A stretch of 64,000 bases of DNA, taken from positions 378,252 through 442,251 of the forward strand of contig OY970216.1 in the NCBI GenBank assembly GCA_963713955.1. The letters are read 5' to 3'. The notes beneath the pieces were generated by a model, which made no database searches, was not told the origin of the DNA, and worked only from the letters and a program-made list of their open reading frames with translations. The DNA is from an uncultured bacterium (GTDB lineage: Bacteria > Patescibacteriota > Minisyncoccia > UBA6257 > GWB1-50-10). Position numbers and translations under genes: made by a program. Position 1 is the stretch's first letter; every line of letters begins with the position of its first letter. This document shows, piece by piece, positions 1 to 64,000 of the stretch.

Positions 1-378
1 GAGAAAGAATCACCCTCGAGATTTTCGGACCTGTCAAAGCTCGGCATAGAATTTGCGGAGACCGGCAGTCAAGCCACCGGCGCTCCGGCTGGAGGGGGCG
101 GGAGCCGCGGCGGGGAAAACGGCGGAAATGGCCGGCCCCAGAGGAGGCCGTTTCTTCAGAAATTCTCAAGAAGGCAGGAGGCAAGACCCTTCAATTCGAG
201 AAAACAGACGATCGTCGGGGGTGAGGATGTCGGTTTCGAGGACGGCGGCGGTTCCATTTCGCTCTCGGAGTTGAAAAATGACGGAGGGGACGGCAAGAAA
301 CACGATGAGAAAGAACCCGTTGACGTTGAAGATCTCAAGAAGTCTTTGGAAGAATCTCTAAAAAATCTCGGCTCGTGA
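1..378 (+). CDS. partial CDS: 3' end of a gene entering the window; Gly- and acidic-rich C-terminal tail, product unknown
   Basis: Frame 1 is open from nt 1 to the TGA at 376-378. It is absent from the ORF track because no start lies in the window, and the codon composition looks coding. Confidence 0.3.
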   Translation, partial: EKESPSRFSDLSKLGIEFAETGSQATGAPAGGGGSRGGENGGNGRPQRRPFLQKFSRRQEARPFNSRKQTIVGGEDVGFEDGGGSISLSELKNDGGDGKKHDEKEPVDVEDLKKSLEESLKNLGS

Positions 379-382
379 TTTC

Positions 383-949
383 TTAGACTCGCTCGATATA
401 TTGGCCGTTCTGGGTATTCACGCGCACGCTGTCTCCTTCTTCCACAAAGAGAGGGACGTTAACCTTCGCGCCGGTTTCGAGCGTTACCACTTTGGTTCCA
501 CCCTGTGCCGTATTGCCCTTTATGGCCGGCGGAGCTTCGGTGACTTTTAAGTCCATTTTGATGGGCAGTTCTACGTTTATTATTCTTTCGTTGAATCGGT
601 AGGCTGTGAGTTCCGTATTGACTTTCAGGAACTGCGCCGCCTGTCCCAGGATATCCTTACTCATTTGAAACCGGTTTTTAGGATTGCTCTTTTCATTGAA
701 CCAATACTCGCCCCGGTTCTCGTAGATGAATTGTACCGGCATTTTGTCTATTTCCGCTTCTTCAAATTCATCATTCTGGTGCGCCGTATATTCCTGCACT
801 TTCCCCGTGAGGAGATTTTTTATTTTGAGCTGGGCGACGGGTTTTCTCTGTTGCATTCTTATGAATGCGTAATCGAGAACCTCGAAAGGATCCCCGTCTT
901 TTGTGAACAAAGTTCCCACTTTGAGTTCGTTGTACGATAATCTTGCCAT
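383..949 (-). CDS. efp: translation elongation factor P
   Basis: 188 aa with an N-terminal KVGTLF..DG.P..VL and a KNLLTGK loop typical of EF-P. The length fits three OB-like domains. Confidence 0.9.
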   Translation of the reverse strand: MARLSYNELKVGTLFTKDGDPFEVLDYAFIRMQQRKPVAQLKIKNLLTGKVQEYTAHQNDEFEEAEIDKMPVQFIYENRGEYWFNEKSNPKNRFQMSKDILGQAAQFLKVNTELTAYRFNERIINVELPIKMDLKVTEAPPAIKGNTAQGGTKVVTLETGAKVNVPLFVEEGDSVRVNTQNGQYIERV

Positions 950-976
950 GTCGAGAAACTATCTTATAATACTCGC

Positions 977-2194
977 ATGTCGAAGTCAACGAGAAAAGTT
1001 TTTGTTGGGATGTCCGGCGGCGTGGATTCGTCCGCCGCGGCCCTTTTGCTTAAAAAACAGGGCTATGATGTTACGGGAGTTTACATGAAGGGCTACAACG
1101 TCGACGGGTGCGCGGAGCGCGACGCAGAGGACGCACGGCGGGTGGCCGAACACATCGGCGTCTCTTTTTATGTTTTTGATATGGAGCGCGAATACAAGGA
1201 AAGCGTGGTGGATTACATGGTCTCGGCGTACCGCGACGGGATCACGCCGAATCCGGACATCGTGTGCAACAAGGACATTAAATTCGGCCTGTTTCTCGAA
1301 AAAGCGCTCAGGATGGGCGCGGATTACATCGCGACCGGCCACTACGTGCGCCTCGCCTCCCCCTCCATTCCTCGCGGAACCGGTCGTCGCGATACTCCAG
1401 CGGTATCGCGCGACCTTGACTCTCGACGCGTTCGCTCCTTCGGAGACCGAGCCGACCGCGCCTCCGAGACATTCCGCTCGGAACAGAGCGGAAGGCTCGT
1501 AAATTATTATTTAATGGAGGCGAAGGATAAGAATAAAGATCAGAGCTACTTTCTCTGGACGCTGACGCAGGATCAGTTGAAACATTGTTTGTTTCCGATT
1601 GGCGATTACTTGAAAAGCGAAGTGCGGGAGATCGCGCGGAGAGCGGGACTTCCGACGGCGGAGAAAAAAGATTCGCAGGGAATCTGTTTTTTGGGACGAG
1701 TGGATTTGGAAGATTTCCTGAAGCAGTATCTGCCGGAGAAACCGGGTGACATCGTGACGACCGGGGGCGACGTTGTTGGGCAGCATGAAGGTATTTATTT
1801 CTATACGATTGGTCAGCGCCATCTCGGGGCGAACTTGAAAGTGAAAAACCCCGATCACAAGCCGTACTACGTCGCGGCGAAAGATTTGAAAACGAACACG
1901 CTCATCGTCGCGGAAGGGGACGACAACCCGGCGCTTTTCAAGAAAGAGATGGAATTGAGGCAGGTGAATTTCATCGATCGTGAGACACCTTCTCTAATTC
2001 GTGTGAATGGTGGAGTAAGAGTCCTGGCGCGAGTGAGATACCGCCAACCACTGACCAAGGCGGTGATATCAGGCGTGAAGGGAAGCAAGTGCATGCTGGT
2101 CTTCAAGGATCCGCAGAAGTTCGCTGCGCCGGGCCAGTCGGCCGTGTTCTATTCGAAAAAGGGTGAGCTCCTCGGCGGTGGGGTGATCGTCTAG
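977..2194 (+). CDS. mnmA: tRNA-specific 2-thiouridylase MnmA
   Basis: SGGVDSS PP-loop, CNKDIKF, ATGHY and KDQSYFL motifs. An extra ~45-aa Arg/Ser/Asp-rich insertion sits between ATGHYVR and KDQSYFL. Confidence 0.85.
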   Translation: MSKSTRKVFVGMSGGVDSSAAALLLKKQGYDVTGVYMKGYNVDGCAERDAEDARRVAEHIGVSFYVFDMEREYKESVVDYMVSAYRDGITPNPDIVCNKDIKFGLFLEKALRMGADYIATGHYVRLASPSIPRGTGRRDTPAVSRDLDSRRVRSFGDRADRASETFRSEQSGRLVNYYLMEAKDKNKDQSYFLWTLTQDQLKHCLFPIGDYLKSEVREIARRAGLPTAEKKDSQGICFLGRVDLEDFLKQYLPEKPGDIVTTGGDVVGQHEGIYFYTIGQRHLGANLKVKNPDHKPYYVAAKDLKTNTLIVAEGDDNPALFKKEMELRQVNFIDRETPSLIRVNGGVRVLARVRYRQPLTKAVISGVKGSKCMLVFKDPQKFAAPGQSAVFYSKKGELLGGGVIV

Positions 2195-2303
2195 TTATCC
2201 ACAGATTTATGGAGAGCGGGAATCCATATTTAGAGCGGGGGGCCTTACATTTCGGGGATAACTCTAACTTCGGAGAGCGGTACTAACCCTATAATTGAGG
2301 TAA

Positions 2304-3728
2304 GTGCCTGCTTACAACGTAATCTTCTTCGGCGTCATCTTTTTCATCGTCGGACTGTTTTTGGGAAGTCTCCGGGCGGGTTGGCTGATTTTAGGTGCGA
2401 CCCTCATCGGCGCGACCTTTTTCTTTCTTCTCTCTGCCTTTAAAAAAGACAAGAAGTTCATTTGTCTCGCCTTGCTCTCTCCCCTTATCTTCGCTGGCGC
2501 GTTTTATTACACCTTTTTCGACCTACATTTGAAGTCCAAGATCGTGAGTAATGGCGAGGAAGTGGTCATTACCGGGAGAGTAGTCGAGAAACCGTCCTCG
2601 AGTTACGGCGTCGCTTCGGTCGTCGTCGAAACGGATGACGGCGCGAAGCTGCTCTTGCGGCTGCCGAGATATCCGGAAGTGAAATACGGAGAGATCGTTT
2701 CATTTAGAGGAAAAATCGAGGAGCCGGCGAGCGACAGCCGCGGCAATTATTTGCTGAAAGAGGGAATCGTCGGCACTGCCGACTTTCCGGAAGTCGAATC
2801 GGTAGATTGGGGGAAGAAAGACTACAAGGCGTATCTTTTCGATTTGAGAGATAACATCGTCAGTACATTTCAGCGGTCGCTTCCCCCGAAGGAGGGAGCA
2901 TTCCTTTCGGGACTCCTCCTCGGCGAGACAAGCGGTTTTTCCGAAGATTTCAAGAACGACATGAAAGCGAGCGGGACGACTCATCTCGTCGCTCTGTCGG
3001 GTTACAATATCTCCCTCGTCGTCATGGGAGCGATGTTTTTATTTTCTTTTCTCCTGCCGCGCTTCTGGTCTTTCGTTCTGACTTCGATCTCCATATTCTT
3101 GTTCGTCGCGATGACCGGCGCAGAACCGTCCGTCGTCAGAGCGGCCATCATGGGATTTCTCGTCCTTCTCGCCAAGGGGAGCGGGCGGCTTTTCGATTCC
3201 CGGAACGTGGTGGTGCTGACGGCTCTCGTCATGCTTCTCTTGAATCCGCGCCTCCTTTTCTTCGACGTCGGTTTTGAACTTTCGTTTCTGGCATTTCTCG
3301 GCATCGTCTACTTGGAGCCTGCCTTGATTTCAGGTCTCGCGTTTTTTGAAAGGAAAGGATTCGCGCGCTGGCGAGAAAATCTGGCGACCACCTTTTCGGC
3401 TCAAGTTATGGTTCTACCGATTCTCCTCGGCAATTTCGGTTCTTTTTCGCCGGTATCGCTCATATCCAACGTTCTCCTCCTTGGGTTAGTACCGGGAACG
3501 ATGATGCTGGGGTTTGTTACCGCTTCGCTCGGATTTTTGTCGAAACACCTCGCGCAGGTCGGCGGTTGGGTTGTTCTGCCATTCTTGAAGTTTGAGACCG
3601 GAATCATAGAATTTTTCGGCGGGCTTGGCCTTTCGGTGTCGTTCGATTTCGGATGGATCCTTTTCGCGTTGTATTACCTGCTGATTTTGCTCTTTGTGGT
3701 ATGGCGAAAGAAAACTTGCCGGAATTAA
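2304..3728 (+). CDS. comEC: ComEC/Rec2 N-terminal (DUF4131-like + competence membrane domain)
   Basis: Multi-TM protein with the TGTTHLVALSGYNISLV competence-domain signature. The track start is a GTG. Confidence 0.65.
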   Translation: MPAYNVIFFGVIFFIVGLFLGSLRAGWLILGATLIGATFFFLLSAFKKDKKFICLALLSPLIFAGAFYYTFFDLHLKSKIVSNGEEVVITGRVVEKPSSSYGVASVVVETDDGAKLLLRLPRYPEVKYGEIVSFRGKIEEPASDSRGNYLLKEGIVGTADFPEVESVDWGKKDYKAYLFDLRDNIVSTFQRSLPPKEGAFLSGLLLGETSGFSEDFKNDMKASGTTHLVALSGYNISLVVMGAMFLFSFLLPRFWSFVLTSISIFLFVAMTGAEPSVVRAAIMGFLVLLAKGSGRLFDSRNVVVLTALVMLLLNPRLLFFDVGFELSFLAFLGIVYLEPALISGLAFFERKGFARWRENLATTFSAQVMVLPILLGNFGSFSPVSLISNVLLLGLVPGTMMLGFVTASLGFLSKHLAQVGGWVVLPFLKFETGIIEFFGGLGLSVSFDFGWILFALYYLLILLFVVWRKKTCRN

Positions 3729-4603
3729 GGTCGGTCGTACGTTTCTTGGACAACCGCTTTTTCAGGATACTGCCTTTCTTGTTGGTGTTTGCCGTTTTCG
3801 ATGTTTGTCTCTCGCGCTCGATCGGCGTTGCGGGGGAAACGCGGGCCGGCGAGTACTTTCTGCCCGTCGGCCAGGGAGACAGCGAACTTCTCGTTATGGA
3901 TTCCGGGGTCAAGATCTTGATCGACGGCGGCCCGGTTAATTCCCTCGTCGTGCAGAACCTGGATAAAATAATGGCCCCGCATGACAAATATATCGACGTG
4001 GTCATTTTGACGCATCCGGAACTGGATCACTTCGGAGGGCTTGCGGACGTTTTTAAGAGTTACCGGGTCGGCGCTTTTGCGTCTAATGGCCTCGGGGCTG
4101 GGACGGGTGCTTACGGGAATCTGGAAAACCTGATAGCGGTAAGCGGCGCGAAGACCGTGACGCTCGGCGCGGGGGATGCAGTCAAGAACGGGGGAAATTT
4201 AGTAAGAGTTTTATCTCCCCGTCCCGCTGAGATTGCCGATTCCTCCATAAACGACGCAGCTTTGGTTTTGGAAGTTACTTCCGGCGGAATCACTTCTCTT
4301 CTCGCGAGCGATATAAGTTCCAGTGTCGAAAGAAAAATAATCCCGTTCGTGGGGGAAGCGATTGACGTCCTGAAAGTCGCCCATCACGGTTCCAAGGATT
4401 CCTCTTCGGGTGAATTTTTGGCGGCGGTGAAGCCGGAGGTAGCCGTGATAGAGGTCGGGAAGAACTCTTACGGCCACCCCTCGCCCGAGGCGGTCGAGCG
4501 TCTTACCGGAGTTGTGGCGGCGTTATTCAGAACTGATGAGGCAGGGCTTTTGAAAATTTCCCGGAACGAAAACGGACGGCTTGAAGTGTTCAGGATGAAA
4601 TAG
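3701..4603 (+). CDS. comEC: ComEC C-terminal metallo-beta-lactamase domain (separate frame)
   Basis: HPELDHFGG and VAHHGS MBL motifs. The ORF overlaps the upstream comEC part in a different frame, and the start chosen is the internal ATG (MAKENL). Confidence 0.6.
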   Translation: MAKENLPELRSVVRFLDNRFFRILPFLLVFAVFDVCLSRSIGVAGETRAGEYFLPVGQGDSELLVMDSGVKILIDGGPVNSLVVQNLDKIMAPHDKYIDVVILTHPELDHFGGLADVFKSYRVGAFASNGLGAGTGAYGNLENLIAVSGAKTVTLGAGDAVKNGGNLVRVLSPRPAEIADSSINDAALVLEVTSGGITSLLASDISSSVERKIIPFVGEAIDVLKVAHHGSKDSSSGEFLAAVKPEVAVIEVGKNSYGHPSPEAVERLTGVVAALFRTDEAGLLKISRNENGRLEVFRMK

Positions 4604-4617
4604 TACAATGCAGCATA

Positions 4618-6027
4618 ATGACGAGAGCTTTATCAAGGGAAATAGCCGGGCTTGAGGGACAGGAGGCGGAGATGGCGGGGTGGATTGATACGCGCCGGGA
4701 TCACGGGAAGCTTATTTTCATCGATTTGAGGGACAGGAGCGGAATAACTCAGGTTGTCTTTACGCCAAAGGACGAGAAATTGCATTCTTTGGCCGAAAAA
4801 CTGCGTCCGGAATGGGTTATAAAAGTGAAAGGGACCGTCGGGAAGCGCCCGGCGGGAATGGAAAATCCCAAAATCCCGAGCGGCTACCATGAATTGCAAG
4901 CTGCCGCTTTAGAGATTATCGCAGAGGCAAAAACTCCTCCTTTTGATTTGAGCGGCGACGGGCGCGAAATCAACGAGGAAATACGAATGAAATATCGTTA
5001 CCTGGATTTGCGCCGGCCGCGGATGAGGAACAATCTCGCCGCACGCGCGAAGGTCAACAAATTCATCCGCGACTTTTTGACGGAAAGGGATTTCACGGAA
5101 GTGGAAACGCCAGTCATCGGCAAATCGACGCCCGAGGGTGCTCGGGACTATTTGATTCCAAGTCGTCTTTATCCGGGCGAATTCTACGCGCTTCCGCAAT
5201 CGCCCCAGCAGTACAAGCAGCTTTTGATGGTCGCGGGTCTCGAAAAATATTTCCAGATCGTCAGGTGTTTCCGCGACGAGGATACGCGGGGCGACCGGCA
5301 GCCCGAATTCACGCAGCTCGATCTCGAGATGAGTTTTATTTCCCAGGAGGAAGTTTTGGCACTCATCGAGGATCTCTATGCGAAGCTGGTGAAGGAACTA
5401 TATCCCGAAAAGAAGATCAAACAATTTCCGTTTCCGCGCCTGAACTATGCCGAGGTGATGGCGAAGTATAACTCGGACAAGCCGGACTTGCGGGACGACA
5501 AGAACAATCCGAATGAGCTCGCCTTCGCGTTCATCGTCAATTTCCCGATGTTCGAATGGAAAGAGACTGAAAAGCGCTGGGACGCCGTCCATCACCCCTT
5601 CACCATGCCGCAGGTCAAGGACGTCGACGATTTCTGGGTTCAGTTCAAGAAAGACCCGGCCTCCATTCCCGCCTTCCAATACGATTTCGTATTGAACGGC
5701 TATGAAATCGGCGGCGGTTCCATCCGGATTTACGATCCGAAACTCCTCACGGCCGTCTTCGAGGCGATGGGAAACGATCCGAAGGACATCCGGGAGAAAT
5801 TCGGCCACATGCTCGAGGCCTTTGAGTACGGCGTGCCGCCCCACGGGGGAATCGCGCCGGGAATCGACCGGTTCCTCATGATCATGCAAAACGAACCGAA
5901 CATCCGGGAGGTCATCGCGTTTCCGAAGACTGGGGACGGGAAGGATCTCATGATGCAAGCGCCGTCCGAGGTTTCGAAAGAGCAGCTGAAAGAATTACAC
6001 ATTAAAGTCGATCAAGAAAAGAAATAA
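4618..6027 (+). CDS. aspS: aspartyl-tRNA synthetase (short form without GAD insertion)
   Basis: QSPQQYKQLLM, FRDEDTRGDRQPEFTQLDLEMSF and GGGSIRI class IIb motifs. 469 aa. Confidence 0.85.
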   Translation: MTRALSREIAGLEGQEAEMAGWIDTRRDHGKLIFIDLRDRSGITQVVFTPKDEKLHSLAEKLRPEWVIKVKGTVGKRPAGMENPKIPSGYHELQAAALEIIAEAKTPPFDLSGDGREINEEIRMKYRYLDLRRPRMRNNLAARAKVNKFIRDFLTERDFTEVETPVIGKSTPEGARDYLIPSRLYPGEFYALPQSPQQYKQLLMVAGLEKYFQIVRCFRDEDTRGDRQPEFTQLDLEMSFISQEEVLALIEDLYAKLVKELYPEKKIKQFPFPRLNYAEVMAKYNSDKPDLRDDKNNPNELAFAFIVNFPMFEWKETEKRWDAVHHPFTMPQVKDVDDFWVQFKKDPASIPAFQYDFVLNGYEIGGGSIRIYDPKLLTAVFEAMGNDPKDIREKFGHMLEAFEYGVPPHGGIAPGIDRFLMIMQNEPNIREVIAFPKTGDGKDLMMQAPSEVSKEQLKELHIKVDQEKK

Positions 6028-6035
6028 CGAATACG

Positions 6036-7109
6036 ATGAAAGATTTCACGTTCCCTTTGTTCAAAACAAAGATTGGGGGGTCGCAAAAATTCATGCTCGA
6101 CGACCCGGTCGAACGCAAGAAGTATTTTGAGTTGAAAGCCGGACCCGAGATCGAGAAGATCAAGAACTATCTGGACCGGAAGAACACGTTCCTCGGGATC
6201 TTGCTCGGCAAGAAAAATTCCGGCAAAGGGACGTATTCGAAATTGTTCATGGAAGCGGTCGGGCCAGAGCACCTGCGGCACGTGTCGGTCGGCGACATCG
6301 TGCGGGACGCCCACGAAGATTTCGAGGATCCGGCGAAACGCGAAGAACTCACGAATTACCTCAAGGAGAAATACCGAGGGGCCATGCCGCTCGAGGAAGC
6401 GCTGAATTCGCTCTCGGGCCGGTCGACGTCGTCGCTCCTCCCGACAGAGCTTATCCTGACCCTCGTCGAAAGAGAAATAACGAAGAGCGAGCACAAGGCA
6501 ATCTTCGTCGACGGCTTTCCCCGCAACTTGGATCAGATTTCCTATTCGTTGTATTTCCGGGAGCTCATGGGGTACCGCGATGATCCCGATTTTTTCGTCT
6601 TCATCGATTTGCCGGAAGCGATCATCGACGAACGGATGAAATACCGCGTCATCTGTCCGATCTGTCACACGCCGCGGAATTTGAAACTCTTGCGCACCAA
6701 AAAGATAGAGTATGAACCGTCAGAAAACAAGTTTTATCTCATCTGCGACAATCCGGCCTGTGGAGGAAAGCGGATGGTCCCGAAAGAGGGGGACGAATTA
6801 GGCATTGAAGCCTTACGAGATCGGATCGAAGTCGACGAAGCGGTCATGAAGAATCTCCTGAGGCTGGAGGGAGTTCCGAAAATATACCTGAGAAACTCGA
6901 TACCGGTAGCGGTTGCAAGGGATTATACCGATGACTACGAGGTGACACCCGCGTATCGGTACGAATGGGACGCGGCGACGAAAAAGGTAAATGTCATCGA
7001 GGAACCGTGGGTAGTCAATGACGACGATGGGGTTCCATCCGTGAGTTTACTGCCGGCGCCGGTTGTTGTGTCATTCTTGCATCAAGTAGTCAAGGTGCTG
7101 GATTTGTAG
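6036..7109 (+). CDS. adenylate-kinase-like P-loop NMP kinase with Zn-ribbon LID insertion and terminal extensions
   Basis: GKKNSGKGT P-loop similar to the Adk GxPGxGKGT motif. CPICH...CDNPAC Cys4 LID. 357 aa. Confidence 0.45.
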   Translation: MKDFTFPLFKTKIGGSQKFMLDDPVERKKYFELKAGPEIEKIKNYLDRKNTFLGILLGKKNSGKGTYSKLFMEAVGPEHLRHVSVGDIVRDAHEDFEDPAKREELTNYLKEKYRGAMPLEEALNSLSGRSTSSLLPTELILTLVEREITKSEHKAIFVDGFPRNLDQISYSLYFRELMGYRDDPDFFVFIDLPEAIIDERMKYRVICPICHTPRNLKLLRTKKIEYEPSENKFYLICDNPACGGKRMVPKEGDELGIEALRDRIEVDEAVMKNLLRLEGVPKIYLRNSIPVAVARDYTDDYEVTPAYRYEWDAATKKVNVIEEPWVVNDDDGVPSVSLLPAPVVVSFLHQVVKVLDL

Positions 7110-7260
7110 AGGGTGGTATAATTGTAGTGTCCCGTTCGATGTGAATTCCGGATTATTTAATTTCATTGGGACTTCATACAGTATCAGGTTCGGCAGAGGA
7201 TCCTCACAAGGTTTCCTCGAAATGAGAGAAAATTTTGTGAGGATCTTCTTAAGGATCTGA

Positions 7261-8061
7261 TTGAGAAGACCCACCTGGATAAAACCGGGAATTATTCCAA
7301 GAACGGGATTTTTATTTTGCCCCGTGAAGAAAAAAATAATCATCGTTGTTTCCTTACTGTCCTTGTTCTTAATCGGCGTATTTTTAACTACCGGGCATTT
7401 TTTGCCGATACTTTTGGGATCAGCTTTGGTTGACAGCGTGAACCCATGCGCTCTTTCAGTTCTGATTTTAACCGTGGCTTTCCTTTTCAGTCTGGGCAGA
7501 AAACGATCACAGATCTTGAGCGCCGGTGCATCGTATATCTTCGGGATATTTGTGACGTACGTGGCTGTGGGACTCGGAATCTTGGGAGTTCTCTCCGTGT
7601 TCGGCATACCGGGATTCATTTCCAAGATTGTGGCCTTTGTTCTTTTGATATTCGGCGTCGTGGAAATATTGGACGCTCTTGTTCCTGCTTTTCCGATCAA
7701 ACTCAAAATTCCCAAAGTCACCCATCCGGCGATAGCGCACCTCATAGAAAAAAGTTCCGGGCCGGCTTCTTTCGTCTTAGGCGTTGCCGTCGGGCTCTTT
7801 GAGTTCCCTTGCACCGGAGGCCCTTATCTTTTCGTCTTGGGATTGCTTCACGATAAGGCGACTTACTTCAGCGGATTTTTGTATTTGATTCTTTATAACT
7901 TGGTTTTCGTGTTGCCCCTCGCCGTAGTTCTTGTCGTGGCGAGTAACCGCGAATTGTTTGAAAAGATGGCCGGATTGAAAAAGGAAAACGGCAAATTCGC
8001 CAAATTAGCCACCGGAGTTATAATGATACTATTGGCCGCCGTTATAATTTTCTTTTCATAA
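7261..8061 (+). CDS. CcdA/DsbD-family thiol-disulfide transporter (membrane)
   Basis: 6-TM protein with paired NPC(ALSVL) and FPC(TGGPY) motifs characteristic of CcdA/DsbD. The start is uncertain; a GTG at 7324 is possible. Confidence 0.55.
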   Translation: MRRPTWIKPGIIPRTGFLFCPVKKKIIIVVSLLSLFLIGVFLTTGHFLPILLGSALVDSVNPCALSVLILTVAFLFSLGRKRSQILSAGASYIFGIFVTYVAVGLGILGVLSVFGIPGFISKIVAFVLLIFGVVEILDALVPAFPIKLKIPKVTHPAIAHLIEKSSGPASFVLGVAVGLFEFPCTGGPYLFVLGLLHDKATYFSGFLYLILYNLVFVLPLAVVLVVASNRELFEKMAGLKKENGKFAKLATGVIMILLAAVIIFFS

Positions 8062-8069
8062 ATTAAGAA

Positions 8070-8573
8070 ATGGACGACGTAAATAAGAAAAAGTGGGAAG
8101 AGCTTTTGGAGAAGATAAAGAAAGCTCACTTGGAACATAAACTGGATCTCTCGACGGATGAGGATTTATCGATCGGCGTCATGAATTTGATCAGTTTGGA
8201 AGAACATTTCTTCTTTACTGCCGAGAAGACCAAAAAAGACGAGTATTTTGATTTGCTGGAAGAAGTAAGGAACGTCAGAAAAGATCTTCTGGAAAGACTC
8301 ATGCCTTTCAACGAAGGGGAAAGCTGGTGCATCTCAAAACATTTACTGGCCTCGACCATGCGCTTGATTGAGGTTGGTACCAAACTCGACTCAGCCGGGA
8401 GGAGAGAGGAAGCGAGGAGCGCGTACGACTCGGCTTTTAAGCTATATTCTCTCTTCTGGGCCTTGCGCTTGAAATTGATTGATATATCCAAGATAAAAAA
8501 AGCAAAGGAAGAAGGACGTCCGCTGGATTTTGAAAGTATCATGACAGAGCTCATCAACTGCTGTGAAGAATGA
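8070..8573 (+). CDS. hypothetical soluble protein
   Basis: 167-aa ORF lying between the two redox genes. No recognisable motif. Confidence 0.4.
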   Translation: MDDVNKKKWEELLEKIKKAHLEHKLDLSTDEDLSIGVMNLISLEEHFFFTAEKTKKDEYFDLLEEVRNVRKDLLERLMPFNEGESWCISKHLLASTMRLIEVGTKLDSAGRREEARSAYDSAFKLYSLFWALRLKLIDISKIKKAKEEGRPLDFESIMTELINCCEE

Positions 8574-8952
8574 GATGAAACTCAATAAAACAAAAACGTA
8601 CACAATCATTTTAGTGATATTTGTTGTCTTGATTGCTGCGGTGGCGGTATATTTCACCTTCAGGCCAAAAGCAAGCAACTCTTCGTTGAATTCTTTTGCC
8701 CAATGCTTGGCGCAAAAAGGTTTCACGATGTACGGCGCTTACTGGTGTCCGCACTGCCAGAACGAGAAAGCGTTGTTCGGCGATTCATTCAGGTACGTAA
8801 ATTACGTAGAGTGTACCGTGGAGACGCAGAAGTGCACCGCGGCCGGAATTGAAGGATTTCCGACTTGGATTACGCCCGATGGGCGAAAGCTGGTGGGAGA
8901 ACAGAGCTTGCAGGCCTTAAGCGCGGTGAGCGGCTGCGAACTGCCAAAATAG
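8563..8952 (+). CDS. membrane-anchored thioredoxin-like protein (VKOR-associated Trx-like type)
   Basis: N-terminal TM, WCPHCQ active site and FG...YVEC...C...GIEGFPTW, resembling the Trx-like domain fused to VKOR in other bacteria. Confidence 0.6.
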   Translation: MKNEMKLNKTKTYTIILVIFVVLIAAVAVYFTFRPKASNSSLNSFAQCLAQKGFTMYGAYWCPHCQNEKALFGDSFRYVNYVECTVETQKCTAAGIEGFPTWITPDGRKLVGEQSLQALSAVSGCELPK

Positions 8953-9053
8953 TTCGGGATTCAAGAGTTGAAGCTCGAAATTGGAATGCAAAGTTGTGAA
9001 TTTTAAGCTTCAGCCTTGTACTTTGCGTTTCGAGATATGAGTTTATAATCAGA

Positions 9054-10355
9054 ATGATGAGAGGGAAAATAAAAAACTTCGAGAAGCTGAGTGTGACGTT
9101 TGCGAGAAAACTCGCCTTGGAGATCGCCGAAACGGGGCTTCGGGCGATCGATACAGAAAAGTCCATTCAATCGCGAGTATCCTTGAGAGATAACGTCCTG
9201 AAAATAGACAGTGAGTCGTTCGACACTGGAGGCTTCCAGAGGATATTCGTTGTCGGCGTCGGGAAGTGCGCGCTTGAGGCGGGGAGAGCTCTCGAAGAAG
9301 TGCTTGGGGAAAGATTGGAAGGAGGGATCGTTCTCGACGTTCACAAGGGAAATTTGAACAAAATCAAGGCATACTCCGGCACGCATCCGTTCCCGACCGA
9401 AGTGAACGTCGACGTGACGAGCGAGATCATTCGCCTCCTTTCGTCTCTCACAGAAAGAGATTTCGTCATTTTCGTGATCTCCGGCGGCGGTTCAACGCTT
9501 CTCTGCCAGCCCAAAAATATGGTTTGCACAGAAGAGGCGGAAATATTGAAAACTCTCTTCGAAAAGGGAGCGACGATCCAGGAGATCAATACTATAAGAA
9601 AACATCTGTCGCTGGCCCGCGGCGGGCATCTGGCTCAATACGCGTATCCGGCGTCTTCGGTTGCCCTGATCTTCTCGGACGTTCCGGGAGATAATCCGGA
9701 ATTCATCGCCTCGGGCCCAACGGTGAAGGACGTGACGACGGTAGATGAAGCGAGAGCGATCATCGGTAAGTACGACCTTGAGAAAAGCACGGGTTTGAAA
9801 ATAGAGCCCTTGAAGACGCCGAAGGACGACAAATATTTCGAGAAGGTAAAGAATATTCTCTTTATTTCCAACGAAACCGCGCTTTCCGCCATGAAAATCG
9901 ACGCCGAGTCGCGGGGATTCCGGGTTAAGGTAGTGACGAGGGTTTTAAGCGGCGAAGCCAGGGATGTCGGAAAAAGGATCGCGGTTGATGTCATGGGATC
10001 GCCTGACAAAACGATTCGTCTTTACGGCGGCGAAACGACGGTGACCATAAAAAAGAAGGGGAGAGGCGGCCGTAACCAGGAGCTTATTTTGGGAGCTCTC
10101 GGGGAAATACGGGAAGAGACGCTCATCGTCTCTTTCGATTCCGACGGCCACGATAACGAGGGAGGATACGCGGGAGCTCTTTGTGATATAATGACAAGAG
10201 AGAAAGCCGAAAAGCTCGGTTTGAATCCTGAAAATTTTTTGGAGGAGAACGATTCGACGGAGTTTTTCGAAAAAGTCGGAGATTATTTGGAAATGGGAGA
10301 TACGGGATCGAACGTGTCGGATCTCATAATTGCCCTGAAGAGCAATGAGAATTAG
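9054..10355 (+). CDS. glycerate 2-kinase (MOFRL family)
   Basis: GVGKCA, ISGGGSTLL and SDVPGDNPEFIASGPT motifs of DUF4147/MOFRL glycerate kinases. Confidence 0.7.
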   Translation: MMRGKIKNFEKLSVTFARKLALEIAETGLRAIDTEKSIQSRVSLRDNVLKIDSESFDTGGFQRIFVVGVGKCALEAGRALEEVLGERLEGGIVLDVHKGNLNKIKAYSGTHPFPTEVNVDVTSEIIRLLSSLTERDFVIFVISGGGSTLLCQPKNMVCTEEAEILKTLFEKGATIQEINTIRKHLSLARGGHLAQYAYPASSVALIFSDVPGDNPEFIASGPTVKDVTTVDEARAIIGKYDLEKSTGLKIEPLKTPKDDKYFEKVKNILFISNETALSAMKIDAESRGFRVKVVTRVLSGEARDVGKRIAVDVMGSPDKTIRLYGGETTVTIKKKGRGGRNQELILGALGEIREETLIVSFDSDGHDNEGGYAGALCDIMTREKAEKLGLNPENFLEENDSTEFFEKVGDYLEMGDTGSNVSDLIIALKSNEN

Positions 10356-10387
10356 CGAGTGTTTCAAACATTAAACCACTCAAAATT

Positions 10388-12790
10388 ATGCCAATAAAAT
10401 CAAAAAAGTTCATTCTCTGGTACAAAGACATAACGATCAAGGATGTCCCTCTGGTCGGTGGCAAGAATGCCTCCCTCGGGGAAATGATCAAATACTTGGA
10501 GCCGCAGGGCGTGCGGGTTCCGAACGGATTCGTCGTAACGGCAGCGGCATACCGCTATTTCCTGAAAAAGACCGGGTTGGATAAGTTCATTCGGAAGACG
10601 CTTAAAGGCCTCGATACCAAGAATTTGAAAGACCTTGCGAAGCGTGGCGAAGAGGTGCGAGACGCGATCAAAAGCGCCAAGATGCCGTATGATTTGAAGC
10701 AGGCGATAACGCGGAACTACGTGCAGATGGAGAAGCGGTACGGCAGGAACACGGACGTGGCAGTCCGCTCTTCGGCGACGGCGGAAGATCTGCCGGGCGC
10801 GAGTTTCGCCGGCGAACACGAAACATACCTCAATATCCGGGGTGCCGACGAACTCCTTAAAGCAGTCCAGATTGATTTCGCGTCCCTCTTTACCGACCGG
10901 GCCATTTCGTACCGGGCCGACCGGGGATTTGACCACATGAAAGTGGCTCTTTCGGCCGGCGTAGAGAAAATGGTTCGCTCCGATCTCGGGTGTTCCGGCG
11001 TCATGTTCACCGTCGATACCGAGTCCGGTTTCAAGGATGTGGTTTTGATAAACGGCTCGTGGGGCTTGGGAGAGATGATCGTGCAGGGGGAAGTTACCCC
11101 CGACGAGTACTTGGTGTTCAAGCCGTCGCTCGCGCTCGGCAAGAAAGCGATCATAGACAAGAAACTCGGCGTCAAAAACCGGAAGATGATCTACTCGATC
11201 GGGCGGGGCATCAAGACGACAAAAATCGTCCTGACGAGCGACCGGGAGAAGAATTCATTCGTCCTTTCTGAAAAGGAAGTTCTGGAACTCGCGCGGTGGG
11301 GAGTTTTGATAGAAAAGCATTATTCGAAAAGAAGCGGCAAGTGGACGCCGATGGACATGGAATGGGCGAAAGACGGCAGGAGCGGCGAGCTTTACATCGT
11401 CCAATCGCGCCCGGAGACGGTCCAGGCGAGCCGCGATTTCTCGAAGATCAAGGAATACGAACGGATCGGAAGCGGTAGAGTACTGACTAAAGGATCTTCG
11501 GTCGGCTCGAAGATCGCGGTGGGCATTGCGCGGATCATTTTGAACGCGAAAAACATCGGGAGTTTCAAGGCGGGTGAAGTCCTCGTGACCGACATGACCG
11601 ACCCGGATTGGGAACCGATCATGAAAATCGCGTCGGCGATCGTCACAAACAAGGGCGGGAGAACGAGCCACGCCGCGATCGTTTCAAGGGAACTTGGCAT
11701 TCCCTGCGTCGTGGGAACCGAGAACGCGACACGTGTCATAAAAACCGGCGACGCGCTTACCGTCGATACGACTGGCACTGAAGGACTGGTCTTCAACGGC
11801 AACTTGAAGTTTAAGATTGAGGAACGCGATGTGCGGAAACTCCCCAAGCCGAAAGTGAAGATTATGGTCAATATCGCAACACCTGATTCGGCATTCGAGA
11901 AATCGTTCCTGCCGACCCAAGGTGTCGGACTCGCCCGGGAGGAATTCATCATCGCAGGCGACATCGGCGTTCATCCGATGGCGCTCATCGAATACGATAC
12001 AATTTCCAAAAAGAACAAGAAATTGGCGAAGGCGATCGATGGAAAGACGAAAGGCTGGAAGGACAAAAAGCAGTTCTACGTTGAGAAGCTCGCGTACGGC
12101 ATTGCGAAGATTGCTGCCGCCTTTTACCCGAAAGATGTCATCGTCCGGTTTTCCGATTTCAAAACCAATGAATACCGAGTGCTCCTGGGGGGCGAGGCGT
12201 ATGAACCGAAGGAAGAAAATCCGATGATCGGGTGGCGCGGAGCGTCGCGCTACTACCATCCCGCCTTCGCACCGGCATTTGCACTCGAGGTGAAGGCGAT
12301 AAAGAAAGTGCGCGACGAGATGGGGCTCACGAACGTGGTGCCGATGATCCCGTTCTGTCGGACCGCTGAAGAGGGAGAAAAAGTGGTGGAGATAATGGCG
12401 AAGAACGGACTGAAAAGGGGCAAGGATAAAAATTTGAGGATATACGTCATGTGTGAAATACCGTCGAACGTCATTTTGGCCGATAAGTTTCTGGATGTTT
12501 TCGACGGCATGTCGATCGGCTCGAACGATTTGACGCAGCTTACCGTCGGGATCGATCGGGACGGCAACGACCGGATCCGCGGGATCACGAACGAAAACGA
12601 CGAGTCCGTGAAGACGCTCATCCGGGACATCATAGGGGTTTGTAAAAAGAGAGGCAAATACATCGGCATCTGCGGTCAGGCGCCGTCGGATTATCCGGAG
12701 TTCGCTGCCTTCCTGATGAAAGAGGGAATCGAGAGCATTTCCCTGAATCCCGACACCGTGATCAAGACGATTTTGAAGATCAGCAGATGA
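10388..12790 (+). CDS. ppsA: phosphoenolpyruvate synthase (pyruvate, water dikinase)
   Basis: 800 aa. GGKNASLGEM ATP-grasp start, GGRTSHAAIVSRELGIPCVVG phosphohistidine domain, and a NDLTQL PEP-utilizer C-terminus. Confidence 0.9.
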   Translation: MPIKSKKFILWYKDITIKDVPLVGGKNASLGEMIKYLEPQGVRVPNGFVVTAAAYRYFLKKTGLDKFIRKTLKGLDTKNLKDLAKRGEEVRDAIKSAKMPYDLKQAITRNYVQMEKRYGRNTDVAVRSSATAEDLPGASFAGEHETYLNIRGADELLKAVQIDFASLFTDRAISYRADRGFDHMKVALSAGVEKMVRSDLGCSGVMFTVDTESGFKDVVLINGSWGLGEMIVQGEVTPDEYLVFKPSLALGKKAIIDKKLGVKNRKMIYSIGRGIKTTKIVLTSDREKNSFVLSEKEVLELARWGVLIEKHYSKRSGKWTPMDMEWAKDGRSGELYIVQSRPETVQASRDFSKIKEYERIGSGRVLTKGSSVGSKIAVGIARIILNAKNIGSFKAGEVLVTDMTDPDWEPIMKIASAIVTNKGGRTSHAAIVSRELGIPCVVGTENATRVIKTGDALTVDTTGTEGLVFNGNLKFKIEERDVRKLPKPKVKIMVNIATPDSAFEKSFLPTQGVGLAREEFIIAGDIGVHPMALIEYDTISKKNKKLAKAIDGKTKGWKDKKQFYVEKLAYGIAKIAAAFYPKDVIVRFSDFKTNEYRVLLGGEAYEPKEENPMIGWRGASRYYHPAFAPAFALEVKAIKKVRDEMGLTNVVPMIPFCRTAEEGEKVVEIMAKNGLKRGKDKNLRIYVMCEIPSNVILADKFLDVFDGMSIGSNDLTQLTVGIDRDGNDRIRGITNENDESVKTLIRDIIGVCKKRGKYIGICGQAPSDYPEFAAFLMKEGIESISLNPDTVIKTILKISR

Positions 12791-13332
12791 TCGTAAGGAA
12801 AGTGACGCAAGTTGGAGACCCGTCGATCCGACGGAAATCGAAGCCGGTCAGAAACTTGTTTTCGAAAGAAACAAGGAAAATAATCAGAGACTTAATTGAT
12901 TCAATGCCCGCCTATAATCTGATAGGCATGGCGGCGCCGCAGATAGGCAAGAATTCGAGAATTTTCGCCGTCGGAATAAGAAAGACAAAATACAGAACTC
13001 CCGAGGAAATGAGCGGATTGAGAATTTTCATAAATCCCAAAATAACCAGACTTTCCCGGAAAAAGATTTATATCTGGGAGGGATGCGGCAGCGTCGGTAA
13101 TTCCGGTGTTTTCGCGAGAGTCAGAAGGCCCGAAAGCTTGACGGTCACGGCTTTTGATGAAAAGGGCCGGAGGTTCAAGCTGAATGCCGGGGGATTGCTT
13201 TCCAGAGTCATACAGCATGAATTTGATCATCTGGAGGGCAGGATATTTTTGGATGGGGATTTTGATAAAAAGAGTTTGATGAGCAAAGATGAGTACTATT
13301 CGATGGTTATAAAATCAAGGCGTGACCGTTGA
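12787..13332 (+). CDS. def: peptide deformylase
   Basis: GMAAPQIG, EGCGSV and QHEFDHLEG, the three Def motifs. Confidence 0.85.
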   Translation: MIVRKVTQVGDPSIRRKSKPVRNLFSKETRKIIRDLIDSMPAYNLIGMAAPQIGKNSRIFAVGIRKTKYRTPEEMSGLRIFINPKITRLSRKKIYIWEGCGSVGNSGVFARVRRPESLTVTAFDEKGRRFKLNAGGLLSRVIQHEFDHLEGRIFLDGDFDKKSLMSKDEYYSMVIKSRRDR

Positions 13333-13342
13333 GGAGTAATAC

Positions 13343-15244
13343 ATGGCGAAGGAGACAACCGATAGGAAAGACAACTTAAGGTTGAGCATCGTCTTCAACG
13401 AAGCGCTGATCATCGTTTTTGTTTTGGCGCTTGTTTCGACGTGGGCTCGCCTCTTGTCAACCGTGGTGGGGAACGATATTCTAATCATCGTTTCGGTCAT
13501 CGGCGTCGTGCCCGTCGCGTGGAGTGCCGCGAAAGCGATCCGGAGGAAAAAAATAACCATAGATCTCTTGGCCTCGATCGCGCTCGCCTTCACGTTCATA
13601 AAAGGGGAGTGGCTGTCGGCTGCTTTCATCAACCTCATGCTCGCTTCGGCCCGGCTCTTCGACAAATTCACGGAAACTCGGACTCGACACGTCATTGAGC
13701 GCCTCATGAAGCTCCGGCCCGAGCGGGTGAAGGTAAAAATCGGCGACAAGTTCGAGGAAGTTCATATAGACAAAGTGAAGGTAGGCGATCTCGTGGTCAT
13801 CGAGTCCGGCGAGCGGGTTCCGGTCGACGGCGTGGTGATCCAGGGGCAGGCGAGCATCGATCAGTCGACCTTGACCGGCGAGAGCGAACACATAACCAAG
13901 AAAGAAGGCGATAAGGTTTACAGCTCGACTCTGAACGATTCCGGATCGCTCGTCGTGAGAGCCGAGAAAGTCGGGGCTGACACTACGCTCTCGAAAATCG
14001 TTTCCCTGGTCGACGAAGCGTCGAGGGCTAAAACGAACATCGAAAGGATAGCCGACCGGTTCAGTTCCTGGTATGTGTTTTTGACGCTCGTCGGATCGGG
14101 CGTCATTTATTTTTTCTCGCGCGATTTGAACGTGGTTTTGAGCGTCCTTTTGGTCACCTGCGCCGACGACATCGCCGTTGCGGTGCCTCTGGGGTTCACG
14201 ATAGCCATAGCCAAAGCCGGCCGCGAAGGAATCGTAGTCAAAGGTGCCGCCATATTTGAGAGGATCAAGAAACTCAAAACATTTGTCACTGACAAGACGG
14301 GTACGCTCACGAAAGGCCTCGCGAAAGTCGTCACGCCGTTCCGTTTCGGAGATATGTCCGAGGAAGAATTCTTGAAAATCGTCGGTACCTGCCAGATGAA
14401 TTCTCGGCATCCGGTGAGTTTGGCGATGCTCAGGTTTTTGAGCGAGAAGAAGATTTCTTATCCGGCGCCCGATGAGTTCAATGAAACGCCGGGAGACGGA
14501 ATCGCCGTGAAAAGAAACGGGAGGCAATTCGTCGCCGGGAAGCTGTCCTTTTTGGAAACCATGGGAATTCGCGCGACCGGTGAGCAGAAGAAAAAGATCA
14601 ATGAGTTTGAGGATAAAGGGTACAGCCTGACTGCCGTCGGATCGGAAGGAAAGCTTTTAGGTCTTATGGTCTTGGAGGACGAGGTGCGGCCGCTCGCGAG
14701 ATTGAGTGTTGCGGAAACGAGGAGACTCGGCGCCGAGCGCTGGATCATGCTCACGGGTGACAACGAGAAGGTGGCGAAAAAAGTCTCGGATGAAGTCGGC
14801 TTGGACGAATACCACGCCGATTTGAAGCCGGAGGACAAACTGGATTTGATAAAAAGCTTCAAAAAGAAATATCAAGGCGATCTTGCGATGATGGGAGACG
14901 GCGTGAATGACGCGGCCGCCTTGGCCCTGGCGGATGTTTCGATCGCCATGGGTGCGATTGGGTCGGACGCGGCGATCGAAGCTGCAGACATCGCCTTGAT
15001 GCACGACAGCGTAAAAAAGATCCCGGAACTCATGCTCTTGAGCAGTAAATCGATGAAAATTATTAACAACAACTTCTGGATCTGGGGGGTTACAAACGCT
15101 CTCGGTTTGATTCTCGTCTTCGGCGGCATTTTGGGTCCTACTGGCGCTGCGGCGTACAACTTCGTGACTGATTTCTTTCCCGTCATGAACGTTTTCGAGA
15201 TATATTTCCTCAACATTAAGCTCAAAGAAAAGATGTTACAATAA
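13343..15244 (+). CDS. P-type cation-transporting ATPase
   Basis: DKTGTLT phosphorylation site and GDGVNDAAALA hinge, with multiple TMs. There is no CPC motif, so specificity is unclear. Confidence 0.8.
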   Translation: MAKETTDRKDNLRLSIVFNEALIIVFVLALVSTWARLLSTVVGNDILIIVSVIGVVPVAWSAAKAIRRKKITIDLLASIALAFTFIKGEWLSAAFINLMLASARLFDKFTETRTRHVIERLMKLRPERVKVKIGDKFEEVHIDKVKVGDLVVIESGERVPVDGVVIQGQASIDQSTLTGESEHITKKEGDKVYSSTLNDSGSLVVRAEKVGADTTLSKIVSLVDEASRAKTNIERIADRFSSWYVFLTLVGSGVIYFFSRDLNVVLSVLLVTCADDIAVAVPLGFTIAIAKAGREGIVVKGAAIFERIKKLKTFVTDKTGTLTKGLAKVVTPFRFGDMSEEEFLKIVGTCQMNSRHPVSLAMLRFLSEKKISYPAPDEFNETPGDGIAVKRNGRQFVAGKLSFLETMGIRATGEQKKKINEFEDKGYSLTAVGSEGKLLGLMVLEDEVRPLARLSVAETRRLGAERWIMLTGDNEKVAKKVSDEVGLDEYHADLKPEDKLDLIKSFKKKYQGDLAMMGDGVNDAAALALADVSIAMGAIGSDAAIEAADIALMHDSVKKIPELMLLSSKSMKIINNNFWIWGVTNALGLILVFGGILGPTGAAAYNFVTDFFPVMNVFEIYFLNIKLKEKMLQ

Positions 15245-15248
15245 AATT

Positions 15249-16430
15249 ATGTCTCGCTTTTCCTTCACCCTCATCGAGCTCCTGGTCGTGATCGCGATCT
15301 TAGCCGTCCTTGCAACCGCCGTCGTCTTGGTCTTGAATCCCGCCCAGCTCTTAGCTCAAGGAAGAGATTCAACCAGGCTCTCTGATCTTTCAGCCCTGAA
15401 TAGTGCCTTATCCCTCTTCCAAGCAGATCAATATACCCAGTCCTTAGGGACTCCGAATACCCTCTACGTATCAGTCCCCGATACCACATCCACCTGTGCC
15501 AATCTGGGACTGTCTTCTCCTCCTATAGGATGGGCCTATCACTGTGTTCCTGCCTCTTCTTCCACCAAGGTAGACGGAACAGGCTGGATTCCCGTGAATC
15601 TCACCCTTATTTCATCAGGATCCCCTTTATCCAAGCTCCCCATAGATCCGACTAACACTTCGTCCTCGAACCTCTACTATGCCTATGTGATGAGCGGAAC
15701 AAATTACCAGTTAACTGCTCACATGGAGTCTCAGAAATATGTCTCCCAGGAAGCTGCTTCCGGAGGAGCCGATCTTGCGATGTACAAGATTGGTTCCAAC
15801 ATTAACATCGCTCCCTTCGTGGGAGGGCTCGTGGGATACTGGTCTTTTGACGAGGGAGGGGGAGCAACCACAACCCTGGATCAATCGGGTTTCGGATCGA
15901 ATGGCTCGTGGTCAGGAACTCAAACGGGGGGGTCCTACTATATAGCGGGTAAGATAGGATTCGCTGGGAATTTCAACGGGAGTGATGACAAGGTTACTGT
16001 TTCGGGAGTTGACCCACTCCTTAACGGATCTCAAGGAACTATTATGGCGTGGGCATATCCTAGCGCCAGTAGTAATGGAAACAACATTTTCGAATCGGTT
16101 GGTCCATCCAGTAACAGATTCTATTTGTCGTATGGTTCTACTTTTCAAGTGTATAGAGGTAACCCCTACACGCAAATAGTGTTAGGTGTTGGGGCACTGA
16201 ACACGTGGTATCATATAGCGCTTTCATGGAACGCGACAACTATGTACGGATATTTCAACGGGAACCTCGTGAACTCGGCAGGTTATACCAATACAAGTAG
16301 TTCGGGAGGGGGCTCCACAATCGGGTCCCAATCACCAGCTTATTTTGCTGGCGAGATTGATGATGTTAGGGTGTACAACCGCGCCCTCTCCGCCGCCGAG
16401 ATAGCCGCGATTTATAATGCACAGAAATAG
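15249..16430 (+). CDS. type IV pilin-like protein fused to LamG/concanavalin-A-like lectin domain (paralog 1)
   Basis: Class-III signal FTLIELLVVIAILAVLA with Glu+5. C-terminal IDDVRVYNRALSAAEI LamG signature. The 5' ~400 bp is near-identical to paralogs at 39290 and 46852. Confidence 0.7.
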   Translation: MSRFSFTLIELLVVIAILAVLATAVVLVLNPAQLLAQGRDSTRLSDLSALNSALSLFQADQYTQSLGTPNTLYVSVPDTTSTCANLGLSSPPIGWAYHCVPASSSTKVDGTGWIPVNLTLISSGSPLSKLPIDPTNTSSSNLYYAYVMSGTNYQLTAHMESQKYVSQEAASGGADLAMYKIGSNINIAPFVGGLVGYWSFDEGGGATTTLDQSGFGSNGSWSGTQTGGSYYIAGKIGFAGNFNGSDDKVTVSGVDPLLNGSQGTIMAWAYPSASSNGNNIFESVGPSSNRFYLSYGSTFQVYRGNPYTQIVLGVGALNTWYHIALSWNATTMYGYFNGNLVNSAGYTNTSSSGGGSTIGSQSPAYFAGEIDDVRVYNRALSAAEIAAIYNAQK

Positions 16431-16475
16431 AAGATAAAACCCCGCTGAAGCGAGGAAAAGATTATAATATTTCTT

Positions 16476-16931
16476 ATGTTTATGAGTATTTTGCAGAAAA
16501 AAGCTTTTCTGATTTTGCGGATCCTCTTGGGATGGGTATTCCTCTATGCCGGACTTTCGAAAATTTTCACCGCTGATTGGTCGGCGGCGGGATTCTTGCA
16601 CAGCGCGAAAACGTTTCTCGCGTTCTACAGCTGGCTTACAACTCCCGGCATTCTTCCGATTGTAAATTTCTTGAATGAATGGGGACTTACGCTCCTCGGC
16701 ATTTCCTTGATCCTCGGAATTTTCGTGCGTTGGAGTTCGATCGCAGGGATCATTCTCATGATTCTCTACTATTTTGCCGTTAATCAGTTCCCGTCGGTCG
16801 CGAGCGGTTTTCTTGTCGACGAACACGTGATCTATGCCGCGGGACTCTTATTGACGTATGCCTGGAATGCGGGGAGGATATGGGGATTAGACGAGGTAAT
16901 GGACAAAAAGGGTATGGGGGATGGGGATTAG
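16476..16931 (+). CDS. DoxX-family membrane protein
   Basis: 4-TM protein of 151 aa with a LLRILLGWVFLYAGLSK DoxX-like start. Confidence 0.55.
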   Translation: MFMSILQKKAFLILRILLGWVFLYAGLSKIFTADWSAAGFLHSAKTFLAFYSWLTTPGILPIVNFLNEWGLTLLGISLILGIFVRWSSIAGIILMILYYFAVNQFPSVASGFLVDEHVIYAAGLLLTYAWNAGRIWGLDEVMDKKGMGDGD

Positions 16932-16993
16932 GGTATAGAGCATAAAAAAACAAAACCTTGCAGCACAAAATGCCTTGGTTTAAGATTTAATTA

Positions 16994-18793
16994 ATGACGT
17001 CGAACGAAATCAGGGAAAAATTCCTCCAGTTCTTCAAGGAACGGGGACATACGGTGGTGCCTTCATCTTCGCTCATCCCCGATGATCCGTCGGTTCTCCT
17101 CACGACCGCCGGCATGCAGCAATTCAAGCCGTACTATTCGGAGCTTGACCCGATAACGACGACGCACCCCTCGATCGAGAGGCCGGTCGGGAAAAGCGCT
17201 GCCTCGATCCAGAAATCGTTCCGGACGTCGGATATCGACGAAGTGGGGGATGAAAGTCATCTCACGTTTTTCGAGATGCTCGGCAACTTCAGCTTCGGCG
17301 GATATTTCAAGGGAGAAGCCATCAAGTACGGCCATGAGTTCATCACTGGCAAGGATTGGATGGATCTCGATATCGACTTCGTGACTGTTTTCGATCCGGA
17401 GAAAGTGCCGGCGGACGACTGGCGGAAGGGTGTTCCGTTCGACAATGAATCATACGAGATTTGGAAGAAAATCGGTTTGCCGGAAGAGAAGATACGGCGT
17501 GACGGCGTGGACGTTTTTTGGGGGCCGACCGGAAACGAGGGCCCCTGCGGTCCGACGACGGAGATCTACGTCAAAAACGCCGCGGACATGCCGGTTGAAA
17601 TATGGAACATCGTCTTCAACGAATTTTACCGAGATAAGAACATGCGCCTTACCCCCTTGAAGACGCCGGGCGTGGATACGGGTATGGGTTTGGAGCGCCT
17701 CGCGATGGTTTCGCAGAAAGTTTCGAGCATTTTCGAAACGGATCTTTTCATTCCGCTCATCCAGGTTTTGGAACTGAACGACCGGGGGAACAAACTGAAC
17801 CAGAAGACGAAAAGGATCATGGCCGATCACGCGCGGGGCATCTCGTTCTTGATCGCCGACGGCGTCCGCCCCTCCAATAAAGAAGCCGGCTACGTTTTGC
17901 GACGCCTCTGCCGACGCTTCATCGTCAACGAGTATTTGAACGAGGGAGCGGAGCCGTATTTCGAAAGGTTGCTCCATGTCGTCATCGAGAACTACGGCCG
18001 GTTTTACGGCGAGCTCGATTACGATCTTGTCGATACGGTGTTCAACGAGGAAAAAACGAGGTTCATGAAGACGATAGAGAACGGCCTCCGGGAACTCGGG
18101 TCGATCGAGAAACTCGATGCGGCGTCGGCCTTCAAGCTATTTGAAAGCTTCGGGTTGCCGTATGAAGTCATCAAGGAACTGGGAGGAGAAAAAGCAAAAG
18201 CGCTCACGCGGGAGGGCTTTGAGGGAGAATTCGAGAAACACCGGGAAATATCACGCGCCGGCGTCGAGAAAAAATTCGGCGGCCACGGGCTCTTGCTCGA
18301 CACCGGCGAGCTCAAGGCCGGGAACGAAGAAGAACTCGCGAGGGTGATTCGGCTCCACACGGCGACGCACCTCATGCACCAGGCGCTCCGGGAAGTTCTG
18401 GGGAACAGTGTCCACCAGATGGGGTCGGACATAACGCCGGAACGGACGCGATTTGATTTTTCTTTCGAGAGGAAACTCAAGCCGGAAGAGATACGGAGGA
18501 TCGAGGAAAAGGTTAATGCGATTATCAAAGCCGATTATGACGTGAAATTCCAAGAAATGCCGAGGAGCGAGGCTGAAAAAACCGGCGCGCTCCATTTCTT
18601 CAAGGCGAAATATCCCGAACGGGTGAAGGTTTATTACGTAACGCCGAGGGGGAAAGGAATTCCTGAGGCGTGGAGCAAGGAATTCTGCGGCGGACCGCAT
18701 GTAACCCACACGGGAGAAATAGGCAAGTTGAGAGTGGTTAAAGAAGAAAGCGTGGCGGCGGGCGTGCGGAGAATAAGGGCCGTGGTCGATTGA
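16994..18793 (+). CDS. alaS: alanyl-tRNA synthetase (short form lacking C-Ala domain)
   Basis: N-terminal EIREKFLQFFKERGH...LLTTAGMQQFKPYY, HTATHLMHQALR and CGGPHV editing motifs. 599 aa. Confidence 0.8.
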   Translation: MTSNEIREKFLQFFKERGHTVVPSSSLIPDDPSVLLTTAGMQQFKPYYSELDPITTTHPSIERPVGKSAASIQKSFRTSDIDEVGDESHLTFFEMLGNFSFGGYFKGEAIKYGHEFITGKDWMDLDIDFVTVFDPEKVPADDWRKGVPFDNESYEIWKKIGLPEEKIRRDGVDVFWGPTGNEGPCGPTTEIYVKNAADMPVEIWNIVFNEFYRDKNMRLTPLKTPGVDTGMGLERLAMVSQKVSSIFETDLFIPLIQVLELNDRGNKLNQKTKRIMADHARGISFLIADGVRPSNKEAGYVLRRLCRRFIVNEYLNEGAEPYFERLLHVVIENYGRFYGELDYDLVDTVFNEEKTRFMKTIENGLRELGSIEKLDAASAFKLFESFGLPYEVIKELGGEKAKALTREGFEGEFEKHREISRAGVEKKFGGHGLLLDTGELKAGNEEELARVIRLHTATHLMHQALREVLGNSVHQMGSDITPERTRFDFSFERKLKPEEIRRIEEKVNAIIKADYDVKFQEMPRSEAEKTGALHFFKAKYPERVKVYYVTPRGKGIPEAWSKEFCGGPHVTHTGEIGKLRVVKEESVAAGVRRIRAVVD

Positions 18794-19920
18794 AACGAAT
18801 GAATCTCTCGGGATTTTTTAAAAAAATAAGAGGCGGCACCGAGAGATATTTGGTAGTCGAAGAGAAAGACAATTTCTTCGAAAAAACGATTGCCAGCGTC
18901 TGCCTGAGAGATAAGGAAATAAGGATTCTGAGACAGTCGGAAATTGCGAAGCTGAGGGAACTGAAGAAAAACGTCTTGCGGGGATTCGACAAGATCGTTT
19001 TCGCCCTTGATTCCGCCTCGGCGACGACCGTTCAGGATTCGGTGAGGGTAAAAACAGCTTCCCGTCTCAAACCGATCACCGAAACGGAACTCGAGGATAT
19101 TGTTTTCAAGGCCTTATGGGAATTTCTCAATAAGCAAAGAGTCTGGGTTTCCAAAAAACTCAACGTATCTGATGCCGCGCTCGTCTTGAACGACGTGCAG
19201 GTAAGGGGCGTTCGCCTCGATTCCCATAATCTCTTCAATCCGATAGGTTTCAAAGGAGACGAGCTGGAATTCATTTTCAAGGGAACGTTCGTGACGAAAC
19301 AGCTTTATCATGAAATACGCGAAGCGGCAAAGACGGTTCCCCTGTCGATCCTCGAGAAGGGGAGCGTCTTGCTCTCATTCCTCAACGGAGAAAAAGCCAC
19401 TCTGGCTTACGTCGGCGAGGAAAGAACGGAAATCTTTTTCAAGGAAGGTTCCCGGGAAGCGTTTGCCGAGGAGATAAACTGGGGGAGCGTGAAATTCAAG
19501 GAAAGAGTATCGGAGGAATTCGGATTGAATTACCAGGCGTCCGCGACGTTGGTGGAGGCCTATGCCCGGGGATCAGTCTCCCGCACCGTCGAAAGGCACT
19601 TCCGGAAGATAATCGCCGGGTGCTTCGGGGATTTTTTTGGAACAGCTCACCTCGGTGGAAAGCACGTCGTGTTTTATTTCGAATCACTCGCCTTGCCTCG
19701 GAACGTTTTTGGAAAAGAAGTGAAAGGCGACTTTTGCAGACTTGACGAAGAATTGGCAAGAAAGGATTTAAGAATAACGAGAGGCGGGAAGGGGGATTTT
19801 GATCTTTCTCGGCATCAGGATACCGCGGCACTTCTGGTTTATTCTTATGCGGATCAAAGGTACGATTTTCTGAACTCAATGCTCCGGCGGCGCGCCGGGT
19901 GGCTTGTTTCCAATTTTTAG
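18790..19920 (+). CDS. hypothetical protein, possibly actin-fold (FtsA/PilM-like)
   Basis: 376 aa. A weak LDSASATTV phosphate-1-like segment. No firm motif. Confidence 0.3.
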   Translation: MKRMNLSGFFKKIRGGTERYLVVEEKDNFFEKTIASVCLRDKEIRILRQSEIAKLRELKKNVLRGFDKIVFALDSASATTVQDSVRVKTASRLKPITETELEDIVFKALWEFLNKQRVWVSKKLNVSDAALVLNDVQVRGVRLDSHNLFNPIGFKGDELEFIFKGTFVTKQLYHEIREAAKTVPLSILEKGSVLLSFLNGEKATLAYVGEERTEIFFKEGSREAFAEEINWGSVKFKERVSEEFGLNYQASATLVEAYARGSVSRTVERHFRKIIAGCFGDFFGTAHLGGKHVVFYFESLALPRNVFGKEVKGDFCRLDEELARKDLRITRGGKGDFDLSRHQDTAALLVYSYADQRYDFLNSMLRRRAGWLVSNF

Positions 19921-19921
19921 T

Positions 19922-20050
19922 CCCTCACCCTTGGAAGATAAGCAATTGCTTAAAAGTGGATGGTGAGTGATAATTAACGATAATGGGAAAGTTATTAATC
20001 AGCGGTCGTGAAAAAATGGATTGCTCTCGAGCAATCTTTCAAGGGTGAGG
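19922..20050 (+). promoter_or_regulatory. long inverted-repeat intergenic element (family B) copy 1
   Basis: CCCTCACCCTT...AAGGGTGAGGG arms. The 3' arm abuts the ATG at 20052. TTGCTT -35-like box inside. Confidence 0.6.
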
Positions 20051-20051
20051 G

Positions 20052-21734
20052 ATGAAGACTGAAAAGAAGATTTTTCTTGAAAAAGACCAGGATGTCGACT
20101 CGGCGATAGATGAAATCGTCGAGACCTCGGCTACCAGGATAATATTGAATATACCCAAGAATTCCGTTTTGGGAATTTCGATCCATAACTTTCAGATATT
20201 GAAAAGGGAAGCCGAGACCGCGGGCAAGGAGATGGTTGTCGAGTCGGTGGACGAACATGTTCTCGAACTGGCCTCTCTCGCCAAAATAGCCGCCCTGAAT
20301 CCGGTTTTCAGGATCAAAGAAAGAGCGGTTGCCGACATCTTGCCGAAAGAGATGGATATCGGAGGGAGGAGAACGGAAGAAGAATCGGTTGGCGGAGAAA
20401 TAAGCGCCGAGAAGCCGCGGAGAGGCAAAAAAGAAAACGCCAAGAAAGACGCGAAGCGCGAAATTGAGGAGAGAGAGATAGACATATTTGAAGAGGAAAT
20501 CGAAAAATCCCCTCGCGAGCCGGAATACACTCCGTTGTTTGAAGCCAAGGAAAATCCGGAGGAGCCGGAAAAGCCGAGAAAAGAGAGGGGAAAGAGAAGA
20601 AAGAAACTGGTTTTTGCAGGAGTTCTTATCCTCATCTTCGCCGCTGCTTTCTTTGTTCTCACATATCTTCTGCCCCATGTCACCATACGACTCACCATAA
20701 AGAAAACCGCGTCGCCCTTTTCTTCCAGCGTTCTCGTAAGCACGGCGGTGGCGTCGTCTTCGTTTTCAACGAGCACGATTATTCTTCCCGGACAAATCAT
20801 TTCCGCTGCAGGCAACGTCAGTCTCCACTTCGCGAGCGGAACCGAAGAGCATGTGGAAACGAAAGCAAGCGGGATGCTCACGGTGTACAATTCGTATAGT
20901 TCGGCTCCGCAGGTTTTGGTCGCAACGACGCGCTTTGTTTCTCCCGGAGGGAAATTGTTCAGGTCTACGGAACGGATAACCGTTCCCGGAGCCAAAGCCG
21001 CGAGCGGAACCACGACGCCCGGTTCGGCCGGAGTGAACGTGGTTGCCGCCGAGGCCGGCGCGGATTACAACGTCGGACCTTCAACCGGCTGGACGATTCC
21101 GGGGTTCGAGGGAACCCCGCGCTACGATAAATTCTCCGCCGCGGCACTCGCGCCCATGACTGGCGGCTTCGTCGGCACGACGACCGTCCCCACGAAGAAC
21201 GACCTCGTAAGCGCTGAGGGAGAAATCGATCAGCAACTTGAAGGCGTTCTCCAGAGTAAAATTTCTCTTTTGGGTTCGGATAACTTAAAAATATTGCCAC
21301 AATCCCTTTCCTTTGCAACCACGAGCGAGCAAATGACGGATAGCAAGGACGGGCAAGGTTTCGACATTCTCGCCGAAGGCACTATCAAAGAGATCGGTTT
21401 CGACGAAAATATGATGAAGCAAGCGGTCCTGGATTCAGTGACTTCCGGCGGAAGCTCGGGTCTTCAGATAAGCGATTTCACCGTTTCCTATGGAACCTCG
21501 ACCCCCGATTTCTCAAGTGGCAAGATGTATTTCAGCGCTTCGGGGACGATTGCTTACGGACCGAACATCGATTTTGGAAAGGTTAAATCGGAAATACTTG
21601 GCAAGGGGGCCGATCAGCTGAAAGCGATCATCTTCGCGCTGCCGGGCCTCGAAGAAGCGAATGTTTCTTTCTGGCCCTTCTGGGTCAATACCGTGCCCAC
21701 CAATCCATCCAACGTCAACATCGAGGTGCAGTAA
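20052..21734 (+). CDS. hypothetical bitopic membrane protein with charged linker and large extracytoplasmic domain
   Basis: 560 aa. KRE-rich region, a single TM (LVFAGVLILIFAAAFFVL), then a Ser/Thr/Gly-rich domain. Confidence 0.45.
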   Translation: MKTEKKIFLEKDQDVDSAIDEIVETSATRIILNIPKNSVLGISIHNFQILKREAETAGKEMVVESVDEHVLELASLAKIAALNPVFRIKERAVADILPKEMDIGGRRTEEESVGGEISAEKPRRGKKENAKKDAKREIEEREIDIFEEEIEKSPREPEYTPLFEAKENPEEPEKPRKERGKRRKKLVFAGVLILIFAAAFFVLTYLLPHVTIRLTIKKTASPFSSSVLVSTAVASSSFSTSTIILPGQIISAAGNVSLHFASGTEEHVETKASGMLTVYNSYSSAPQVLVATTRFVSPGGKLFRSTERITVPGAKAASGTTTPGSAGVNVVAAEAGADYNVGPSTGWTIPGFEGTPRYDKFSAAALAPMTGGFVGTTTVPTKNDLVSAEGEIDQQLEGVLQSKISLLGSDNLKILPQSLSFATTSEQMTDSKDGQGFDILAEGTIKEIGFDENMMKQAVLDSVTSGGSSGLQISDFTVSYGTSTPDFSSGKMYFSASGTIAYGPNIDFGKVKSEILGKGADQLKAIIFALPGLEEANVSFWPFWVNTVPTNPSNVNIEVQ

Positions 21735-21788
21735 CGCGGGAGTACTGCCCCTTTCGTCAAAGCGCTTCGCTCTCGCGCCCTCAAACCA

Positions 21789-21817
21789 TTGACTTTATGG
21801 GGTGTTTTCTGTAGCAT
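21789..21817 (+). promoter_or_regulatory. sigma70-like promoter upstream of infA (TTGACT-N17-TAGCAT)
   Basis: Spacing and hexamers are near consensus. It lies in the gap after the 20052-21734 ORF. Confidence 0.4.
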
Positions 21818-21826
21818 ATACAATAC

Positions 21827-22057
21827 TTGATGAAAGACGGAGAGAAGTTGCTAAAAGTTGAAGGGATGGTGGTAGAGGCGCTGCCCGGATTGCTTTTTAG
21901 GGTCAAGTTACAATCTCCCGGAGGCGAGAAAGAGGTACTTGCACATCTCGCCGGCAAACTCAAGCTGCACAGGATCAGGGTCATACCCGGGGACCGGGTG
22001 CTCATGGAAATGGCCGGTAAGGGAGACGCAAGGGGCAGGATAGTGAGGAGACTATAA
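21827..22057 (+). CDS. infA: translation initiation factor IF-1
   Basis: S1-like GMVVEALPGLLFRVKL...RGRIVRRL. The track start is a TTG and the ATG is at 21830. Confidence 0.85.
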   Translation: MMKDGEKLLKVEGMVVEALPGLLFRVKLQSPGGEKEVLAHLAGKLKLHRIRVIPGDRVLMEMAGKGDARGRIVRRL

Positions 22058-22068
22058 AAAAATAAAAA

Positions 22069-22185
22069 ATGAAGGTAAGATCTTCGGTCAAAAAAATATG
22101 CATGAACTGCAAAGCCGTTAAACGCAACGGCAAGCTTTACGTCATATGTTCCAAAAATCCGAAACATAAGCAAAGACAGGGATGA
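22069..22185 (+). CDS. rpmJ: 50S ribosomal protein L36
   Basis: [38 protein letters not shown], 38 aa and not in the ORF track. The stop overlaps the rpsM ATG. Confidence 0.85.
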
Positions 22186-22565
22186 GAGTAGCCGGAGTCA
22201 ACATACCCGATGATAAAAAGGTCCAGTTTGCGCTGGCCTACATTTATGGCGTTGGCCCTTCTCTCGCCGGCAAGATCGTGGCTGAAACGAAAGTGAACCC
22301 GGCGAAGCGGGCGAAAGACTTGACGCCGGAAGAAGTCAACAAAATCCAATCAATCATAGAGAAGCGTTACAAAGTCGAGGGGGAGTTAAGGCAAGCCATA
22401 CGACAGAATATTTCGCGCTTGAAGGACATCAAGTGCTACCGGGGAATGCGGCATTTGAGAAAGTTGCCCGTGAGGGGTCAGAGAACGAAAACTAATTCGA
22501 GAACGGTACGAGGCAACGTAAGGCATACGGCCGGAAGCGGCAAGAGGAAAGTGGAACTGAAATAA
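22182..22565 (+). CDS. rpsM: 30S ribosomal protein S13
   Basis: MRVAGVNIP...ALAYIYGVG start and a basic C-terminus. Confidence 0.9.
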
Positions 22566-22566
22566 T

Positions 22567-22698
22567 CCCTCACCCTTCAAAGATTGCTTCGCTTAAAAAA
22601 CATTTGATACAATATGAAATTCATGATTGATACAAATATACGGAGAAATAATGCAAACTTCAGAGTCGTGAAGTTTATTAATCTTTAAAGGGTGAGGG
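22567..22698 (+). promoter_or_regulatory. long inverted-repeat intergenic element (family B) copy 2, between rpsM and rpsK, enclosing promoter TTGCTT-N18-TACAAT (22584-22613)
   Basis: 19-bp arms CCCTCACCCTTCAAAGATT / AATCTTTAAAGGGTGAGGG. The 3' arm abuts the rpsK ATG. Confidence 0.65.
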
Positions 22699-23151
22699 AT
22701 GGGGAAGAAAAAAGTAATACAAAAATCCAAAGAAGAGACGACGGGAGAGAGCAAGGGAGCGGGGAAACCGGTTTCCCGGGAATCTTCTTCGCCGGTGAGA
22801 CAAAAACTCAGCGAGGGAAAGATTTACATCCAGTCCACCTATAACAATACAATGATATCCGTTACCGACCGCGCGGGGAACGTCGTTACCTGGATGTCAG
22901 CCGGATCGCTTGGTTTTTCCGGACCGAAGAAAGCGACGCCGTTCGCCGCTTCCAAGGTGGCGGAAGCGATAGCGCAGAAGATAGAAAAGTCAGGACCCTC
23001 GACGGTGGAAATATACGTCCGCGGCGTGGGTTCCGGAAGAGATTCGGCGATCCGATCATTTGCCGCCAAGGGTTTCAACATAACGGCGATAAAGGACGTC
23101 ACGCCGATTCCGCATAACGGCCCCAAGCCGCCGAAAACCAGAAGGGTGTAA
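22699..23151 (+). CDS. rpsK: 30S ribosomal protein S11
   Basis: IYIQSTYNNTMISVTD...PFAA...ITDVTPIPHNG. Confidence 0.9.
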   Translation: MGKKKVIQKSKEETTGESKGAGKPVSRESSSPVRQKLSEGKIYIQSTYNNTMISVTDRAGNVVTWMSAGSLGFSGPKKATPFAASKVAEAIAQKIEKSGPSTVEIYVRGVGSGRDSAIRSFAAKGFNITAIKDVTPIPHNGPKPPKTRRV

Positions 23152-23158
23152 ATAAGGA

Positions 23159-23761
23159 ATGAAAAACGTAAAAGAAAAAAAAGAACGAGCGCTCGGCATC
23201 AAGCTTTTCCTCAAAGCAGAGCGATGCAATTCTCCGAAATGTGCGACGGTAAGAAAGCCGTATGGCCCCGGAATGCACGGTCAGAAAAGAAAAAGGCCTA
23301 TTTCCGATTTCGGCAGGCAGCTTAAGGAAAAACAAAAGATGCAGTTAATCTACGGTTTGAACAACAGGCAAGTGAGAGCGCTTTTCAGGGATTATTCGCC
23401 CGAGAAGATATTTTCCGCCCTTGAAAGGAGACTGGACAGGGTGGTATATTATCTTGGTTTCGCTCCTTCCCTGAGGGTAGGAAGGCAAATCGTTTCCCAC
23501 GGTCACATCCTCGTGAACGGCAAAAAAGTGACGATCCCCTCGTTTCGGGTGAAAACAGGAGACAAGATTACGGTGAGACCGGAATCGAGGAAGAGCAAGC
23601 TGTTTGAGGAATTGTCGGAAAAATTGAAACAAAAAGAACTTCCCGCGTGGCTTACCTTGAAAGGGGAGGAATTCACCGGTGAGTGCGTGGCAATGCCGGA
23701 TTTCAAAGGGATTCAACTGCCCTTCGATATAAGCCTGGTCGGCGAGTTTTATTCCCGGTGA
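23159..23761 (+). CDS. rpsD: 30S ribosomal protein S4
   Basis: LQLIYGLNNRQVRALF and an S4 domain, with an N-terminal Cys-containing segment. Confidence 0.9.
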   Translation: MKNVKEKKERALGIKLFLKAERCNSPKCATVRKPYGPGMHGQKRKRPISDFGRQLKEKQKMQLIYGLNNRQVRALFRDYSPEKIFSALERRLDRVVYYLGFAPSLRVGRQIVSHGHILVNGKKVTIPSFRVKTGDKITVRPESRKSKLFEELSEKLKQKELPAWLTLKGEEFTGECVAMPDFKGIQLPFDISLVGEFYSR

Positions 23762-23762
23762 G

Positions 23763-23892
23763 TACAACTGCGATAAGATTAAATCAGTGTTTAAAGTTAA
23801 TTAAAAGTTGAAACATATGATATTAAGTAAAGGTCATCAAGGGGAATAAATGTGGTTTTGATTTAATCAAATACTGCAATCGCAGTTGTACT
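23763..23892 (+). promoter_or_regulatory. long imperfect hairpin in rpsD-rpoA intergenic region
   Basis: GTACAACTGCGAT..GATTAAATCA paired with TGATTTAATC..ATCGCAGTTGTAC, giving ~23 bp of stem around a ~75-nt loop. Confidence 0.5.
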
Positions 23893-23957
23893 ACTGGGTA
23901 TTCGAGATAGTATATGGGAACAAAAACGTCGATTTTTAAATTGTTAGCGAACACTTC

Positions 23958-24707
23958 ATGAAGTACACTCATCTCAGCGAAACAGTGTCGGTGAAAACGA
24001 TTTCGGAAAAAGAAAATGTCGGAGTTTTTCACGTCGAAGGGTTGTATACGGGCTACGGCGTTACGCTCGGGAACGCATTGAGGCGCGTTCTTTTGTCTTC
24101 TCTGCCGGGAGCGGCCATAACCCAGGTGAAAATCAGGAATGTCGATCATGAATTCTCGACCTTGCCCGGCATGGCCGAAGACATCGTGGAATTCTCCCTC
24201 AATCTTAAAAAAGTCAGGTTTTATTTCACGGCCGATGAGCCGCAAACGCTGAAATTGCTTTCCAAGGGGGAGGGAGAAATAAAAGCGAGCGACATCGAGG
24301 GGAATGCCTTCGTTCGCGTATTGAACGGGGATCTGCGCTTGGCGACTCTCACGAGGAAAAACGCCGAACTGGACGCGGAACTCACCGTGGAGAAAGGATT
24401 GGGATACGTCGTGGCTGAATCGCGGAGAATGGAGAGGCTGTCAGTCGGGACCGTCGTCCTCGACGCCATATTTTCGCCGGTGGTGAAAGTTTCGTTTGAA
24501 GTCGAAAACATGCGCGTCGGCGATCGGACGGATTTCAATCGGCTGAAGCTTGAGATAGAAACCGACGGATCGATAAGTCCCTCGGAAGCTCTCCATAAAG
24601 CGGCGAACGTTTTGAAGGACCATTTCGATAAAGTTACGGCTGTTGAAATCGTGCCGGCCGAAATGCCGTCGCCAAGCGAGGGGAAATCACCGAAGAGGAA
24701 GAAATGA
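23958..24707 (+). CDS. rpoA: DNA-directed RNA polymerase alpha subunit, N-terminal domain only (no alpha-CTD)
   Basis: VEGLYTGYGVTLGNALRRVLLSSLPGAA. 249 aa ending in a Lys-rich tail. Confidence 0.85.
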   Translation: MKYTHLSETVSVKTISEKENVGVFHVEGLYTGYGVTLGNALRRVLLSSLPGAAITQVKIRNVDHEFSTLPGMAEDIVEFSLNLKKVRFYFTADEPQTLKLLSKGEGEIKASDIEGNAFVRVLNGDLRLATLTRKNAELDAELTVEKGLGYVVAESRRMERLSVGTVVLDAIFSPVVKVSFEVENMRVGDRTDFNRLKLEIETDGSISPSEALHKAANVLKDHFDKVTAVEIVPAEMPSPSEGKSPKRKK

Positions 24708-25054
24708 GGCATTTGCACAAAGGCAGAAAATTCGGTCTGAAGAAAGGAAGAAGAAGGGCGTTTTTGCGCATCCTGGCCAATAATTTGATAAGCCGCGGGC
24801 GCATTACGACGACGGAAGCGAGGGCAAAAGAAATAAAAACAGTCGTCGAGCGGTACGTCACCTACGGCAAGAAGCAGAATTTAGCCGGTCTTAAGCTTCT
24901 TTTGAAATACCTGCCGAAGAAATCTGCTTACAAGGTTTATCACGAACTGGCTCCCCGCTACGCCGAAAGGAAAGGCGGCTATTTGAGGGTTCTCAAGATG
25001 GCATCGCGGAGAAAAAACGACGGTTCGAAGATGGCAAGGATTGAGTTTGTATAA
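24704..25054 (+). CDS. rplQ: 50S ribosomal protein L17
   Basis: MRHLHKGRKFG...RITTTEARAKE. Confidence 0.9.
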   Translation: MRHLHKGRKFGLKKGRRRAFLRILANNLISRGRITTTEARAKEIKTVVERYVTYGKKQNLAGLKLLLKYLPKKSAYKVYHELAPRYAERKGGYLRVLKMASRRKNDGSKMARIEFV

Positions 25055-25058
25055 GAGT

Positions 25059-25403
25059 ATGACGGAACACGTAATTGACGCAAAAAACAAGAGACTCGGC
25101 AGATTAGCGTCGGAAATAGCCGTTATTCTGCAGGGGAAAGACAAACCGAGCTATAACCCGCGGCTTGAAGGAAACGAGGTTGTGAGGGTAAAGAACGTTT
25201 CAGGTTTGGTTCTGACCGGAAGCAAAGAGAAAACGAAAATTTATTACAAGCATACCGGCCCCCTGGGACACCTCAAGGAGAATAAGTACGCGGACGTGTT
25301 CAACAAGAATCCTGCCTGGGTTTTGAGACACGCGGTGCGCCTTATGCTTCCCAAAAACAAATTGGCCGCCAAAAGGTTGAAAAGATTGATTATAGAAAAA
25401 TAA
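25059..25403 (+). CDS. rplM: 50S ribosomal protein L13
   Basis: KRLGRLASEIAVILQGK. The start taken is the internal ATG (MTEHV); the track start at 25041 overlaps rplQ. Confidence 0.85.
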   Translation: MTEHVIDAKNKRLGRLASEIAVILQGKDKPSYNPRLEGNEVVRVKNVSGLVLTGSKEKTKIYYKHTGPLGHLKENKYADVFNKNPAWVLRHAVRLMLPKNKLAAKRLKRLIIEK

Positions 25404-25405
25404 CG

Positions 25406-25873
25406 TTGCAGAGTATGCCTCCCAAGAAAACAAAAGTTTCGGAAAAAGCGGAGAAGAAAATCCAAGCCAAGGAAAAATATACTGAAGCCGTCGGCAGAAG
25501 AAAAACGGCTGTGGCGAGAGTGAGGATATTTGCTAAGAGAGCTGAAAAAGACGGCGACGTGGAAATAACGATCAACGGGAAAAATCTCGCTGAATACTTT
25601 CCGGTTAAAAAGAACCAGAATGTTTCGAGAGCTCCTTTTAAGGCTCTGTCTCTCAAGGAGTATTCGGGCGCAGTCAAAGTCATGGGAGGGGGAGTCAACG
25701 CCCAAGCGGAAGCCATCCGGTTGGGCTTTGCGAGAGCCTTGGTTGCATTGAATCCGTTGTGGAGATCTCCTCTCAAGTCTTTGGGTTATTTGAAAAGAGA
25801 CCCGCGGATGGTGGAGCGGAAGAAATTCGGTTCCCGCAAGGCGAGAAGGCCCCAACAATGGCGTAAGAGATAA
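25406..25873 (+). CDS. rpsI: 30S ribosomal protein S9
   Basis: GGGVNAQAEAIRLGFARAL...KARRPQQWRKR C-terminus. Confidence 0.9.
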   Translation: MQSMPPKKTKVSEKAEKKIQAKEKYTEAVGRRKTAVARVRIFAKRAEKDGDVEITINGKNLAEYFPVKKNQNVSRAPFKALSLKEYSGAVKVMGGGVNAQAEAIRLGFARALVALNPLWRSPLKSLGYLKRDPRMVERKKFGSRKARRPQQWRKR

Positions 25874-25878
25874 GAAAA

Positions 25879-25900
25879 GCCCCGCTCAAGCGGGGTTTTC
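25879..25900 (+). terminator. rho-independent terminator after rpsI
   Basis: GCCCCGC-tcaa-GCGGGG stem followed by TTTT. Confidence 0.7.
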
Positions 25901-26066
25901 TCTTACGCTATTGTTGGGATAGAAGGGGTCGGGGAGGAACGGGAAATGAGTTCCTCCCCGTGTAGGAAGCTATGAGAAACCGAGGGTTTCTCAGGAGCGA
26001 GTTGCTGCATAGCGACTCGCGACGCAGCATTGGCGGAAGTCGTTTTCTCCACTGCTGGGATCTGCT

Positions 26067-26255
26067 AAAAACTATTCAGCCTCCTCGCTAAAACCCTCGG
26101 TTATCAAAATCCTCCTCGCTCTTCGTCGGAATTATCCGCAAAATATCGAACTCGACCTAAAGGGACTCAAACAGCGATATTTTGCTCATTCCTTCCTCAT
26201 TGCTCGGGGATTTTGAAACAATCTCGAACAAACCGCTCAAAAGCTGAATAGTTTT
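26067..26255 (+). repeat. palindromic intergenic repeat, copy R1
   Basis: Bounded by AAAACTATTCAGC/GCTGAATAGTTTT inverted repeats. The inner stem is GCAAAATATCG...CGATATTTTGC. It shares CTCCTCGCT...TCGTCGGAAT and GCTCATTCCTTCCTCA..GCTCGGGGATTTTGA blocks with 6 other copies. Confidence 0.8.
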
Positions 26256-26270
26256 CATCGGAGTGCTTTT

Positions 26271-26300
26271 CAAAAGTTTGAATCCTCCCCTGTGCACTAA
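26271..26300 (+). repeat. degenerate copy l of conserved module
   Basis: CAAAAGTTTGAATCCTCCCCTGTGCACTAAA. Confidence 0.5.
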
Positions 26301-26303
26301 AGG

Positions 26304-26750
26304 CTAAACAAGAAGTTCAGCAAATATCTTATCGATATCTTTGAGGGTTTTATACATCTTAACAGAAAGATGAGGATTGCCTGCAATCATAGCGGAAAGT
26401 CTTCTTCCTTCCTGCTCTCGATAGAGGCACAAAATTCTCTTTTGTAAACTTTCTGCTATACCAAGCTCGTATCCTACCCCCAGACTCGCCGTGGTTACTT
26501 CGGCAACAACAATGTCGGATCCGGTGAGCCATTGAACATCTCTTGAGTAAATATCCTTATCGGATAGCTGTGCTTCCCCATAGCTACTTAGTTCCTTATT
26601 TCCAATGTGTTCCGTGGCTACTGTTCCAAAGGCAGAAAGCTTCTTTATGATCTCCAAATAAAGCTCCTTATCATCACGACCACCACGGATTGATCCCGCG
26701 AAGTATATCTTCATAAGGGGAATTATAAGCTTAAAATGCTGATTTTCCAA
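26304..26750 (-). CDS. 2'-deoxynucleoside 5'-phosphate N-hydrolase (DNPH1/Rcl-like, nucleoside 2-deoxyribosyltransferase fold)
   Basis: IYFAGSIRGGR...GTVATEHI...DIVVAEVTTASLGVGYELG...KRILCLY matches the DNPH1 family signature. TTG start. Confidence 0.7.
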   Translation of the reverse strand: MENQHFKLIIPLMKIYFAGSIRGGRDDKELYLEIIKKLSAFGTVATEHIGNKELSSYGEAQLSDKDIYSRDVQWLTGSDIVVAEVTTASLGVGYELGIAESLQKRILCLYREQEGRRLSAMIAGNPHLSVKMYKTLKDIDKIFAELLV

Positions 26751-26754
26751 CTAG

Positions 26755-26780
26755 AATCGTTCGAACATCGTCCACTACTG
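26755..26780 (+). repeat. conserved module copy a
   Basis: AATCGTTCGAACATCGTCCACTACTG, starting 5 bp beyond the DNPH1 start and lying upstream of the NTase gene. Confidence 0.8.
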
Positions 26781-26864
26781 TGCTGTGCGGTGTACTAGAA
26801 TAATGTGGAATGATCAAGGACGATCTGATTATCCATATTTCCAGAAACGATTTATACTTTAGAT

Positions 26865-27596
26865 ATGGAGGTAACAATCCCCGATTTTATTTCAAAAGAG
26901 ATAACCAAAATCAGAAGAGCCGAAGCCATATTGCTTACTGGATCACGAGTATTGGGAAAAGCTGGGGAAAACGCCGACTGGGACTTTTTTATTATTCTTA
27001 AGAACGGAACGCCGCGATGGCGTAAGACCTGGAAGGTGAAAAACACTTGGATAGAAATATTTTGCAATGATAAAAAGCAAATACTGAAAGAGTTTAGGGA
27101 GGATTTGGAAGAGGGCAAGGGCGTAACAACCTATATGTTTGCAACGGGTATTGTTATATCTGACCACAAGAATGTCTTGCATAATCTTGTTCGAATAGCG
27201 AAAAAGAATTGGGAGAGGGGACCAAATAAGTTAAAGCTTATAAAGAAGACATGGATTGATCTTGATATAAGCACATACCTGCAAGATATTGAGGACTGTA
27301 TCTATGATGATAATCCCGCTCATCTTATTTTCAATCATGCCGCGAACGAATTCGTAAATTATGACTACCGCCTGAGAAATATATGGATGCCACGACCTAA
27401 AGATAGACTTGAGGATATGAAAAAAAGATCTCCTGCAATTTATAAATTAATTCAGGAAATAAATTCCACCCAGAATTGGAAACTGAAAGCTAGAAAAGTA
27501 ATAGAATTGGGAGAATTGATTGGATCTCGGAATAACCTAAAACTCACAGGAGAAGCATATATACCCGCAAAAAAGTTGGCAATACGCAGGAAGTAA
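26865..27596 (+). CDS. pol-beta-superfamily nucleotidyltransferase (aminoglycoside/KNTase-like architecture)
   Basis: LTGSRVLGKAGENADWDFFIIL is the GS-x9-13-DxD NTase motif. A ~150-aa helical C-terminal half follows. Confidence 0.55.
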   Translation: MEVTIPDFISKEITKIRRAEAILLTGSRVLGKAGENADWDFFIILKNGTPRWRKTWKVKNTWIEIFCNDKKQILKEFREDLEEGKGVTTYMFATGIVISDHKNVLHNLVRIAKKNWERGPNKLKLIKKTWIDLDISTYLQDIEDCIYDDNPAHLIFNHAANEFVNYDYRLRNIWMPRPKDRLEDMKKRSPAIYKLIQEINSTQNWKLKARKVIELGELIGSRNNLKLTGEAYIPAKKLAIRRK

Positions 27597-27636
27597 TTCC
27601 TACCAGCACGATGTTCAATAGTTTAAAGTGTTAGCC

Positions 27637-27664
27637 AAAATCGTTCGAACATCGTCCACTACTG
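27637..27664 (+). repeat. conserved module copy b (5' part; interrupted by IS1595)
   Basis: AAAATCGTTCGAACATCGTCCACTACTG. The 3' part (CCGTGCACTACAAATTGACA) resumes at 28511-28530, after the IS. Confidence 0.8.
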
Positions 27665-28520
27665 TGCAGGGTATCCCTAGTCAATTGGCGCAAAGGTTAA
27701 CGACTTTTTGAGGTAGTTCCTGGGGTTTTGAAACAATTCCGGTGAGGAAAATCTGACGGAAAATTCCCTCACGTAGTCAGGCATCTTCTCCGCGGTCACG
27801 TGATGGTACATTCTCCTCACGAATGTCCTGAAGTTCCCGAACATCCCCTCGATCTCGGAGGTCTTCCCGAACTCCCATTTAGCATGGATGTCCCGTTCGT
27901 GTCTCACTGGCCACCATCTCTCGATGCCCCGGTATATGGCTGCCCCATCGGTATGGAGCCTCGCCCTCGGCTTCACGTACTCCATGAGGAACCGAACCGC
28001 TTCTGCTCGGTCAACCGACTTCTCGGGCAAAACCACGTACGCGACCTTTCTCGAGCGCTCCTCTTTCCCCATGATGAGTGACCAGCCCTTGCCGTATGCC
28101 TCATCGAGCTGCACGATCCGTGAGAGAATATCATGGTTTTGAGGCAGGTGTTCCCGGAAGCGGTCGTACCAGCGACGGATGGCCATCTCGGAAAGCCCCG
28201 AGAGGTTCATGGCTTGAACAACGGGTATCTTTTCGCACCACGCCCAGAGGATGAGCCACCACGTCTCAAGCGGGAGCTTCAGATCGCTTAACCAGGTGTA
28301 TGAGAGGAGGGTGAACCTTCTCCGACATCGGGGGCACCAGTACCGATCCTTCTCCTTCCAGACATCCCGGTACCGACAGCGGGGACAGTACACATTCTTG
28401 CCAAAGAGCGTTCTCCGGAGAAACTTCCTGATCTGGGCTTCCGACGGTATTTGATTCAATTGGTACATATCCTTCATGGTATGCGATATGCGCCAACATG
28501 ATTAGAGTACCCGTGCACTA
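27663..28520 (-). mobile_element. IS1595-family insertion sequence (~860 bp) inserted into a copy of the conserved 45-bp module
   Basis: Imperfect terminal IRs TGTGCAGGGTATCCCTAGTCAAT (left) and ATGATTAGAGTACCCGTGCAC (right, reverse complement). GTGCA is repeated at both junctions. Confidence 0.65.
27677..28477 (-). CDS. IS1595-family (ISXO2-like) DDE transposase
   Basis: N-terminal CPRC...CPRC zinc ribbon and an HTDGAAIY DDE segment. 266 aa. Confidence 0.8.
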   Translation of the reverse strand: MKDMYQLNQIPSEAQIRKFLRRTLFGKNVYCPRCRYRDVWKEKDRYWCPRCRRRFTLLSYTWLSDLKLPLETWWLILWAWCEKIPVVQAMNLSGLSEMAIRRWYDRFREHLPQNHDILSRIVQLDEAYGKGWSLIMGKEERSRKVAYVVLPEKSVDRAEAVRFLMEYVKPRARLHTDGAAIYRGIERWWPVRHERDIHAKWEFGKTSEIEGMFGNFRTFVRRMYHHVTAEKMPDYVREFSVRFSSPELFQNPRNYLKKSLTFAPID

Positions 28521-28530
28521 CAAATTGACA
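28511..28530 (+). repeat. 3' part of interrupted module copy b, carrying the TTGACA -35
   Basis: GTGCACTACAAATTGACA, compared with the consensus GTGCACTAAAATTGACA. Confidence 0.65.
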
Positions 28531-28598
28531 AAAAACATAGAAGTGTGTTATTGTGCTTTTGATTAAAACAGTTCATTCACTTATAAATAGGAGCTATC

Positions 28599-28949
28599 AT
28601 GAACCTCTTTCTTAGCGTCAGTCTTGTTGCGATACTCATTGGATTCGTTTGTGAATACTGGTATTCACACAGAAAGCTTGCATGGCGTATCTGGACTCCG
28701 ATTACCTTCAGTGTAGTAACTCTCCTTGCAGGGTTGACCTCTGTGGTATGTATGACCCTGGGAGTACTTACCAATACCGAATGGAATGCTGTCTCCGGAG
28801 CCGTTATCGTGATTTCCCAAATGAACTTTATGTGGTTTATTTTTATCACGATTTCAACAACGCTTCTCCTTTCCTTTGCGATACTTTCCATGTCAGATGT
28901 GTGGCTCTGGAAAATCAAACATAGGGTTACCAGACGACTACCAATATGA
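28599..28949 (+). CDS. small integral membrane protein (cassette cargo)
   Basis: 116 aa with 3-4 TMs, preceded by a TTGACA -35 that belongs to the interrupted module. Confidence 0.35.
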   Translation: MNLFLSVSLVAILIGFVCEYWYSHRKLAWRIWTPITFSVVTLLAGLTSVVCMTLGVLTNTEWNAVSGAVIVISQMNFMWFIFITISTTLLLSFAILSMSDVWLWKIKHRVTRRLPI

Positions 28950-29096
28950 GATATACGAATCCCTCGACAACTCGTAAACTATCCACTCCGTTAGATAGGC
29001 AATCCACTAACGGAGTTTCCCTTTATAATACAATATATTTCGAAACTTCTATTCCTATACCAAAGTTGATAGACTCATTTTTCGGAAATCTGTCCT

Positions 29097-29124
29097 AAAA
29101 TCGTTCGAACATCGTCCACTCCTG
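29097..29124 (+). repeat. conserved module copy c (exact 28-mer) plus hairpin
   Basis: AAAATCGTTCGAACATCGTCCACTCCTG, then a CGCTGCGCAGTGTGG stem and an extended -10 TGATATAAT at 29152-29160. Confidence 0.85.
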
Positions 29125-29202
29125 CGCTGCGCAGTGTGGGCAAAGAAAAAATGATATAATTCTTGAAAGGCCGATGTGCTTAATTAATCTCATTATAAAA
29201 AC

Positions 29203-29355
29203 ATGGTAAGAGGAAACTTCATTGGCGCGGCGATTGTCGCAATAATCTACACGGTCTATATTTTATGGAATCCGCTTCCACGAACCACAGAAATAATATT
29301 ATTAGTGGTTCTTAATGCTTTAACTATCGTATTGATGGCTTTTGCATTCAGATAA
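29203..29355 (+). CDS. small membrane protein (50 aa), cassette cargo
   Basis: MVRGNFIGAAIVAIIYTVYILWNPLPRTTEIILLVVLNALTIVLMAFAFR. Preceded by module copy c and an extended -10. It is below the ORF-track length cutoff. Confidence 0.3.
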   Translation: MVRGNFIGAAIVAIIYTVYILWNPLPRTTEIILLVVLNALTIVLMAFAFR

Positions 29356-29408
29356 AAAGTTGAATCTCTCAGAGAATCGAGCTGCCGGTTTTAAGCGCGG
29401 CTCAAACA

Positions 29409-29427
29409 CCGTCCACTCCTGTACACC
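29409..29427 (+). repeat. partial (3' half) copy d of conserved module
   Basis: CCGTCCACTCCTGTACACC with the 5' half replaced. It lies just upstream of IS3 copy 1. Confidence 0.6.
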
Positions 29428-29583
29428 AACTTGCCTAAAACTGCACATTTACCTCACTTACCAGAGGGGATTTTTTGTGCTATGATATCGTCAAACATCA
29501 TGAAGAAGTTGGCCTTGTTTGATATTGACTGTTCCGGATAGGAAAATTTAGACACAAAGGTCGGAACAAATTACCATTGTGTC

Positions 29584-29847
29584 ATGGCTAACAAAAAAGG
29601 ATATCGGGTAGCGAAAGAGGTAAAAGCGGAGATTGTCCGCCGCGTGAAGGAAGAAGGCGTCTCCGTCGCAGAAGCGGCAAAAGATGCAGGCGTCCACGAG
29701 ACAACCGTGTATGGATGGCTCGGCGCCGGTGCCACGAGCGCTCCCTCCTGGGGAGAAATCAATCGCCTAAAGAAACAGAATCAGGAACTCTTCGAAGTGA
29801 TCGGTGAACTCACGATCAAGCTGTCCCAGACCCAAAAAAAGAATTGA
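29584..29847 (+). CDS. IS3 transposase OrfA (HTH)
   Basis: 87-aa HTH/leucine-zipper OrfA ending at AAAAAAAG. Confidence 0.8.
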   Translation: MANKKGYRVAKEVKAEIVRRVKEEGVSVAEAAKDAGVHETTVYGWLGAGATSAPSWGEINRLKKQNQELFEVIGELTIKLSQTQKKN

Positions 29848-30626
29848 GCAGGGAAAGGAACGTATCCGCCCTGGCTCGCGCCATGGGTGTCTCGCGCTCA
29901 TCGCTCTATTACGTCGCAACGCAGGACAAGAAGGATTGGGCATTAAAGGTCCGGACGGAGGAGGTGCTTCACGAGCATCCCTCATACGGCTCACGCCGAC
30001 TGGCGATTGCGCTCGGCATCGGCAGACCGAGAGCGCAACGGGTCATGCGGATTTACGGCATCAAGCCCTACCGCAGGCATGGGAGAAAATACAGGAAATC
30101 CAAGGCGGAACGGCACTTCCCGAACCTCCTCCTCGGCATTATGCCATCATATGCGAACCATGTCTGGGCGACGGATTTCACGGAGCTTGTCTTTCACGGG
30201 AAGAAGCTGTACGTATCAACGATCCTTAACCTGTTTACGAGGCAACTGATGGGCGTTCATGTGGCGACCCGGAAGGGATCGACGCTCACCATCCAAACTC
30301 TGGCGAACGCGCTCTTCCATTGCCCGCGACCCGTGATCTTCCATTCTGACAACGGGAGGGAATACGAAGCGAAGGCGTTCATCGCTATGCTTGAGCGCTA
30401 CGGCATCACCATCTCCCGCTCACGCCCCGGATCGCCGTGGGAGAACGGATACCAAGAATCTTTCTACGGAAAATTCAAAATGGATCTTGGCGATCCTAAT
30501 CGGTTCAGATCCTTAGGGGAACTTGTGGCGGAGATCTACCGAACGCTTTGGGAGTACAACCATACAAGAATCCACTCCGCTCTCAGGATGCCGCCTTCGG
30601 TGTTTGCAGAGAAGATAGCAGTGTGA
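29844..30626 (+). CDS. IS3 transposase OrfB (DDE integrase core), -1 frame
   Basis: HSDNGREYEAK, WENGYQESFYGKFK and NHTRIHSAL integrase-core motifs. Frame -1 relative to orfA. Confidence 0.8.
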   Translation: MSRERNVSALARAMGVSRSSLYYVATQDKKDWALKVRTEEVLHEHPSYGSRRLAIALGIGRPRAQRVMRIYGIKPYRRHGRKYRKSKAERHFPNLLLGIMPSYANHVWATDFTELVFHGKKLYVSTILNLFTRQLMGVHVATRKGSTLTIQTLANALFHCPRPVIFHSDNGREYEAKAFIAMLERYGITISRSRPGSPWENGYQESFYGKFKMDLGDPNRFRSLGELVAEIYRTLWEYNHTRIHSALRMPPSVFAEKIAV

Positions 30627-30969
30627 GAGAATGAAAAAACGACGAGAAAACTTGTCGAGTGACTGTCTAAAGAAACCTATCCATCACACCGGCCCAATCA
30701 GTACGAAATAAGAAGTATTTCAAGTCCGACAAGATGGGTCACCGCCACTTGTGGTCAAAGACCCAATGGGTTGAGTTTCTAAAAAACTACTATAAGATCA
30801 AAGAAGCAAGAGTGGTTAGAGCGATTCGAAAAGATGACCTGGTTATAGCTCTTACTAAAAAGTAGATATTATTTTAACTAATCGGAATTTGTCCCTTCCG
30901 TCATTTTCTCCCACTGGCCTGACCCCCATATATTAGACACAAAGGTCGAAGTCAATATACCCTTGTGTC

Positions 30970-31227
30970 ATGAAGAAAACATATCGCACTGCTCCCGAGG
31001 TGAAGGAGCAGATATTGAAGAGAATCAAGGAGGAAGGGATCCCGGTCGTCCAGGCCGCCAAGGAACACGGTCTGAATCCCGCCACCATATACAACTGGCT
31101 GGGAAGGGGCGTGAAAGGCACCCCCACGATCGGTGAACTCGTCCGCCTCAAGCGCCAGAACGAAGAGCTCCTCGCCCTCGTGGGCGAGCTCACCCTGGCC
31201 TCCTCACGCACTCAAAAAAAGCGTTGA
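30970..31227 (+). CDS. IS3 transposase OrfA
   Basis: 85 aa, identical to the 61072-61329 product. Confidence 0.8.
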   Translation: MKKTYRTAPEVKEQILKRIKEEGIPVVQAAKEHGLNPATIYNWLGRGVKGTPTIGELVRLKRQNEELLALVGELTLASSRTQKKR

Positions 31228-32033
31228 TCAAAAAGCAGAAGAAGACGAAGTGGGAACTTGCCCGTGAACTCGGCCTCTCCCGCGCCTCCCTCTACTATGT
31301 CTCGAAACAATCGCCCAAGGATTGGTCGCTCAAGGAAAGGATCATATCAGTCTTGAGAGACCATCCTTCATACGGCTTCAGAAGAGTGGCTTTGGAGCTC
31401 AAGATCAACAAAAAAAGAGCCCAACGGGTGATGAGGCTCTTCGGGATGAAGGCATATCGGAGAAGGGGCAGAAGGCCAAGGAAAACGGGCTTCTCGAGTA
31501 TCCTGTATCCCAATCTCCTTCAGAAGAACTTCCCCAAAGGATTGAACGATATCTGGGTGGCGGACTTCACGTACATCCCGTACCAAGGGAAGTTCCTGTA
31601 TCTCGCCACCGTGATGGATTTGTTTGCGAGGGAGATCGTGGGCTGGGCCGTGATGAATACCCACTCGGTGCCTCTGGTCCTCCAGGCACTCTTCTCCGCG
31701 GCGGAACATCATCCGAGACCCAACATCTTCCACTCGGACAACGGAAGGGAGTATGGCTCAAGGATCTTCACCGGAGCTCTTTTGAACCTCGGCGTCAGGA
31801 TATCGAGATCGAGGAAGTCATCGCCATGGGAGAACGGCTACCAGGAGTCCTTCTACTCCCAGTTCAAGGTGGATCTGGGCGATCCGGAGAGGTTCAAATC
31901 GCTGGGAGAGCTGGTCTACGAGATCCATCGCCTGGTCTGGGACTACAACCACCGGAGAATCCACTCCGCCCTCAGGATGCCGCCTGCACTGTTCTCGAAT
32001 CGCTACCAGAAACTTGTCGAAAAAGTGTCTTAA
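31224..32033 (+). CDS. IS3 transposase OrfB (-1 frame)
   Basis: HSDNGREYGSR...WENGYQESFYSQFK...NHRRIHSAL. Identical to the 61326-62135 product. Confidence 0.8.
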   Translation: MIKKQKKTKWELARELGLSRASLYYVSKQSPKDWSLKERIISVLRDHPSYGFRRVALELKINKKRAQRVMRLFGMKAYRRRGRRPRKTGFSSILYPNLLQKNFPKGLNDIWVADFTYIPYQGKFLYLATVMDLFAREIVGWAVMNTHSVPLVLQALFSAAEHHPRPNIFHSDNGREYGSRIFTGALLNLGVRISRSRKSSPWENGYQESFYSQFKVDLGDPERFKSLGELVYEIHRLVWDYNHRRIHSALRMPPALFSNRYQKLVEKVS

Positions 32034-32078
32034 CTTTGGGGGTCTTTACAATCAGATAGAAAAAGAATCCTTAATGCG

Positions 32079-32381
32079 GTGAGAAGAAGTAAATCTAAAA
32101 GGATAATCATTACGCACGGCACTTATACGTTGCCGGACACCGCGAGATATCTGAAAGCAAATCTAAAAAGTTCAAGTAAGATAATCATCTTCGTGTGCTC
32201 GATGATTCCGCTCGTTGGATTTACTCCGACAGATGCGGGATTCAATATTGGCTATGCGATGGCGAAAACACAGGACTTATCAGAAGGGATCTATGTTTGT
32301 ATGAATGGGAGAATCTTCGCTCCGGAAGAAGTAGTAAAGATCCTTTCCGAGGGGAGATTCGGGTCAATATTCACGAAGTAA
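32079..32381 (+). pseudogene. L-asparaginase-like C-terminal fragment, probably truncated by IS3 copy 2
   Basis: IIITHGTYTLPDTARYL...VCMNGRIFAPEEVVK resembles the asparaginase THGTDT and C-terminal segment. The ORF begins 29 bp after the IS right end and has no N-terminal domain. Confidence 0.4.
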
Positions 32382-32421
32382 AACATACTCTTTATTGCTG
32401 TTTACCTTCTGGAGATTAGCT

Positions 32422-32449
32422 AAAATCGTTCGAACATCGTCCACTCCTG
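32422..32449 (+). repeat. conserved module copy e (exact 28-mer)
   Basis: AAAATCGTTCGAACATCGTCCACTCCTG followed by ACAAAATTGACA (-35 at 32456-32461). Confidence 0.85.
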
Positions 32450-32553
32450 ACAAAATTGACAAATGCTAAATAAAGTGCTATTCTTTTAATAGTTCCTGTT
32501 CGTATGAATAGGTCGTCTCGAAAGAGACAAGAGAACCTCATCTCCACCCTTTC

Positions 32554-32898
32554 ATGGAGATGAGAACATTCACAAGAAGTAATAAAATGCCGGAGGTTAG
32601 TATGGCTAAAGAAAAAATTGAAGCCTTGCCTCAAGTGGGACTGACTCCCGCGCAGTTGATTCTGAAGCTGTATGACTATGTAATCCTCAACTGCAAGAAG
32701 CAGAGCACTTCCAAGGTAAATGCTGGGTTAACGCAATTGATTGCAGCATTAAATTTCGATTACAGGGAAGTTGCTCTTGGACTCTTCCGCTTATACAGAT
32801 ATTGTCAGGACAAGTCGAGGAAAGGTGATTTTAAAGAGGTAGAGAGCATCATAGGTGAGCTCCGCGCTACATGGGCGGAAGCATTCAAGTTATCTTAG
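32554..32898 (+). CDS. FliS-like four-helix protein (flagellar export chaperone family resemblance)
   Basis: LTPAQLILKLYDYVILNCKK...NFDYREVALGLFRLYRYCQDKSRKGDFKEV...LRATWAEAF follows the FliS pattern. The likely start is 32608 (MAKEK). Confidence 0.4.
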   Translation: MEMRTFTRSNKMPEVSMAKEKIEALPQVGLTPAQLILKLYDYVILNCKKQSTSKVNAGLTQLIAALNFDYREVALGLFRLYRYCQDKSRKGDFKEVESIIGELRATWAEAFKLS

Positions 32899-32990
32899 GA
32901 GACAGAGGAAGCAATGTTTCTTGTCTCTATTCTTGGGGGTGGGTCCTACGACTTGCTCCCTCGATTTTTTATAGCTACCCAGAGCTGTTC

Positions 32991-33013
32991 AAAAATCGTT
33001 CACTACTGGGCAC
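32991..33013 (+). repeat. module copy f with internal 11-bp deletion
   Basis: AAAAATCGTT-CACTACTGGGCAC: lacks CGAACATCGTC, exactly between the ATCGTTC/ATCGTCC direct repeats. Followed by TAAAATTGACT. Confidence 0.7.
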
Positions 33014-33018
33014 TAAAA

Positions 33019-33047
33019 TTGACTAGCAACTGGATGTGATTCATAAT
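33019..33047 (+). promoter_or_regulatory. sigma70-like promoter TTGACT-N17-CATAAT driven from module copy f
   Basis: Consensus-like -35 and -10 with 17-bp spacing, 85 bp upstream of the ORF at 33133. Confidence 0.5.
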
Positions 33048-33132
33048 ACTAGCCTGAAGTAGTACTGGGTTTTTATTTCAATTTAGATAAACAACTCATT
33101 TCACAAAACCATAAGGAAAGGAGAATAACGAG

Positions 33133-33546
33133 ATGGGTATAGCATTAACTTTACTCCTGCCTTCAAAGCGTTACAGCAGTAGAGTGTTGAAGCAGCCAGA
33201 TGTTTACTGCCCCGACCGCTTGGAGATGACAAAGGACAACGGAATCTTCGGCCAGTTGATAAAAATATCACACCCGCGGAATGACGGTTCAGGCATTCCC
33301 CTAAAACCCAGCATAAAGTCCCACCCTCTACCCAGTAAGCTGAGGGTTGCCTACTTAACCGAGGATGAAGATGGCGGTCTTCTTTCCACCAGGAAGGATG
33401 GATACCACGAGCCAATGAGGTTTGTGTATGCCAAAGATTTTGCACTTCTCGAGATGCCAGGCAACGCGAGTGATGTCAACAAAGCCATTGTTGCATTCAC
33501 TAAAGCAATGCCCCCCGATACACCACTCTTCTTGTTCTGGCATTAG
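33133..33546 (+). CDS. hypothetical protein (cassette cargo)
   Basis: 137-aa ORF downstream of the module copy f promoter (TTGACT-N17-CATAAT). Confidence 0.3.
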   Translation: MGIALTLLLPSKRYSSRVLKQPDVYCPDRLEMTKDNGIFGQLIKISHPRNDGSGIPLKPSIKSHPLPSKLRVAYLTEDEDGGLLSTRKDGYHEPMRFVYAKDFALLEMPGNASDVNKAIVAFTKAMPPDTPLFLFWH

Positions 33547-33624
33547 TGATGCACAGGCACATGTTCTTATTTCCAGATTTTTGTACAATACCCGTCACAA
33601 GTCCAATGTGGCGGGCCTTTCTTT

Positions 33625-33652
33625 CAAAACCGTTCGAACATCGTCCACTGTG
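33625..33652 (+). repeat. conserved module copy g (terminal copy of island 1)
   Basis: CAAAACCGTTCGAACATCGTCCACTGTG. Confidence 0.75.
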
Positions 33653-33718
33653 GCAGTTTTCTTTCATCTTTACACGAACAAGAATCACTTGTCTTTTGAG
33701 CGAGTTGTTCGAGGCTGT

Positions 33719-33857
33719 TAAAAAATCCCCGAGCGATGAGGAAGGAATGAGCACAATAGCGAATGTTTGAATCCCGCTGGTTTCATTAATGAAACCAAGG
33801 TTGAGTTCGCTATTGTGCGACTTTATTTCGATGAAGAGCGAGGAGGATTTTAGCAAC
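33719..33857 (-). repeat. palindromic intergenic repeat, copy R2 (inverted relative to R1)
   Basis: Reverse complement of the GCTCATTCCTTCCTCATCGCTCGGGGATTTT block. Inner stem GCACAATAGCG...CGCTATTGTGC with a GGTTTCATTAATGAAACC insert shared with copy R6. Confidence 0.8.
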
Positions 33858-33900
33858 CGAGAATTGCAGCGAAGAAGATAAGTGGTTCTTGTTCTTGCTC

Positions 33901-35220
33901 TTATTTCAAGGTGACCTCGAAGAGGGAACCGCTTTTCAGGAAATAGAGTTGATCCCCCGACAAGGAGACCGCCGAGACGCCGCTGTCTATTTTGTACTGG
34001 TTTTGGGGCATCCGCTCGTCGAGTTCGCTCAGGACGAGGTTTCCGCCCTCCAGGATCACGCCGTAGTTTGGAGCGTAGGGGATCCAGATGAAATCGGAAA
34101 CCGGATAGTCGGTTTTCACGCTCCAGAAAGTTCCTTTTTGCACTTGATAATCGGATCGGTAATCGTTCACGGCGAGCATCGACAAACTTCCGTTGTCGGC
34201 GACGAGCGCTAATCTGTCGTCGTCGGGAGAAACGTAGATTTCACGAACCGTCGGCAAGAGAGTTTCCAAAGAAGTCGTCGTCTGGTTTGATCGGTCGTAT
34301 TCGTAGAGCTTGTGCGCGATGTCCGTGAGGAAGAGCGTGCTGCCGAGAGAAGTGGTCTTGATATCGGACATATCTTTTATCCCAGTTGCAAGGGTTATTT
34401 GAGTTCTCAAAAAAAGATTCGCCGAAAATATGTTACCGTTCTCCTCCGCGACGAATATTTCGTTGCCTTTGGCGTAGGAGTATTGGTTGTCGGGCAAGGA
34501 ATACAATTTTTGGCTTGCTCCGCTCGAGATGTTGATGGCGTATACCGCTTTGTTGCCGATGGCTATGACGCTGTTTTGGTCGAAGGGATGATAAGACCAG
34601 TATTTTATCGAAGCCCCCGCGGGTAGCTCGACGTCCGCGTATCGGGGCGCGTTCGCGAGATCCATGACGTAATAGTCTTTCGCGTCGCCGGTGACGATGA
34701 TGCTCCGCCGTTCGCTGCTCAAAACCACTGAACTCCCTTTTACTTTCTGATCTCCCAGAAGGAGGGTGCCGGTGGCGTCTTTGATGACGAGGCCGTTGCC
34801 GGTGAGCCAGAAGGCGGAAGCATTGTACTCTGATATTTTTTTCGCGCTCCAATTTACGGGCCAGAGAATAATTTGCGAGGCCGCGGTCACGACGCCCGGC
34901 TCAATTTGCAAGTTTTTCTCCCACGGCGAGTAACCGGGGTACGTTACCGTGACGTCGTACGAGCCGGGGAGCAGGTTGTCGAAGAAAGCCCCGCTCGAAA
35001 AGAAGTTCCCGATGACGTTCGAGTAGTCCCGGACCACCCCGTCTATTTCGATCTGCGATCCCGAGGGGGTGAAGTCTAGGTACATGCCGCCGGTCCTCGC
35101 GAACTGGAACGTCTTGTAGTTGAACGAAAGCCCTTGGGCGGAAATCACAAGATAAGCGCCTCCGAAGAGAAAAACGAAAATGAAGAGATAAAAGAAGAAT
35201 TTCCTGGCTTTTAAATTCAC
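33901..35220 (-). CDS. hypothetical membrane-anchored protein with beta-rich (propeller/PEGA-like) ectodomain
   Basis: 439 aa with an N-terminal TM. Repeated Y..D/N..G segments. No catalytic motif. Confidence 0.45.
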   Translation of the reverse strand: MNLKARKFFFYLFIFVFLFGGAYLVISAQGLSFNYKTFQFARTGGMYLDFTPSGSQIEIDGVVRDYSNVIGNFFSSGAFFDNLLPGSYDVTVTYPGYSPWEKNLQIEPGVVTAASQIILWPVNWSAKKISEYNASAFWLTGNGLVIKDATGTLLLGDQKVKGSSVVLSSERRSIIVTGDAKDYYVMDLANAPRYADVELPAGASIKYWSYHPFDQNSVIAIGNKAVYAINISSGASQKLYSLPDNQYSYAKGNEIFVAEENGNIFSANLFLRTQITLATGIKDMSDIKTTSLGSTLFLTDIAHKLYEYDRSNQTTTSLETLLPTVREIYVSPDDDRLALVADNGSLSMLAVNDYRSDYQVQKGTFWSVKTDYPVSDFIWIPYAPNYGVILEGGNLVLSELDERMPQNQYKIDSGVSAVSLSGDQLYFLKSGSLFEVTLK

Positions 35221-35221
35221 C

Positions 35222-35356
35222 CCTCACCCTTCGAGGATTGTTTTGTTGCAACCCCCGATTGTTAAAAGCGCCCTTTTTTTGGAGGCTGTTTTCATGTTTT
35301 TTGATTATGTATCATAATACGCCGGATGGCAATTGCTTATCCTCGAAGGGTGAGGG
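35222..35356 (+). promoter_or_regulatory. long inverted-repeat intergenic element (family B) copy 3, divergent region upstream of murA
   Basis: 18-bp perfect arms CCCTCACCCTTCGAGGAT / ATCCTCGAAGGGTGAGGG. Confidence 0.65.
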
Positions 35357-35382
35357 ATAATACGGAGTAAGGCAAAATTCCA

Positions 35383-36693
35383 ATGTCGGAATCAGACGGA
35401 AAATTCGTGGTTGAGGGCGGCAGACCCCTCAAGGGCACGGTAAGGCTCGCCGGTGCCAAAAATGCCGCGACCAAGATGCTGGTGGCTTCGCTCTTGACCG
35501 ACGAGGAATGCGTTTTAGAAAACTTCCCGGAGATCGGCGATACGGGGGTTGTCCTGGAACTTTGCCGGATTTTGGGAAGTGATATCTCAGCCGAAGGTTC
35601 CGTGGTCAAAATAAAAACTCCGGAGATAACACGCACCAAAGTCGAAACACTAAGCCGGAGGAACAGGATCCCCATCCTTGCCTTGGGCCCGCTTTTGACA
35701 CGGAAGGGGGTCGGGGAGGTGCCGATGGTCGGCGGGGATAAGATAGGTCCGCGCCCGGTTGATATGCACGTGGAAGCTTTAAAATCTCTCGGCGCCGAGA
35801 TAGAAGCTACCGAGAAATCTTATCAAGCGAAAGCTCCCCACGGCCTCAAAGGCACCGAAATAACGTTCCGATATCCTTCCGTCGGCGCGACCGAGCAGGT
35901 TTTGATGGCAGCGGTTCTCGCAAGAGGGAAGACGATTATGCGGAACGCCGCCGTCGAACCGGAACTAATCGATTTGATAAAAGTTCTCCAGAAGATGGGT
36001 GCCATCATCGAGCTTGGCACGAACCGGGTGATTTCCATTTACGGCGTTGAAAGGCTCCGCGGGTTCAAACATAAAATACTTGGCGACCGGAACGAAGCCG
36101 TCTCGTTCGCTTGTCTCGCCGTCGCGACGGGAGGGAGAATTTTCGTGGAGGGCGCGGAACAGGAACATCTCATTACGTTCTTGAACAACTTGAGGAGGGT
36201 CGGCGGCGAATACGAAGTCGCCGAAAACGGGATATGGTTCTGGCGGGAGCGGAAACTTACGGGGCTGAAGGTCGAGACTGATACCCATCCCGGATTCATG
36301 ACCGACTGGCAGCAACCGTTCACCGTTCTTCTCACGCAAAGCGACGGAGCTTCCGTGGTTCACGAGACGGTCTACGAAGACCGATTCGGATACACCAAGG
36401 ACTTGAATTTAATGGGGGCAAATATTAGAGTAGTGAATGAATGTTTGGGTGATCTGCCGTGCCGCTTTAAGGATTCCCTCTCACCCCACAGCGCCGTGAT
36501 CTCGGGACCGACCAAGCTTCACGGCGCCGAGCTCACCGTGCCCGACCTCCGTGCCGGCATAGCTCACTTGATCGGAGCCTTAGTCGCCGAAGGAAAGTCG
36601 ACCATCAAAGGCATTTCGGAGATAGACCGGGGATACGAGAAGATAGATGAGAGATTGAGAAATCTCGGCGCGGACATAAAGAGAATTCAATAA
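35383..36693 (+). CDS. murA: UDP-N-acetylglucosamine 1-carboxyvinyltransferase
   Basis: KNAATKMLVASLLTDEECVLENFPEIGD and the EPT two-domain length (436 aa). Confidence 0.9.
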   Translation: MSESDGKFVVEGGRPLKGTVRLAGAKNAATKMLVASLLTDEECVLENFPEIGDTGVVLELCRILGSDISAEGSVVKIKTPEITRTKVETLSRRNRIPILALGPLLTRKGVGEVPMVGGDKIGPRPVDMHVEALKSLGAEIEATEKSYQAKAPHGLKGTEITFRYPSVGATEQVLMAAVLARGKTIMRNAAVEPELIDLIKVLQKMGAIIELGTNRVISIYGVERLRGFKHKILGDRNEAVSFACLAVATGGRIFVEGAEQEHLITFLNNLRRVGGEYEVAENGIWFWRERKLTGLKVETDTHPGFMTDWQQPFTVLLTQSDGASVVHETVYEDRFGYTKDLNLMGANIRVVNECLGDLPCRFKDSLSPHSAVISGPTKLHGAELTVPDLRAGIAHLIGALVAEGKSTIKGISEIDRGYEKIDERLRNLGADIKRIQ

Positions 36694-36696
36694 TTT

Positions 36697-37704
36697 ATGT
36701 TTACCAGGAAAATTGGAATAGACTTGGGAACGACGAATACGCTGGTCTTTTTGCCAAAGAAGGGGATCGTCATCAACGAACCGACGGTCGTGGCCTTGAG
36801 CAAACCTTCGAACACCGTTTTGGCCGTCGGATCCGAGGCCAAAGAAATGGTCGGCCGGACGCCGGACGACATCGTAACCTACCGGCCGCTCAAAGACGGC
36901 GTGATCGCCGAATATTACATCACTGAATCGATGCTCAAGTATTTCATCCGGAAGAGCGTCGGTTCCTTTAATGTTTGGCGACCCGATGTGGTCGTTTCGG
37001 TTCCGGCGGGCATCACGTCAACGGAATACCGTGCCGTCATCAATGCCGCCAAGGAAGCCGGCGCCAAAGAAACCTACCCGGTCAAGGAACCAATCCTCGC
37101 CGCTCTCGGGGCGGGCATTCCGATCCATTCCGCCGAAGGGAATATGATCGTGAACATCGGCGGAGGGACGACTGAGGTGGCGGTCATCTCTCTCGGGGGA
37201 ATTGTCACGTGGCACAGTCTTCGGGTTGCCGGCAACAAGTTTGATCAGTCGATCAGCGATTACATAAAGAAGAAATACAATCTGGCGATCGGGGAGACGT
37301 CTGCCGAAAACATCAAGATAAGCATAGGAACGGCATTGCCCTCGAAGAATAAAATCGAAATGAAAGTGAGAGGAAGAGATCTCGGATCGGGACTGCCCAA
37401 GGATCTCCTCATCAATTCGAATGAAATAGCCGAGGCGATCAATCAGTATCTCGTTGAGATCATGAGCGCCGTCCAGGCGGTTTTTAACGTGACGCCGCCG
37501 GAGCTCACGGCCGACATCATGGAAAAGGGAATCATTCTCTCGGGAGGCAGTGCTCAGCTCCGCGACCTCGAGGAGTTTTTCAAGAGATCGCTTGGCGTTT
37601 CCGCATACGTCGCCGAAAATCCCATTCTCTGCGTGGCGAAAGGCACCGCGATGGTCTTAAGTCACCTCGACGTCTACAAGCGAACGTTGCTCAACAAGAG
37701 ATAA
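36697..37704 (+). CDS. mreB: rod shape-determining protein MreB
   Basis: IGIDLGTTNTLVF...EPTVVAL and GGGTTEVAVISLGG actin-fold motifs. Confidence 0.85.
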   Translation: MFTRKIGIDLGTTNTLVFLPKKGIVINEPTVVALSKPSNTVLAVGSEAKEMVGRTPDDIVTYRPLKDGVIAEYYITESMLKYFIRKSVGSFNVWRPDVVVSVPAGITSTEYRAVINAAKEAGAKETYPVKEPILAALGAGIPIHSAEGNMIVNIGGGTTEVAVISLGGIVTWHSLRVAGNKFDQSISDYIKKKYNLAIGETSAENIKISIGTALPSKNKIEMKVRGRDLGSGLPKDLLINSNEIAEAINQYLVEIMSAVQAVFNVTPPELTADIMEKGIILSGGSAQLRDLEEFFKRSLGVSAYVAENPILCVAKGTAMVLSHLDVYKRTLLNKR

Positions 37705-37716
37705 ATCCCTGTTTGT

Positions 37717-38490
37717 ATGCTTTTTGGTTACGACGACAAAGTTGAACTCTTCAAGAAACTCATCAAGGAAGACAACCTGACCCACGCCTATCTTTTTTAC
37801 GGCGAGCGGGAAATCGGGAAAGCGACGTTCGCGAAGTTCCTCGCCTCTCTTTTAGAGGGGAGGAATTCTTGGGATGACCAGGTAACGCTCATTGATGCGA
37901 TCGTCGTCCGCGCCGATGACGGGAAGACGCTCGGCATAGACGACGTCTCGAGGATACGCGAGTTTCTTTTTCAAAAGCCGATTCTCTCCGCGCGGAGGAC
38001 GGTTGTCGTGGACGGGGCGGAAGATTTGACCCGCGAAGCCCAGGGAGCACTCTTGAAGATCGTCGAAGAGCCGCCCGCGTCGTCGCTTATTCTCTTCGTA
38101 GCTTCCGATAAGAGAGATCTTTTTGATGCGCTTCTTTCGCGGGTCGAGAAGGTGTATTTCCCGACCCTAGCCGCGGAAACGATCAAAGAAGGGCTCGTAA
38201 AATTCGTGAAAGTTGACAGTGCGAAAGCCGAGAGAATATCGAAAATTTCATTTGGCCGGTTCGGTCGGGCCGTCAAGCTCGCGGAGAGTGGGGCAGCACG
38301 GGCGGGCGAAGGAGACGTCGAAGGTGTACTTGACGAGAAAATTCTGGATCTCTATGCGGGAGGCGTTCAGAGAAACCACAAAACGCTCGTATGGCTCTTG
38401 AGGAGGCAGGTGTTCGTGAAGCGGTATAAGAGATATAATTTAAACATGAAACTCCAGAGAAAGGTCATCGATATGGCTTTGAGGAAATGA
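37717..38490 (+). CDS. holB: DNA polymerase III delta'-like AAA+ clamp-loader subunit (short)
   Basis: HAYLFYGEREIGKATFAKFLA Walker A. 257 aa. Confidence 0.55.
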   Translation: MLFGYDDKVELFKKLIKEDNLTHAYLFYGEREIGKATFAKFLASLLEGRNSWDDQVTLIDAIVVRADDGKTLGIDDVSRIREFLFQKPILSARRTVVVDGAEDLTREAQGALLKIVEEPPASSLILFVASDKRDLFDALLSRVEKVYFPTLAAETIKEGLVKFVKVDSAKAERISKISFGRFGRAVKLAESGAARAGEGDVEGVLDEKILDLYAGGVQRNHKTLVWLLRRQVFVKRYKRYNLNMKLQRKVIDMALRK

Positions 38491-38496
38491 GCTGGT

Positions 38497-39048
38497 ATGG
38501 AAGGACAAGTTGAAATAGTAAAAAAAGAAGGGGAGACAATCATGGGCAGTCTGAAAAAAGCGTATTCCGGCGTACGGGCCTCGCGGCCGAATACGGCTCT
38601 CGTCGAGGATTTGAAAGTCGAGTACTATGGGCAAGTGATGCCCGTGAAGCAGCTCGGCACCGTGGGCGTCCGACCGCCCCGGGAGATCGACATACAAGTG
38701 TGGGATCAAAACGCGGTTCCCCTGGTTGTGAAAGCTATCGAATCGTCTTCCTTGAACCTTTCGGCGAATGTCACCGGCAATTCGATACGGATCAATCTTC
38801 CGGAATTGAGTCGCGAACGGAGGGAGGAACTCACGAAATACGTGAAGAAGATAACCGAAGAACATCGGATACAACTGAGGCATTTGCGCGACGAGGCGAA
38901 CAAGAAAGTCCAGTCGTCTTTCGACACTGGCGAAATAGCCGAGGATCAGAAATTCAAGCTGAAGGAGAGCATCCAGAAAGAAGTTGACAAGATCAACGAG
39001 GAAGTGGAAAAGCTTTTGGAAAATAAGATCAGGGAAATAGAGGAGTGA
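38497..39048 (+). CDS. frr: ribosome recycling factor
   Basis: VKAIESSSLNLSANVTGNSIRINLPELSRERREEL...RHLRDEANK. Confidence 0.85.
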   Translation: MEGQVEIVKKEGETIMGSLKKAYSGVRASRPNTALVEDLKVEYYGQVMPVKQLGTVGVRPPREIDIQVWDQNAVPLVVKAIESSSLNLSANVTGNSIRINLPELSRERREELTKYVKKITEEHRIQLRHLRDEANKKVQSSFDTGEIAEDQKFKLKESIQKEVDKINEEVEKLLENKIREIEE

Positions 39049-39087
39049 GGGGGAAATCTTTTGCTTTCTCGTTGAAAGCGCTCCGAT

Positions 39088-39235
39088 CTCTAAAATCCTC
39101 CTCGCTTCTCGTCGGAATCAAGCCGCAAAATATCGAACTCAACCTCGTCCGCCAGCTGGCGGAGGCGGATTCGGGATTCAAACATGCGATATTTTGCTCA
39201 TTCCTTCCTCAGGGCTCGGGGATTTTGACGAGATC
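39088..39235 (+). repeat. palindromic intergenic repeat, copy R3
   Basis: AAAATCCTCCTCGCTTCTCGTCGGAAT head. GCAAAATATCG...CGATATTTTGC stem. GCTCATTCCTTCCTCAGGGCTCGGGGATTTTGA tail. Confidence 0.8.
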
Positions 39236-39271
39236 TTCGCGAAACTAACTCAAAAGCAAAAGATTTTCCTG

Positions 39272-39280
39272 TGTTATAAT
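39272..39280 (+). promoter_or_regulatory. extended -10 (TGTTATAAT) upstream of pilin paralog 2
   Basis: TGnTATAAT consensus 10 bp before the ATG at 39290. Confidence 0.4.
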
Positions 39281-39289
39281 AAGAAAACA

Positions 39290-40513
39290 ATGACCTCTCG
39301 CCAATCTTTCACCCTGATTGAGCTCCTCGTAGTCATCGCGATCTTGGCGATCCTCGCGACCGCCGTCGTCCTCGTCTTGAATCCTGCCCAGCTTCTTGCC
39401 CAGGGAAGAGATTCCACGAGACTCTCTGATCTTTCCGCTCTGAACAGCGCCCTCTCCTTATTTCAGGCTGATGCCTATACCCAATCCTTAGGGACTCCTA
39501 ACACAGTCTATATATCAATCCCTGATTCATCATCCACCTGTGGGGACCTGGACCTGCCTGCCTTAGGAGGAGGCTGGGCCTATCACTGTGTTCCAAGCTC
39601 TTCCTCAACAAGAGTAGACGGAACAGGCTGGATTCCCGTGAATCTCACCCTTATTTCATCAGGATCCCCTTTATCCAAGCTCCCCATAGACCCCGTGAAT
39701 ACCACAAGCACTGGACTCTACTATACCTACGTATCAGGAGGCTCCTATGCCTTATCCAGTGCCTTGGAATCACAGAAGTACCTTGTATCCACCGCAGCAA
39801 CAGATAATGGCTATGATCCAGGAAGATACGAAACAGGTTCTGACCTTTCCCTTATTGGAAGAAGTGAAGGATTGGTAGGATGGTGGCCCCTCGATGGAGA
39901 CCCAGGGGACAGGAGCGGGAATGGGAATGGGGGGACGCCGATTAACAATCCCGCGTGGACTACGGGGAAGATAAATCAAGCCATTAGTCTTAACGGATCA
40001 AACAATAACTTGGGGAATTACCTCAATATCCCAAGTGTGAGCAATCTCAATATAACTAACTCAGTTACCCTTGCGGCATGGGTTAACAGAAATACTAGCG
40101 GCGCGGATTTACAGGGGGTAATAACGAAATCTAGTCCTGCAACGAGAGCCTACAGCCTCACAACCCAATATAATACCCCAACGTATCAAGTACAGTTGGC
40201 GATCAACGGCACGTTTTGTCCCTACATTGCTCCCACCAATTATAACCAATGGCATTACGTTGCCGGCGTTTACGACGGGACAAATGAAAACGTTTACTAT
40301 GACGGTGTTTTGGTCCAGACGTGTCCTAAAACCGGTTCGATTAACGTCACGAGCGATCCTCTTTATATTGGACTTTACAATTATGCTATCGGCACTGAAG
40401 GTTCGTCTTGGTATGGATATCGCCCCTTCGGCGGCCTGATCGATGATGCCCGTGTCTATAATCGCGCCCTCTCAGCAGCTGAGATCCAAGCTATCTACAA
40501 CGCACAGAAATAG
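39290..40513 (+). CDS. type IV pilin-like/LamG fusion (paralog 2)
   Basis: MTSRQS|FTLIELLVV signal and a LamG C-terminus (IDDARVYNRALSAAEIQAIYNAQK). The ORF-track start at 39194 runs through repeat R3 and is rejected. Confidence 0.7.
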   Translation: MTSRQSFTLIELLVVIAILAILATAVVLVLNPAQLLAQGRDSTRLSDLSALNSALSLFQADAYTQSLGTPNTVYISIPDSSSTCGDLDLPALGGGWAYHCVPSSSSTRVDGTGWIPVNLTLISSGSPLSKLPIDPVNTTSTGLYYTYVSGGSYALSSALESQKYLVSTAATDNGYDPGRYETGSDLSLIGRSEGLVGWWPLDGDPGDRSGNGNGGTPINNPAWTTGKINQAISLNGSNNNLGNYLNIPSVSNLNITNSVTLAAWVNRNTSGADLQGVITKSSPATRAYSLTTQYNTPTYQVQLAINGTFCPYIAPTNYNQWHYVAGVYDGTNENVYYDGVLVQTCPKTGSINVTSDPLYIGLYNYAIGTEGSSWYGYRPFGGLIDDARVYNRALSAAEIQAIYNAQK

Positions 40514-40677
40514 GAAGTAAAGCACCAAATCTCAAGCTCCAAATCCCAAATAATGACCGAAATTCCAAAGAGCGTGTTTAGAATTTGATATTTTGAATTT
40601 ATTTGTTATTTGGAATTTGGATTTTGGGATTTCATCTCACTTGTTACTAGTTACTGATTGTTTGTATAATCTAAAGG

Positions 40678-41727
40678 ATGGAGATAGTGCTCGTCATTTT
40701 GGGTCTCGGCATACTGATTTTAGGCCATGAGTTCGGCCATTTTTCGGTTGCGCGGATCTTGAAAATGAAAGTCGAGGAATTCGGCATAGGGTTCCCCCCG
40801 AAGCTTTTCGGCAAGAAAGCCAAGTCCGGAATTGTCTACAGCGTGAACGCTCTCCCGTTCGGCGGATTTGTAAAGCTGTACGGAGAGGATGATAACAAGA
40901 GCGGTGACCCTGAAGCGTTTCTCAATAAACCTTTTCGCAAGAAAGCGTTTGTTGTCCTTGCGGGCGTCATCGCGAATTTCATCCTTGGATGGCTCCTCCT
41001 GAGCGTCGTTTTGATCGCGGGGACGCCGGAGCACCTAATGATCGCAAGCGTCGAGAATAATTCTCCTGCCGCCGAAGCGGGGCTCAAAGAAGGCGATATC
41101 GTAAAACAGATCACTATGGGTGGCAAGTCGCTTTCCGATCCAATCATCGACAACGATTTCGTGAATCTCGTGAAAGGTTCGAGTGAAGCGGCCGTCTCGC
41201 TCAGCATTCTCCGCGGCACGCAAAGTTTCAACGTGGCGTTGGATAAGAGGTTGAGTCCGCCGCCGGGACAAGGGGCCATCGGCATAGGCTTAGTCGATAT
41301 CGGCGCGGCGCCGGAGCCGTTCTTCAAGAGTTTCTCTGATGCCGCTTTAGAAACGGTTAATTTTTCCTGGCTCATTTTGAGCGGACTCTGGACGCTTCTC
41401 ACAGGGCTTTTCACGAATCCAAGCGTCATAAAGGGAGTGGCGGGGCCCGTTGGCATCGTGGCCTTAGCGTCAGAGGCTTCTGCGATCGGCTTTGCATACC
41501 TGGTCCAGCTTCTCGCGCTCATATCTATAAACTTAGCGGTCCTGAACCTCATTCCGTTCCCGGCATTGGATGGCGGGAGATTCCTCGTTTTCCTCATTGA
41601 GAAAATCAGGGGCAAGAAGATTTCTTCGAAGATCCAACTTGCCGTGAACGGGATCGGGTTCGCGGCGCTCGTGCTCCTCATGATCTTCGTCACGTTTAAC
41701 GATGTCAGAAACCTCATCGTCCACTGA
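40678..41727 (+). CDS. rseP: site-2 (RIP) zinc metalloprotease RseP
   Basis: HEFGHF HExxH in TM1, a PDZ segment, and a LDGG motif. Confidence 0.85.
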   Translation: MEIVLVILGLGILILGHEFGHFSVARILKMKVEEFGIGFPPKLFGKKAKSGIVYSVNALPFGGFVKLYGEDDNKSGDPEAFLNKPFRKKAFVVLAGVIANFILGWLLLSVVLIAGTPEHLMIASVENNSPAAEAGLKEGDIVKQITMGGKSLSDPIIDNDFVNLVKGSSEAAVSLSILRGTQSFNVALDKRLSPPPGQGAIGIGLVDIGAAPEPFFKSFSDAALETVNFSWLILSGLWTLLTGLFTNPSVIKGVAGPVGIVALASEASAIGFAYLVQLLALISINLAVLNLIPFPALDGGRFLVFLIEKIRGKKISSKIQLAVNGIGFAALVLLMIFVTFNDVRNLIVH

Positions 41728-41771
41728 GCGCAGCTACGAAATACGAAAAGGTACGAATATACGAAAAACTA

Positions 41772-42773
41772 ATGGAAGAACATAAAAACAAGAAGAAGAG
41801 GGTGGCGGTCTTGGTCGGCGGTCCTTCGCACGAACACGAGGTATCCTTGAATACCGGTCGGAACGTTCTGAAAAATCTGCCGAAGGACAAGTACGAGGGA
41901 AAAGAAATACTCATAACGCGGGAGGGCAAATGGCCCATTCCCCCTGAAAGACTCTCGGCGGATTATGATCTTGCTTTCATAGCCATGCACGGGCCCTACG
42001 GCGAAGACGGGACAATACAGAGAATTTTGGAAGAAATCGGCTTGCCGTACACTGGTTCCAATGTGACGACGAGCGCCCTCGGCATGAACAAATTCCTTTC
42101 CTTGGGAATATTCAAAGCTGCGGGTCTCAATGTTCCGCCGACACTCTATTTCTCGAGAAGCCACTGGATGAGCGACAAAAATGACGTCCTCATGAAGATT
42201 CTGCACCACTTGAAAAAGCCCTGGGTTTTGAAACCGAACGCCTCGGGTTCCAGCGTGGGAGTCAAGATCGTCGAGGAGAGAGGAGAGCTTGAGACGTCTC
42301 TCAATTTCCTGTTTCAGGAGTTTAGGGATCTGGTAGCGCAGGAATTCATAGAGGGGAAGGAAGTCACTTGCGGTGTCCTCGATTACGGCGAGCCGGAGAC
42401 GGCTTTCCCGCTCTTGCCGACCGAGATCATCCCGATCAAGAGGAAGTTTTTCGACTACACGGCGAAGTATGATGCGGAGTCTCACGAGGAAATAACGCCG
42501 GCGAGGATCCCGGCACCTTATTTGAAAGAAGTGAGGCGAATAGCCCTCTTCGTGCATAAGCTCGTGAATTGCAGGCATTTCTCGAGGACGGACATGATTA
42601 TCGGGAAGGATCGCAAGATTTACGTCCTGGAAGTGAATACCATCCCCGGACTCACCGAAACGAGTCTCGTGCCGCAGGAAGCGGAAGCGTACGGTATCCC
42701 GTTCCCGAAGTTCTTGGACATCATTCTGGAATCCACCTCGAAGCAATCTTCAAAAAAGAAGATTAGCCTTTAG
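41772..42773 (+). CDS. ddl: D-alanine--D-alanine ligase
   Basis: VAVLVGGPSHEHEVSLNTG N-terminus and an ATP-grasp C-terminus. Confidence 0.85.
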   Translation: MEEHKNKKKRVAVLVGGPSHEHEVSLNTGRNVLKNLPKDKYEGKEILITREGKWPIPPERLSADYDLAFIAMHGPYGEDGTIQRILEEIGLPYTGSNVTTSALGMNKFLSLGIFKAAGLNVPPTLYFSRSHWMSDKNDVLMKILHHLKKPWVLKPNASGSSVGVKIVEERGELETSLNFLFQEFRDLVAQEFIEGKEVTCGVLDYGEPETAFPLLPTEIIPIKRKFFDYTAKYDAESHEEITPARIPAPYLKEVRRIALFVHKLVNCRHFSRTDMIIGKDRKIYVLEVNTIPGLTETSLVPQEAEAYGIPFPKFLDIILESTSKQSSKKKISL

Positions 42774-42877
42774 TATTCTCTGGCGAGCATATATATTCCG
42801 TAAGCTTCTTCGAAGCACATATACTCGCGGTGTGGGTATGGAGCAGGCAAAGGATATGAAAGTGCTCTCGAACGATT

Positions 42878-43027
42878 CTGCCGGAAGGCGTTTCAAAATC
42901 CCCGAACGATGAGGAGAGAATAAGCAAAATATCGCTGTTTGAGTCCCTTCAGGTCGAGTTCGATATTTTGCGGATAATTCCGACGAAGCGGTCGGAGGAT
43001 TTTAATGCCTGGAGGTTTAAGTGAGAG
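42878..43027 (-). repeat. palindromic intergenic repeat, copy R4 (reverse orientation)
   Basis: TTCAAAATCCCCGAACGATGAGGAGAGAATAAGCAAAATATCG...CGATATTTTGC...CGACGAAGCGGTCGGAGGATTTT. Confidence 0.8.
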
Positions 43028-43080
43028 AGTGCTTTCATATCCTTTGCCAATGGGAATGTTCTTTGATAGAATTCATTGAA

Positions 43081-44334
43081 ATGCGGCAGTCGGAATTACT
43101 CTTCAAAACGCAGAAAACGTACCCCAAGGACGAAGTGGCGGTGAACGCCCAGCTCCTCATAAAAGCAAATTTCGTCCATAAGCTCATGGCGGGCGTTTAT
43201 TCTTACCTCCCTCTCGGTTTTAGAGTCAGGGAAAAGATAATGAAAATTGTGAGGGAGGAAATGGACGCTCTCGGCGCCGCCGAGATGCTTATGCCTTCGC
43301 TCCATCCGAAGTCGGCGTGGGAAGCGAGCGGCCGGTGGGAAGGCTTGTCGAAGATCATGTACCAGTTTCAGGACAATTCCGGGCGGGACGTGGGGCTCGG
43401 AGCGACCCATGAAGAAATCGTGGCGCTCCTCGCGCAGGGCCTCTTGGATTCCTACGCGGATCTCCCGAAGTACGTGTATCAAATTCAAACCAAGTTCCGC
43501 GACGAACCTCGGGCGAAATCGGGAATTCTCCGCGGGCGGGAGTTTACCATGAAAGACATGTACAGTTTCCACGCGGACGAAGCGTCGCTTGGAGATTTTT
43601 ATGAAAAATCGAAGAGGGCGTATTTGAACGTTTACGAGCGGTGCGGACTCCGGGCGTACGTGACGGAAGCCTCGGGAGGGGATTTTTCCAAAAGCTATTC
43701 GCACGAGTTCATGGTGGAAACGCCGGCGGGCGAAGACGAAACGTATCTCTGCCGCCTCTGCGGTTTCGCGCGGAACAAGGAAATCGCCGATTTCAAGAAA
43801 GGCGACCGGTGCCCCTCGTGCCAGAGCGGGGTCCTGGAAAAGGTGAAAACCGTCGAGGTAGGGAACATTTTCAAGCTGGGCACCAAGTATTCGGAAGCCG
43901 CTGGCTTGAATTTCAGGGACAAGAAAGGAAATCTGAAGCCTGTCGTCATGGGATCGTACGGCATCGGGATTGAACGGCTCATGGGAACCGTCGTTGAAGT
44001 TCACCACGACGAAAAAGGTATTATCTGGCCCTTTGAAATAGCGCCTTATAAAACCCATCTGTTGATTATCGGTGAGCCAAATGAGGAACTTCAAAAATTC
44101 GCCGATGACGTATACAATGAGCTTTGCGGGGGAGGAATAGGAACTCTCTACGACGATCGGGTGAAAATCTCGGCAGGAGAAAAATTTTACGACGCCGATT
44201 TGATCGGCATTCCCTGGAGAATTGTCGTGAGCGACAAAATGATGGTTCAGAAGAAGGTAGAAGTCAAAAGGAGGAATGAAAAGGATTCGAAAGTTCTCGC
44301 GGTGAAGGAGTTTATTAAGGGTTTGCAGCCATGA
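43081..44334 (+). CDS. proS: prolyl-tRNA synthetase (short form, Zn-ribbon insertion)
   Basis: Motif 2 FRDEPRAKSGILRGREFTMKDMYSFH and the class II core. The start is the ATG after repeat R4; the track start at 43021 lies inside the repeat. Confidence 0.85.
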   Translation: MRQSELLFKTQKTYPKDEVAVNAQLLIKANFVHKLMAGVYSYLPLGFRVREKIMKIVREEMDALGAAEMLMPSLHPKSAWEASGRWEGLSKIMYQFQDNSGRDVGLGATHEEIVALLAQGLLDSYADLPKYVYQIQTKFRDEPRAKSGILRGREFTMKDMYSFHADEASLGDFYEKSKRAYLNVYERCGLRAYVTEASGGDFSKSYSHEFMVETPAGEDETYLCRLCGFARNKEIADFKKGDRCPSCQSGVLEKVKTVEVGNIFKLGTKYSEAAGLNFRDKKGNLKPVVMGSYGIGIERLMGTVVEVHHDEKGIIWPFEIAPYKTHLLIIGEPNEELQKFADDVYNELCGGGIGTLYDDRVKISAGEKFYDADLIGIPWRIVVSDKMMVQKKVEVKRRNEKDSKVLAVKEFIKGLQP

Positions 44335-45359
44335 TAATAAAAAAAGTGATAGGCGTTGATCTCGGAACCGATACGACCCAGGTATACTTGAAGGGCGTCG
44401 GCATTGTCGTGAACGAACCCTCGATCGTCGCCTTCAACAATCGGACAAACCGGATCGTGGCGGTAGGGTGGGAAGCAAAACGGATGCTCTCCCGCACTCC
44501 CTCCCATGTGACGGCGCTCCGGCCCATCACGAACGGGATCATAGCCGATTTCGACATGGCGAAGGAAATGATCCAGCGGTTTCTGAGAACCAAAATGCTC
44601 CCTTGGTCGTGGTTCACGGAAACGATCGTGAGCGTTCCGACCAACTTGACCGAAGTCGAGCGGAAATCGGTCGAAGATTTGTTCAAGGAGGTCGGCGTGA
44701 GCAAGGTGTATCTCGTCGAAGAGCCTATCGCCGCCGCCTTGGGGAGCGGACTCGACATCATGAAACCCACGGCGCATCTCGTCGTCGACGTGGGAGCCGG
44801 CACTACCGACATGGCCATCATTTCGTTGAATGGCATCGTCGTTTCCAAAAGACTGAAAATTGCCGGCGATTATTTCAATCAGGAAATCATGAAGGGAGTT
44901 AAGGATGAATTGAAGCTTTATATCGGCGAGCCGACGGCTGAGGAAATAAAAATGGCCGTTGGTTCGGCAGTCCCGCAGGCCGAGAAGCTCGACGTCAGCA
45001 TTCGCGGCAGGGACGCGGTAAGCGGGCTTCCCCGCGAGACCCTCGTGAGGGACACCCAAGTCCGTTATTGGCTTGCCAAGTCTCTCAAAATGATCGTTGA
45101 AACGCTTAAGGAACTCATAGATATAACGCCGCCGGAGCTCGCCGGTGACATTTACCGGAACGGCATAGACGTCTGCGGCGGCGGCAGTGCTCTCCGCGGC
45201 ATAAACCAGATGTTTGAGAAGGAAATAGGCGTCAACGTCCACGTGGTTGACGAACCGCTTCTCTGCGTCGCGCGGGGAGTGGGCCTCATCGCCGAGAACG
45301 CTTCTTTTTACGGCAACGTTCTTGAAAGCTTTTCCTCTCCTTCGTCCATCAAGCTATGA
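44331..45359 (+). CDS. mreB: MreB paralog (second actin-like rod-shape protein)
   Basis: IGVDLGTDTTQVY...EPSIVAF and DVGAGTTDMAIISLNG motifs. 342 aa. Confidence 0.8.
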   Translation: MIIKKVIGVDLGTDTTQVYLKGVGIVVNEPSIVAFNNRTNRIVAVGWEAKRMLSRTPSHVTALRPITNGIIADFDMAKEMIQRFLRTKMLPWSWFTETIVSVPTNLTEVERKSVEDLFKEVGVSKVYLVEEPIAAALGSGLDIMKPTAHLVVDVGAGTTDMAIISLNGIVVSKRLKIAGDYFNQEIMKGVKDELKLYIGEPTAEEIKMAVGSAVPQAEKLDVSIRGRDAVSGLPRETLVRDTQVRYWLAKSLKMIVETLKELIDITPPELAGDIYRNGIDVCGGGSALRGINQMFEKEIGVNVHVVDEPLLCVARGVGLIAENASFYGNVLESFSSPSSIKL

Positions 45360-46057
45360 ACGTTTTCAAGATTTCAGTCGTGGCTCTCGTCGTTCTCGTG
45401 ATTGCCGCGGCGTTTTTCTTTTTCCGGCAGGGGATAGCGGCTTTTTTTGAAAATCTCAGGATGGCGTTCGCGGGAAGCGTGAACGGAGATCTGAGTTACC
45501 GGAGCCTTTTGGATTTCAGACTTTCGCGGGAAAATTCCCTTCTCTCGGGTGCATCTTCGTCTGGGCCTGCTCCTTCCTCGACGATCGATGGATTCCATTA
45601 CCTCGACGCGAATGTCTTTTCCGATTATCCCTTCAATAACTATTCGCTCGTCGCCGTAAACGCTGGCGAGATCGAGGGCCTCAAGGAAGGGATGCCGGTT
45701 TTGGCCGCTCCCGGCGTGCTTCTCGGCAAGATAGTTTCCGTCGGGCCCCACAAGTCGGCGATTCAGACTTTTTTCGATCCTTCTTGGAAGAGCTCGGTTT
45801 TCGTGGGTACTGCCGGGACGAGAGGTCTTTTGGACGGCGGCGCTTCTCCCTCGGTGGATTTCATACCTAAAAACTCGACGACAACCGCGGGCATGGAGAT
45901 ATTCAACGCGGACAGCTCATATCCGCTTAACCTCCTCGTGGGGAGCGTGGATTCCGTCCAAGGCGTCAATAGCGATTTGTGGCTCCAAGCCAAGGTACGA
46001 GTGCCGTTCGATCTCTCGTCCTTGAACGATGTCATGGTAATCACCGATTTTCGATGA
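45356..46057 (+). CDS. mreC: rod shape-determining protein MreC (probable)
   Basis: N-terminal TM plus a beta-rich periplasmic domain, positioned after mreB. Confidence 0.5.
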   Translation: MNVFKISVVALVVLVIAAAFFFFRQGIAAFFENLRMAFAGSVNGDLSYRSLLDFRLSRENSLLSGASSSGPAPSSTIDGFHYLDANVFSDYPFNNYSLVAVNAGEIEGLKEGMPVLAAPGVLLGKIVSVGPHKSAIQTFFDPSWKSSVFVGTAGTRGLLDGGASPSVDFIPKNSTTTAGMEIFNADSSYPLNLLVGSVDSVQGVNSDLWLQAKVRVPFDLSSLNDVMVITDFR

Positions 46058-46521
46058 AGGAGGTTTATAAACCGCTCCTTTTTTTACTCCTCATTGCCGC
46101 TGCGGCTTTTGTTTTTGCATACCGTCTTCTTGCGATCGGAGGCATCAATCCCAATCTGCCCCTCATCGTTTTTTCACTGCTTGCGAGCGCCCCCGCGACC
46201 AGAAAGATGAATTTCTGGGAGTTTTTGCTTTTAGTCGTTTTATTCTCCGGTCTGCTTCTCCTCGTTTCCGATCTCTGGACGGCGGAAATCGCGGTGTTCT
46301 CGGCACTCCTCGTCGGCGCGTTTTACGCAAGTCGTTTTCTGACCGGTACTTGGCTTTACGATTTCTTGATAATGCAGGCGGCGATGAGCCTCGTTTTCTA
46401 CGGTTTGTCGGCCCTCATCCTGAGGGCACCTCTCGTTTCGGGTTTCATTTTTTATGAAATAGTTTACGATACGCTGCTCTCGTTGGCCGCCTACCCGCTT
46501 TTGCGGAAACTGGCACGGTGA
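46054..46521 (+). CDS. mreD: rod shape-determining protein MreD (probable)
   Basis: Polytopic membrane protein of 155 aa after mreC. Start at the internal ATG (MKEVYKP). Confidence 0.4.
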   Translation: MKEVYKPLLFLLLIAAAAFVFAYRLLAIGGINPNLPLIVFSLLASAPATRKMNFWEFLLLVVLFSGLLLLVSDLWTAEIAVFSALLVGAFYASRFLTGTWLYDFLIMQAAMSLVFYGLSALILRAPLVSGFIFYEIVYDTLLSLAAYPLLRKLAR

Positions 46522-46524
46522 GGG

Positions 46525-46810
46525 ACGAAGCAACCTCAAGCCCCTTCTCGCTAAAACCTCCGGATGCAAAAATTCTCCTCGCTCATCCTGGGAAACCGGC
46601 GAAATTTATCAAACTCAACCTAAAGGGATTCAGACAATGATAAATTTCTGTTTCCTCACGTCTTCGCTCAGGAATTTTTATGCATCCTCCGGCAAATCGC
46701 TCAAAGGGACTTGAGGTTGCTTCTTTGTGCAAGAATATTATGGGAAGATTCATTTTGCTAAAACTCGGGGATTTTGAGACGCCTTCCGGAAAAGCGTTCG
46801 AGAGGGTTTT
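46525..46810 (+). repeat. palindromic intergenic repeat, copy R5 (largest copy)
   Basis: Nested IRs CAACCTCAAGCCCC/GGGACTTGAGGTTG and CCGGATGCAAAAATT/AATTTTTATGCATCCTCCGG. The inner stem GAAATTTATCA...TGATAAATTTC covaries with other copies. Confidence 0.8.
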
Positions 46811-46851
46811 GGGTTACTTCTTTCTTTTTGTTTTAGAGTATAATTGAATAC

Positions 46852-48183
46852 ATGAATCCCGGAAGCAGAGTAAGCTTTACCCTGATCGAGCTCCTGGTCG
46901 TGACCCCGATACGAAAGGCGTTCCACGCCTTCATACGGGGTAAATCGCCATCCTCTTCTCCCAGAGCTTCTTTTACCTTGATTGAATTGCTTGTGGTGAT
47001 TGCAATCCTCGCCGTCTTAGCCACCGCCGTCGTCTTGGTCTTGAACCCTGCCCAGCTATTGGCCCAGGGAAGAGATTCAACTCGTTTGTCTGATCTTTCA
47101 GCCCTGAATAGTGCCCTCTCCCTCTTCCAAGCAGATCAATATACCCAGTCCTTAGGGACTCCAAATACCCTCTATATATCCGTTCCCGATACCACGTCCA
47201 CCTGTGCCAATCTGGGACTGTCTTCTCCTCCTATAGGATGGGCCTATCACTGTGTTCCAAGCTCTTCCTCAACAAGAGTAGACGGAACAGGCTGGATTCC
47301 CGTGAATCTTACCCTCCTATCATCAGGATCCCCTTTATCCAAGCTCCCGATAGACCCCGTGAATACCACAAGCACAGGATTCTACTATACCTACGTATCA
47401 GGAGGCTCCTATGCCTTATCCAGTGCCTTGGAATCACAGAAATACCTCAGTTCTACTGCATCCCAGGACCAAGGCTATGATCCTGGGAAGTATGAGATCG
47501 GTTCTGACCTATCCCTTATTGGAAGGAGTGAGGGATTAGTAGGATGGTGGCCTTTGGATGGGAGTCCCAATGATCAGAGCGGAAACAACAACAATGGGAC
47601 GTGGTTTGGTTCCATGATCGGAGGTTCTTACTATACGGGAGGGAAGATCAATCAGGCCGGGAACTTCAATGGGACGGATGACTACGTGAGTGTGGGGAAT
47701 TCACCAATTTTTGATATGGGTACAGGAAATATGACCATTAGCGCCTGGTTGAGTTCTTACACAGATCCTAGCAATTATGGTAATGTTGTTGGCAAGATAA
47801 GCTGGAACGGAGTTCTTGGTTACGGTATTGTAAATGCCTATGATACTGGCACCAACTGTGTTATGGGGTATATGGCGAAGAACGGCATCAGCGATCGTGT
47901 GGTAAACGATTCAACTGCCTATTGCCCATCGTCTGGGTCCTGGCACCTTTATACCACCGTGTTTAATCGCGTGTCTAACACGTTAGCTCTCTATGTTGAT
48001 GGGAGTTTGGTGAATAGTAAGAGTATTGCCGGTTATTCCGGCGTCGGCTTTACGAACACAGCTGCTGTTACGATCGGCGTCTATGATAATAATTACCTAA
48101 AATCGAATATCGACGATGTCCGCATCTACAACCGCACCCTCTCCGCCGCGGAGATTCAAGCTATCTACAACGCCCAGAAGTAA
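46852..48183 (+). CDS. type IV pilin-like/LamG fusion (paralog 3) with duplicated N-terminal FTLIELLVV segment
   Basis: MNPGSRVS FTLIELLVV TPIRKAFHAFIRGKSPSSSPRAS FTLIELLVVIAILAVLA. The 5' ~650 bp is near-identical to paralog 2. LamG C-terminus. Confidence 0.65.
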   Translation: MNPGSRVSFTLIELLVVTPIRKAFHAFIRGKSPSSSPRASFTLIELLVVIAILAVLATAVVLVLNPAQLLAQGRDSTRLSDLSALNSALSLFQADQYTQSLGTPNTLYISVPDTTSTCANLGLSSPPIGWAYHCVPSSSSTRVDGTGWIPVNLTLLSSGSPLSKLPIDPVNTTSTGFYYTYVSGGSYALSSALESQKYLSSTASQDQGYDPGKYEIGSDLSLIGRSEGLVGWWPLDGSPNDQSGNNNNGTWFGSMIGGSYYTGGKINQAGNFNGTDDYVSVGNSPIFDMGTGNMTISAWLSSYTDPSNYGNVVGKISWNGVLGYGIVNAYDTGTNCVMGYMAKNGISDRVVNDSTAYCPSSGSWHLYTTVFNRVSNTLALYVDGSLVNSKSIAGYSGVGFTNTAAVTIGVYDNNYLKSNIDDVRIYNRTLSAAEIQAIYNAQK

Positions 48184-48261
48184 GGCAGGGGGAATACTGC
48201 AAAGTTTACGCTCAAGCTTGATCTTTGCGAAAATAAGGACTTGCGATGTTCTTATTTTTAT

Positions 48262-48482
48262 GAAAGGGAGGAAACCGAGCCCCTCTCGAGCGATTTGCCG
48301 GAAGGCGTTTCAAAATCCCCGAGCGATGAGGAAGGAATGAGCACAATAGCGAATGTTTGAATCCCGCTGGTTTCATTAATGAAACCAAGGTTGAGTTCGA
48401 TATTGTGCGATGCAATTCCGACGAAGCGGTCGGAGGATTTTGACGCCTGGAGGTTTAAGTGAGAGGGGGCTCGGTTTCCTCT
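48262..48482 (-). repeat. palindromic intergenic repeat, copy R6
   Basis: Bounded by a GGAAACCGAGCCCCTCTC / GAGAGGGGGCTCGGTTTCC 18-bp IR. Inner stem GCACAATAGCG...CGATATTGTGC with a GGTTTCATTAATGAAACC insert. Confidence 0.8.
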
Positions 48483-48513
48483 GGTGGGGTTGTGGGGGTA
48501 AAATGAATAAGTC

Positions 48514-50373
48514 ATGAAAGATGATCTGAATTTAAGTGACGTTTTGACTGACAAATACGCGGAAGAGGATTTTCTTGAAGTGCCCTTGGCCGACAAGGCA
48601 TTCCGCTATTTTTTCTTGGTCGTAGGGTTTTCCTTCCTCGTCATTATGGGACGCGTTTTCTTCATCGGGGTTTTGAACAGCGGTTTTTACGAGAACAAAG
48701 CCGCGGCCAACGTGAGCGATTTGAGTGTCGAGGTGGCTCCCCGCGGCATCGTGAACGACACCTTCGGTAATCCGCTCGTCACGAACGTCCCGTCGTTCAA
48801 TGTCTTTGTTGCACCGGCCGATTTACCGAAGGATGACGCGTCAAAGATGGAAATCATTCGGGAAACGAGCCAAATACTGGGACTCAATGCAACGAGCGTT
48901 GTATCGGAGCTCGTTGGGAAAACATTCGCTCCCAACGACGAGATTGCCTTGAAGGATGACATCAATCACGACGAGTTGATACAATTGGCCTCTCAAAACT
49001 TGCCAGGAATCAAGATATTGCCCTCCTTCAAGATGGTGGACACAACGCCTCTCAAGTTTTCGCATCTCATCGGGTATTCATCTTTGGCTACGGCTGACGA
49101 CATAAAAGCAAACCCCGATCTCACGCCCAATGACAGTGTGGGGAAAACCGGTCTTGAGAGTTACTACGACAGCTATCTCCGAGGGAGCGACGGGAAAAAG
49201 GTTTTCCTGACGGATGCTGCCGGAAAGGTGAAGGGCGAAAATGTGGTCAAAAATCCGGTGCAGGGTGACACGTTGAATACCTACATAGATTCGGGACTCC
49301 AGAACTACTTCTACGACAGTTTACAGAAGGAACTCAACGCCCTCGGCAGGAACGTGGGAGCCGGGATCGCCATGAACCCGCAAAACGGTCATATTCTGGC
49401 GCTTTTTGATATCCCTGGATATGATCCGAACAACGTCGCAGATTATTTAAACGCCCCTTACCAGCCGCTGTTCAATCGGGCTATTTCGGGTCTTTACAGT
49501 CCCGGCTCGACGATCAAACCGCTCGTGGCCGTGGGGGCTCTCGCCTCGGGAACCTTGGATCCGAACCACGAAATATTCTCGCCGGGGTACCTCTACGTTC
49601 CAAACCCCTACGACCCGTCGCACCCCACCAAGTTCTTGGATTGGCAGTATCAAGGCTGGGTTGATCTCTCTTCGGCTCTCGCGAAATCGAGCGACGTCTA
49701 CTTCTACGAAGTGGGGGGCGGCTTCGGTGACCAGAAAGGTTTGGGGATTACGCGCCTCAAGGAGTGGTGGCAAAAGTTTCTTCTCGACGGGGAAACGGGA
49801 ATAGATTTGCCGGGCGAGCAAAGCGGCTTTCTCCCCGATCCGGCGTGGAAAGAAAAAACGAAACATTCCATTTGGACGATCGGTGACACGTACAACGTTT
49901 CAATCGGGCAGGGAGATCTCGTCATAACGCCGATAGAGCTCTTGAACTACGTGAGCGCGATCGCGAACGGCGGGAGATTCTATAAGCCGGAAGTCATGAG
50001 AAATATCGTGGACCAGAACGGCAACGTCGTCATCGAAAACAAACCGCAGGTTTTGAGCGACCTGAGTTCCGAAATCGGGAAATATCTGCCCCTCGTTCAG
50101 GGGGGAATGATCGACGGCGTTTCGAAGCCCTACGGCACGGCATACCTGCTCCATGACTTGCCGATTTCCGTTGCCGCGAAGACGGGCTCGGCTCAGGTTA
50201 AAAACAATGCGGAAACGAACGCGTTCTTCGTGGGCTACGCTCCTGCCGAGAACCCGGAGATCGCGATCGTGATTCTCGTCGAAAACGCCAAGGAGGGGAG
50301 TTTAAACGTCGTACCGGTAGCGCGGGACGTGTTTTTGTGGTATTATGAAAATCGTATAGCGAACCAAAAATAG
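48514..50373 (+). CDS. mrdA: penicillin-binding protein 2 (class B transpeptidase)
   Basis: SPGSTIKP (SxxK) and KTGSAQ (KTG) motifs, with an N-terminal TM. 619 aa. Confidence 0.85.
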   Translation: MKDDLNLSDVLTDKYAEEDFLEVPLADKAFRYFFLVVGFSFLVIMGRVFFIGVLNSGFYENKAAANVSDLSVEVAPRGIVNDTFGNPLVTNVPSFNVFVAPADLPKDDASKMEIIRETSQILGLNATSVVSELVGKTFAPNDEIALKDDINHDELIQLASQNLPGIKILPSFKMVDTTPLKFSHLIGYSSLATADDIKANPDLTPNDSVGKTGLESYYDSYLRGSDGKKVFLTDAAGKVKGENVVKNPVQGDTLNTYIDSGLQNYFYDSLQKELNALGRNVGAGIAMNPQNGHILALFDIPGYDPNNVADYLNAPYQPLFNRAISGLYSPGSTIKPLVAVGALASGTLDPNHEIFSPGYLYVPNPYDPSHPTKFLDWQYQGWVDLSSALAKSSDVYFYEVGGGFGDQKGLGITRLKEWWQKFLLDGETGIDLPGEQSGFLPDPAWKEKTKHSIWTIGDTYNVSIGQGDLVITPIELLNYVSAIANGGRFYKPEVMRNIVDQNGNVVIENKPQVLSDLSSEIGKYLPLVQGGMIDGVSKPYGTAYLLHDLPISVAAKTGSAQVKNNAETNAFFVGYAPAENPEIAIVILVENAKEGSLNVVPVARDVFLWYYENRIANQK

Positions 50374-50393
50374 TCGATCAGAAAAGAATAATT

Positions 50394-50855
50394 ATGGCTA
50401 AGAACTATTTAACGAAGGAGCGGTACGAGGAATTGAAACGCGAGCTTGACAGCCTCAAAATGGCAGGCCGCCAGTCGGTCGGAGAGCGGCTGCGGCATGC
50501 CAAGGAGCTTGGGGATCTCTCGGAGAATGCTGAGTACCAAGCCGTGCGGGAAGAGCAGAACCTTCTTGAGAAAAGAATAGCCGACCTGGAGGATTTGCTG
50601 GAAGACTCCTCGATCATCAGCAAATCCGAAGGCAGTGCCACGGTTAAAGTTGGATCCAACGTCAGCCTGAAGAAAGGGGAAAAAGAAGAGGTGGTATACA
50701 CCGTCGTCGGTTCGAGCGAGACGGATCCCGGAAGAGGTCTCATATCTAATGTTTCCCCCTTGGGAAGAGAGCTTTTGGGCAAAAAGGCGGGCGAGGCAGT
50801 CACGATTGATACGCCGAAGGGGAAGGTGGAATACACGATTCTAAAAATAGGCTAG
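50394..50855 (+). CDS. greA: transcription elongation factor GreA
   Basis: LTKERYEELKRELDSL coiled coil, LGDLSENAEYQAVREEQ, and a C-terminal FKBP-like domain. Confidence 0.85.
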   Translation: MAKNYLTKERYEELKRELDSLKMAGRQSVGERLRHAKELGDLSENAEYQAVREEQNLLEKRIADLEDLLEDSSIISKSEGSATVKVGSNVSLKKGEKEEVVYTVVGSSETDPGRGLISNVSPLGRELLGKKAGEAVTIDTPKGKVEYTILKIG

Positions 50856-50876
50856 CTACGAAATTGTAGAAAATTC

Positions 50877-52322
50877 ATGCTCGACGATATCATTGAAGAG
50901 AGAAAACAAAAACTCGAAAAGTGGAGGGCATTCGCCGATCCGTACCCACCGAGAGTGAAGAGGGATGCCGGCATCGGGACGATCCTTGGGAGTTTTTCGA
51001 AACTCGAAAAAGACGGAAAGAGAATCTCTGTTGCGGGGAGAGTGATGAGTGTGCGGGATCAGGGAAATATCATCTTCGCGGACATCCGGGATGAATCGGG
51101 TGGCATCCAGGCGGTTTTGAGCAAAAAAGAGACCAAGAATTTTTCGACGGTCAAAACATCCCTCGATGCCGGCGATTTCATTTCAGTTTCCGGCACTTTC
51201 TTTAAGACTAAGAAAGGCGAAAAAAGCATCCTCGCCAAAGAAATGCTCATCGTCGCGAAGAGCTTGCGGCCGATCCCCAAGGAATGGTTCGGGTTGGAGG
51301 ACATCGAGACGAAGCTCCGGAAGCGATATCTCGATTCGATCGTGAACCCCGAGATCAAGGAACTCTTCAAGAAGAAGAATCTGTTCTGGAGAACAGTTAG
51401 GGATTTTCTCATGGACGAAGGTTTTTTGGAAGTTGAGAATCCCGTTTTGGAAACAGTGCCGGGCGGGGCGGAAGCAGAGCCGTTCGTGACCCACCATAAC
51501 GCCCTCGATGAAGATTTCTATTTGAGGATCTCACTTGAGTTGCCCTTGAAGAAAATGCTCGTCGGCGGTTTCGAGAGGGTTTTCGAGCTCGGCCGCATTT
51601 TCAGGAACGAAGGCATCGACCGGGAGCACTTGCAAGATTATACGCAAATGGAATGCTATTGGGCCTACGCCGATTACAACGACATGATGAGACTTACGGA
51701 AAAGCTTTATAAAAAGATCGTGAAAAGTTTATGTCCCGGGATGAAATCGAAATCGGGGAACTCGATCATCAATTGGGGTGCGCAATGGAAAAAATACGAG
51801 TACTTCGACTTGTTCAAAAAGTATGCCGGCATGGATTTGAAGACCGCCTCTCTTGAGACGTTGCGGGAGAAAGCGAGAACATTGAAACTCGCTCCCGAAA
51901 GAGGAGCGGGGCGGGGGAAACTCATCGATCTCATTTACAAGAAAGCAGTGCGGCCGCGTCTCACGGAGCCTTCGTTCTTGATAAATCCGCCGGTTGAAAT
52001 AGAGCCGCTTGCGAAGCGGATTCCGGGCGACCCGTCGAGAGTTGAGCGTTTCCAGATCATGGCCGCGGGGACGGAGTTAGGCAAAGGTTTTTCCGAACTG
52101 AACGATCCTATTGATCAAAAGAAGAGATTTGAAGAGCAAGCAGCGTTGCGGGAGAAGGGTGATCGGGAAGCACAAATGATGAATGAGGATTTCGTCGAGG
52201 CTTTGGAATACGGCATGCCGCCGGCGGCAGGCTTCGGAATGTCCGAGCGGGTATTTGCGGTTCTCATGAATGTATCCATCCGAGAAGCCGTTTACTTCCC
52301 TTTGATGCGCAGGGATAAATAA
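50877..52322 (+). CDS. lysS: lysyl-tRNA synthetase (class II)
   Basis: ISVAGRVMSVRDQGNIIFADIRD OB domain, FLEVENPVLETVPGGAEAEPF motif 1, and GMPPAAGFGMSERVF motif 3. Confidence 0.9.
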   Translation: MLDDIIEERKQKLEKWRAFADPYPPRVKRDAGIGTILGSFSKLEKDGKRISVAGRVMSVRDQGNIIFADIRDESGGIQAVLSKKETKNFSTVKTSLDAGDFISVSGTFFKTKKGEKSILAKEMLIVAKSLRPIPKEWFGLEDIETKLRKRYLDSIVNPEIKELFKKKNLFWRTVRDFLMDEGFLEVENPVLETVPGGAEAEPFVTHHNALDEDFYLRISLELPLKKMLVGGFERVFELGRIFRNEGIDREHLQDYTQMECYWAYADYNDMMRLTEKLYKKIVKSLCPGMKSKSGNSIINWGAQWKKYEYFDLFKKYAGMDLKTASLETLREKARTLKLAPERGAGRGKLIDLIYKKAVRPRLTEPSFLINPPVEIEPLAKRIPGDPSRVERFQIMAAGTELGKGFSELNDPIDQKKRFEEQAALREKGDREAQMMNEDFVEALEYGMPPAAGFGMSERVFAVLMNVSIREAVYFPLMRRDK

Positions 52323-52330
52323 ATCAAGAT

Positions 52331-53596
52331 ATGTTGGACGTAAATTTAATCAGGAATGATCCTGAAAAAGTAAAAGAAGGCGTTCAGAGGAAGAAGATCG
52401 ATCCGAAACTCGTCGACAAGTTTTTGCGCCTGGACGAGGAATGGAGAACTAAGACGAAAGCCCTGGACGATTTGAGTGCCGAACAAAACGCCGTGAGCCG
52501 CGAGATGAGCCGGAATCAAGCGCAAGATTTGCTGAGTAAAGCCCAGCTTTTGAAACAAAGGATAAGCGATATTGAATCGGAACGCGACGTTCTCTCTTCC
52601 AAGAGGAATGATATTTTGAATAAGTTGCCGAATTTGCCATTTTCGGACGTTCCCGTCGGGAAAGACGAGACCGAAAACCGCGTCGTGAAGGAAGTGGGGA
52701 AGAAAAGGAGTTTCAAATTCAAGCCGAAGGATTATCTTTCTCTCGCGGAGAAGTTGGGTATCATAAATGTCAAGAAAGCGGCCGAGATAGCCGGCTCCCG
52801 GTTCGGTTATCTCATGGGCGACGCGGCGCTCCTGGAGTTCGGAATCGTGCAGTTGGCTTTCGAGACGCTCATAAAAGAGAAATTCGTTCCGGTCGTTCCG
52901 CCGGTCATGATTTCCCCTCAAGTTTACGGGGAAATGGGACGTTTGGCGGCCGATCAGAAAGAGGACAAATATTTCATTCCCAAAGACGAGCTTTATCTCG
53001 TCGGGAGCGCCGAGCACACCCTGGGACCCTTGGGGAGAGGAGAAATTTTCGAAGAGTCGACTCTTCCGAAGCGATATGTCGGGTTTTCCACTTGTTTCAG
53101 GAGAGAAGCCGGGTCTTACGGCAAGGACACGAAAGGAATTCTGAGAGTTCACCAGTTTGACAAGGTGGAAATGTATTCGTTTGTGAAACCGGAAGATTCG
53201 GAAAAAGAACACAAATTCTTGTTGAATATGCAGGAAAAGTTGGTTCGTGCCCTGGAACTCCCTTATCGGGTAATGGAGATATGCACGGGCGATATGGGAT
53301 GGACTGATGCCAGGCAGTTTGATATCAATACCTGGATGCCCGGCCAAGGAGAAGACGGCGAATATCGGGAGACTCATTCCTGCTCCAATACCACGGATTT
53401 TCAGACAAGAGGGATAAACGCAAAATATAAAGATAAAGCGGGGAAGAAGGAATTTTTGCATGCGCTGAACGCCACCGCTTTTGCAATCGGGAGAATTCTG
53501 ATAGCCATTATCGAGAATTATCAAACGGCGGAGGGGAACGTGGAAGTTCCGAAAGCTTTGAGGGAATATCTGGGCAAGGATGAGATAAAAATCTGA
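52331..53596 (+). CDS. serS: seryl-tRNA synthetase
   Basis: MLDVNLIRNDPEKVKEG start and FRREAGSYGKDTKGILRVHQFDKVEMYSF motif 2. Confidence 0.9.
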   Translation: MLDVNLIRNDPEKVKEGVQRKKIDPKLVDKFLRLDEEWRTKTKALDDLSAEQNAVSREMSRNQAQDLLSKAQLLKQRISDIESERDVLSSKRNDILNKLPNLPFSDVPVGKDETENRVVKEVGKKRSFKFKPKDYLSLAEKLGIINVKKAAEIAGSRFGYLMGDAALLEFGIVQLAFETLIKEKFVPVVPPVMISPQVYGEMGRLAADQKEDKYFIPKDELYLVGSAEHTLGPLGRGEIFEESTLPKRYVGFSTCFRREAGSYGKDTKGILRVHQFDKVEMYSFVKPEDSEKEHKFLLNMQEKLVRALELPYRVMEICTGDMGWTDARQFDINTWMPGQGEDGEYRETHSCSNTTDFQTRGINAKYKDKAGKKEFLHALNATAFAIGRILIAIIENYQTAEGNVEVPKALREYLGKDEIKI

Positions 53597-53622
53597 GATG
53601 AGTCGAAGAGAGAACCGGCGAT

Positions 53623-54255
53623 TTGAGTATGATTTTCAAAATAGCAAAGTTCATAGCCGGGGTTTTGATTTTGGCCGCCGTCGTCTATTTCGGTTACGTT
53701 TTCTATGAAAAATGGTATTCCTCCGGAGGGTTGAACGGCGTCGTTTCCAGTGCTGAGGAAAAGGCATCAGGGACTCTCAATGGGGCAAAAAATACGGTTG
53801 TTTCGGGACTGCAGTCGGTTCTCGCGAAGAACGCTTCCGACGTGGCAAAGTGGGCCGGCGATCAGATGTATTCTTTGGGAAAAAGTATCGCGGGTACCTC
53901 CTCTCTTTCCGGTGTTTCAAGCACTGAAACAGTGGGAACGAATTCTATTCCGTTTTTCAACAATCAAGTCATTGCGGCGCCTTCATCGAGCGAGAGCTCG
54001 TCCAGCGTGCCGCCGCCGACGGTTTCGATCATGACCGGCCTGAATCAGCAAATTTCCCTTTCCTTGGTTTCAGACGGCACTTACGAGGTAAACTGGGGCG
54101 ACGGCGTCGTTGAAGACGGCACCGGCAAGGGTTTGGATACCATAACGGTCATCGCGCACAGCTGGAGCAAGGCGGGGGATTATCCCGTCCAAGTGAAGAC
54201 GACCCAAGCGGGACAGACTTCTTCTTACTCGTTTCCGATAAGGGTGTTAGAATGA
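53623..54255 (+). CDS. hypothetical secreted/anchored protein with Ser-rich linker and PKD-like C-terminal segment
   Basis: N-terminal TM, an SSSESSSSVPPP linker, and YEVNWGDGVVEDGTG...HSWSKAGDYPVQV. Confidence 0.4.
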   Translation: MSMIFKIAKFIAGVLILAAVVYFGYVFYEKWYSSGGLNGVVSSAEEKASGTLNGAKNTVVSGLQSVLAKNASDVAKWAGDQMYSLGKSIAGTSSLSGVSSTETVGTNSIPFFNNQVIAAPSSSESSSSVPPPTVSIMTGLNQQISLSLVSDGTYEVNWGDGVVEDGTGKGLDTITVIAHSWSKAGDYPVQVKTTQAGQTSSYSFPIRVLE

Positions 54256-54261
54256 ATTTCG

Positions 54262-55068
54262 ATGGATGTTTTTCGGGATTACAAATTCCAAGGTGCCAAG
54301 AGGAGTAAGAAAAGGAGAGTGAAATTTTGGATGCTGCTTTCGCTCGCCGCGTTTCTGGCGCTTCTCGTGATTTTTTTCATCAAGCTGGTTTTGGAGTGGC
54401 GGGTTTTCGACGTTTCCGGCATCAGCGTTTCTAATCCTACCTCTGTGCCCAATGCGGAGATAATAAATTCCGTGAGAAACTTGATGCTCCGGAGCAGGAC
54501 GAAAGCTCTTGTCGGCCCTCGGAACATGTTGTTTTGGGGAATAGGCGCGAAGCCATCCAGCTTGGAAGATTTACCGGCAGTCAAGAGCGTCGATATATCT
54601 TCAAATTTGATGAAGAGAACGGTTTCCATAAGCGTGGTGCCGAGAACGCCAGCGGGGGTCATCTGTGAAGCGACCAGCACCGTTTGCTTTGTTTTTGACG
54701 AGAGCGGGATCATTTTTTCTCCGTCGCCGGACGTTGAAGGGTCCTTGATCCTCAAAGTGAATGATTTTACCGGGCGATATCTCATGCCCGGCGAGAATGT
54801 TCTTTCTGATCCCGATTGGTTCCAGAATTTCATGGCGGTGGTCAATACTCTGAAAAGCAAGGGTTTTGCGATTTCGGAGATCGACTTCAACGATCTTTCC
54901 CTTCGAGAGTGGCAGGTTAGTCTGATCGACGGCCCCGTATTTTATTTCAGTTTCGGCTTCGTCCCGGATGATTTTTCTTCCATCTTGGCCAATCTTTCCA
55001 TGCGCATGGATTTCAAGAGAGCGTCGTACGTCGATTTTAGGGTGCCGGATAGAATCTACTACAAATAG
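54262..55068 (+). CDS. FtsQ/DivIB-like bitopic protein (tentative)
   Basis: Basic N-terminus, a single TM, then a POTRA-like VFDVSGISVSNPTSVPNAEIINSV. Confidence 0.35.
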   Translation: MDVFRDYKFQGAKRSKKRRVKFWMLLSLAAFLALLVIFFIKLVLEWRVFDVSGISVSNPTSVPNAEIINSVRNLMLRSRTKALVGPRNMLFWGIGAKPSSLEDLPAVKSVDISSNLMKRTVSISVVPRTPAGVICEATSTVCFVFDESGIIFSPSPDVEGSLILKVNDFTGRYLMPGENVLSDPDWFQNFMAVVNTLKSKGFAISEIDFNDLSLREWQVSLIDGPVFYFSFGFVPDDFSSILANLSMRMDFKRASYVDFRVPDRIYYK

Positions 55069-55101
55069 GGGATAGGGAATAGAATATAGTATAATAAAGA
55101 C

Positions 55102-55875
55102 ATGAAAAAAGGATTTTCTCTCATTGAGATGCTCATCTACATTGCCGTCTTTTCCATAGTCTCAGTTTTTTTGATCGCCATCCTTACCACGTTCACGAGG
55201 ATTGAGGTGAGGCAGACCGCCGTGAACGATGTGAACGGCCAGATAAGTTTTGTCTCGAATGTCGTGCAGCAGCTGGTGCAGAATTCGAGCCTGGTTAACA
55301 TGACCGATGGAGTTACAACCTCGACCTTGAATTTAAGAACGGCGTCGTCGTCGCAAGATCCGACTCTCGTTTACGCGAGCGGTACTGCTCTCTACTTAGA
55401 GCAGGGTTCGGCCGCGTCTGTGGCCCTGACCAATGCGAACGTTAACGTGACCAATTTTTCGGTGACTCCCTACGAAAATCCCGGCGGTGCGACCGTGGTC
55501 CAGATGAATTTGTCTCTAACCTACAACAACCCCAATCCGGCGAGCCAGTTTGCCCAATCGATGCAAATCGCGGTCGCGAAAACTTCCGCTGCGACGTTCG
55601 ATTCTTCTCTCTATCCAGCGAGTTCAACGAGCTTGAATTTTGGTTCGGCCGTGAATCCTTGGGGGAACGGATACTTCAGCGGGAACCTCAACGTTTCCGG
55701 CGAAGTATTCTCGGGTACCGGAGTTTCGGGAGCGACGGCCCTCAAGGCAAACGGTAACGTCGGCTTTTCGAATTCCAGCCAAGGCTTGATACTCATGGCT
55801 CCCGGCGGAACCTGCTTTTTGGTGAGTGTAAATGCCTCGGGGACGCTCTCGACCGTGACCGCCGCTTGCCCGTAG
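55102..55875 (+). CDS. type IV pilin/pseudopilin (canonical Gly at -1)
   Basis: MKKG|FSLIEMLIYIAVFSIVSVFLIAIL prepilin N-methylation motif. Confidence 0.6.
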   Translation: MKKGFSLIEMLIYIAVFSIVSVFLIAILTTFTRIEVRQTAVNDVNGQISFVSNVVQQLVQNSSLVNMTDGVTTSTLNLRTASSSQDPTLVYASGTALYLEQGSAASVALTNANVNVTNFSVTPYENPGGATVVQMNLSLTYNNPNPASQFAQSMQIAVAKTSAATFDSSLYPASSTSLNFGSAVNPWGNGYFSGNLNVSGEVFSGTGVSGATALKANGNVGFSNSSQGLILMAPGGTCFLVSVNASGTLSTVTAACP

Positions 55876-56028
55876 GGGTCTCGCCGGACACACTTGCTCA
55901 GGCAGTCTCCGGGGCGACGCCCAAGTCTTAGCCTTCGCGAGCGTATCCGGCTCGCCTTTTGGTTGCTTTGGTCGCCGTCCGCCAGCTAGTGGACTCGAAA
56001 CCATACCTGCCCTGCCTCGCCGGCAGGC

Positions 56029-56072
56029 GGGGCTCGGGGATTTTGAAACAACCTCGAACAAATTCACTCAAG
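56029..56072 (+). repeat. partial tail copy (R7) of the palindromic repeat family
   Basis: GCTCGGGGATTTTGAAACAACCTCGAACAAATTCACTCAAGGG matches the R1 tail. Confidence 0.6.
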
Positions 56073-56118
56073 GGTATTCCCATTCCCTTGCGTTGTACAT
56101 TTGATGTAGAATTTCCAT

Positions 56119-57870
56119 ATGCCTTCCGAAAAGAGGGTGTGCCAAAACTGCAAGAAAGAATTCACGGTCGAGCCGGATGATTTCGGTTTCTACGAAAAAA
56201 TGCGGGTGCCGCCACCCACTTTTTGCCCGGAGTGTCGGATGATTCGGCGCATGAGTTGGCGTAATGAGAATGCTCTTTATCGTCGCAAGTGTGATCTCTG
56301 CGAGAAAACGATCATTACGATGTATGCGCCCGAATCTCCTTTTCAAGTGTATTGCCATGAGTGTTGGACGTCTGATCGCTGGGACGGAAAGGATTACGGC
56401 GGGGAGTGTGATTGGAGCAAGCCTTTTTTCGTTCAATTTCGGAGCCTTCTCGAGAAAGTTCCGCTTGTCTTGGCTGATATCAAGGGGACGATGGTGAACA
56501 GTGAGTATGGGAACTATAACGGCAGCTGTAAGAACTGCTATATGTGCTTTTCGAGCATCTTGAGCGAAGATTCTTTATATTGCACTTCTTCCCAGGAGCT
56601 AAAACAATGTCTGGATTCTATTTATCTCCAAAACGGAGAGTTGTGCTACGAAGCGATTGACAGTGAAAAAAACTACCGGTGTTCGTTTATAGAAAAAACG
56701 AAGGAAAGCACCGACTCTTCCTTTCTTTCCGGCTGCTCGAATGTGTCGCATTGCTTCATGAGTGCTAATTTGAGGAACAAGAATTATGTGTTCAGGAACG
56801 AGCAGTTGGCTGCCGAAGAGTACGCGGCTAGAATGGATAAAATCGACTTCGGGGGTTTCATCGCCATAGAGAAACTCAAGGGAGAATTCACCGAGCTCAA
56901 GAAATCGGCGCTCTGCAAATATGCAGAGATGAAAAACTCGGTAGATGCCACGGGCAACAACATCACGAATTCGAAGCACGTTCGCTATTCTTTCACCGTT
57001 GACGAATCGGAAAACGTGAAATACAGCATAAGGGCTCTCAAGGGCTGTCGGGATGTATACGATTGCCAAGGCATCGTCTCCGGAGAACTTGCCTGTGAAG
57101 GATCGGGGTGCGGATTCTCTTCGCAGAATGCTCTTTTTTCCTTTTCCTTTGACGTATGCAAGGACATTCAGTATTGTGCTATGTGCCGTGACTGCTCGGA
57201 TTGCTTCGGATGCGTCGGCCTCAAGAACCAGAGTTATTGCATTTTCAACAGGCAATGTTCAAAAGAGGAATATCAAAAGCTGGTTCCCAAAATCATCGAC
57301 CACATGGGTGCGATGCCATACGTGGATTCGAAGGGAAGAGCGTACAAATACGGGGAGTTTTTCCCTCAGGACCTTTCCCTTTTTGCCTACAACGAGACCC
57401 TTGCTCAAGATTATTTTCCGCTGGATAAAGAAACCGCCGAGGCACGGGGGTATCGCTGGAGGGAAGAGGGGAAAAGAGAATATTCCGTTACCCTCCATCC
57501 GAAAGATATCCCCGATCGGATAAAAGACGTCGATGACTCGATACTGGGTGAAGTCATCGGCTGTGAACATGCGGATTCAAAGAACGTATGCAACGAACGA
57601 TGTTCAACGGCTTTCAAGCTCGCCCCTCAGGAACTCCAGTTCTATAGACAGTGCAATATCCCGATTCCTCATCTTTGCCCAAACTGCCGTTACGCCATCC
57701 GCCTCAAGCAAAGAAATCCGCTCAAACTTTGGCATCGCACTTGCATGTGTAACCTCAAGACCCACACCCACGGAGCAGAGAAATGTCTTAATGAATTTGA
57801 AACCAGTTACGCTCCCGACCGCCCCGAGATCGTGTATTGTGAAAATTGTTATAATAGTGAAGTAGCATGA
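56119..57870 (+). CDS. large Cys-rich protein with repeated zinc-ribbon-like modules
   Basis: 583 aa with ~45 Cys. F-Y-x5-P-x-P-x2-C-P-x-C-R-x3-R modules at the N-terminus (FGFYEKMRVPPPTFCPECRMIRR) and the C-terminus (QFYRQCNIPIPHLCPNCRYAIRL). Confidence 0.5.
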   Translation: MPSEKRVCQNCKKEFTVEPDDFGFYEKMRVPPPTFCPECRMIRRMSWRNENALYRRKCDLCEKTIITMYAPESPFQVYCHECWTSDRWDGKDYGGECDWSKPFFVQFRSLLEKVPLVLADIKGTMVNSEYGNYNGSCKNCYMCFSSILSEDSLYCTSSQELKQCLDSIYLQNGELCYEAIDSEKNYRCSFIEKTKESTDSSFLSGCSNVSHCFMSANLRNKNYVFRNEQLAAEEYAARMDKIDFGGFIAIEKLKGEFTELKKSALCKYAEMKNSVDATGNNITNSKHVRYSFTVDESENVKYSIRALKGCRDVYDCQGIVSGELACEGSGCGFSSQNALFSFSFDVCKDIQYCAMCRDCSDCFGCVGLKNQSYCIFNRQCSKEEYQKLVPKIIDHMGAMPYVDSKGRAYKYGEFFPQDLSLFAYNETLAQDYFPLDKETAEARGYRWREEGKREYSVTLHPKDIPDRIKDVDDSILGEVIGCEHADSKNVCNERCSTAFKLAPQELQFYRQCNIPIPHLCPNCRYAIRLKQRNPLKLWHRTCMCNLKTHTHGAEKCLNEFETSYAPDRPEIVYCENCYNSEVA

Positions 57871-57947
57871 CGACAGTTTTCATCCTGAGCGGAATCGAAG
57901 GACGAGCAGTGCTACAACGCCGAGGTGGCGTAAGGAATTATCTCCGA

Positions 57948-57975
57948 AAGTTCGAATTCTCTCCTGTGCACTAAA
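57948..57975 (+). repeat. degenerate copy k of conserved module
   Basis: AAAGTTCGAATTCTCTCCTGTGCACTAAA. Confidence 0.55.
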
Positions 57976-57981
57976 TGTTTT

Positions 57982-57990
57982 TGGTATAAT
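57982..57990 (+). promoter_or_regulatory. extended -10 (TGGTATAAT) after module copy k
   Basis: TGnTATAAT 10 bp before the ORF at 58001. Confidence 0.4.
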
Positions 57991-58000
57991 TAAAATACTG

Positions 58001-58204
58001 ATGATCGCATTAATAAGAAGATATAAAAAAGCGTTCATTGACGGCACCTTGATTGCTCTTCTAATACTGATTACGGTCATCTTCGGCGGGAAAAGTAAGA
58101 CAAGCGATCAACAAGCACAACTTGAGGCAGCATTGCAATCAGCTGTCTCAAGTAGCGTTGTGAATTCATCGACTGTTACTAATCAGTCATCTGCTGCCAA
58201 GTAA
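58001..58204 (+). CDS. small TM protein, hypothetical
   Basis: 67 aa with a single TM. Confidence 0.25.
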   Translation: MIALIRRYKKAFIDGTLIALLILITVIFGGKSKTSDQQAQLEAALQSAVSSSVVNSSTVTNQSSAAK

Positions 58205-58217
58205 TAACAAGCATGAA

Positions 58218-58898
58218 ATGCCAGTTGCCGAGGATCTATATAAAAAGATTAAGGGGGTAATATACGATTTGGACGGGACTATTATCTCAACTCAAAACTT
58301 GCACGAAAATGCTTGGCTTTCCACCGCTAATAAATTTGGGATAAAACTTACAAGAAGAAAGTTACTAGATCAGCGCGGTATATCCGATAAAGCCTTCGCC
58401 TCGGCTGTTTTTACAGGTGACAAAAAGAAATTGATTGACGATTTTGTGAACGCAAAAAGAGAATATGTGAGTGAGAATATAGATCAGATCAGTGTTTTCC
58501 CAGATGGGATGAAAGCGTTGGATGAATTAACCAAGAGGAACTTTAGGGTTTGGATTAGTACTTCCTCCGGAAAAAATTTTGTTAAGAAAATACTGGATAT
58601 CTTTCCGGAGTTAAAGAAATATGGAATTGTTTGGCGGGAGATGTATCTAGGAGAAAAGCCATCGCCAGAAATCTTGGACCTAACAGTCAAAAAGATGGGT
58701 TTGAAAAAAAGTGAAGTTATTTATGTAGGAGATGCTCTCAATGATTATGAAACGAGTGTTAATGGGGGTGTAAAGTTTGTATACTTCTGCCCTAAGGAAA
58801 ACAGTAAGGATTCCAGAATTCCCCAAAACATTCCAGTAATTTCTAATCACGAGGAGATTATGATATATTTGGAGGATATTAATAAAGATGGCAATTAG
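58218..58898 (+). CDS. HAD-superfamily hydrolase (beta-phosphoglucomutase/phosphatase-like)
   Basis: DLDGTIISTQ motif I and a GDALNDYE motif IV region. Confidence 0.7.
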   Translation: MPVAEDLYKKIKGVIYDLDGTIISTQNLHENAWLSTANKFGIKLTRRKLLDQRGISDKAFASAVFTGDKKKLIDDFVNAKREYVSENIDQISVFPDGMKALDELTKRNFRVWISTSSGKNFVKKILDIFPELKKYGIVWREMYLGEKPSPEILDLTVKKMGLKKSEVIYVGDALNDYETSVNGGVKFVYFCPKENSKDSRIPQNIPVISNHEEIMIYLEDINKDGN

Positions 58899-59274
58899 CG
58901 GTTGGATTTTAACATTCGGCATATCCGCATTTGGAGGATATGTTTTTCAGAACCTTTTCTCTGGAGAATATGAGGGCCATAGAGTTGAACGATCACTGCA
59001 CTTTCAGGTTCGGGGATATTATGTCCATATTCATCATTGGATCTACTCCACCTTGATAATCATAATTCTCATTTGTCTGAACGAGGTTAACCCTATTATT
59101 TTGGGCGTGCTCTCGGGTTTTATTATTCAAGGATTGACCTACCGTGATCGTTTCATAGTGGCTTATCCTAAAGATAAGTTTCACGAAATCTATGACAAGT
59201 GGAAACCGAAAGATGAACATTATAAAAAACCGTTTATTAATAAATTATTGGGGCTGAAAAGATCTGGAGCATAG
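58888..59274 (+). CDS. small membrane protein, hypothetical
   Basis: 128 aa with 3 TMs. Its stop abuts module copy h. Confidence 0.35.
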   Translation: MAISGWILTFGISAFGGYVFQNLFSGEYEGHRVERSLHFQVRGYYVHIHHWIYSTLIIIILICLNEVNPIILGVLSGFIIQGLTYRDRFIVAYPKDKFHEIYDKWKPKDEHYKKPFINKLLGLKRSGA

Positions 59275-59306
59275 AATTGTTCGAACATCGTCCACTCCTG
59301 TGCACC
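59275..59306 (+). repeat. conserved module copy h
   Basis: GAATTGTTCGAACATCGTCCACTCCTGTGCAC. Confidence 0.8.
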
Positions 59307-59327
59307 AAGACTATCTTCAGTCGGTTA

Positions 59328-59732
59328 CTATTCAGTTTTCGTCGTTTCGATATCCATGACAACATCGTGGATGCGCGTTATAGTTCCAAGAAGCTGCTCC
59401 TTAATTCCCTCCAAAGCTTTTAAAAGAGTTGCTCGTTTGTATTCGTCCTCTGTTAGACTGACTAGAATAGGATTAGGGGCACCACTGAATAGGGGACTTT
59501 CGGTCGGCTTTTTCTCCCGGCTGAATCTTTTTGCAATGGGCATGCCAGCAACCTCCTTTTCCAATTCTTCGATGATGCGGATGGCCTCATTGAGTTTAGC
59601 CCGTTCGGCCAATTCTTCAGCTCTCAATTTTGCCGCTTTGAAAACGGGGTCAGTTGGTTCCCATTGCGGCACTCCCTCTATTTTGTTCACGTTTTCAAAA
59701 CCAGGGGATTCCGGCTTTATTTTCTCGCTCAT
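59328..59732 (-). CDS. hypothetical protein
   Basis: 134 aa, charged and helical. No motif. Confidence 0.4.
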   Translation of the reverse strand: MSEKIKPESPGFENVNKIEGVPQWEPTDPVFKAAKLRAEELAERAKLNEAIRIIEELEKEVAGMPIAKRFSREKKPTESPLFSGAPNPILVSLTEDEYKRATLLKALEGIKEQLLGTITRIHDVVMDIETTKTE

Positions 59733-59766
59733 AGAAGAAACATATCACATTTTGGCATATCCGGTC

Positions 59767-59794
59767 AAAATCGTTCGAACATCGTCCACTCCTG
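59767..59794 (+). repeat. conserved module copy i (exact 28-mer)
   Basis: AAAATCGTTCGAACATCGTCCACTCCTG, followed by a GAGTATGTACTC palindrome and TATAAT at 59854-59859. Confidence 0.85.
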
Positions 59795-59866
59795 CGTACC
59801 AAGGTTGAGTATGTACTCAAGTATACCCACCTTACGAGGCGGACTTTTTACTATATAATCATACCG

Positions 59867-60601
59867 ATGGCTACTAAAGAAGTGCGAATTTTCAAAGATG
59901 CGGAGGGATTAAGCGAGTTCGCGGCGGAGATGTTTATTGAGCTATGTAACAACGCAGTTTCAGTGAAAAACCGGTTCTCGGTTGCGCTTTCAGGAGGCAC
60001 TACGCCTCGGCGACTGTATGAATTACTCTCGGGAGATAAATTCAAGGATAAAGTTGATTGGAGCAAAATCCATATTTTCTTTGGTGATGAGCGGTTTGTT
60101 CCCTCAGATGATCCACAAAGTAATTTCCGCATGACGCGAGAGACACTCCTCAGTAAAGTTCCCATTCCAATCGACAACATTCATGCAATAGCCACTGAAA
60201 GTATTAGTCCAGAGGAAGCAGCGAAGAAATATTCAACCGAAATGGAATTGTTTTTCAATAACAAGTTGCCAGTTTTTGATTTGATACTTCTTGGCGTGGG
60301 ATCGGACGGGCACGTCGCGTCGCTCTTCCCTGGGAGCACGGTGGACACCAAGGTTATAAGAAAATCCATGGCCGTCATTACCAATGCACCCAAGCCGCCT
60401 TCAACACGTTTATCTTTGACCTTAGAGGCAATCAATTCGTCTCTCAATGTGATTATGTTAGTTGCCGGGAAAGACAAAGCTGACGTCGTACGAAAAGTCA
60501 TCAATGACAAAACCCAAGAGAAGCTTGTTCTCGCAACACAAATTAAGCCTCAAAAAAGTATCACTTGGATTTTAGACAAGGCAGCAGCAGAATTTGTCTA
60601 G
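59867..60601 (+). CDS. pgl: 6-phosphogluconolactonase
   Basis: FSVALSGGTTPRRLYELL and GVGSDGHVASLFPG motifs of the Pgl/NagB family. Confidence 0.8.
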   Translation: MATKEVRIFKDAEGLSEFAAEMFIELCNNAVSVKNRFSVALSGGTTPRRLYELLSGDKFKDKVDWSKIHIFFGDERFVPSDDPQSNFRMTRETLLSKVPIPIDNIHAIATESISPEEAAKKYSTEMELFFNNKLPVFDLILLGVGSDGHVASLFPGSTVDTKVIRKSMAVITNAPKPPSTRLSLTLEAINSSLNVIMLVAGKDKADVVRKVINDKTQEKLVLATQIKPQKSITWILDKAAAEFV

Positions 60602-60635
60602 GAAAAAAGTTCGAACGTCCTCTACTCGGGTACTG
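60602..60635 (+). repeat. degenerate module copy j
   Basis: GAAAAAAGTTCGAACGTCCTCTACTC, then the GAGTATATACTCAAGTATACCCACC box shared with copy i. Confidence 0.55.
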
Positions 60636-60655
60636 TTTGAGTATATACTCAAGTA

Positions 60656-60681
60656 TACCCACCAAGGAGGTGGGTGTTTTT
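60656..60681 (+). terminator. rho-independent terminator-like hairpin
   Basis: CCCACC-aagga-GGTGGG followed by TGTTTTTG. Confidence 0.5.
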
Positions 60682-60768
60682 GTTAGGTAGAATGGGCTAA
60701 ACGGATTTTTGACTGAAAATCGTGGAGGGTTTAATATCTCTCTAGGATTATTTTCAACCAATTTATAG

Positions 60769-61038
60769 GTGAATGTCATGGCTGATCATTCTGATTATCT
60801 AATGAGAGAGGATTACTGCCGCCATATTTGTCACAAACCAGGACGTCGTTTCGTGTTCCATCTGATGCCATGTTGCAAAAAATGTGAACATTGCGGCCGT
60901 CAAATCAAAAAAGAAAGACACTCTGACCATGAGGAGAGGTGCAGAGACAGAAGAGTAAGGGTGGTGAAACTTGAAGGACAACTTCTCTACAAAGCGGATT
61001 ATTCGGATGTCTACTTTGGCCTGACCCCCATATATTAG
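60769..61038 (+). CDS. small Cys/His-rich protein; 3' end runs into IS3 copy 3 (possibly truncated)
   Basis: 89 aa with CRHICH...CCKKCEHCG. The last ~7 codons lie inside the IS left end. Confidence 0.3.
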   Translation: MNVMADHSDYLMREDYCRHICHKPGRRFVFHLMPCCKKCEHCGRQIKKERHSDHEERCRDRRVRVVKLEGQLLYKADYSDVYFGLTPIY

Positions 61039-61071
61039 ACACAAAGGTCGAAGTCAATATACCCTTGTGTC

Positions 61072-61329
61072 ATGAAGAAAACATATCGCACCGCTCCCGA
61101 GGTGAAGGAGCAGATATTGAAGAGAATCAAGGAGGAAGGGATCCCGGTCGTCCAGGCCGCCAAGGAACACGGTCTGAATCCCGCCACCATATACAACTGG
61201 CTGGGAAGGGGCGTGAAAGGCACCCCCACGATCGGTGAACTCGTCCGCCTCAAGCGCCAGAACGAAGAGCTCCTCGCCCTCGTGGGCGAGCTCACCCTGG
61301 CCTCCTCACGCACTCAAAAAAAGCGTTGA
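61072..61329 (+). CDS. IS3 transposase OrfA
   Basis: Identical to the 30970-31227 product. Confidence 0.8.
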   Translation: MKKTYRTAPEVKEQILKRIKEEGIPVVQAAKEHGLNPATIYNWLGRGVKGTPTIGELVRLKRQNEELLALVGELTLASSRTQKKR

Positions 61330-62135
61330 TCAAAAAGCAGAAGAAGACGAAGTGGGAACTTGCCCGTGAACTCGGCCTCTCCCGCGCCTCCCTCTACTAT
61401 GTCTCGAAACAATCGCCCAAGGATTGGTCGCTCAAGGAAAGGATCATATCAGTCTTGAGAGACCATCCTTCATACGGCTTCAGAAGAGTGGCTTTGGAGC
61501 TCAAGATCAACAAAAAAAGAGCCCAACGGGTGATGAGGCTCTTCGGGATGAAGGCATATCGGAGAAGGGGCAGAAGGCCAAGGAAAACGGGCTTCTCGAG
61601 TATCCTGTATCCCAATCTCCTTCAGAAGAACTTCCCCAAAGGATTGAACGATATCTGGGTGGCGGACTTCACGTACATCCCGTACCAAGGGAAGTTCCTG
61701 TATCTCGCCACCGTGATGGATTTGTTTGCGAGGGAGATCGTGGGCTGGGCCGTGATGAATACCCACTCGGTGCCTCTGGTCCTCCAGGCACTCTTCTCCG
61801 CGGCGGAACATCATCCGAGACCCAACATCTTCCACTCGGACAACGGAAGGGAGTATGGCTCAAGGATCTTCACCGGAGCTCTTTTGAACCTCGGCGTCAG
61901 GATATCGAGATCGAGGAAGTCATCGCCATGGGAGAACGGCTACCAGGAGTCCTTCTACTCCCAGTTCAAGGTGGATCTGGGCGATCCGGAGAGGTTCAAA
62001 TCGCTGGGAGAGCTGGTCTACGAGATCCATCGCCTGGTCTGGGACTACAACCACCGGAGAATCCACTCCGCCCTCAGGATGCCGCCTGCACTGTTCTCGA
62101 ATCGCTACCAGAAACTTGTCGAAAAAGTGTCTTAA
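61326..62135 (+). CDS. IS3 transposase OrfB (-1 frame)
   Basis: Identical to the 31224-32033 product. Confidence 0.8.
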   Translation: MIKKQKKTKWELARELGLSRASLYYVSKQSPKDWSLKERIISVLRDHPSYGFRRVALELKINKKRAQRVMRLFGMKAYRRRGRRPRKTGFSSILYPNLLQKNFPKGLNDIWVADFTYIPYQGKFLYLATVMDLFAREIVGWAVMNTHSVPLVLQALFSAAEHHPRPNIFHSDNGREYGSRIFTGALLNLGVRISRSRKSSPWENGYQESFYSQFKVDLGDPERFKSLGELVYEIHRLVWDYNHRRIHSALRMPPALFSNRYQKLVEKVS

Positions 62136-62161
62136 CTTTGGGGGTCTTTACACAGAAAAAT

Positions 62162-64000
62162 TGCTCGACCTCATAGATCTAATCCCCGACATCAGCGAGG
62201 GAGAGAAAGAAAAAATATCGGAAGACATCTTTGGTGAAAAGGATAAGTTTGATTTTCTGGAGCGTATTACTAAGCTGTTACGGGCTGATGTCCCTAGCAG
62301 GGTTTTCTATGATTTTATCGCACAGTCAGAAAGGTTTTCCAATAAGACCCCAGAACAATTAGAGGCTTATATAATCATCAGTCAAAGGATAGTTGGCTCT
62401 CCCTCTCAAGAAATAATCCGCATGAAGGATCAGCTGATCGAGCAGATTTTAGCTACCGACAATCCAGCAGAATCATATAGGAAAATTGAAGATATATTCA
62501 TAAAAAATAATCTTCCGACCATCGGGAAAATTTACAAGATCTTCGAGGAACTTTACCCGCCGAAGATTTTAGCAACAAGAATCCGTAATAATGCCAGCCC
62601 GATATTGAGGCATGAGGGGAACAGAGGAAAATACTATATCGTTTATCAAGATCTCCTGCGGACGCACGTCGAATCAGCCAACCGTTCCTTGAGACAGTAT
62701 ATAGAGGTGCTCTTGGATGGAGAAAGCATCCTAGCGGAAGCTGAAGAGAAAGGGTTTGATTCTTTGGATGTGGATAAACGGACTGAACTTGATTATTTTT
62801 TTGGTAAACTCAACACTCTTTTCCTTAACTCGAGCTTGGGTGGGAATGAAAGCTCTCCTCTGAAAGATAATCTTTCACTCCAGGAGAAATACCGCGGTTT
62901 AAGAGAAAGTCTCCTAGCTAGGAGTGGTCAGACTGTGACTAACAGAATCGGGGAGATGTTTCTGAGGCCGATTGAATTAGAAAGCTTAGCGGACGTTTTA
63001 GCCGAAATGAAGAAAGCTAAAACCGCTGCTCACGCACGCGGACTTGAGTTAGCTCGGAATGCTACGGATGAAAAGCTGGATTTACGCGAAGGTGATCTCC
63101 TAAAGGGCGTTAATGATCAGTATATATCAAATATTCTTCAGAACGGCTCGGTAGCCAAGGAATTTCTTGGAGCTAGCGCCGATTCGGACAGTACACCTCT
63201 CGATACGGACGTGAGCATGGTTCTAGAAGGCGACCTGACCGATGGATTCCGTGGGGCAGTGGGAAAATCCTTAGCAACTAGTTACGGTGATTTGTTGTTT
63301 GCCGTGAGAGATAGGGGTCAGTTTCAAAAGACAACTCAGGAGGGGGAGATCGACAGAGTTCCTGGTAAGCTCGAATTATTTTCCACCTTAGGAGGAAGGC
63401 ATTACGGCATACGTACTGGCTTTCCTTCGACGGAGATAGACTTCATGGTAGTCAAAGGAGATCTTATGGGAGATTCTCGGAGATGCGGGAAGATTTTCTA
63501 TGAAATCGCGCAGAACGGCTATTACATTCCAATAACCGACATAGAGGGCAAGATCATATTCACTCCGGAAATGTATGCTGAGTACAGAGCGACATTCAAT
63601 GGCCTTGACCGTTATGATGGCGAGCCGCTCGAATTTGTTCTTTTGAAGGAGGGCGACGAAAACTTCGAGCGTATAGATGAAATCGCCAAGAATTTAGACA
63701 AAAATGCCGAGAAAGTCCACTCGTTGTCGAATAACATAAGAAATACCGTTGAGAAGGTCTTATCGGAAAGTGGGATCAATGTTAAATCTCAATATGATAC
63801 GAGTATCATCGGTGCGGAGTTGCTGGATATCGGATCGACAGGGAGGCATACCAATATGCCAGGAGATTTTGATTTCGATTTCACCTTGAAGCTGGACGCG
63901 GGCGATTTTGGGCGCTCAGCAGAGATTGCGGATCGCATAAAAAAAGAATTGAGCATAGGGAAGGACGAGTCGCACCAAGAACCAGGCGGCTATTATCAGT
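62162..64000 (+). CDS. large ORF open at both ends (>=612 aa) with pol-beta-type nucleotidyltransferase motif near C-terminal part; 5' end abuts IS3 copy 3 (probably disrupted)
   Basis: Manual translation of frame 2 from 62162 to the window end has no stop. IGSTGRHTNMPGDFDFDF fits GS-x9-DxD. The first Met is ~95 codons in. Not listed in the ORF track. Confidence 0.5.

Follow-up and report, generated by a model that had tools for sequence, protein, structure and literature searches.

The gene at positions 15249..16430 of the 64-kb stretch of DNA analysed here (the window) encodes a modular type IV pilin that carries a lectin-like head. Together with two further genes of the window it belongs to a dispersed multigene family of modular lectin pilins, whose shared carrier module most probably evolves in concert through gene conversion between paralogs while the heads remain stable. 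Recombination between the paralogs is real and is confined to the pilin module. The carrier, composed of a class III signal peptide, the α1 helix and a β head predicted to be disulfide-bonded, would allow the subunits to be processed and incorporated into a pilus. Because the heads differ deeply between paralogs, they probably provide a set of binding specificities, likely for glycans, with which the cell would attach to a host or partner. The similarity of the genes at their 5′ side results from strong purifying selection acting with repeated inter-paralog conversion in the pilin module, and that at their 3′ side from the protein-level conservation of a last strand and helix common to LamG_3 domains.

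Architecture and genomic setting of the pilin genes

The three genes of the window, designated g1 to g3, are organized as follows.

15249..16430, forward strand: g1 (P0010), modular type IV pilin of 393 amino acids, with leader MSRFS and mature N-terminus FTLIELLVV
15264-15824, forward strand: pilin module of g1 (approximately residues 6-192)
15825 to the end of g1, forward strand: LamG jelly-roll of g1, from GLVGYW (residue 193) to the protein end
39290..40513, forward strand: g2 (P0008), modular pilin of 407 amino acids
39305-39868, forward strand: pilin module of g2, followed by its LamG domain from 39869
46852..48183, forward strand: g3 (P0001), modular pilin of 443 amino acids
From 46972, forward strand: pilin module of g3, followed by its LamG domain from 47533

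All three are complete ORFs, each encoding a prepilin N-terminus, a pilin module of about 190 amino acids and a complete LamG domain, i.e., a pilin module joined to a C-terminal domain that is not pilus-specific. The prepilin N-terminal methylation motif PF07963 was detected in g1-g3 with 25.1-32.1 bits (Pfam cut-off 21.2), TIGR02532 with 21.7-22.8 bits (cut-off 16.3) and Laminin_G_3 (PF13385) with 69.5-84.6 bits (cut-off 27.6, E 1e-19 to 1e-24), the latter over its full length (model positions 1-4 through 151/151). The N-terminus of g1, MSRFS followed by FTLIELLVVIAILAVLATAVVLVL, shows the features of type IV prepilins, with a short, positively charged leader ahead of the cleavage site, Phe at +1, Glu at +5 and a hydrophobic stretch (about 20 residues in such N-termini); the residue at position -1 of the cleavage site is Ser, versus the canonical Gly. 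The pattern coding for FTLIELLVV occurs four times in the window against an expectation of 0.

The AF2 model of g1 (pLDDT 92.6, pTM 0.87) contains a helix at residues 8-60 followed by a β-stranded head, as in the pilin 'lollipop' fold, then a β-sandwich at 194-376 and a C-terminal helix at 382-392. Two cysteines of the pilin module, C83 and C99, are invariant across 113 homologues. Foldseek searches with this model retrieved 5hon_A (E 3e-12, TM 0.76 on the target), with matches to domain 4 of AbnA, a trans-sialidase lectin domain and the Hc-N domain of BoNT/TeNT, in agreement with a Laminin_G_3 jelly-roll. The fusion of a class-III-signal pilin N-terminus to a LamG-like domain, proposed in a first-pass annotation of the window, is thus borne out by Pfam, AF2 and Foldseek, and the structure prediction called for there does place a LamG jelly-roll on a pilin helix and β head. 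A TafC family fimbrial protein assignment (NF052521, haloarchaeal Tat-fimbriae) was rejected: the proteins score 20.6-39.7 bits against a cut-off of 410, and the LamG part alone matches.

The source contig (804,691 bp) encodes at least 14 full-length members of the family (P0001, P0002, P0004, P0006, P0007, P0008, P0009, P0010, P0011, P0015, P0021, P0043, P0121 and P0123), plus fragments such as P0196 (106 amino acids), and the family takes about 2% of the DNA of this episymbiont-type genome of about 0.8 Mb. This family size had been missed in the earlier annotation. Two copies are damaged, P0043 having a broken C-terminus and P0148 a frameshift. The closest relative found in the genome-contig scan is 72% identical. 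We found no description of the paralogy of this family in the literature on CPR pilins with LamG or concanavalin domains.

Within the window, g2 is located between frr and rseP, and g3 is inserted between mreB-mreC-(mreD-like) and pbp2. A further pilin is encoded at 55102-55875. No genes for type IV pilus machinery were found among the window ORFs scanned, and no Rfam family or tRNA was detected anywhere in the window. A palindromic intergenic repeat is present around two of the genes.

39090..39228, unstranded: copy directly upstream of g2
46543..46806, unstranded: copy or copies upstream of g3
48281..48465, unstranded: copy downstream of g3

These repeats flank g2, g3 and the paralog P5 and are at most a putative functional part of the pilin genes; under the active switching considered below, to which we give little chance, they could mark or promote mobile units. 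We rejected the possibility that those around g3 delimit an invertible segment: the repeat itself is palindromic, and its seeming alternating orientation therefore carries no meaning.

Gene conversion within the pilin module

Three features of the 5′ parts bear on recombination.

15282..15646, forward strand: gene-conversion tract of g1, 89% DNA identity to g3 46990-47354
39305..39904, forward strand: stretch of g2 with 82.5% DNA identity to g3 46969-47569
46852..46971, forward strand: duplicated 5′ stub of g3, a recombination scar that opens with ATG and leader, then a first FTLIELLVV-coding copy

DNA similarity extends over 605 nt between g2 and g3, through GLVGWWPLDG, and over about 366-398 nt for g1. 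The limits of similarity given in the first-pass annotation (about 650 and 400 bp, respectively) are therefore confirmed, but the near-identity claimed for both does not, with pilin-half identities of 82.5% (g2-g3), 89.1% (g1-g3) and 81.7% (g1-g2). The g1 tract is up to 100% identical to P5 (contig L081), a paralog outside the window, with which it shares 203 nt without interruption, and exact runs between paralogs in the 5′ part range from 32 to 203 nt. Synonymous divergence in blocks of the pilin module is 0.24-0.25 in some and 0.65-1.3 in their neighbours (the g2-g3 stretch holds a block with dS 0.24 at alignment columns 151-180), and the nearest paralog changes from block to block along the module. 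P5 itself is a mosaic that is 100% identical to g1 at columns 1-75, 97-99% to g3 at columns 61-180 and 87% to g2 at columns 166-210. A 3SEQ-like permutation test gave p<=5e-5 for g3 and for P5, the statistic for g3 being inflated by a region in which the g1 linker differs (itself a replacement). In the PHI test, 1126 of the 1953 site pairs were incompatible (p=2e-4). These nucleotide tests cover five genes (g1, g2, g3, P5 and P3), with nine further paralogs left out. The gene conversion between paralogs suspected from the start is thus supported by the dS blocks, the P5 mosaic and both tests, and its signal lies inside the pilin module instead of flanking the LamG core as had been supposed. 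Conversion tracts end where homology is lost, at the LamG start or shortly after it.

The 5′ stub of g3, a feature overlooked previously, adds an abnormal 40-aa N-terminal extension. Its first FTLIELLVV copy (46876-46902) matches g1 and P5 at 25-26 of 27 nt and is followed by a 69-nt in-frame spacer containing a hairpin (46904-46940), after which the second N-terminus is P3-like (25/27 nt). Up to 46920, within the scar, the window sequence is matched at 100% identity by an independent Logan contig (L084). With this extension, g3 may not be processed normally.

LamG heads and alternative readings

The 3′ ends of the three genes share a C-terminal motif.

16356..16430, forward strand: C-terminal LamG motif of g1, IDDVRVYNRALSAAEIAAIYNAQK plus stop, conserved as protein only
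40439-40513, forward strand: equivalent in g2
48109-48183, forward strand: equivalent in g3

The middles of g1-g3, previously described as unrelated in sequence, cannot be aligned as DNA, but it is only at this level that alignment fails. Each matches the whole Pfam model, and amino acid identity between the LamG cores is 33.7% over 169 residues for g1-g3 (E 6e-15) and 27.9% over 165 residues for g2-g3 (E 2e-8). These cores are homologous, anciently diverged and stable paralogs (28-34% amino acid identity), and not a hypervariable or actively shuffled cassette. All three genes do end with the reported motif IDDxR(V/I)YNR(A/T)LSAAEI(A/Q)AIYNAQK. Among its 21-22 identical residues, 9-11 have identical codons, versus 8.3-8.6 expected from codon usage, with pS of 0.62-0.88, and exact DNA matches within the final 120 nt of the genes reach at most 8-17 nt. 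The motif is family-wide and is also present in the unrelated solved LamG_3 structures 5hon and 4qvs of the PDB; it corresponds to the generic last β-strand and helix of LamG_3 and is not a recombination product. The cassette exchange deduced from conserved ends around a variable core is therefore not supported, since recombination would lack homologous DNA at the 3′ side.

P5 and P3 belong to the same population as the window. P5 is identical to P0121 at 398 of 400 residues and P3 to P0123 at 390 of 391, with no LamG substitution between the two independent assemblies; the P5 mosaic is therefore present in both. The comparison of strains for shuffled middles, suggested earlier, thus found unchanged heads at the P5 and P3 loci, the only two with second-assembly corroboration, in consensus metagenome assemblies from which rare variants would escape. 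Independent Logan contigs L083-L087 (two runs) show 100% identity to the overlapping parts of the window and break inside the pilin genes; as short-read contigs break inside the pilin module, the linkage of 5′ ends to heads rests on the long contig. Comparing gene order with the second assembly gave no information, as L081 and L082 are different loci.

Pilin and LamG identities were also compared between other pairs of family members. In the BP9/c996 orthologue pairs (two other genomes), identity is 0.88-0.90 for the pilin module and 0.84-0.93 for LamG, which indicates that the head is not intrinsically hypervariable. In many pairs, including all within-genome pairs here, the values are 0.8-0.98 and 0.28-0.51, respectively, and the cross-genome pairs L011/L013 and L054/L059 combine pilin identities of 0.94-0.98 with LamG identities of 0.28-0.36. 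The two modules thus have separate histories. In relatives, the carrier is found alone (about 190-200 amino acids) or fused to FGE-sulfatase, Fib_succ_major, NHL-propeller or Gly_rich_2 heads. A protein search with only the pilin module as query yielded mainly short proteins, including P0196 and pilins that stand alone, and the paralogs were not among its listed matches. These cross-genome pairs and unrelated head types, as well as the similarity of g3, P0002 and P3, which ends abruptly after about 45 codons of LamG, are what one would expect if whole LamG modules had been replaced on a resident pilin gene, either by illegitimate or micro-homology recombination or by lateral gain. Such head swapping is unlikely as the main explanation: it leaves unexplained why the pilin module is itself mosaic and why its nearest paralogs alternate, and the loci of g1-g3 are dispersed with unrelated downstream flanks, so that the copies look like old separate insertions. 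Head swapping and stalk conversion are not mutually exclusive.

Alternatively, heads, alone or together with stalk segments, might be copied often from donors into one or a few expression loci, with the conserved 5′ half and 3′ end as anchors, in a pilE/pilS-like system that would alter adhesin specificity or antigenicity. The mosaic tracts, the sharp breakpoints near the module junction and the 5′ scar of g3 would fit such switching, and P0196, P0043 and P0148 are possible donors. We nevertheless regard it as quite unlikely. DNA homology is lacking on one of the two sides, with exact identity limited to 8-17 nt at the 3′ anchor, where synonymous similarity is at chance level, against runs of 32-203 nt at the 5′ side. 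Silent partial copies, which had been proposed as a search target, are absent from the 64-kb window: in a tblastn search with 12 family proteins the sole exception, 29 aa long, matches the upstream extension of P0009, and the one fragment known elsewhere in the genome is the 106-aa P0196. The constancy of the heads at two loci in both assemblies and the identity of the Logan contigs to the window also argue against it. Finally, promoterless copies were not observed among those whose DNA is available; -10-like boxes, identified by eye, precede the genes as follows.

15234-15242, forward strand: -10-like box of g1, TGTTACAAT, inside the 3′ end of the upstream ATPase gene
39272..39280, forward strand: extended -10-like box of g2, TGTTATAAT, 9 nt 5′ of the ATG, read from sequence
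46839-46844, forward strand: -10-like box TATAAT, 5′ of g3

The same box is also present 5′ of P5 and P3. All five copies thus begin with an ATG and a leader peptide, are preceded at 5-13 nt by a TATAAT-like box, and look expressible. Around g2 and g3, consensus scans for sigma-70 promoters and terminators did not exceed the expectation from shuffled sequence, and no full -35/-10 promoter was called there. Conversion confined to the stalk, complete copies and unchanged heads therefore favour a repertoire with a concerted carrier over switching of the pilE/pilS type.

It is very unlikely that no recombination took place and that the genes are simply ancient duplicates whose pilin module is under far stronger purifying selection than the head. 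The stalk does have a low dN/dS ratio (dN 0.03-0.2 versus dS 0.24-1.3), and the α1 helix region, with dS of about 1 despite 51-52 of 54 identical residues, can be accounted for by selection alone. However, selection at the protein level can produce neither 203-nt exact runs nor blocks with dS 0.24 beside blocks with dS >0.65 and switching partners.

Six related genomes combine this pilin carrier with an FGE-sulfatase/C-type-lectin head that has the clear VR/TR pair of a DGR (A in the TR at 88 of 89 mismatches; ORFs for YMDD reverse transcriptases in 4 of 6 loci), but the idea that DGR-like targeted hypermutation of the LamG core made the middles look unrelated is hardly credible, as the 3′ halves of g1-g3 match no repeat in the window and have no reverse transcriptase near them, the two assemblies show no LamG substitution, and the cores differ by indels and along their entire length, not in a short A-biased tract.

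Known systems and a candidate host-recognition repertoire

The combination of IPR012902 with PF13385 was catalogued by Raynaud et al. (2021; PMC8179133), who list PF13385 among the commonest extra modules of modular type IV pilins, with CPR examples. PilC of S. sanguinis (Shahin et al., 2023; PMC9934059) resembles g1-g3 in having a class III signal peptide and pilin, a short linker and a ConA-like/LamG lectin module. However, PilC is encoded by a single gene in a pil operon, its pilin moiety is unusually short, and the protein contains an additional Ig-like module, whereas the family described here has at least 14 members at dispersed loci, whose pilin module is of full size (190 aa), whose heads are very different and whose carriers evolve in concert; our profile search matched no PilC structure in the PDB. 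In Nanosynbacter lyticus TM7x, the minor pilins PilX1 and PilX2 have a jelly-roll, L-type-lectin-like domain and a β-propeller, respectively, and PilX2 is required for efficient host binding, with glycans implicated (PMC11623550). These are likewise pilins of a CPR episymbiont with C-terminal lectin-like domains, but they belong to another CPR lineage and are single copies inside pilus loci, and neither a multigene repertoire nor inter-paralog conversion was reported for them (PMC11623550). By likeness to PilC, PilX1 and PilX2, a role of g1-g3 as displayed adhesins or lectins is plausible; an adhesin repertoire is informative but not unprecedented.

In Neisseria pilE/pilS and Helicobacter pylori babA/babB, conserved paralog segments serve as conversion substrates to yield mosaic genes, and exchange affects the variable portion, which binds the ligand or is antigenic; the pilS copies are promoterless and 5′-truncated. 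Here, in contrast, it is the conserved carrier that is exchanged, while the heads are fixed and the copies look complete. This distinguishes two look-alikes, i.e., inter-paralog conversion of a carrier and a domain-wide motif that mimics a 'conserved cassette flank'. Conversion presumably keeps the carrier uniform and compatible with one assembly machine. Compared with the DGR C-type-lectin/FGE-sulfatase proteins, the LamG heads of g1-g3 share the carrier but have neither a template repeat nor a nearby reverse transcriptase. The presence of DGR-mutagenised heads on the same carrier in relatives suggests that, in CPR bacteria of the Paceibacteria type, this carrier serves generally as a platform on which variable binding domains are displayed.

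We give little chance to active recombinational switching, in which the set of at least 14 heads and truncated donors, on a shared stalk, would re-assort stalk variants and, rarely, heads. If it did occur, such switching would change the host surface glycans bound by the pilus and would be the recombinational counterpart to the DGR mutagenesis of heads in sister lineages. CPR/Patescibacteria depend on attachment to host cells. At least 14 pilins that differ mainly in their lectin-like head, amounting to about 2% of the genome, provide a concrete and testable candidate set for host recognition.

Architecture and setting of the pilin–LamG genes

The window encodes three members of the pilin–LamG family, one of which carries a scar at its 5′ end:

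15249–16430, + strand: g1, complete ORF of 393 aa
39290–40513, + strand: g2, complete ORF of 407 aa counted from the ATG
46852–48183, + strand: g3, complete ORF of 443 aa
46852–46971, + strand: g3 scar, a duplicated stub (leader plus FTLIELLVV) followed by a 69-nt in-frame spacer

All three products score above threshold for the prokaryotic N-terminal methylation motif and match Laminin_G_3 over its full length (PF13385, E 1e-19 to 1e-24), and an NCBIfam search gave only sub-threshold matches, to GspG/PilA N-termini and, via the LamG part, to TafC. The window contains four copies of the degenerate FTLIELLVV-coding pattern (0 expected), the fourth being the duplicate within g3. The AlphaFold2 model of g1, built from 113 homologues, is confident (pLDDT 92.6, pTM 0.87) and presents, in order, an N-terminal helix of 53 residues, a small beta head, a beta-sandwich (residues 194–376) and a C-terminal helix. 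Foldseek analysis of this model against the PDB retrieved lectin-like or carbohydrate-binding jelly-rolls, i.e., AbnA domain 4 (5hon), a trans-sialidase lectin domain and the clostridial neurotoxin Hc-N. Taken together, the motif, the Pfam matches, the model and the structural similarities therefore confirm the pilin N-terminus fused to a LamG domain that the first-pass annotation had proposed.

The three genes are single insertions amid housekeeping genes: g1 lies 4 nt 3′ of a P-type ATPase gene and upstream of doxX and alaS, g2 has frr on one side and rseP on the other, and g3 is flanked by mreB-mreC-(mreD-like) and pbp2. The sequence TGTTATAAT or TATAAT is present 5–13 nt ahead of the ATG in g2, g3 and two paralogs from a second assembly, P5 (P0005) and P3 (P0003), and TGTTACAAT is present for g1 within the end of the ATPase gene, so that all five copies look independently expressible. 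A generic sigma-70 consensus scan around g2 and g3 did not exceed the shuffled expectation. In the window, TATAAT boxes only 5–13 nt ahead of start codons were observed at 39272–39292, 40665–40680, 46839–46854 and 57847–57869, a spacing that suggests that mRNAs of the source organism have very short leaders or none.

The scar of g3 consists of a g1/P5-like start with the nine first mature codons, the spacer, which contains a hairpin (46904–46940), and a P3-like N-terminus; its first part was confirmed by an independent Logan contig. Because of the duplicated stub and the spacer, the leader of the predicted prepilin is 40 aa long and includes a hydrophobic stretch; this prepilin may be processed incorrectly or lack function.

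Silent partial copies, envisaged by the first-pass annotation, were not detected elsewhere in the window by tblastn with 12 family proteins. The sole other match at E <0.01 links the over-extended N-terminus (aa 2–30) of the family protein P0009 to window positions 2157–2243 (− strand; 62% over 29 aa, E 2e-5), and probably reflects a common upstream element that the gene caller has translated as coding sequence.

Recombination in the pilin module and history of the LamG heads

DNA similarity between the paralogs reaches 82.5% over 605 nt (g2–g3), 89.1% over 366 nt (g1–g3) and 81.7% over 398 nt (g1–g2), values for which the initial description of near-identical 5′ parts was overstated, and stops at or just past GLVG(W/Y)W, where the LamG domain begins with its first strand. 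The middles, thought to be unrelated, show no BLASTN match among the three but are homologous LamG cores at the protein level, sharing 33.7% identity over 169 aa in g1–g3 (E 6e-15) and 27.9% over 165 aa in g2–g3 (E 2e-8), the g1–g2 similarity being barely detectable pairwise. Likewise, the 3′ end is conserved at the protein level (87–92% identity over the final 24 residues) but not in DNA. Identical codons at identical C-terminal residues number 9, 9 and 11, versus 8.6, 8.3 and 8.5 expected from the codon usage of the window, pS is 0.62–0.88 in the motif, and the longest exact runs in the final 120 nt are 8–17 nt. The motif is the consensus among 113 homologues from many genomes and also occurs in unrelated solved LamG_3 domains (GLIDELRIYEGAL in 5hon, GMIDDFRIFDRALSADEI in 4qvs); thus, the 3′ flank is a structural signature of this domain and not a recombination anchor.

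Recombination between paralogs, the other part of the original proposal, is real in the pilin module. DNA-level analysis covered g1, g2, g3, P5 and P3, the last two taken from loci L081 and L082 of an ENA assembly. The P5 and P3 products are identical at 398/400 and 390/391 positions to P0121 and P0123 of the 804,691-bp source contig, and these loci come from the same population as the window. Nei–Gojobori dS estimates by alignment block change partner along the module: 0.25 for g1–g3 versus 0.81 (g1–g2) and 0.65 (g2–g3) at columns 91–150, and 0.24 for g2–g3 versus 0.71 for g1–g3 at columns 151–180. In the alpha1-helix region dS is ~1 despite 51–52/54 identical residues, and in the LamG core it is saturated. 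Along P5, the DNA shows no difference from g1 for the first ~75 codons of the alignment (with one exact run of 203 nt), is then 97–99% identical to g3 over ~120 codons, and lastly 87% identical to g2. A 3SEQ-style excursion test gave permutation p≤5e-5 for P5 and for g3 (g1-like to g2-like), the g3 signal coming partly from a stretch where the linker of g1 differs, and a PHI-type test on 63 informative sites gave p=2e-4.

Five Logan contigs (L083–L087; short reads of the same strain, runs ERR12035932 and ERR10755942) match the window at 100% identity, and their ends at 39604, 39842, 46920 and 15617 all lie (4/4) inside the shared pilin module, as expected of a multi-copy segment, which shows that the family fragments assemblies.

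Stalk and head were compared among 56 pilin–LamG genes, taken from the window and from related loci. Between two related genomes, true orthologues share pilin identities of 0.88–0.90 and LamG identities of 0.84–0.93, and the head is therefore not intrinsically fast-evolving. Many other pairs, including all within-genome pairs of the source genome, combine pilin identities of 0.8–0.98 with LamG identities of just 0.28–0.51, so that either the stalk has been homogenised or heads have been exchanged. Between P0005 and P0121 (two assemblies of one population), substitutions are confined to the pilin module, at sites polymorphic among paralogs; none was found in LamG.

Other elements of the window

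Nearly all long ORFs of the window are on the + strand, and scans of the 64 kb for tRNA, rRNA and Rfam families gave nothing at gathering threshold. Other elements are:

26080–26243, 33693–33861, 39090–39228, 42865–43027, 46543–46806, 48281–48465, and, in the second assembly, L081 9316–9434: palindromic intergenic repeats of ~140–190 nt
30915–32050 and 61017–62152: IS element with an rve-type (IS3-like) integrase, two copies of 1,136 nt sharing 99.9% identity
30431–30596: partial third IS copy
2304–4603: ComEC-like competence channel (Competence and DUF4131, then a metallo-beta-lactamase domain) in two overlapping ORFs
36697–37704 and 44331–45359: two mreB paralogs, <8 kb apart
55102–55875: LamG-less pilin-like gene (257 aa, MKKG/FSLIEMLIYIAVFSIV, N_methyl 26.6 bits)

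The intergenic repeats are long, imperfect palindromes with an RNA fold of −81.8 kcal/mol (z = −6.5), and a variant subfamily shows compensatory changes in both arms; the repeat has no Rfam match and lies directly upstream of g2, on either side of g3 and downstream of P5. The full IS copies are spaced by exactly 30,102 nt. Pilin genes also adjoin mreB in at least two related genomes (L015, L046). The LamG-less gene may belong to a cluster of minor pilins; its neighbours (53623–55068 and 56119–57870) have no Pfam match.

A probable repertoire of lectin-headed pilins

A full-length query matched >1,300 database proteins, and a query restricted to the pilin head, leaving out the generic helix, matched 2,069 clusters at 50% identity, mostly of 390–430 aa; named matches belong to Patescibacteria (Paceibacterota, Jorgensen-, Wolfe-, Lipton- and Colwellbacteria). 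Among the matches listed by the protein search, 12 paralogs lie on the 804,691-bp contig, with P0121 and P0123 in addition, i.e., at least 14 genes of ~1.2 kb, or roughly 2% of the contig. P0196, on the same contig, is a 106-aa fragment, and P0043 has a disrupted C-terminus. As proteins, the paralogs are differing combinations of alternative blocks, with disulfide loop variants TTSTCANLGLSSPPIG, NASSTCGSLGLPTPPTG or SSSTCGDLDLPALGGG and two linker types.

In relatives, the same ~185-aa module forms stand-alone pilins of ~190–200 aa, some in tandem, and is also joined to FGE-sulfatase/C-type-lectin-like, Fib_succ_major, NHL beta-propeller, Gly_rich_2 and unassigned heads. Six of the 11 FGE-sulfatase fusions (L014, L034, L038, L049, L052 and L053, from related Paceibacteria genomes) have a downstream repeat of the final ~114 nt of the gene (VR/TR), the TR lying 0.45–1.2 kb downstream of the VR at the gene 3′ end, with adenine in the TR at 88/89 mismatches. 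YMDD reverse-transcriptase ORFs follow at four of the six (L034, L038, L049 and L052). These loci are textbook DGRs that target heads on this pilin carrier; a recent survey names G-type pilin domains only as rare DGR targets (PMC11661182).

The pilin plus LamG architecture is already known: PF13385 is one of the additional modules found most often in modular pilins, CPR ones included (PMC8179133), PilC of S. sanguinis is a proven lectin pilin (PMC9934059), and PilX1/PilX2 of TM7x are lectin-like minor pilins linked to host binding (PMC11623550). We found no description of a multi-copy mosaic organisation in CPR in the literature, and its novelty is a modest addition. A pilE/pilS-like switching system is unlikely: several of its defining features were looked for and not found, although consensus assemblies would miss rare variants. 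The best reading of the family is a repertoire of type IV pilins of modular build, each with a lectin head, in which the carrier would evolve in concert via gene conversion and the LamG heads would be old, stable paralogs.

Follow-up and report, generated by a model that had tools for sequence, protein, structure and literature searches.

The Correia or NEMIS repeats of Neisseria, a prokaryotic MITE, are 100–200 bp long, end in terminal repeats of ~20–26 bp, carry sigma-70-like promoters and occur in many intergenic copies directly 5' of genes; Correia elements duplicate TA. REP and REPIN elements (RAYT, Y1), with their short hairpins and small loops, are extragenic, lie also inside operons and combine compensatory complementarity with genome-specific variants; to our knowledge, REPs make no 5-bp duplications. 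IS1380-like families (ISfinder) have CC..GG ends and AT-rich duplications of 4–5 bp. Co-transcribed Correia repeats are a substrate of RNase III (PMC10969869), and ERIC, RUP, BOX and the Rickettsia palindromic elements (RPEs) are further small palindromic repeats that are co-transcribed, some of which keep an open frame (PMC10969869, reference 48).

The window analyzed here, a 64,000-nucleotide stretch from an uncultured bacterium of the Patescibacteriota, carries three copies of a palindromic unit that we call family B. Its size, terminal repeats, intergenic copies directly 5' of genes and, in the window copies, promoter-like sites recall Correia/NEMIS, from which it differs in phylum, arm sequence and flanks, in lacking the Neisseria-type 26-bp repeat and in showing 5-bp duplications or none; no fixed polarity, no ORF that stops within the 3' arm and no placement flush with stop and start is described for Correia. 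Compensatory complementarity, genome-specific variants and an extragenic location, also inside operons, are shared with REP/REPIN elements, but the family-B arms lie 95–125 nt apart. RPEs insert in frame within genes, whereas family B is intergenic and stops in its arm close the frame. A tentative lead to MITEs derived from IS1380-like families is given by CCC...GGG ends and AT-rich duplications of 4–5 bp; a matching full-length IS was not found in the loci examined. The length of 118–147 bp, the lack of a transposase gene, the terminal repeats, the dispersed copies and the empty orthologous sites are those of a MITE; it falls short of full membership through its inconsistent duplication and the lack of a known parent IS.

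Family B works like Correia/NEMIS and REPIN-type elements and appears to belong to neither. Its anatomy is new, combining a fixed polarity toward the downstream gene with an internal ORF that ends in the 3' arm by the ATG of that gene. No description of MITE-like elements in Patescibacteria was found in the literature on the motif and on MITEs in CPR bacteria, and family B is apparently an undescribed small mobile palindromic element of these ultra-small Patescibacteria/CPR. A Sib/Ibs paper reportedly contains the 11-mer that ends the arms, which we take as coincidence.

Results

Three inverted-repeat elements in the window

The three elements, el1, el2 and el3, are 130–136 bp long (Table 1). 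The 11-mer CCCTCACCCTT and its complement occupy six exact sites that form three convergent pairs (19922/20041, 22567/22688 and 35221/35346); together with a seventh, one-mismatch site this gives 7 matches compared with 1.02 expected, a number reached in 0 of 100 shuffles. The arms of el1, el2 and el3 measure 19, 21 and 18 nt with 95–100% complementarity and exact CCCTCACCCTT/AAGGGTGAGGG ends, while the interiors align poorly and little in them is conserved. The three perfect-armed inverted repeats in three gaps that a sequence-only reading of this DNA had reported are therefore real, given the exact pairs and the excess of matches, and the poor alignment bears out its description of the interiors as weakly similar.

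A single T stands between the upstream stop codon and the 5' arm of el1 and el2, and their 3' arm leads straight into the ATG. The same reading had placed the 3' arm flush with the ATGs at 20052 and 22699, where it indeed lies, and had missed a third flush start: the minus-strand sequence at the el3 arm is AAGGGTGAGGG-GTG, in which GTG 35220 opens a 439-codon ORF, so that a start codon adjoins all three copies, not two. The polarity of el3 is toward this minus-strand gene. Pfam identifies the genes on either side of el2 as S13 and S11. A search for further copies, which the reading had proposed, was productive in other Patescibacteria genomes, where there are many, and fruitless within the window, where covariance model R1 returned no copy beyond el1, el2 and el3.

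Table 1. Positions of family-B elements and their parts in the window, and of family-C copies in other genomes
Feature	Position	Strand	Description
el1	19921-20052 (core 19922-20051)	+	fills the gap between the stop of ORF 18790-19920 and ATG 20052
el1 arms	19921-19939 and 20034-20052		inverted repeat; whole element R1 74.2 bits on +, 52.5 on -
el1 promoter-like site	19946-19974	+	TTGCTT (19946-51)-N17-GATAAT (19969-74), 8 nt 5' of internal ORF
el1 internal ORF	19983-20048	+	21 codons, MGKLLISGREKMDCSRAIFQG; TGA in 3' arm, 3 nt before ATG 20052 and in the same frame
el1 local hairpin P2	20019-20036	+	GATTGCTC-TC-GAGCAATC, directly 5' of 3' arm
el2	22565-22700 (core 22567-22698)	+	between rpsM (22182-22565) and rpsK (22699-23151)
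el2 arms	22565-22585 and 22680-22700		inverted repeat; whole element R1 86.9 bits on +, 77.3 on -
el2 promoter-like site	22584-22613	+	TTGCTT-N18-TACAAT; TG one base 5' of the -10 hexamer
el2 internal ORF	22614-22688	+	24 codons, MKFMIDTNIRRNNANFRVVKFINL; second in-frame ATG 22623; TAA 22686-22688 in 3' arm, 10 nt before ATG 22699
el2 local hairpin P2	22655-22676	+	AAACTTCA-GAGTCG-TGAAGTTT; recurrent GTCG(T/C)G motif in loop
el3	35221-35356	-	between divergent genes 33901-35220 (-) and 35383-36693 (+, EPSP_synthase family)
el3 arms	35221-35238 and 35339-35356		inverted repeat; whole element R1 81.8 bits on -, 55.9 on +
el3 promoter-like site	35304-35332	-	TTGCCA-N17-CATAAT, 10/12 matches, 8 nt 5' of internal ORF
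el3 internal ORF	35224-35295	-	23 codons, MKTASKKRALLTIGGCNKTILEG; TGA in arm, 3 nt before GTG 35220 and in the same frame
Family C copies	L026 6984-7109; L037 2440-2543; L046 1139-1245 and 4024-4144; L054 2136-2240; L096; L128-L130; L144/L145		

Two other repeats were observed in the window. A second intergenic family bracketed by inverted repeats, with interior blocks in common, is found at 26061–26262, 33673–33897, 39051–39269, 42846–43048, 46527–46723 and 48268–48481, several copies lying upstream of paralogous pilin-like genes (N_methyl and Laminin_G_3; 15249–16430, 39194–40513 and 46852–48183). A 43-nt repeat, CTAAAATCGTTCGAACATCGTCCACTCCTG..., has eight copies at the ends of small genes (26751, 27635, 29095, 32420, 32979, 33624, 59271 and 59765), in the neighbourhood of genes for a nucleotidyltransferase and for an IS1595-type transposase (27677–28477).

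Copies in other genomes

One genome per species was scanned with an end-to-end pattern with exact 11-mer arms, which yielded more than 117 loci; since exact arms were required and only the matches listed were counted, arm conservation and copy counts are biased. Among the matches listed, the loci split into two unrelated classes, one GC-rich in Alphaproteobacteria and one AT-rich in Patescibacteria. The Patescibacteria class measures 118–147 bp, with interiors of 13–44% GC, and comprises at least 60 copies outside the window; its hosts among the matches listed, labelled by the taxonomy as deposited in the case of MAGs, are Jorgensen-, Harrison-, Lipton-, Brenner- and Berkelbacteria, Paceibacterota, Minisyncoccia and several MAGs labelled Saccharibacteria.

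An arm stands directly before the ATG or GTG of a long ORF in 37 of the copies listed, the window's three included, and in 20 of these 37 the other arm is preceded by the stop codon of a long ORF plus one nucleotide. The genes downstream of copies, identified outside the window by N-terminal sequence and BLAST to window proteins, are rplB, rpsS, rplR, rplF, rpsD, rpsK, rplI, rpsO and ssb, and further atpG, atpH, atpB, nusB, mraZ, mraY, hpf, topA, ligA and glyS. Near-identical copies occur within single genomes: an atp operon of L102, for example, holds three and a ribosomal operon of L027 two. Copies within a genome are not independent. Between genomes, el2 aligns without gaps and at 86% identity to the copy that a Paceibacterota MAG (L116) has at rpsH–rplF, the similarity beginning with TAAT and ending with ATG. 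The rpsM–rpsK junction is also occupied in two distant genomes (L032 and L061), as is the junction of the 560-aa gene in L088; this recurrence of the same junctions could reflect function or site preference rather than random insertion.

With R1, a third arm type was found (L032, 1596), as was a sister family, C, with arms ATCCCGTTAGA...TCTAACGGGAT (Table 1), one copy of which occupies the rpsM–rpsK junction of L144. Family-C copies are mostly flanked by perfect 5-bp duplications, ATGAA or ATGAG, which preserve the upstream TGA and the downstream ATG. Nested or adjoining palindromes were seen as well: in L027 (1969–2137) a mini-hairpin is nested within a family-B copy, and in L054 a family-C copy directly follows a family-B copy.

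Junctions in related genomes

A metagenome scan with the S11 of the window gave 80 related alpha-operon loci. The rpsM–rpsK gap is 2–7 nt in six relatives whose S11 is at least 71% identical (e.g., gaaataaTTatggg), in agreement with the earlier remark that these two genes are normally near-contiguous, and neither CCCTCACCC nor GGGTGAGGG occurs in 648 kb from the 80 relatives. The el1 junction measures 10–30 nt in four of six relatives compared, the closest included, and holds unrelated inserts of 129 and 146 nt in the other two. The alpha operon of a Liptonbacteria genome (L046) has family B at rpsK–rpsD, family C at rpmJ–rpsM and only 24 nt at rpsM–rpsK. Family B at rpsM–rpsK is not a conserved regulator; it is inserted relative to close relatives. 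The gapless 86% match bounded by TAAT and ATG, the empty junctions and the scattered sites are the marks of a mobile unit.

Across 77 relatives (L118–L197) the rpsM–rpsK gaps are bimodal, with 47 of up to 35 nt, 30 of 60–215 nt and none between, and diverse palindromes lie inside the expanded gaps. One relative, L122, has a family of its own, AGTAATCRCGAA...GATTACTCT, which fills both of the junctions where the window carries family B. In the window itself, the 196-nt rpsD–rpoA spacer likewise opens with a perfect 14-nt inverted repeat (23761–23774 and 23879–23892), the first bases of which belong to the stop codon of rpsD; it differs from family B in sequence and is without a long internal ORF.

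Terminal repeat, stem and target duplications

In a unit of ~120–147 bp, an AT-rich interior is enclosed by a terminal inverted repeat of ~20 bp, (A)T-CCCTCACCCTT-N5-AT ... AT-N5-AAGGGTGAGGG-A(T). In 34 aligned Patescibacteria copies from the window and other genomes, among the matches listed, the 20-bp stem is 98.4% paired, with 53 compensatory cells at the five positions free of the search pattern and 56 over the full stem; none of 500 shuffles attains these values, and slid registers also fall far below them. Among the 21 non-Watson–Crick stem cells, 10 are sense-strand G-U and 9 are A-C. As G-U is not in excess over A-C, complementarity is kept symmetrically, as for a DNA palindrome or hairpin needed in propagation, and these 21 cells give no sign of selection specifically on the sense RNA. 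A second hairpin, P2, lies just 5' of the 3' arm, often with GTCG(T/C)G in the loop, or overlaps the arm extension. A fold check, as the sequence-only reading had suggested, showed the long-range stem to dominate each predicted RNA fold (z = −6.2 to −7.1 on the plus strand), and with 45–50 nt of coding flank per side the centroid structure retains it.

When the element is taken as (T/C)CCC...GGG, perfect 5-bp direct repeats flank 17 of 78 copies and 4-bp repeats flank two. The 5-bp repeats are ATGAA (ten copies), ATGAG (three), GTAAA, ATTAA, GTCAA and ATAAA; neighbouring registers give none, and a flank-swap control gave 4.7 ± 1.6 against 14 observed. By family, a perfect 5-bp repeat is present in 10 of 14 family-C and 8 of 63 family-B copies. 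The window's three copies and 42 others have only AT..AT at their flanks. Four AC/GT variants suggest that AT..AT is an outer inverted repeat, and since it can equally be part of the inverted repeat, the transposition signature comes from a minority of family B and from family C. The notion that flush copies of the form stop-T-CCC...GGG-ATG are decayed 5-bp duplications does not fit.

Among the loci examined, no arm pair 0.2–4 kb apart encloses a transposase in the manner of a full-length IS with matching ends, and no autonomous partner with matching ends was found. The IS3 and IS1595 transposases of the window were considered as partners and rejected, as their ends are unrelated (IS3-family ends, TGGCCTGACCCCCA). 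Pfam scans of the window proteins gave the transposase domains rve and DDE_Tnp_IS1595 and no RAYT, within the 25 of 65 families listed and a window that is 8% of the contig. Separately, an IS3-family element of 1136 bp with an rve transposase and TG...CA ends is present in identical copies at 30915–32050 and 61017–62152, and 29844–30626 holds a diverged third transposase gene.

Polarity and internal open reading frame

In each of the 37 start-flush copies among the matches listed, R1 gives the better score to the strand on which the adjoining gene lies. An internal ORF of 21–33 codons, running from an ATG to a stop inside the 3' arm, is present in 22 of the 37 start-flush copies listed, compared with ~2–8 expected; the stop is either the TGA of GGGTGAGGG, in frame and 3 nt 5' of the gene's ATG, or a TAA or TGA 10 nt 5' of it. 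ATG-initiated ORFs of at least 20 codons that end in the 3' arm number 21 on the forward and 2 on the reverse strand, where shuffling of the interiors yields 2.3 ± 1.5. Of 36 cases with an ATG, 22 keep the frame open as far as the arm, compared with 4.9 in mononucleotide and 7.9 ± 2.3 in dinucleotide shuffles. The ORF is commoner in start-flush copies than in the remainder of the copies listed (22/37 vs 3/17, Fisher p = 0.007), and in family C a forward ORF is found in 9 of 13 copies. It is no general trait of expanded rpsM–rpsK spacers, which have it in 3 of 27 cases with 2.5 expected. A frame open across the whole element and read as part of the neighbouring protein was rejected because of the in-frame TGA of the arm under the standard code.

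Promoter-like sites and gene starts

In the window, a TAnnWT box ends 4–9 nt 5' of the start in 17 of 57 genes, compared with 4.2% of all ATGs, host −35 boxes are TTGCnn at 17-nt spacing, and Shine-Dalgarno sequences are few in this genome; from these motifs, host gene starts apparently have a leaderless-type architecture. Examples of TTGCnn-N17-TAnAAT ending 6–8 nt 5' of an ATG are seen at 977, 4618, 16994, 40678, 46852, 55102, 56119 and 59867.

The promoter-like layout of the window elements is that of host gene starts, namely −10-N8-ATG in el1, −10-N9-ATG in el2, counted to its second in-frame ATG, and −10-N8-ATG on the minus strand in el3, so that it stands 8–9 nt 5' of the internal ORF in all three copies. 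A −35/−10-like pair, already attributed to each element, can be written as TTGC(T/C)(T/A)-N17/18-(G/T/C)A(T/C)AAT, and the pair that had been singled out in el2, TTGCTT-N18-TACAAT at 22584–22613, is there as described. Both hexamers are conserved between el2 and the L116 copy, and the spacer between them has diverged. A simple promoter scan of the window elements called the site of el3 and did not call those of el1 and el2; el3 has a second, weaker promoter-like site on the plus strand (35289–35318). Taken together, the motifs make promoter activity in the window copies plausible. Family-wide, a strict −10 box precedes the internal ORF in 4 of 29 copies among the matches listed, and some copies, whose ORF begins 25 nt inside the element, have no room for a promoter. 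Consequently, the leaderless internal ORF was dropped as a rule for the family and kept for the window copies only.

In a read-through transcript, the modelled folds make it plausible that the long-range stem would bury the start region, whereas in a transcript starting inside el2 the rpsK start is predicted to be left unpaired. A role of the 3' arm as a Shine-Dalgarno site, with the 5' arm as an anti-Shine-Dalgarno mimic, was discarded, given the few such sites in the genome and the symmetry of the arms as DNA.

Discussion

Family B is repeated, keeps its stem by covariation, is inserted relative to close relatives, is spread over junctions and genomes with a fixed polarity and a conserved ORF, and has 5-bp target duplications in part of its copies. 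We consider it likely that family B is a mobile DNA palindrome of Patescibacteria, MITE/REPIN-like and non-autonomous, which would be moved by a transposition enzyme. In genomes as compact as these, the only room left for such an element is the short gap from a stop codon to the next start codon, and hence it looks tailored to both.

An unlikely alternative is a host cis-regulatory RNA: its stem would be a translational operator, an RNase III site or an insulator, and its internal promoter would give rpsK-rpsD-rpoA-rplQ a control of their own. The stem is strongly favoured in the folds, start codon included, and the promoter-like site is conserved between el2 and L116; however, the stem mismatches are split between G-U and A-C, the interiors turn over fast and some copies are flanked by 5-bp target duplications. 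While the downstream genes are mostly growth-related, they are unrelated to one another, and the closest relatives and 648 kb of related operon DNA hold no copy. Likewise, rpsM–rpsK is occupied in L032 and L061 and its spacer is expanded in 30 of 77 relatives, yet in other relatives the same junction is filled by unrelated palindromes. A ribosomal-protein autoregulatory leader fits no better, with the element absent in the closest relatives and present before more than 20 different genes, and in Rfam 15 the window has no match at gathering score, a permissive scan of el2 giving chance-level hits only (E ≥ 0.87). The dedicated separate control of rpsK-rpsD-rpoA-rplQ that the sequence-only reading had implied is not supported: family B precedes at least 20 unrelated housekeeping genes elsewhere, is absent from the nearest relatives and has stem mismatches without a sense-strand G-U bias. 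If these genes are separately controlled, that would at most be a by-product of the insertion of a mobile element.

It is highly improbable that family B and the GC-rich nested palindromes found in Sphingomonas, Labrys and Mesorhizobium form one family exchanged between phyla. The same end-to-end pattern is present at more than 60 loci in Alphaproteobacteria, but the 11-mer alone is in common and the match comes partly from the search pattern; the alphaproteobacterial interiors are nested REP-like hairpins of 60–78% GC, their flanks are GC/GG, and they have no start-codon adjacency. The search of viral contigs gave a single match, again of the GC-rich alphaproteobacterial type (IMG/VR contig L198, 11896–12027). 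The identical 11-mer ends in Alphaproteobacteria are probably convergence. Such GC-rich nested palindromes with identical 11-mer ends were seen in Sphingomonas, Labrys, Mesorhizobium and Parvibaculum (L001, L002, L008, L016, L017 and others).

We give equally little credence to the idea that the internal ORFs are real small-protein genes, such as toxins or leader peptides, with the palindrome as a regulatory shell. The open frame is conserved far above chance, but what is conserved is its length and end point: the peptides are unrelated save for the C-terminal residues dictated by the arm, and the differences between the el2 and L116 ORFs are mostly non-synonymous. Chance inverted repeats or ordinary intrinsic terminators, to which T-rich tracts after P2 hairpins and the terminator-like P2 of el1 on the minus strand might have pointed, can be dismissed on the seven matches against 1.0 expected, the dozens of homologous copies, the stem covariation and the lack of a U-run after the long stem.

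If family B is a mobile element, its anatomy suggests how it could be accommodated. In a read-through mRNA, the 20-bp stem would hide the gene start; ribosomes translating the internal ORF would open the arm stem and terminate 3–10 nt from the gene start or overlapping it, and termination beside the start codon could lead to re-initiation on the downstream gene. In the window copies, an internal promoter would yield a near-leaderless ORF with the same effect. Insertions in essential, coupling-dependent operons may thereby be tolerated, the ORF or promoter acting as an adaptor. As a tentative extension, which we regard as possible and no stronger, families B and C could be "translation-relay cassettes", that is, mobile palindromes fitted to leaderless starts, stop–start coupling and rare Shine-Dalgarno sequences, in which a promoter and a leaderless or re-initiated mini-ORF with its stop in the arm deliver ribosomes to any adjoining start.

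Patescibacteria have very small, tightly packed genomes that are assumed to be poor in selfish DNA, and family B bears on how mobile DNA persists in streamlined genomes. For annotation, there is a risk that family-B spacers are taken for regulatory RNAs and that their ORFs are entered as genes. The family offers a handle on translation start in a lineage with few Shine-Dalgarno sites, and new promoters and points of translational coupling may arise from it within essential operons. If the relay reading is true, the element colonises the most conserved operons and rewires their transcription without silencing them.

Follow-up and report, generated by a model that had tools for sequence, protein, structure and literature searches.

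An intergenic long-hairpin repeat of Patescibacteria with an apical motif common to Desulfobacterota and Proteobacteria

What is the palindromic repeat that recurs between the operons of a 64-kb stretch of Patescibacteria (CPR) DNA, hereafter the window, and in what form does it act? An earlier note on this DNA had described a palindromic repeat family with compensatory base changes in an 11-bp stem, and had considered a MITE/PATE-like mobile element or a small RNA. The family and its compensatory changes are genuine according to covariation tests, and the six full copies of the window can perhaps best be seen, with somewhat less than even confidence, as members of a family of intergenic long-hairpin repeats that is both old and very widespread, an ERIC- or YPAL-like dispersed palindrome that acts as a folded single strand. 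With regard to behaviour, the family resembles ERIC, YPAL and MITEs in that its copies multiply, are gained and lost, occur in either orientation and leave fragments. Its reach far beyond this genome, its apical motif and the same-orientation sites in distant relatives were not visible to the author of the earlier note.

In a scan of the 64 kb, a covariance model built for the family recovers exactly six full copies (E-values 1e-18 to 1e-21), and the core pattern has six matches in the window against 0.00 expected from shuffles. Two 3'-end fragments were located by BLAST at 46764-46806 and 56030-56062 (Table 1). Pattern matches, covariance model and BLAST together account for all the copies listed earlier, although only R1 had been delimited correctly: the other ranges were too narrow once the closing helices are counted, and that of R5 (46525-46810) merged one full copy with one fragment. 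The full copies are imperfect palindromes of 188-227 nt, each of which folds as a single rod. R5 is the most divergent, with 72-80% identity to the other copies, while the central part of R6 is 90-91% identical to R4 and its tip hairpin is that of R2, an identity that had been noticed before. Pfam annotation confirms the gene context given in Table 1. Every window copy lies after a stop codon and before the next promoter-like site, and the orientation alternates along the window (+ - + - + -), in agreement with the view that the element occurs both ways round and is not a simple leader. The closing helix of R4 overlaps the -35 box of the promoter-like proS site (43044-43072), the fragment R5b lies upstream of the pilin 3 promoter, and R7 is preceded by a GC hairpin that is itself 3' of a pilin-like gene. 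No conserved ORF was found among the copies, and a small peptide encoded on the purine-rich strand was discarded as a candidate, the AUG of its mini-ORF not being conserved between copies. ARAGORN detected no tRNA or tmRNA genes in the window.

Table 1. Repeat copies, fragments and adjoining features of the 64-kb window
Feature	Position	Strand	Description	Core	Sequence details
R1	26068-26255	+	188 nt full copy, rpsI / accessory island gap	26149-26173	strand given is the pyrimidine-rich 'pattern' strand, with AACTCGACCT..GGGACTCAAACA; closing helix AAAAACTATTCAGC / GCTGAATAGTTTT
IS3-type integrase genes	29844-32033; near 61 kb		two in island 29844-32033; third copy near 61 kb		
R2	33672-33898	-	227 nt full copy, island / CarboxypepD_reg-like gene gap	33764-33807	additional tip hairpin GGTTTCATTAATGAAACC
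CarboxypepD_reg-like gene	33901-35220	minus	beside R2		
R3	39051-39269	+	219 nt full copy, frr / pilin gene 2 gap	39136-39184	tip hairpin CCGCCAGCTGGCGG
Pilin gene 2	ATG 39291		by R3; TATAAT 39275-39280		
R4	42846-43048	-	203 nt full copy, ddl / proS gap	42936-42960	closing helix, 17 bp, GGCAAAGGATATGAAAG / CTTTCATATCCTTTGCC
R5	46527-46723	+	197 nt full copy, directly 3' of mreD (mreD / pilin gap)	46612-46636	closing helix GAAGCAACCTCAAG.CCCC / GGG.CTTGAGGTTGCTTC
R5b	46764-46806	+	fragment, matches 3'-terminal part of R4/R6-type copy		CTCGGGGATTTTGAGACGCCTTCCGG..GTTCGAGAG
R6	48270-48479	-	210 nt full copy, pilin 3 / mrdA gap	48354-48397	tip hairpin GGTTTCATTAATGAAACC
R7	56030-56072	+	fragment, 3' part only; 97% identical to R1 over 31 nt		GCTCGGGGATTTTGAAACAACCTCGAACAAAT..

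Pairing in these rods is maintained through compensatory changes, which lie well above shuffled and slid controls. Folding z-scores against dinucleotide shuffles range from -4.4 to -11.4 for R1, R2, R3, R5 and R6; the value of about -1.9 for R4 applies to truncated coordinates, and the full-length fold of this copy reaches -73.8 / -92.7 kcal/mol. Compensatory changes are present in 23 of the 27 RNAalifold pairs. In an alignment of 42 CPR copies, 93.3% of the cells pair compared with 72.1% in shuffles, both sides have changed in 24 of 28 pairs, and the covariation score is 0.555, falling to 0.10-0.12 when the partners are slid; none of 500 shuffles reached any of the five pairing measures. The helix adjoining the core is 79% Watson-Crick across 64 different 10-mers, and the R:Y pair of the core covaries in 110 of 112 distinct copies (56 A-T, 54 G-C and two exceptions). 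As for the 11-bp stem, its three versions are as first described, save for one U.C mismatch in R6 (GCACAATATCG / CGCTATTGTGC).

From the outside inwards, the rod consists of a closing helix of 12-20 bp, complementary within each CPR copy and different in sequence from that of any other; an A/U helix (AAAAU / AUUUU); internal loops rich in pyrimidines on one strand, with CTCGCT-like words repeated on both arms; a freely covarying helix of ~11 bp; an invariant and irregular apical module (an AACUC / UCARACA loop, then R:Y, A.A, C:G, C:G and U.G); and, at the tip, a cap hairpin of variable length. The apical motif of 22 nt, AACTCRACCT-hairpin-GGGAYTCARACA, is invariant. The closing helices are specific to the copy: in 49 of 59 copies the two distal flanks share a run of 12 or more pairs, compared with 10 of 295 controls that combine the flanks of different copies, and at the same rpsI site three relatives have closing helices that are unrelated in sequence yet complementary.

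The apical motif is found in many CPR lineages and in Desulfobacterales, Methylophilaceae, Gallionella, Alcaligenaceae and Gammaproteobacteria, cultured isolates included; among the cultured carriers are Methylophilus sp. 42, M. glucosoxydans CCUG 59685, M. flavus CCUG 58411, Pusillimonas noertemannii DSM 10065 and P. caeni KCTC 42353. More than 116 loci from many phyla, isolates among them, carry the element, and CPR metagenomes add a further 33. In Desulfobacterales it takes the form of a sharp-ended repeat of ~330 bp with the terminal inverted repeat TATAGCGGTTTTCAAAAATATGTTCCG, and copies often lie at contig ends. Searches of 2.9 million viral contigs gave one chance-like coding match only, plasmids gave chance matches only, and blastn with a proteobacterial copy gave no match in 5,426 E. 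coli genomes. The element matches no catalogued RNA or repeat family. The Rfam scan that had been recommended for the family returned nothing: at the gathering threshold, neither the window nor 12 related loci matched Rfam 15, whose families include 6S RNA, ribozymes and the RAGATH and HEARO motifs, and three versions of the element gave chance snoRNA-like matches only at E-values up to 5-10. A full-text literature search for the core sequences produced primer coincidences only, and keyword searches on Patescibacteria in connection with repeats, MITEs or structured RNA turned up no account of the element. Likenesses to the tRNA T-arm, to loop C of 5S rRNA (CGAACUCA), to the 16S GCUCAACC hairpin, to IHF and DnaA boxes and to parS, boxA, SRP and 6S RNA were set aside, as the pairing geometry or the conservation did not fit.

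Comparison of loci, which had been suggested as a sign of mobility, shows that copies are gained and lost between syntenic relatives. The 22 kb that hold six copies here correspond to a syntenic 20 kb with a single copy in L117 and L118, and L119-L123 and L126 have none. R2-R6 are missing from L117-L123 and L126, and L117 and L118 retain only the copy 3' of rpsI, which sits where R1 does and points the same way. R2 is absent in relatives that are also devoid of the island, and R5, pilin 3 and R6 together form an insertion, since mreD and mrdA abut in all seven relatives with a readable junction. The R3 site is empty in L117, L118, L121, L125 and L126, and a copy downstream of frr in the orientation of R3 is present in L107, L148, L151 and L157. 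The ddl|proS slot is filled, in the orientation of R4, in L006, L135, L127 and L125, the last of which has two copies at other or shared slots, and is empty in L117-L123 and L126. Copy number elsewhere is low, with one per locus in the 33 metagenome loci. Gain and loss, together with the fragments and the MITE form in Desulfobacterales, show that the element spreads, and subfamilies cross species at different loci, R1 being 92% identical to the copy of L032 and 85% to the rpsI-site copy of L117. Same-orientation occupancy of the ddl|proS, frr and rpsI sites extends to lineages in which Ddl or Frr is only 52-58% identical, and the central regions are 80-92% identical for most species pairs compared (68-92% overall). 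Such occupancy combined with such identity resembles the effect of purifying selection in place and is not accounted for if the element is purely selfish.

Set against the definition of a MITE (PMC2229807), the family is small (188-227 nt, where about 100-250 bp is usual), non-coding and multi-copy, with six copies and two fragments here, and its presence is polymorphic between related genomes. Shared terminal inverted repeats are confined to the Desulfobacterales relatives, and the ends do not match the IS3 and IS1595 copies in the window. The MITE/PATE comparison of the earlier note thus stands for behaviour and fails for the Patescibacteria copies as regards conserved terminal inverted repeats and, in the window, likeness to IS ends. 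Neither target-site duplications nor TA ends were seen by eye around the window copies, the empty sites in relatives being too diverged for base-by-base alignment.

The main rival reading, which is possible and yet clearly doubtful, takes the element as a host-functional structured RNA, either a multi-copy sRNA gene or a cis-acting 3'-UTR module on the purine-rich strand, whose invariant apical loop would, like its GGAG/GA-rich internal loops, be a binding site for a conserved protein or the ribosome and whose duplication would be incidental. Strong covariation with a conserved interior and a variable closing helix and tip length is seen in many RNA families. The in-place conservation at ddl|proS, frr and rpsI across deep divergence, the high central identity of most species pairs despite a divergence at which neutral sites should be saturated, and the few copies in most CPR genomes likewise speak for this reading, and the upstream gene would read the purine-rich strand in four of the six window copies. 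Furthermore, the two strands differ in all lineages, an asymmetry that, with the tip sequences and mismatch counts given below, likewise serves the preferred reading of a folded single strand. The flanks on the motif strand are pyrimidine-rich in 100% of CPR copies and 88% of the others, and CGCT/CTCG words outnumber their complement by a factor of 1.5-7 in all lineages. Both strands are able to form rods, of which that of the purine-rich strand folds better by 3-25 kcal/mol; the tip sequences GCGNAGC (17 inserts vs 0) and CGNAG (37 vs 5) also favour this strand. Isolated transition mismatches, read on the motif strand, comprise 122 A.C against 30 G.U regardless of the orientation of the neighbours, a count inflated by shared descent because many non-CPR copies are near-identical. 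The 28 central pairs hold 26 G.U and 26 A.C, and an ungapped count beside the core favours the motif strand, 57 vs 35. The outcome of the wobble-pair test varies with the region and is therefore leaning rather than decisive.

Several observations weigh against a structured RNA. The copies have no orientation bias relative to co-directional neighbours (8 vs 11 in CPR, 15 vs 9 elsewhere), and the asymmetry stays put when the orientation flips. No conserved promoter was found, nor a U-tract 3' of the rod on either strand, and even relaxed Rfam searches gave no relative. At the tip, the loops are either GNA triloops or the symmetric centres of palindromes (AGCT, TTAA), and RNA-type tetraloops number 0 for UUCG and at most 5 for GNRA. 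Loops of this kind are more to be expected in DNA hairpins than in RNA under selection, and d(GCGNAGC) is a known DNA hairpin of very high stability. A further tentative reading, for which we would not claim a high probability either, regards the apical module and rod as an uncatalogued, ancient class of structured nucleic acid in Patescibacteria, Desulfobacterota and Proteobacteria, namely a multi-copy RNA of ~200 nt or a folded single-stranded DNA site that a conserved protein would recognise, the MITE-like bursts being secondary. As the carriers include cultured Methylophilus and Pusillimonas, this ancient-class reading is directly testable.

It is unlikely that the element is an immobile, orientation-independent transcript-end hairpin, that is, a REP-like stabiliser or a bidirectional terminator at operon boundaries. 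The position of all window copies between a stop codon and a promoter-like site, the location of R1 and R2 between convergent genes, the two back-to-back copies that L091 also carries between convergent genes, and the ability of both strands to form rods would all fit such a role. However, 58 copies show no enrichment of thymines after the rod (3.09 per 10 nt for the motif strand, 2.97 for its complement), so the GC-rich stem with a U-tract that makes up an intrinsic terminator is absent; a terminator consensus scan flags internal sub-hairpins only. L118 has its own canonical GC-stem/U-tract terminator upstream of its copy, and the element is therefore unnecessary for termination there. A bare hairpin, moreover, needs neither an invariant cross-phylum motif of 22 nt nor CTCGCT words on the same strand, and the gain and loss, the fragments and the MITE form are evidence of spread. 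A unidirectional terminator, in which the motif strand terminates and the other passes, fitted the window and was rejected on the same U-tract test and the orientation counts.

Quite unlikely, too, is a DNA recombination site that bounds movable gene modules, comparable to an inverse pdif or a folded attC and served by a putative site-specific recombinase. This reading draws on the alternating orientation along the window, on the (+)(-) arrangement of close pairs in CPR loci (7/7) and on three pairs that enclose accessory genes, namely pilin 3 in the window, an amidohydrolase in L031 and, in L125, ddl together with an unannotated ORF of 586 aa; R1 and R2 also bound the island, and structure is kept as sequence varies, as in attC. 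Against it, most copies are solitary, wider-spaced pairs on the same contig are (-)(-) or (-)(+), inverted sites recombine to invert DNA and not to insert it, and the R3-R4 interval encloses the housekeeping genes rseP and ddl, which are present in relatives too. No recombinase is linked to the element: all-against-all clustering of the ORFs within 1.2 kb of 116 loci yielded no conserved neighbour protein, only spurious ORFs over the element, Pfam assigned 95 CPR neighbour proteins to diverse housekeeping genes with no recurring transposase, and the genes between paired copies in Deltaproteobacteria belong to ordinary metabolism. Judged by eye against the consensus, the attC hallmarks (RYYYAAC / GTTRRRY, or R''/R' boxes at the element ends, and uniform array orientation) are absent, and no intI-type integrase occurs among the neighbours. 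An ordinary MITE derived from the IS3-family or IS1595-family elements of the window is very improbable: IS3-type integrase genes and an IS1595 fragment do lie in the R1-R2 island, but blastn of the six copies against the window (word size 7) found the two known fragments and chance 12-14-mers with nothing at the IS ends, and the CPR copies have no terminal inverted repeats.

The preferred reading, a dispersed palindrome acting as a folded single strand, has its nearest counterparts among ERIC, YPAL and Correia elements, whose definitions and behaviour are given in PMC2229807. ERIC, the IRU of 127 bp, is alike in being an intergenic imperfect palindrome of 100-200 nt that forms a long stem-loop, lies in either orientation and is co-transcribed. 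A proteobacterial copy, however, found nothing by blastn in the ERIC-carrying E. coli genomes, which speaks against any likeness in sequence. In Wilson and Sharp 2006, ERIC is reported to be stable at low copy number in some genera and abundant elsewhere. Of uncertain function, it has been credited with orientation-dependent effects on mRNA stability (PMC2229807). Its terminal inverted repeats are short, and it has TA ends and makes target-site duplications (PMC2229807); nothing of the kind was seen by eye here. ERIC is confined to enterobacteria and vibrios, whereas the present motif occurs in Patescibacteria, Desulfobacterota and Proteobacteria; copy-specific closing helices are a feature of this element and not of ERIC. 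YPAL, or RU-2, of Yersinia (168 bp) is also a long palindromic repeat without TA ends; it has internal inverted repeats, is not A+T-rich and inserts at or beside dyad symmetry (PMC2229807), a mode of insertion that would yield copy-specific complementary flanks such as those seen here. YPAL makes target-site duplications of 3-26 bp (PMC2229807), none of which was seen by eye here; it is limited to Yersinia and Erwinia, and no invariant apical motif is known for it. Correia (NEMIS) elements and other MITEs share the non-coding, multi-copy nature, the size under about 250 bp and the gain and loss between strains; Correia transcripts form rods that RNase III can cleave, and pairs can enclose genes (PMC2229807). 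The likeness extends to the Desulfobacterales version, with its real terminal inverted repeats and sharp ends. In the Patescibacteria copies, on the other hand, neither conserved terminal inverted repeats, TA ends and target-site duplications nor a cognate IS were found, and some copies hold the same site in deeply diverged lineages.

REP and REPIN sequences, which are associated with RAYT, are likewise extragenic, strand-specific hairpins at the ends of transcription units, and are thought to move as single-stranded DNA. REPs are GC-rich and species-specific, measure 20-40 nt, bear a GTAG or CGTC tag and number in the hundreds (PMC3733652). The present element, by contrast, is of ~200 nt and has an A/U-rich helix and a cross-phylum motif but no constant GTAG/CGTC end, and no RAYT-like gene was seen near it (116 loci; 95 CPR neighbour proteins). 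The GAYTC of the core fits GANTC, which we take to be the CcrM methylation site of the CIR repeats of Caulobacter and Brucella. These repeats are also long, intergenic and without terminal inverted repeats, with a short DNA motif conserved across genera, but their halves fold separately (PMC2229807), whereas this element is one rod and differs in host range and sequence. Folded single-stranded DNA sites, such as integron attC, the ends of IS608 and single-strand origins, offer a parallel in placing structure over sequence, in having one active strand and in their stable mini-hairpin tips; here, in contrast, no integrase, HUH transposase or Rep is linked and the orientation is not uniform.

As a dispersed palindrome of this kind, the element would act as a folded single strand, be it RNA or single-stranded DNA, with the purine-rich strand, thanks to its wobble and tandem G.A pairs and its GNA triloops, forming the better rod. 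The invariant apical module may be the docking site of a putative trans-acting protein that copies or maintains the element, and only those copies would persist that lie downstream of a stop codon and ahead of the next promoter. Once transcribed, the rod would become a large 3'-UTR hairpin, which could serve as a barrier or a processing signal, as in ERIC and Correia, and might in this way affect neighbouring genes.

Dispersed palindromic repeats are normally species- or genus-specific. This family is unusual in that an invariant, covarying apical motif is common to ultra-small Patescibacteria and to free-living Proteobacteria and Desulfobacterota, and in that the same intergenic slots are held in deeply diverged lineages. 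The shared motif and the kept slots point to a conserved recognition partner, and to either an old function or gene flow linking episymbionts with the surrounding community. In annotation, such elements are flagged by the covariance model; they account for contig breaks in Desulfobacterales MAGs and for spurious small ORFs in L117, such as those called at 62 aa and 47 aa. With several cultured carriers, both the question of RNA versus DNA and the binding partner are accessible at the bench.

Repeat finding ties R1, an imperfect palindrome at 26067-26255, to five further full copies and to two fragments, which occur in either orientation. The core pattern AACTCRACCT-N(3-33)-GGGAYTCARACA has exactly 6 matches in the window, with 0.00 expected, and a covariance model, the check proposed in an earlier note, recovers the same six full copies and no others in the 64 kb. 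The repeat family described in that note is borne out.

Coordinates of the features in the window (full copies include the outer helices; for the repeat family, the strand is the pyrimidine-rich, pattern-bearing one)
Feature	Position	Strand	Remark
R1	26068-26255	+	full copy
R2	33672-33898	-	full copy
R3	39051-39269	+	full copy
R4	42846-43048	-	full copy
R5	46527-46723	+	full copy
R6	48270-48479	-	full copy
Fragment	46764-46806		3' part of repeat
Fragment	56030-56062		3' part of repeat
Second repeat family	26759, 27643, 29103, 29400, 32428, 32987, 33632, 59279, 59773, 60609
IS3-family element (rve integrase)	30915-31214 and 61017-61316		100% identical to each other
IS3-family copies	30431-30604, 31820-31993, 61922-62095		first similar to the other two
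IS1595-type transposase fragment	27677-28477
TATAAT or TACAAT boxes, pilin genes and rseP	39275-39293, 46837-46854, 15235-15252, 40665-40680		10-12 nt from ATG
N-terminal methylation motif, pilin 3	46875-46910, 46971-47006		present twice
AT-rich inverted repeat after pilin 2	40530-40640		CCAAATCCCAAATAA ... TTATTTGGAATTTGGATTTTGGGATTT; not a member of the long-hairpin family

The central parts of the window copies are 72-91% identical. Folding of each copy, also suggested previously, gives a single long rod in every case, with z-scores against dinucleotide shuffles of -4.4 to -11.4 on either strand for R1, R2, R3, R5 and R6, and of about -1.9 for R4, calculated on truncated coordinates. The three stem versions reported earlier and the shared hairpin GGTTTCATTAATGAAACC were correct, save for one mismatch in R6. 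The claim that both arms of the stem change together holds in larger alignments, with controls far below the observed values. RNAalifold predicted 27 pairs from 37 copies of Patescibacteria (CPR), with compensatory changes in 23 of them, and among 42 model-aligned copies both sides have changed in 24 of 28 pairs. In the latter set, 93.3% of the cells are paired versus 72.1% in shuffles, the covariation score is 0.555 versus 0.10-0.12 with the partners slid, and none of 500 shuffles reaches any observed pairing measure. The R and Y positions of the core, the invariant module near the tip of the rod, covary as 56 A-T and 54 G-C, only 2 of the 112 distinct copies, drawn from all phyla, being exceptions, and the core-adjacent helix is 79% Watson-Crick across 64 different 10-mers. 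A conserved GAYTC in the core (e.g. 26164-26168) fits GANTC, the site recognised by CcrM/HinfI-type methyltransferases.

The closing helix is specific to each copy: in 49 of 59 CPR copies the two distal flanks of the copy can pair with each other over an unbroken stretch of 12 bp or more, versus 10 of 295 combinations of flanks from different copies. At the site downstream of rpsI, the closing helices of the window and of two syntenic relatives, L117 and L118, are unrelated in sequence and each complementary, and the window and L118 share a conserved left flank as far as CACTGCTGGGA. A non-coding block between rpsI and the repeat is also conserved (window 25900-26060; L117 1720-1850; L118 1880-2010); it contains a 10-bp hairpin, GGGGAGGAAC-GGGAAATGA-GTTCCTCCCC, without an Rfam match, and in L118 a duplicated canonical terminator plus CACTGCTGGG on its flanks.

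The repeat family is far larger than this genome. In one genome per species, the core pattern occurs at at least 116 loci, with about 17 matches expected by chance from an arithmetic estimate, and almost all matches listed have complementary flanks. The carriers include many classes of Patescibacteria; Desulfobacterales, in which numerous copies are nearly identical and often lie where contigs end; a complete deltaproteobacterial MAG that has 17 loci or more; and Methylophilaceae, Gallionella, Pusillimonas, Burkholderiaceae, Pseudohongiella and other Gammaproteobacteria, several of which have been isolated in culture. With a stricter pattern of the CPR type, another 33 loci were found in metagenomes, with one copy apiece. 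Among 2.9 million viral contigs there was only one match, chance-like and in coding sequence, and the element did not occur in plasmids or E. coli. In Desulfobacterales the motif is central in a sharp-ended repeat of ~330 bp with a common terminal inverted repeat, and in Betaproteobacteria it lies inside a ~450-nt palindrome that carries terminal repeats of its own (TTCGCCTCTAGGCGAGTTACTTTC..). This ~450-nt palindrome is composite in L004, L010, L013 and other Methylophilaceae and Gallionella loci, some with a second degenerate core, and the neighbouring ORFs of 1265 and 282 aa are similar across betaproteobacterial genera.

With regard to the active form, one strand matters, as seen in flank composition and word asymmetry. 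The flanks of the motif strand are pyrimidine-rich in all CPR copies and in 88% of the others, and CGCT/CTCG words outnumber their complement by a factor of 1.5-7 in both arms and in every lineage. The purine-rich strand folds better by 3-25 kcal/mol. Isolated transition mismatches within helices are mostly A.C on the motif strand, equivalent to G.U on the purine-rich strand, in 122 cases versus 30, a count inflated by related copies, and this excess is independent of the orientation of the neighbours. The 28 central pairs show no strand lean (26 versus 26), and an ungapped count beside the core leans in the opposite direction, to the motif strand. Stable DNA hairpins are characterised by GNA triloops and d(GCGNAGC), and selected RNAs favour GNRA and UUCG. 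On the purine-rich strand, tips of the form GCGNAGC were found in 17 distinct inserts versus 0, and CGNAG in 37 versus 5; longer tips are perfect palindromes with symmetric centres, no UUCG tip loop was found and GNRA is rare. On neither strand does a U-tract follow the rod, and orientation relative to neighbouring genes shows no bias. On these grounds a folded single strand is favoured as the working form, of which the purine-rich strand would be the active one. The balance leans slightly towards a DNA-level intermediate, which may have RNA-level side effects once transcribed.

In the window, Pfam identifies rpsI and, after it, an accessory island that spans 26.3-33.7 kb (nucleoside deoxyribosyltransferase, nucleotidyltransferase, IS1595 fragment, two IS3-type integrase genes, asparaginase fragment, FliS-like ORF), and further a CarboxypepD_reg-like gene, a murA-like gene, frr, rseP, ddl, proS, mre genes, mrdA and two pilin genes with LamG domains. 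Two of the IS3-family copies are in tandem in the island, the third 30 kb away. Because the -10-type boxes of the pilin and rseP genes lie only 10-12 nt ahead of the ATG, these mRNAs are probably leaderless. A promoter-like site of proS, TTGCCA-17-TGnTAGAAT, overlaps the closing helix of R4; with the pilin and rseP boxes, this places each copy after a stop codon and ahead of the next promoter-like site.

Comparison with syntenic contigs whose ProS is 68-84% identical, a check for presence and absence raised before, showed that the element is gained and lost. Against six copies in the window, L117 and L118 retain only the one downstream of rpsI, the shared region is free of copies in L119-L123 and L126, and L125 has two. 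The island between R1 and R2 is missing from both relatives with contigs that reach the rpsI side, L117 and L118, and L125 and L126 have other genes upstream of the CarboxypepD_reg-like gene. The block R5-fragment-pilin 3-R6 is an insertion into the mreD-mrdA junction, since these genes abut or overlap in all seven relatives with a readable junction, of which L119 and L120 duplicate the L118 arrangement. Pilin 2, which adjoins R3, is missing from the relatives covering the frr-rseP junction (L117, L118, L121, L125, L126). The ddl-proS slot is filled in the same orientation at L006, L135 and L127 and also in L125 (Ddl 52-56% identical to that of the window), as is the post-frr slot at L107, L148, L151 and L157 (Frr 58% identical). 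The element thus spreads and also stays in place. In most of the species pairs compared, the identity of the central regions is 80-92%, and subfamilies cross species, R1 and R3 grouping with locus L032 and R4 and R6 with L096. In L117, a 47-aa gene call (1966-2109) that overlaps the 3' part of the element copy (1872-2028) may be spurious, and the covariance model finds no copy at a 62-aa call (9681-9869) in the ddl-proS gap.

Close neighbours, within a few kb, always follow the order (+) then (-), in three window pairs and in one pair each in L125, L041, L091 and L031; more distant pairs on the same contig break this rule. Accessory genes are enclosed by three of the pairs, one in the window (around pilin 3) and those in L031 and L125. 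Composite units, recombination between palindromes or convergent 3' element pairs as in L091 may account for the pairing. In L041, a Liptonbacteria MAG, the inverted copies (1185-1340, +; 2720-2875, -) surround 1.4 kb of GC-rich, apparently non-coding DNA without an Rfam match, a few kb from 5S and 23S rRNA genes. A second repeat family, with a ~30-nt unit CAGGAGTGGACGATGTTCGAACGATTTTAG on the minus strand and an inner palindrome GTTCGAAC, has 10-12 copies in one common orientation, which separate successive small accessory genes of either strand, both in the R1-R2 island and in another accessory region. It was not found in any of 159 fetched loci and looks like recombination sites that delimit gene cassettes.

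As to its identity, no tRNA-like or tmRNA-like element was detected in the window, and no Rfam family matched the window or 12 related loci. A canonical terminator is rejected for lack of a U-tract, and L118 has such a terminator upstream of its element copy. Derivation from IS ends, considered in the earlier note, is contradicted in the window, where the IS ends do not match the element and no sequence similarity to the IS copies exists. No recurring linked protein emerged from ORF clustering at the 116 listed loci, from Pfam on CPR neighbours or from genes between paired copies. The earlier interpretation, a MITE/PATE-like mobile palindrome or a bidirectionally transcribed small RNA, is supported in part, and the observation behind it is confirmed and much extended. 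In some genera ERIC repeats are stable, in others they are abundant. The behaviour of the element matches that of bacterial MITE-like repeats (PMC2229807), the closest likeness being to ERIC, whose long imperfect palindromes lie in both orientations and are transcribed together with their neighbours (PMC2229807). YPAL is also alike, with no TA ends, internal repeats and insertion at dyad symmetries, and the CIR repeats of Caulobacter are likewise built around GANTC-type sites (PMC2229807). Membership in ERIC or YPAL nevertheless fails by sequence and by host. Of the defining MITE features, the Patescibacteria copies showed neither terminal inverted repeats common to all copies nor, judged by eye, TA ends or a target duplication, and no cognate IS was found in the window; the Desulfobacterales relatives do have shared terminal inverted repeats and sharp ends. 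To our knowledge, there is no precedent for an invariant covarying apical module common to several phyla, for copy-specific closing helices or for particular slots retained over deep divergence. The element belongs to the dispersed long-hairpin repeats as a new variant, whose features point to a putative conserved recognition partner.
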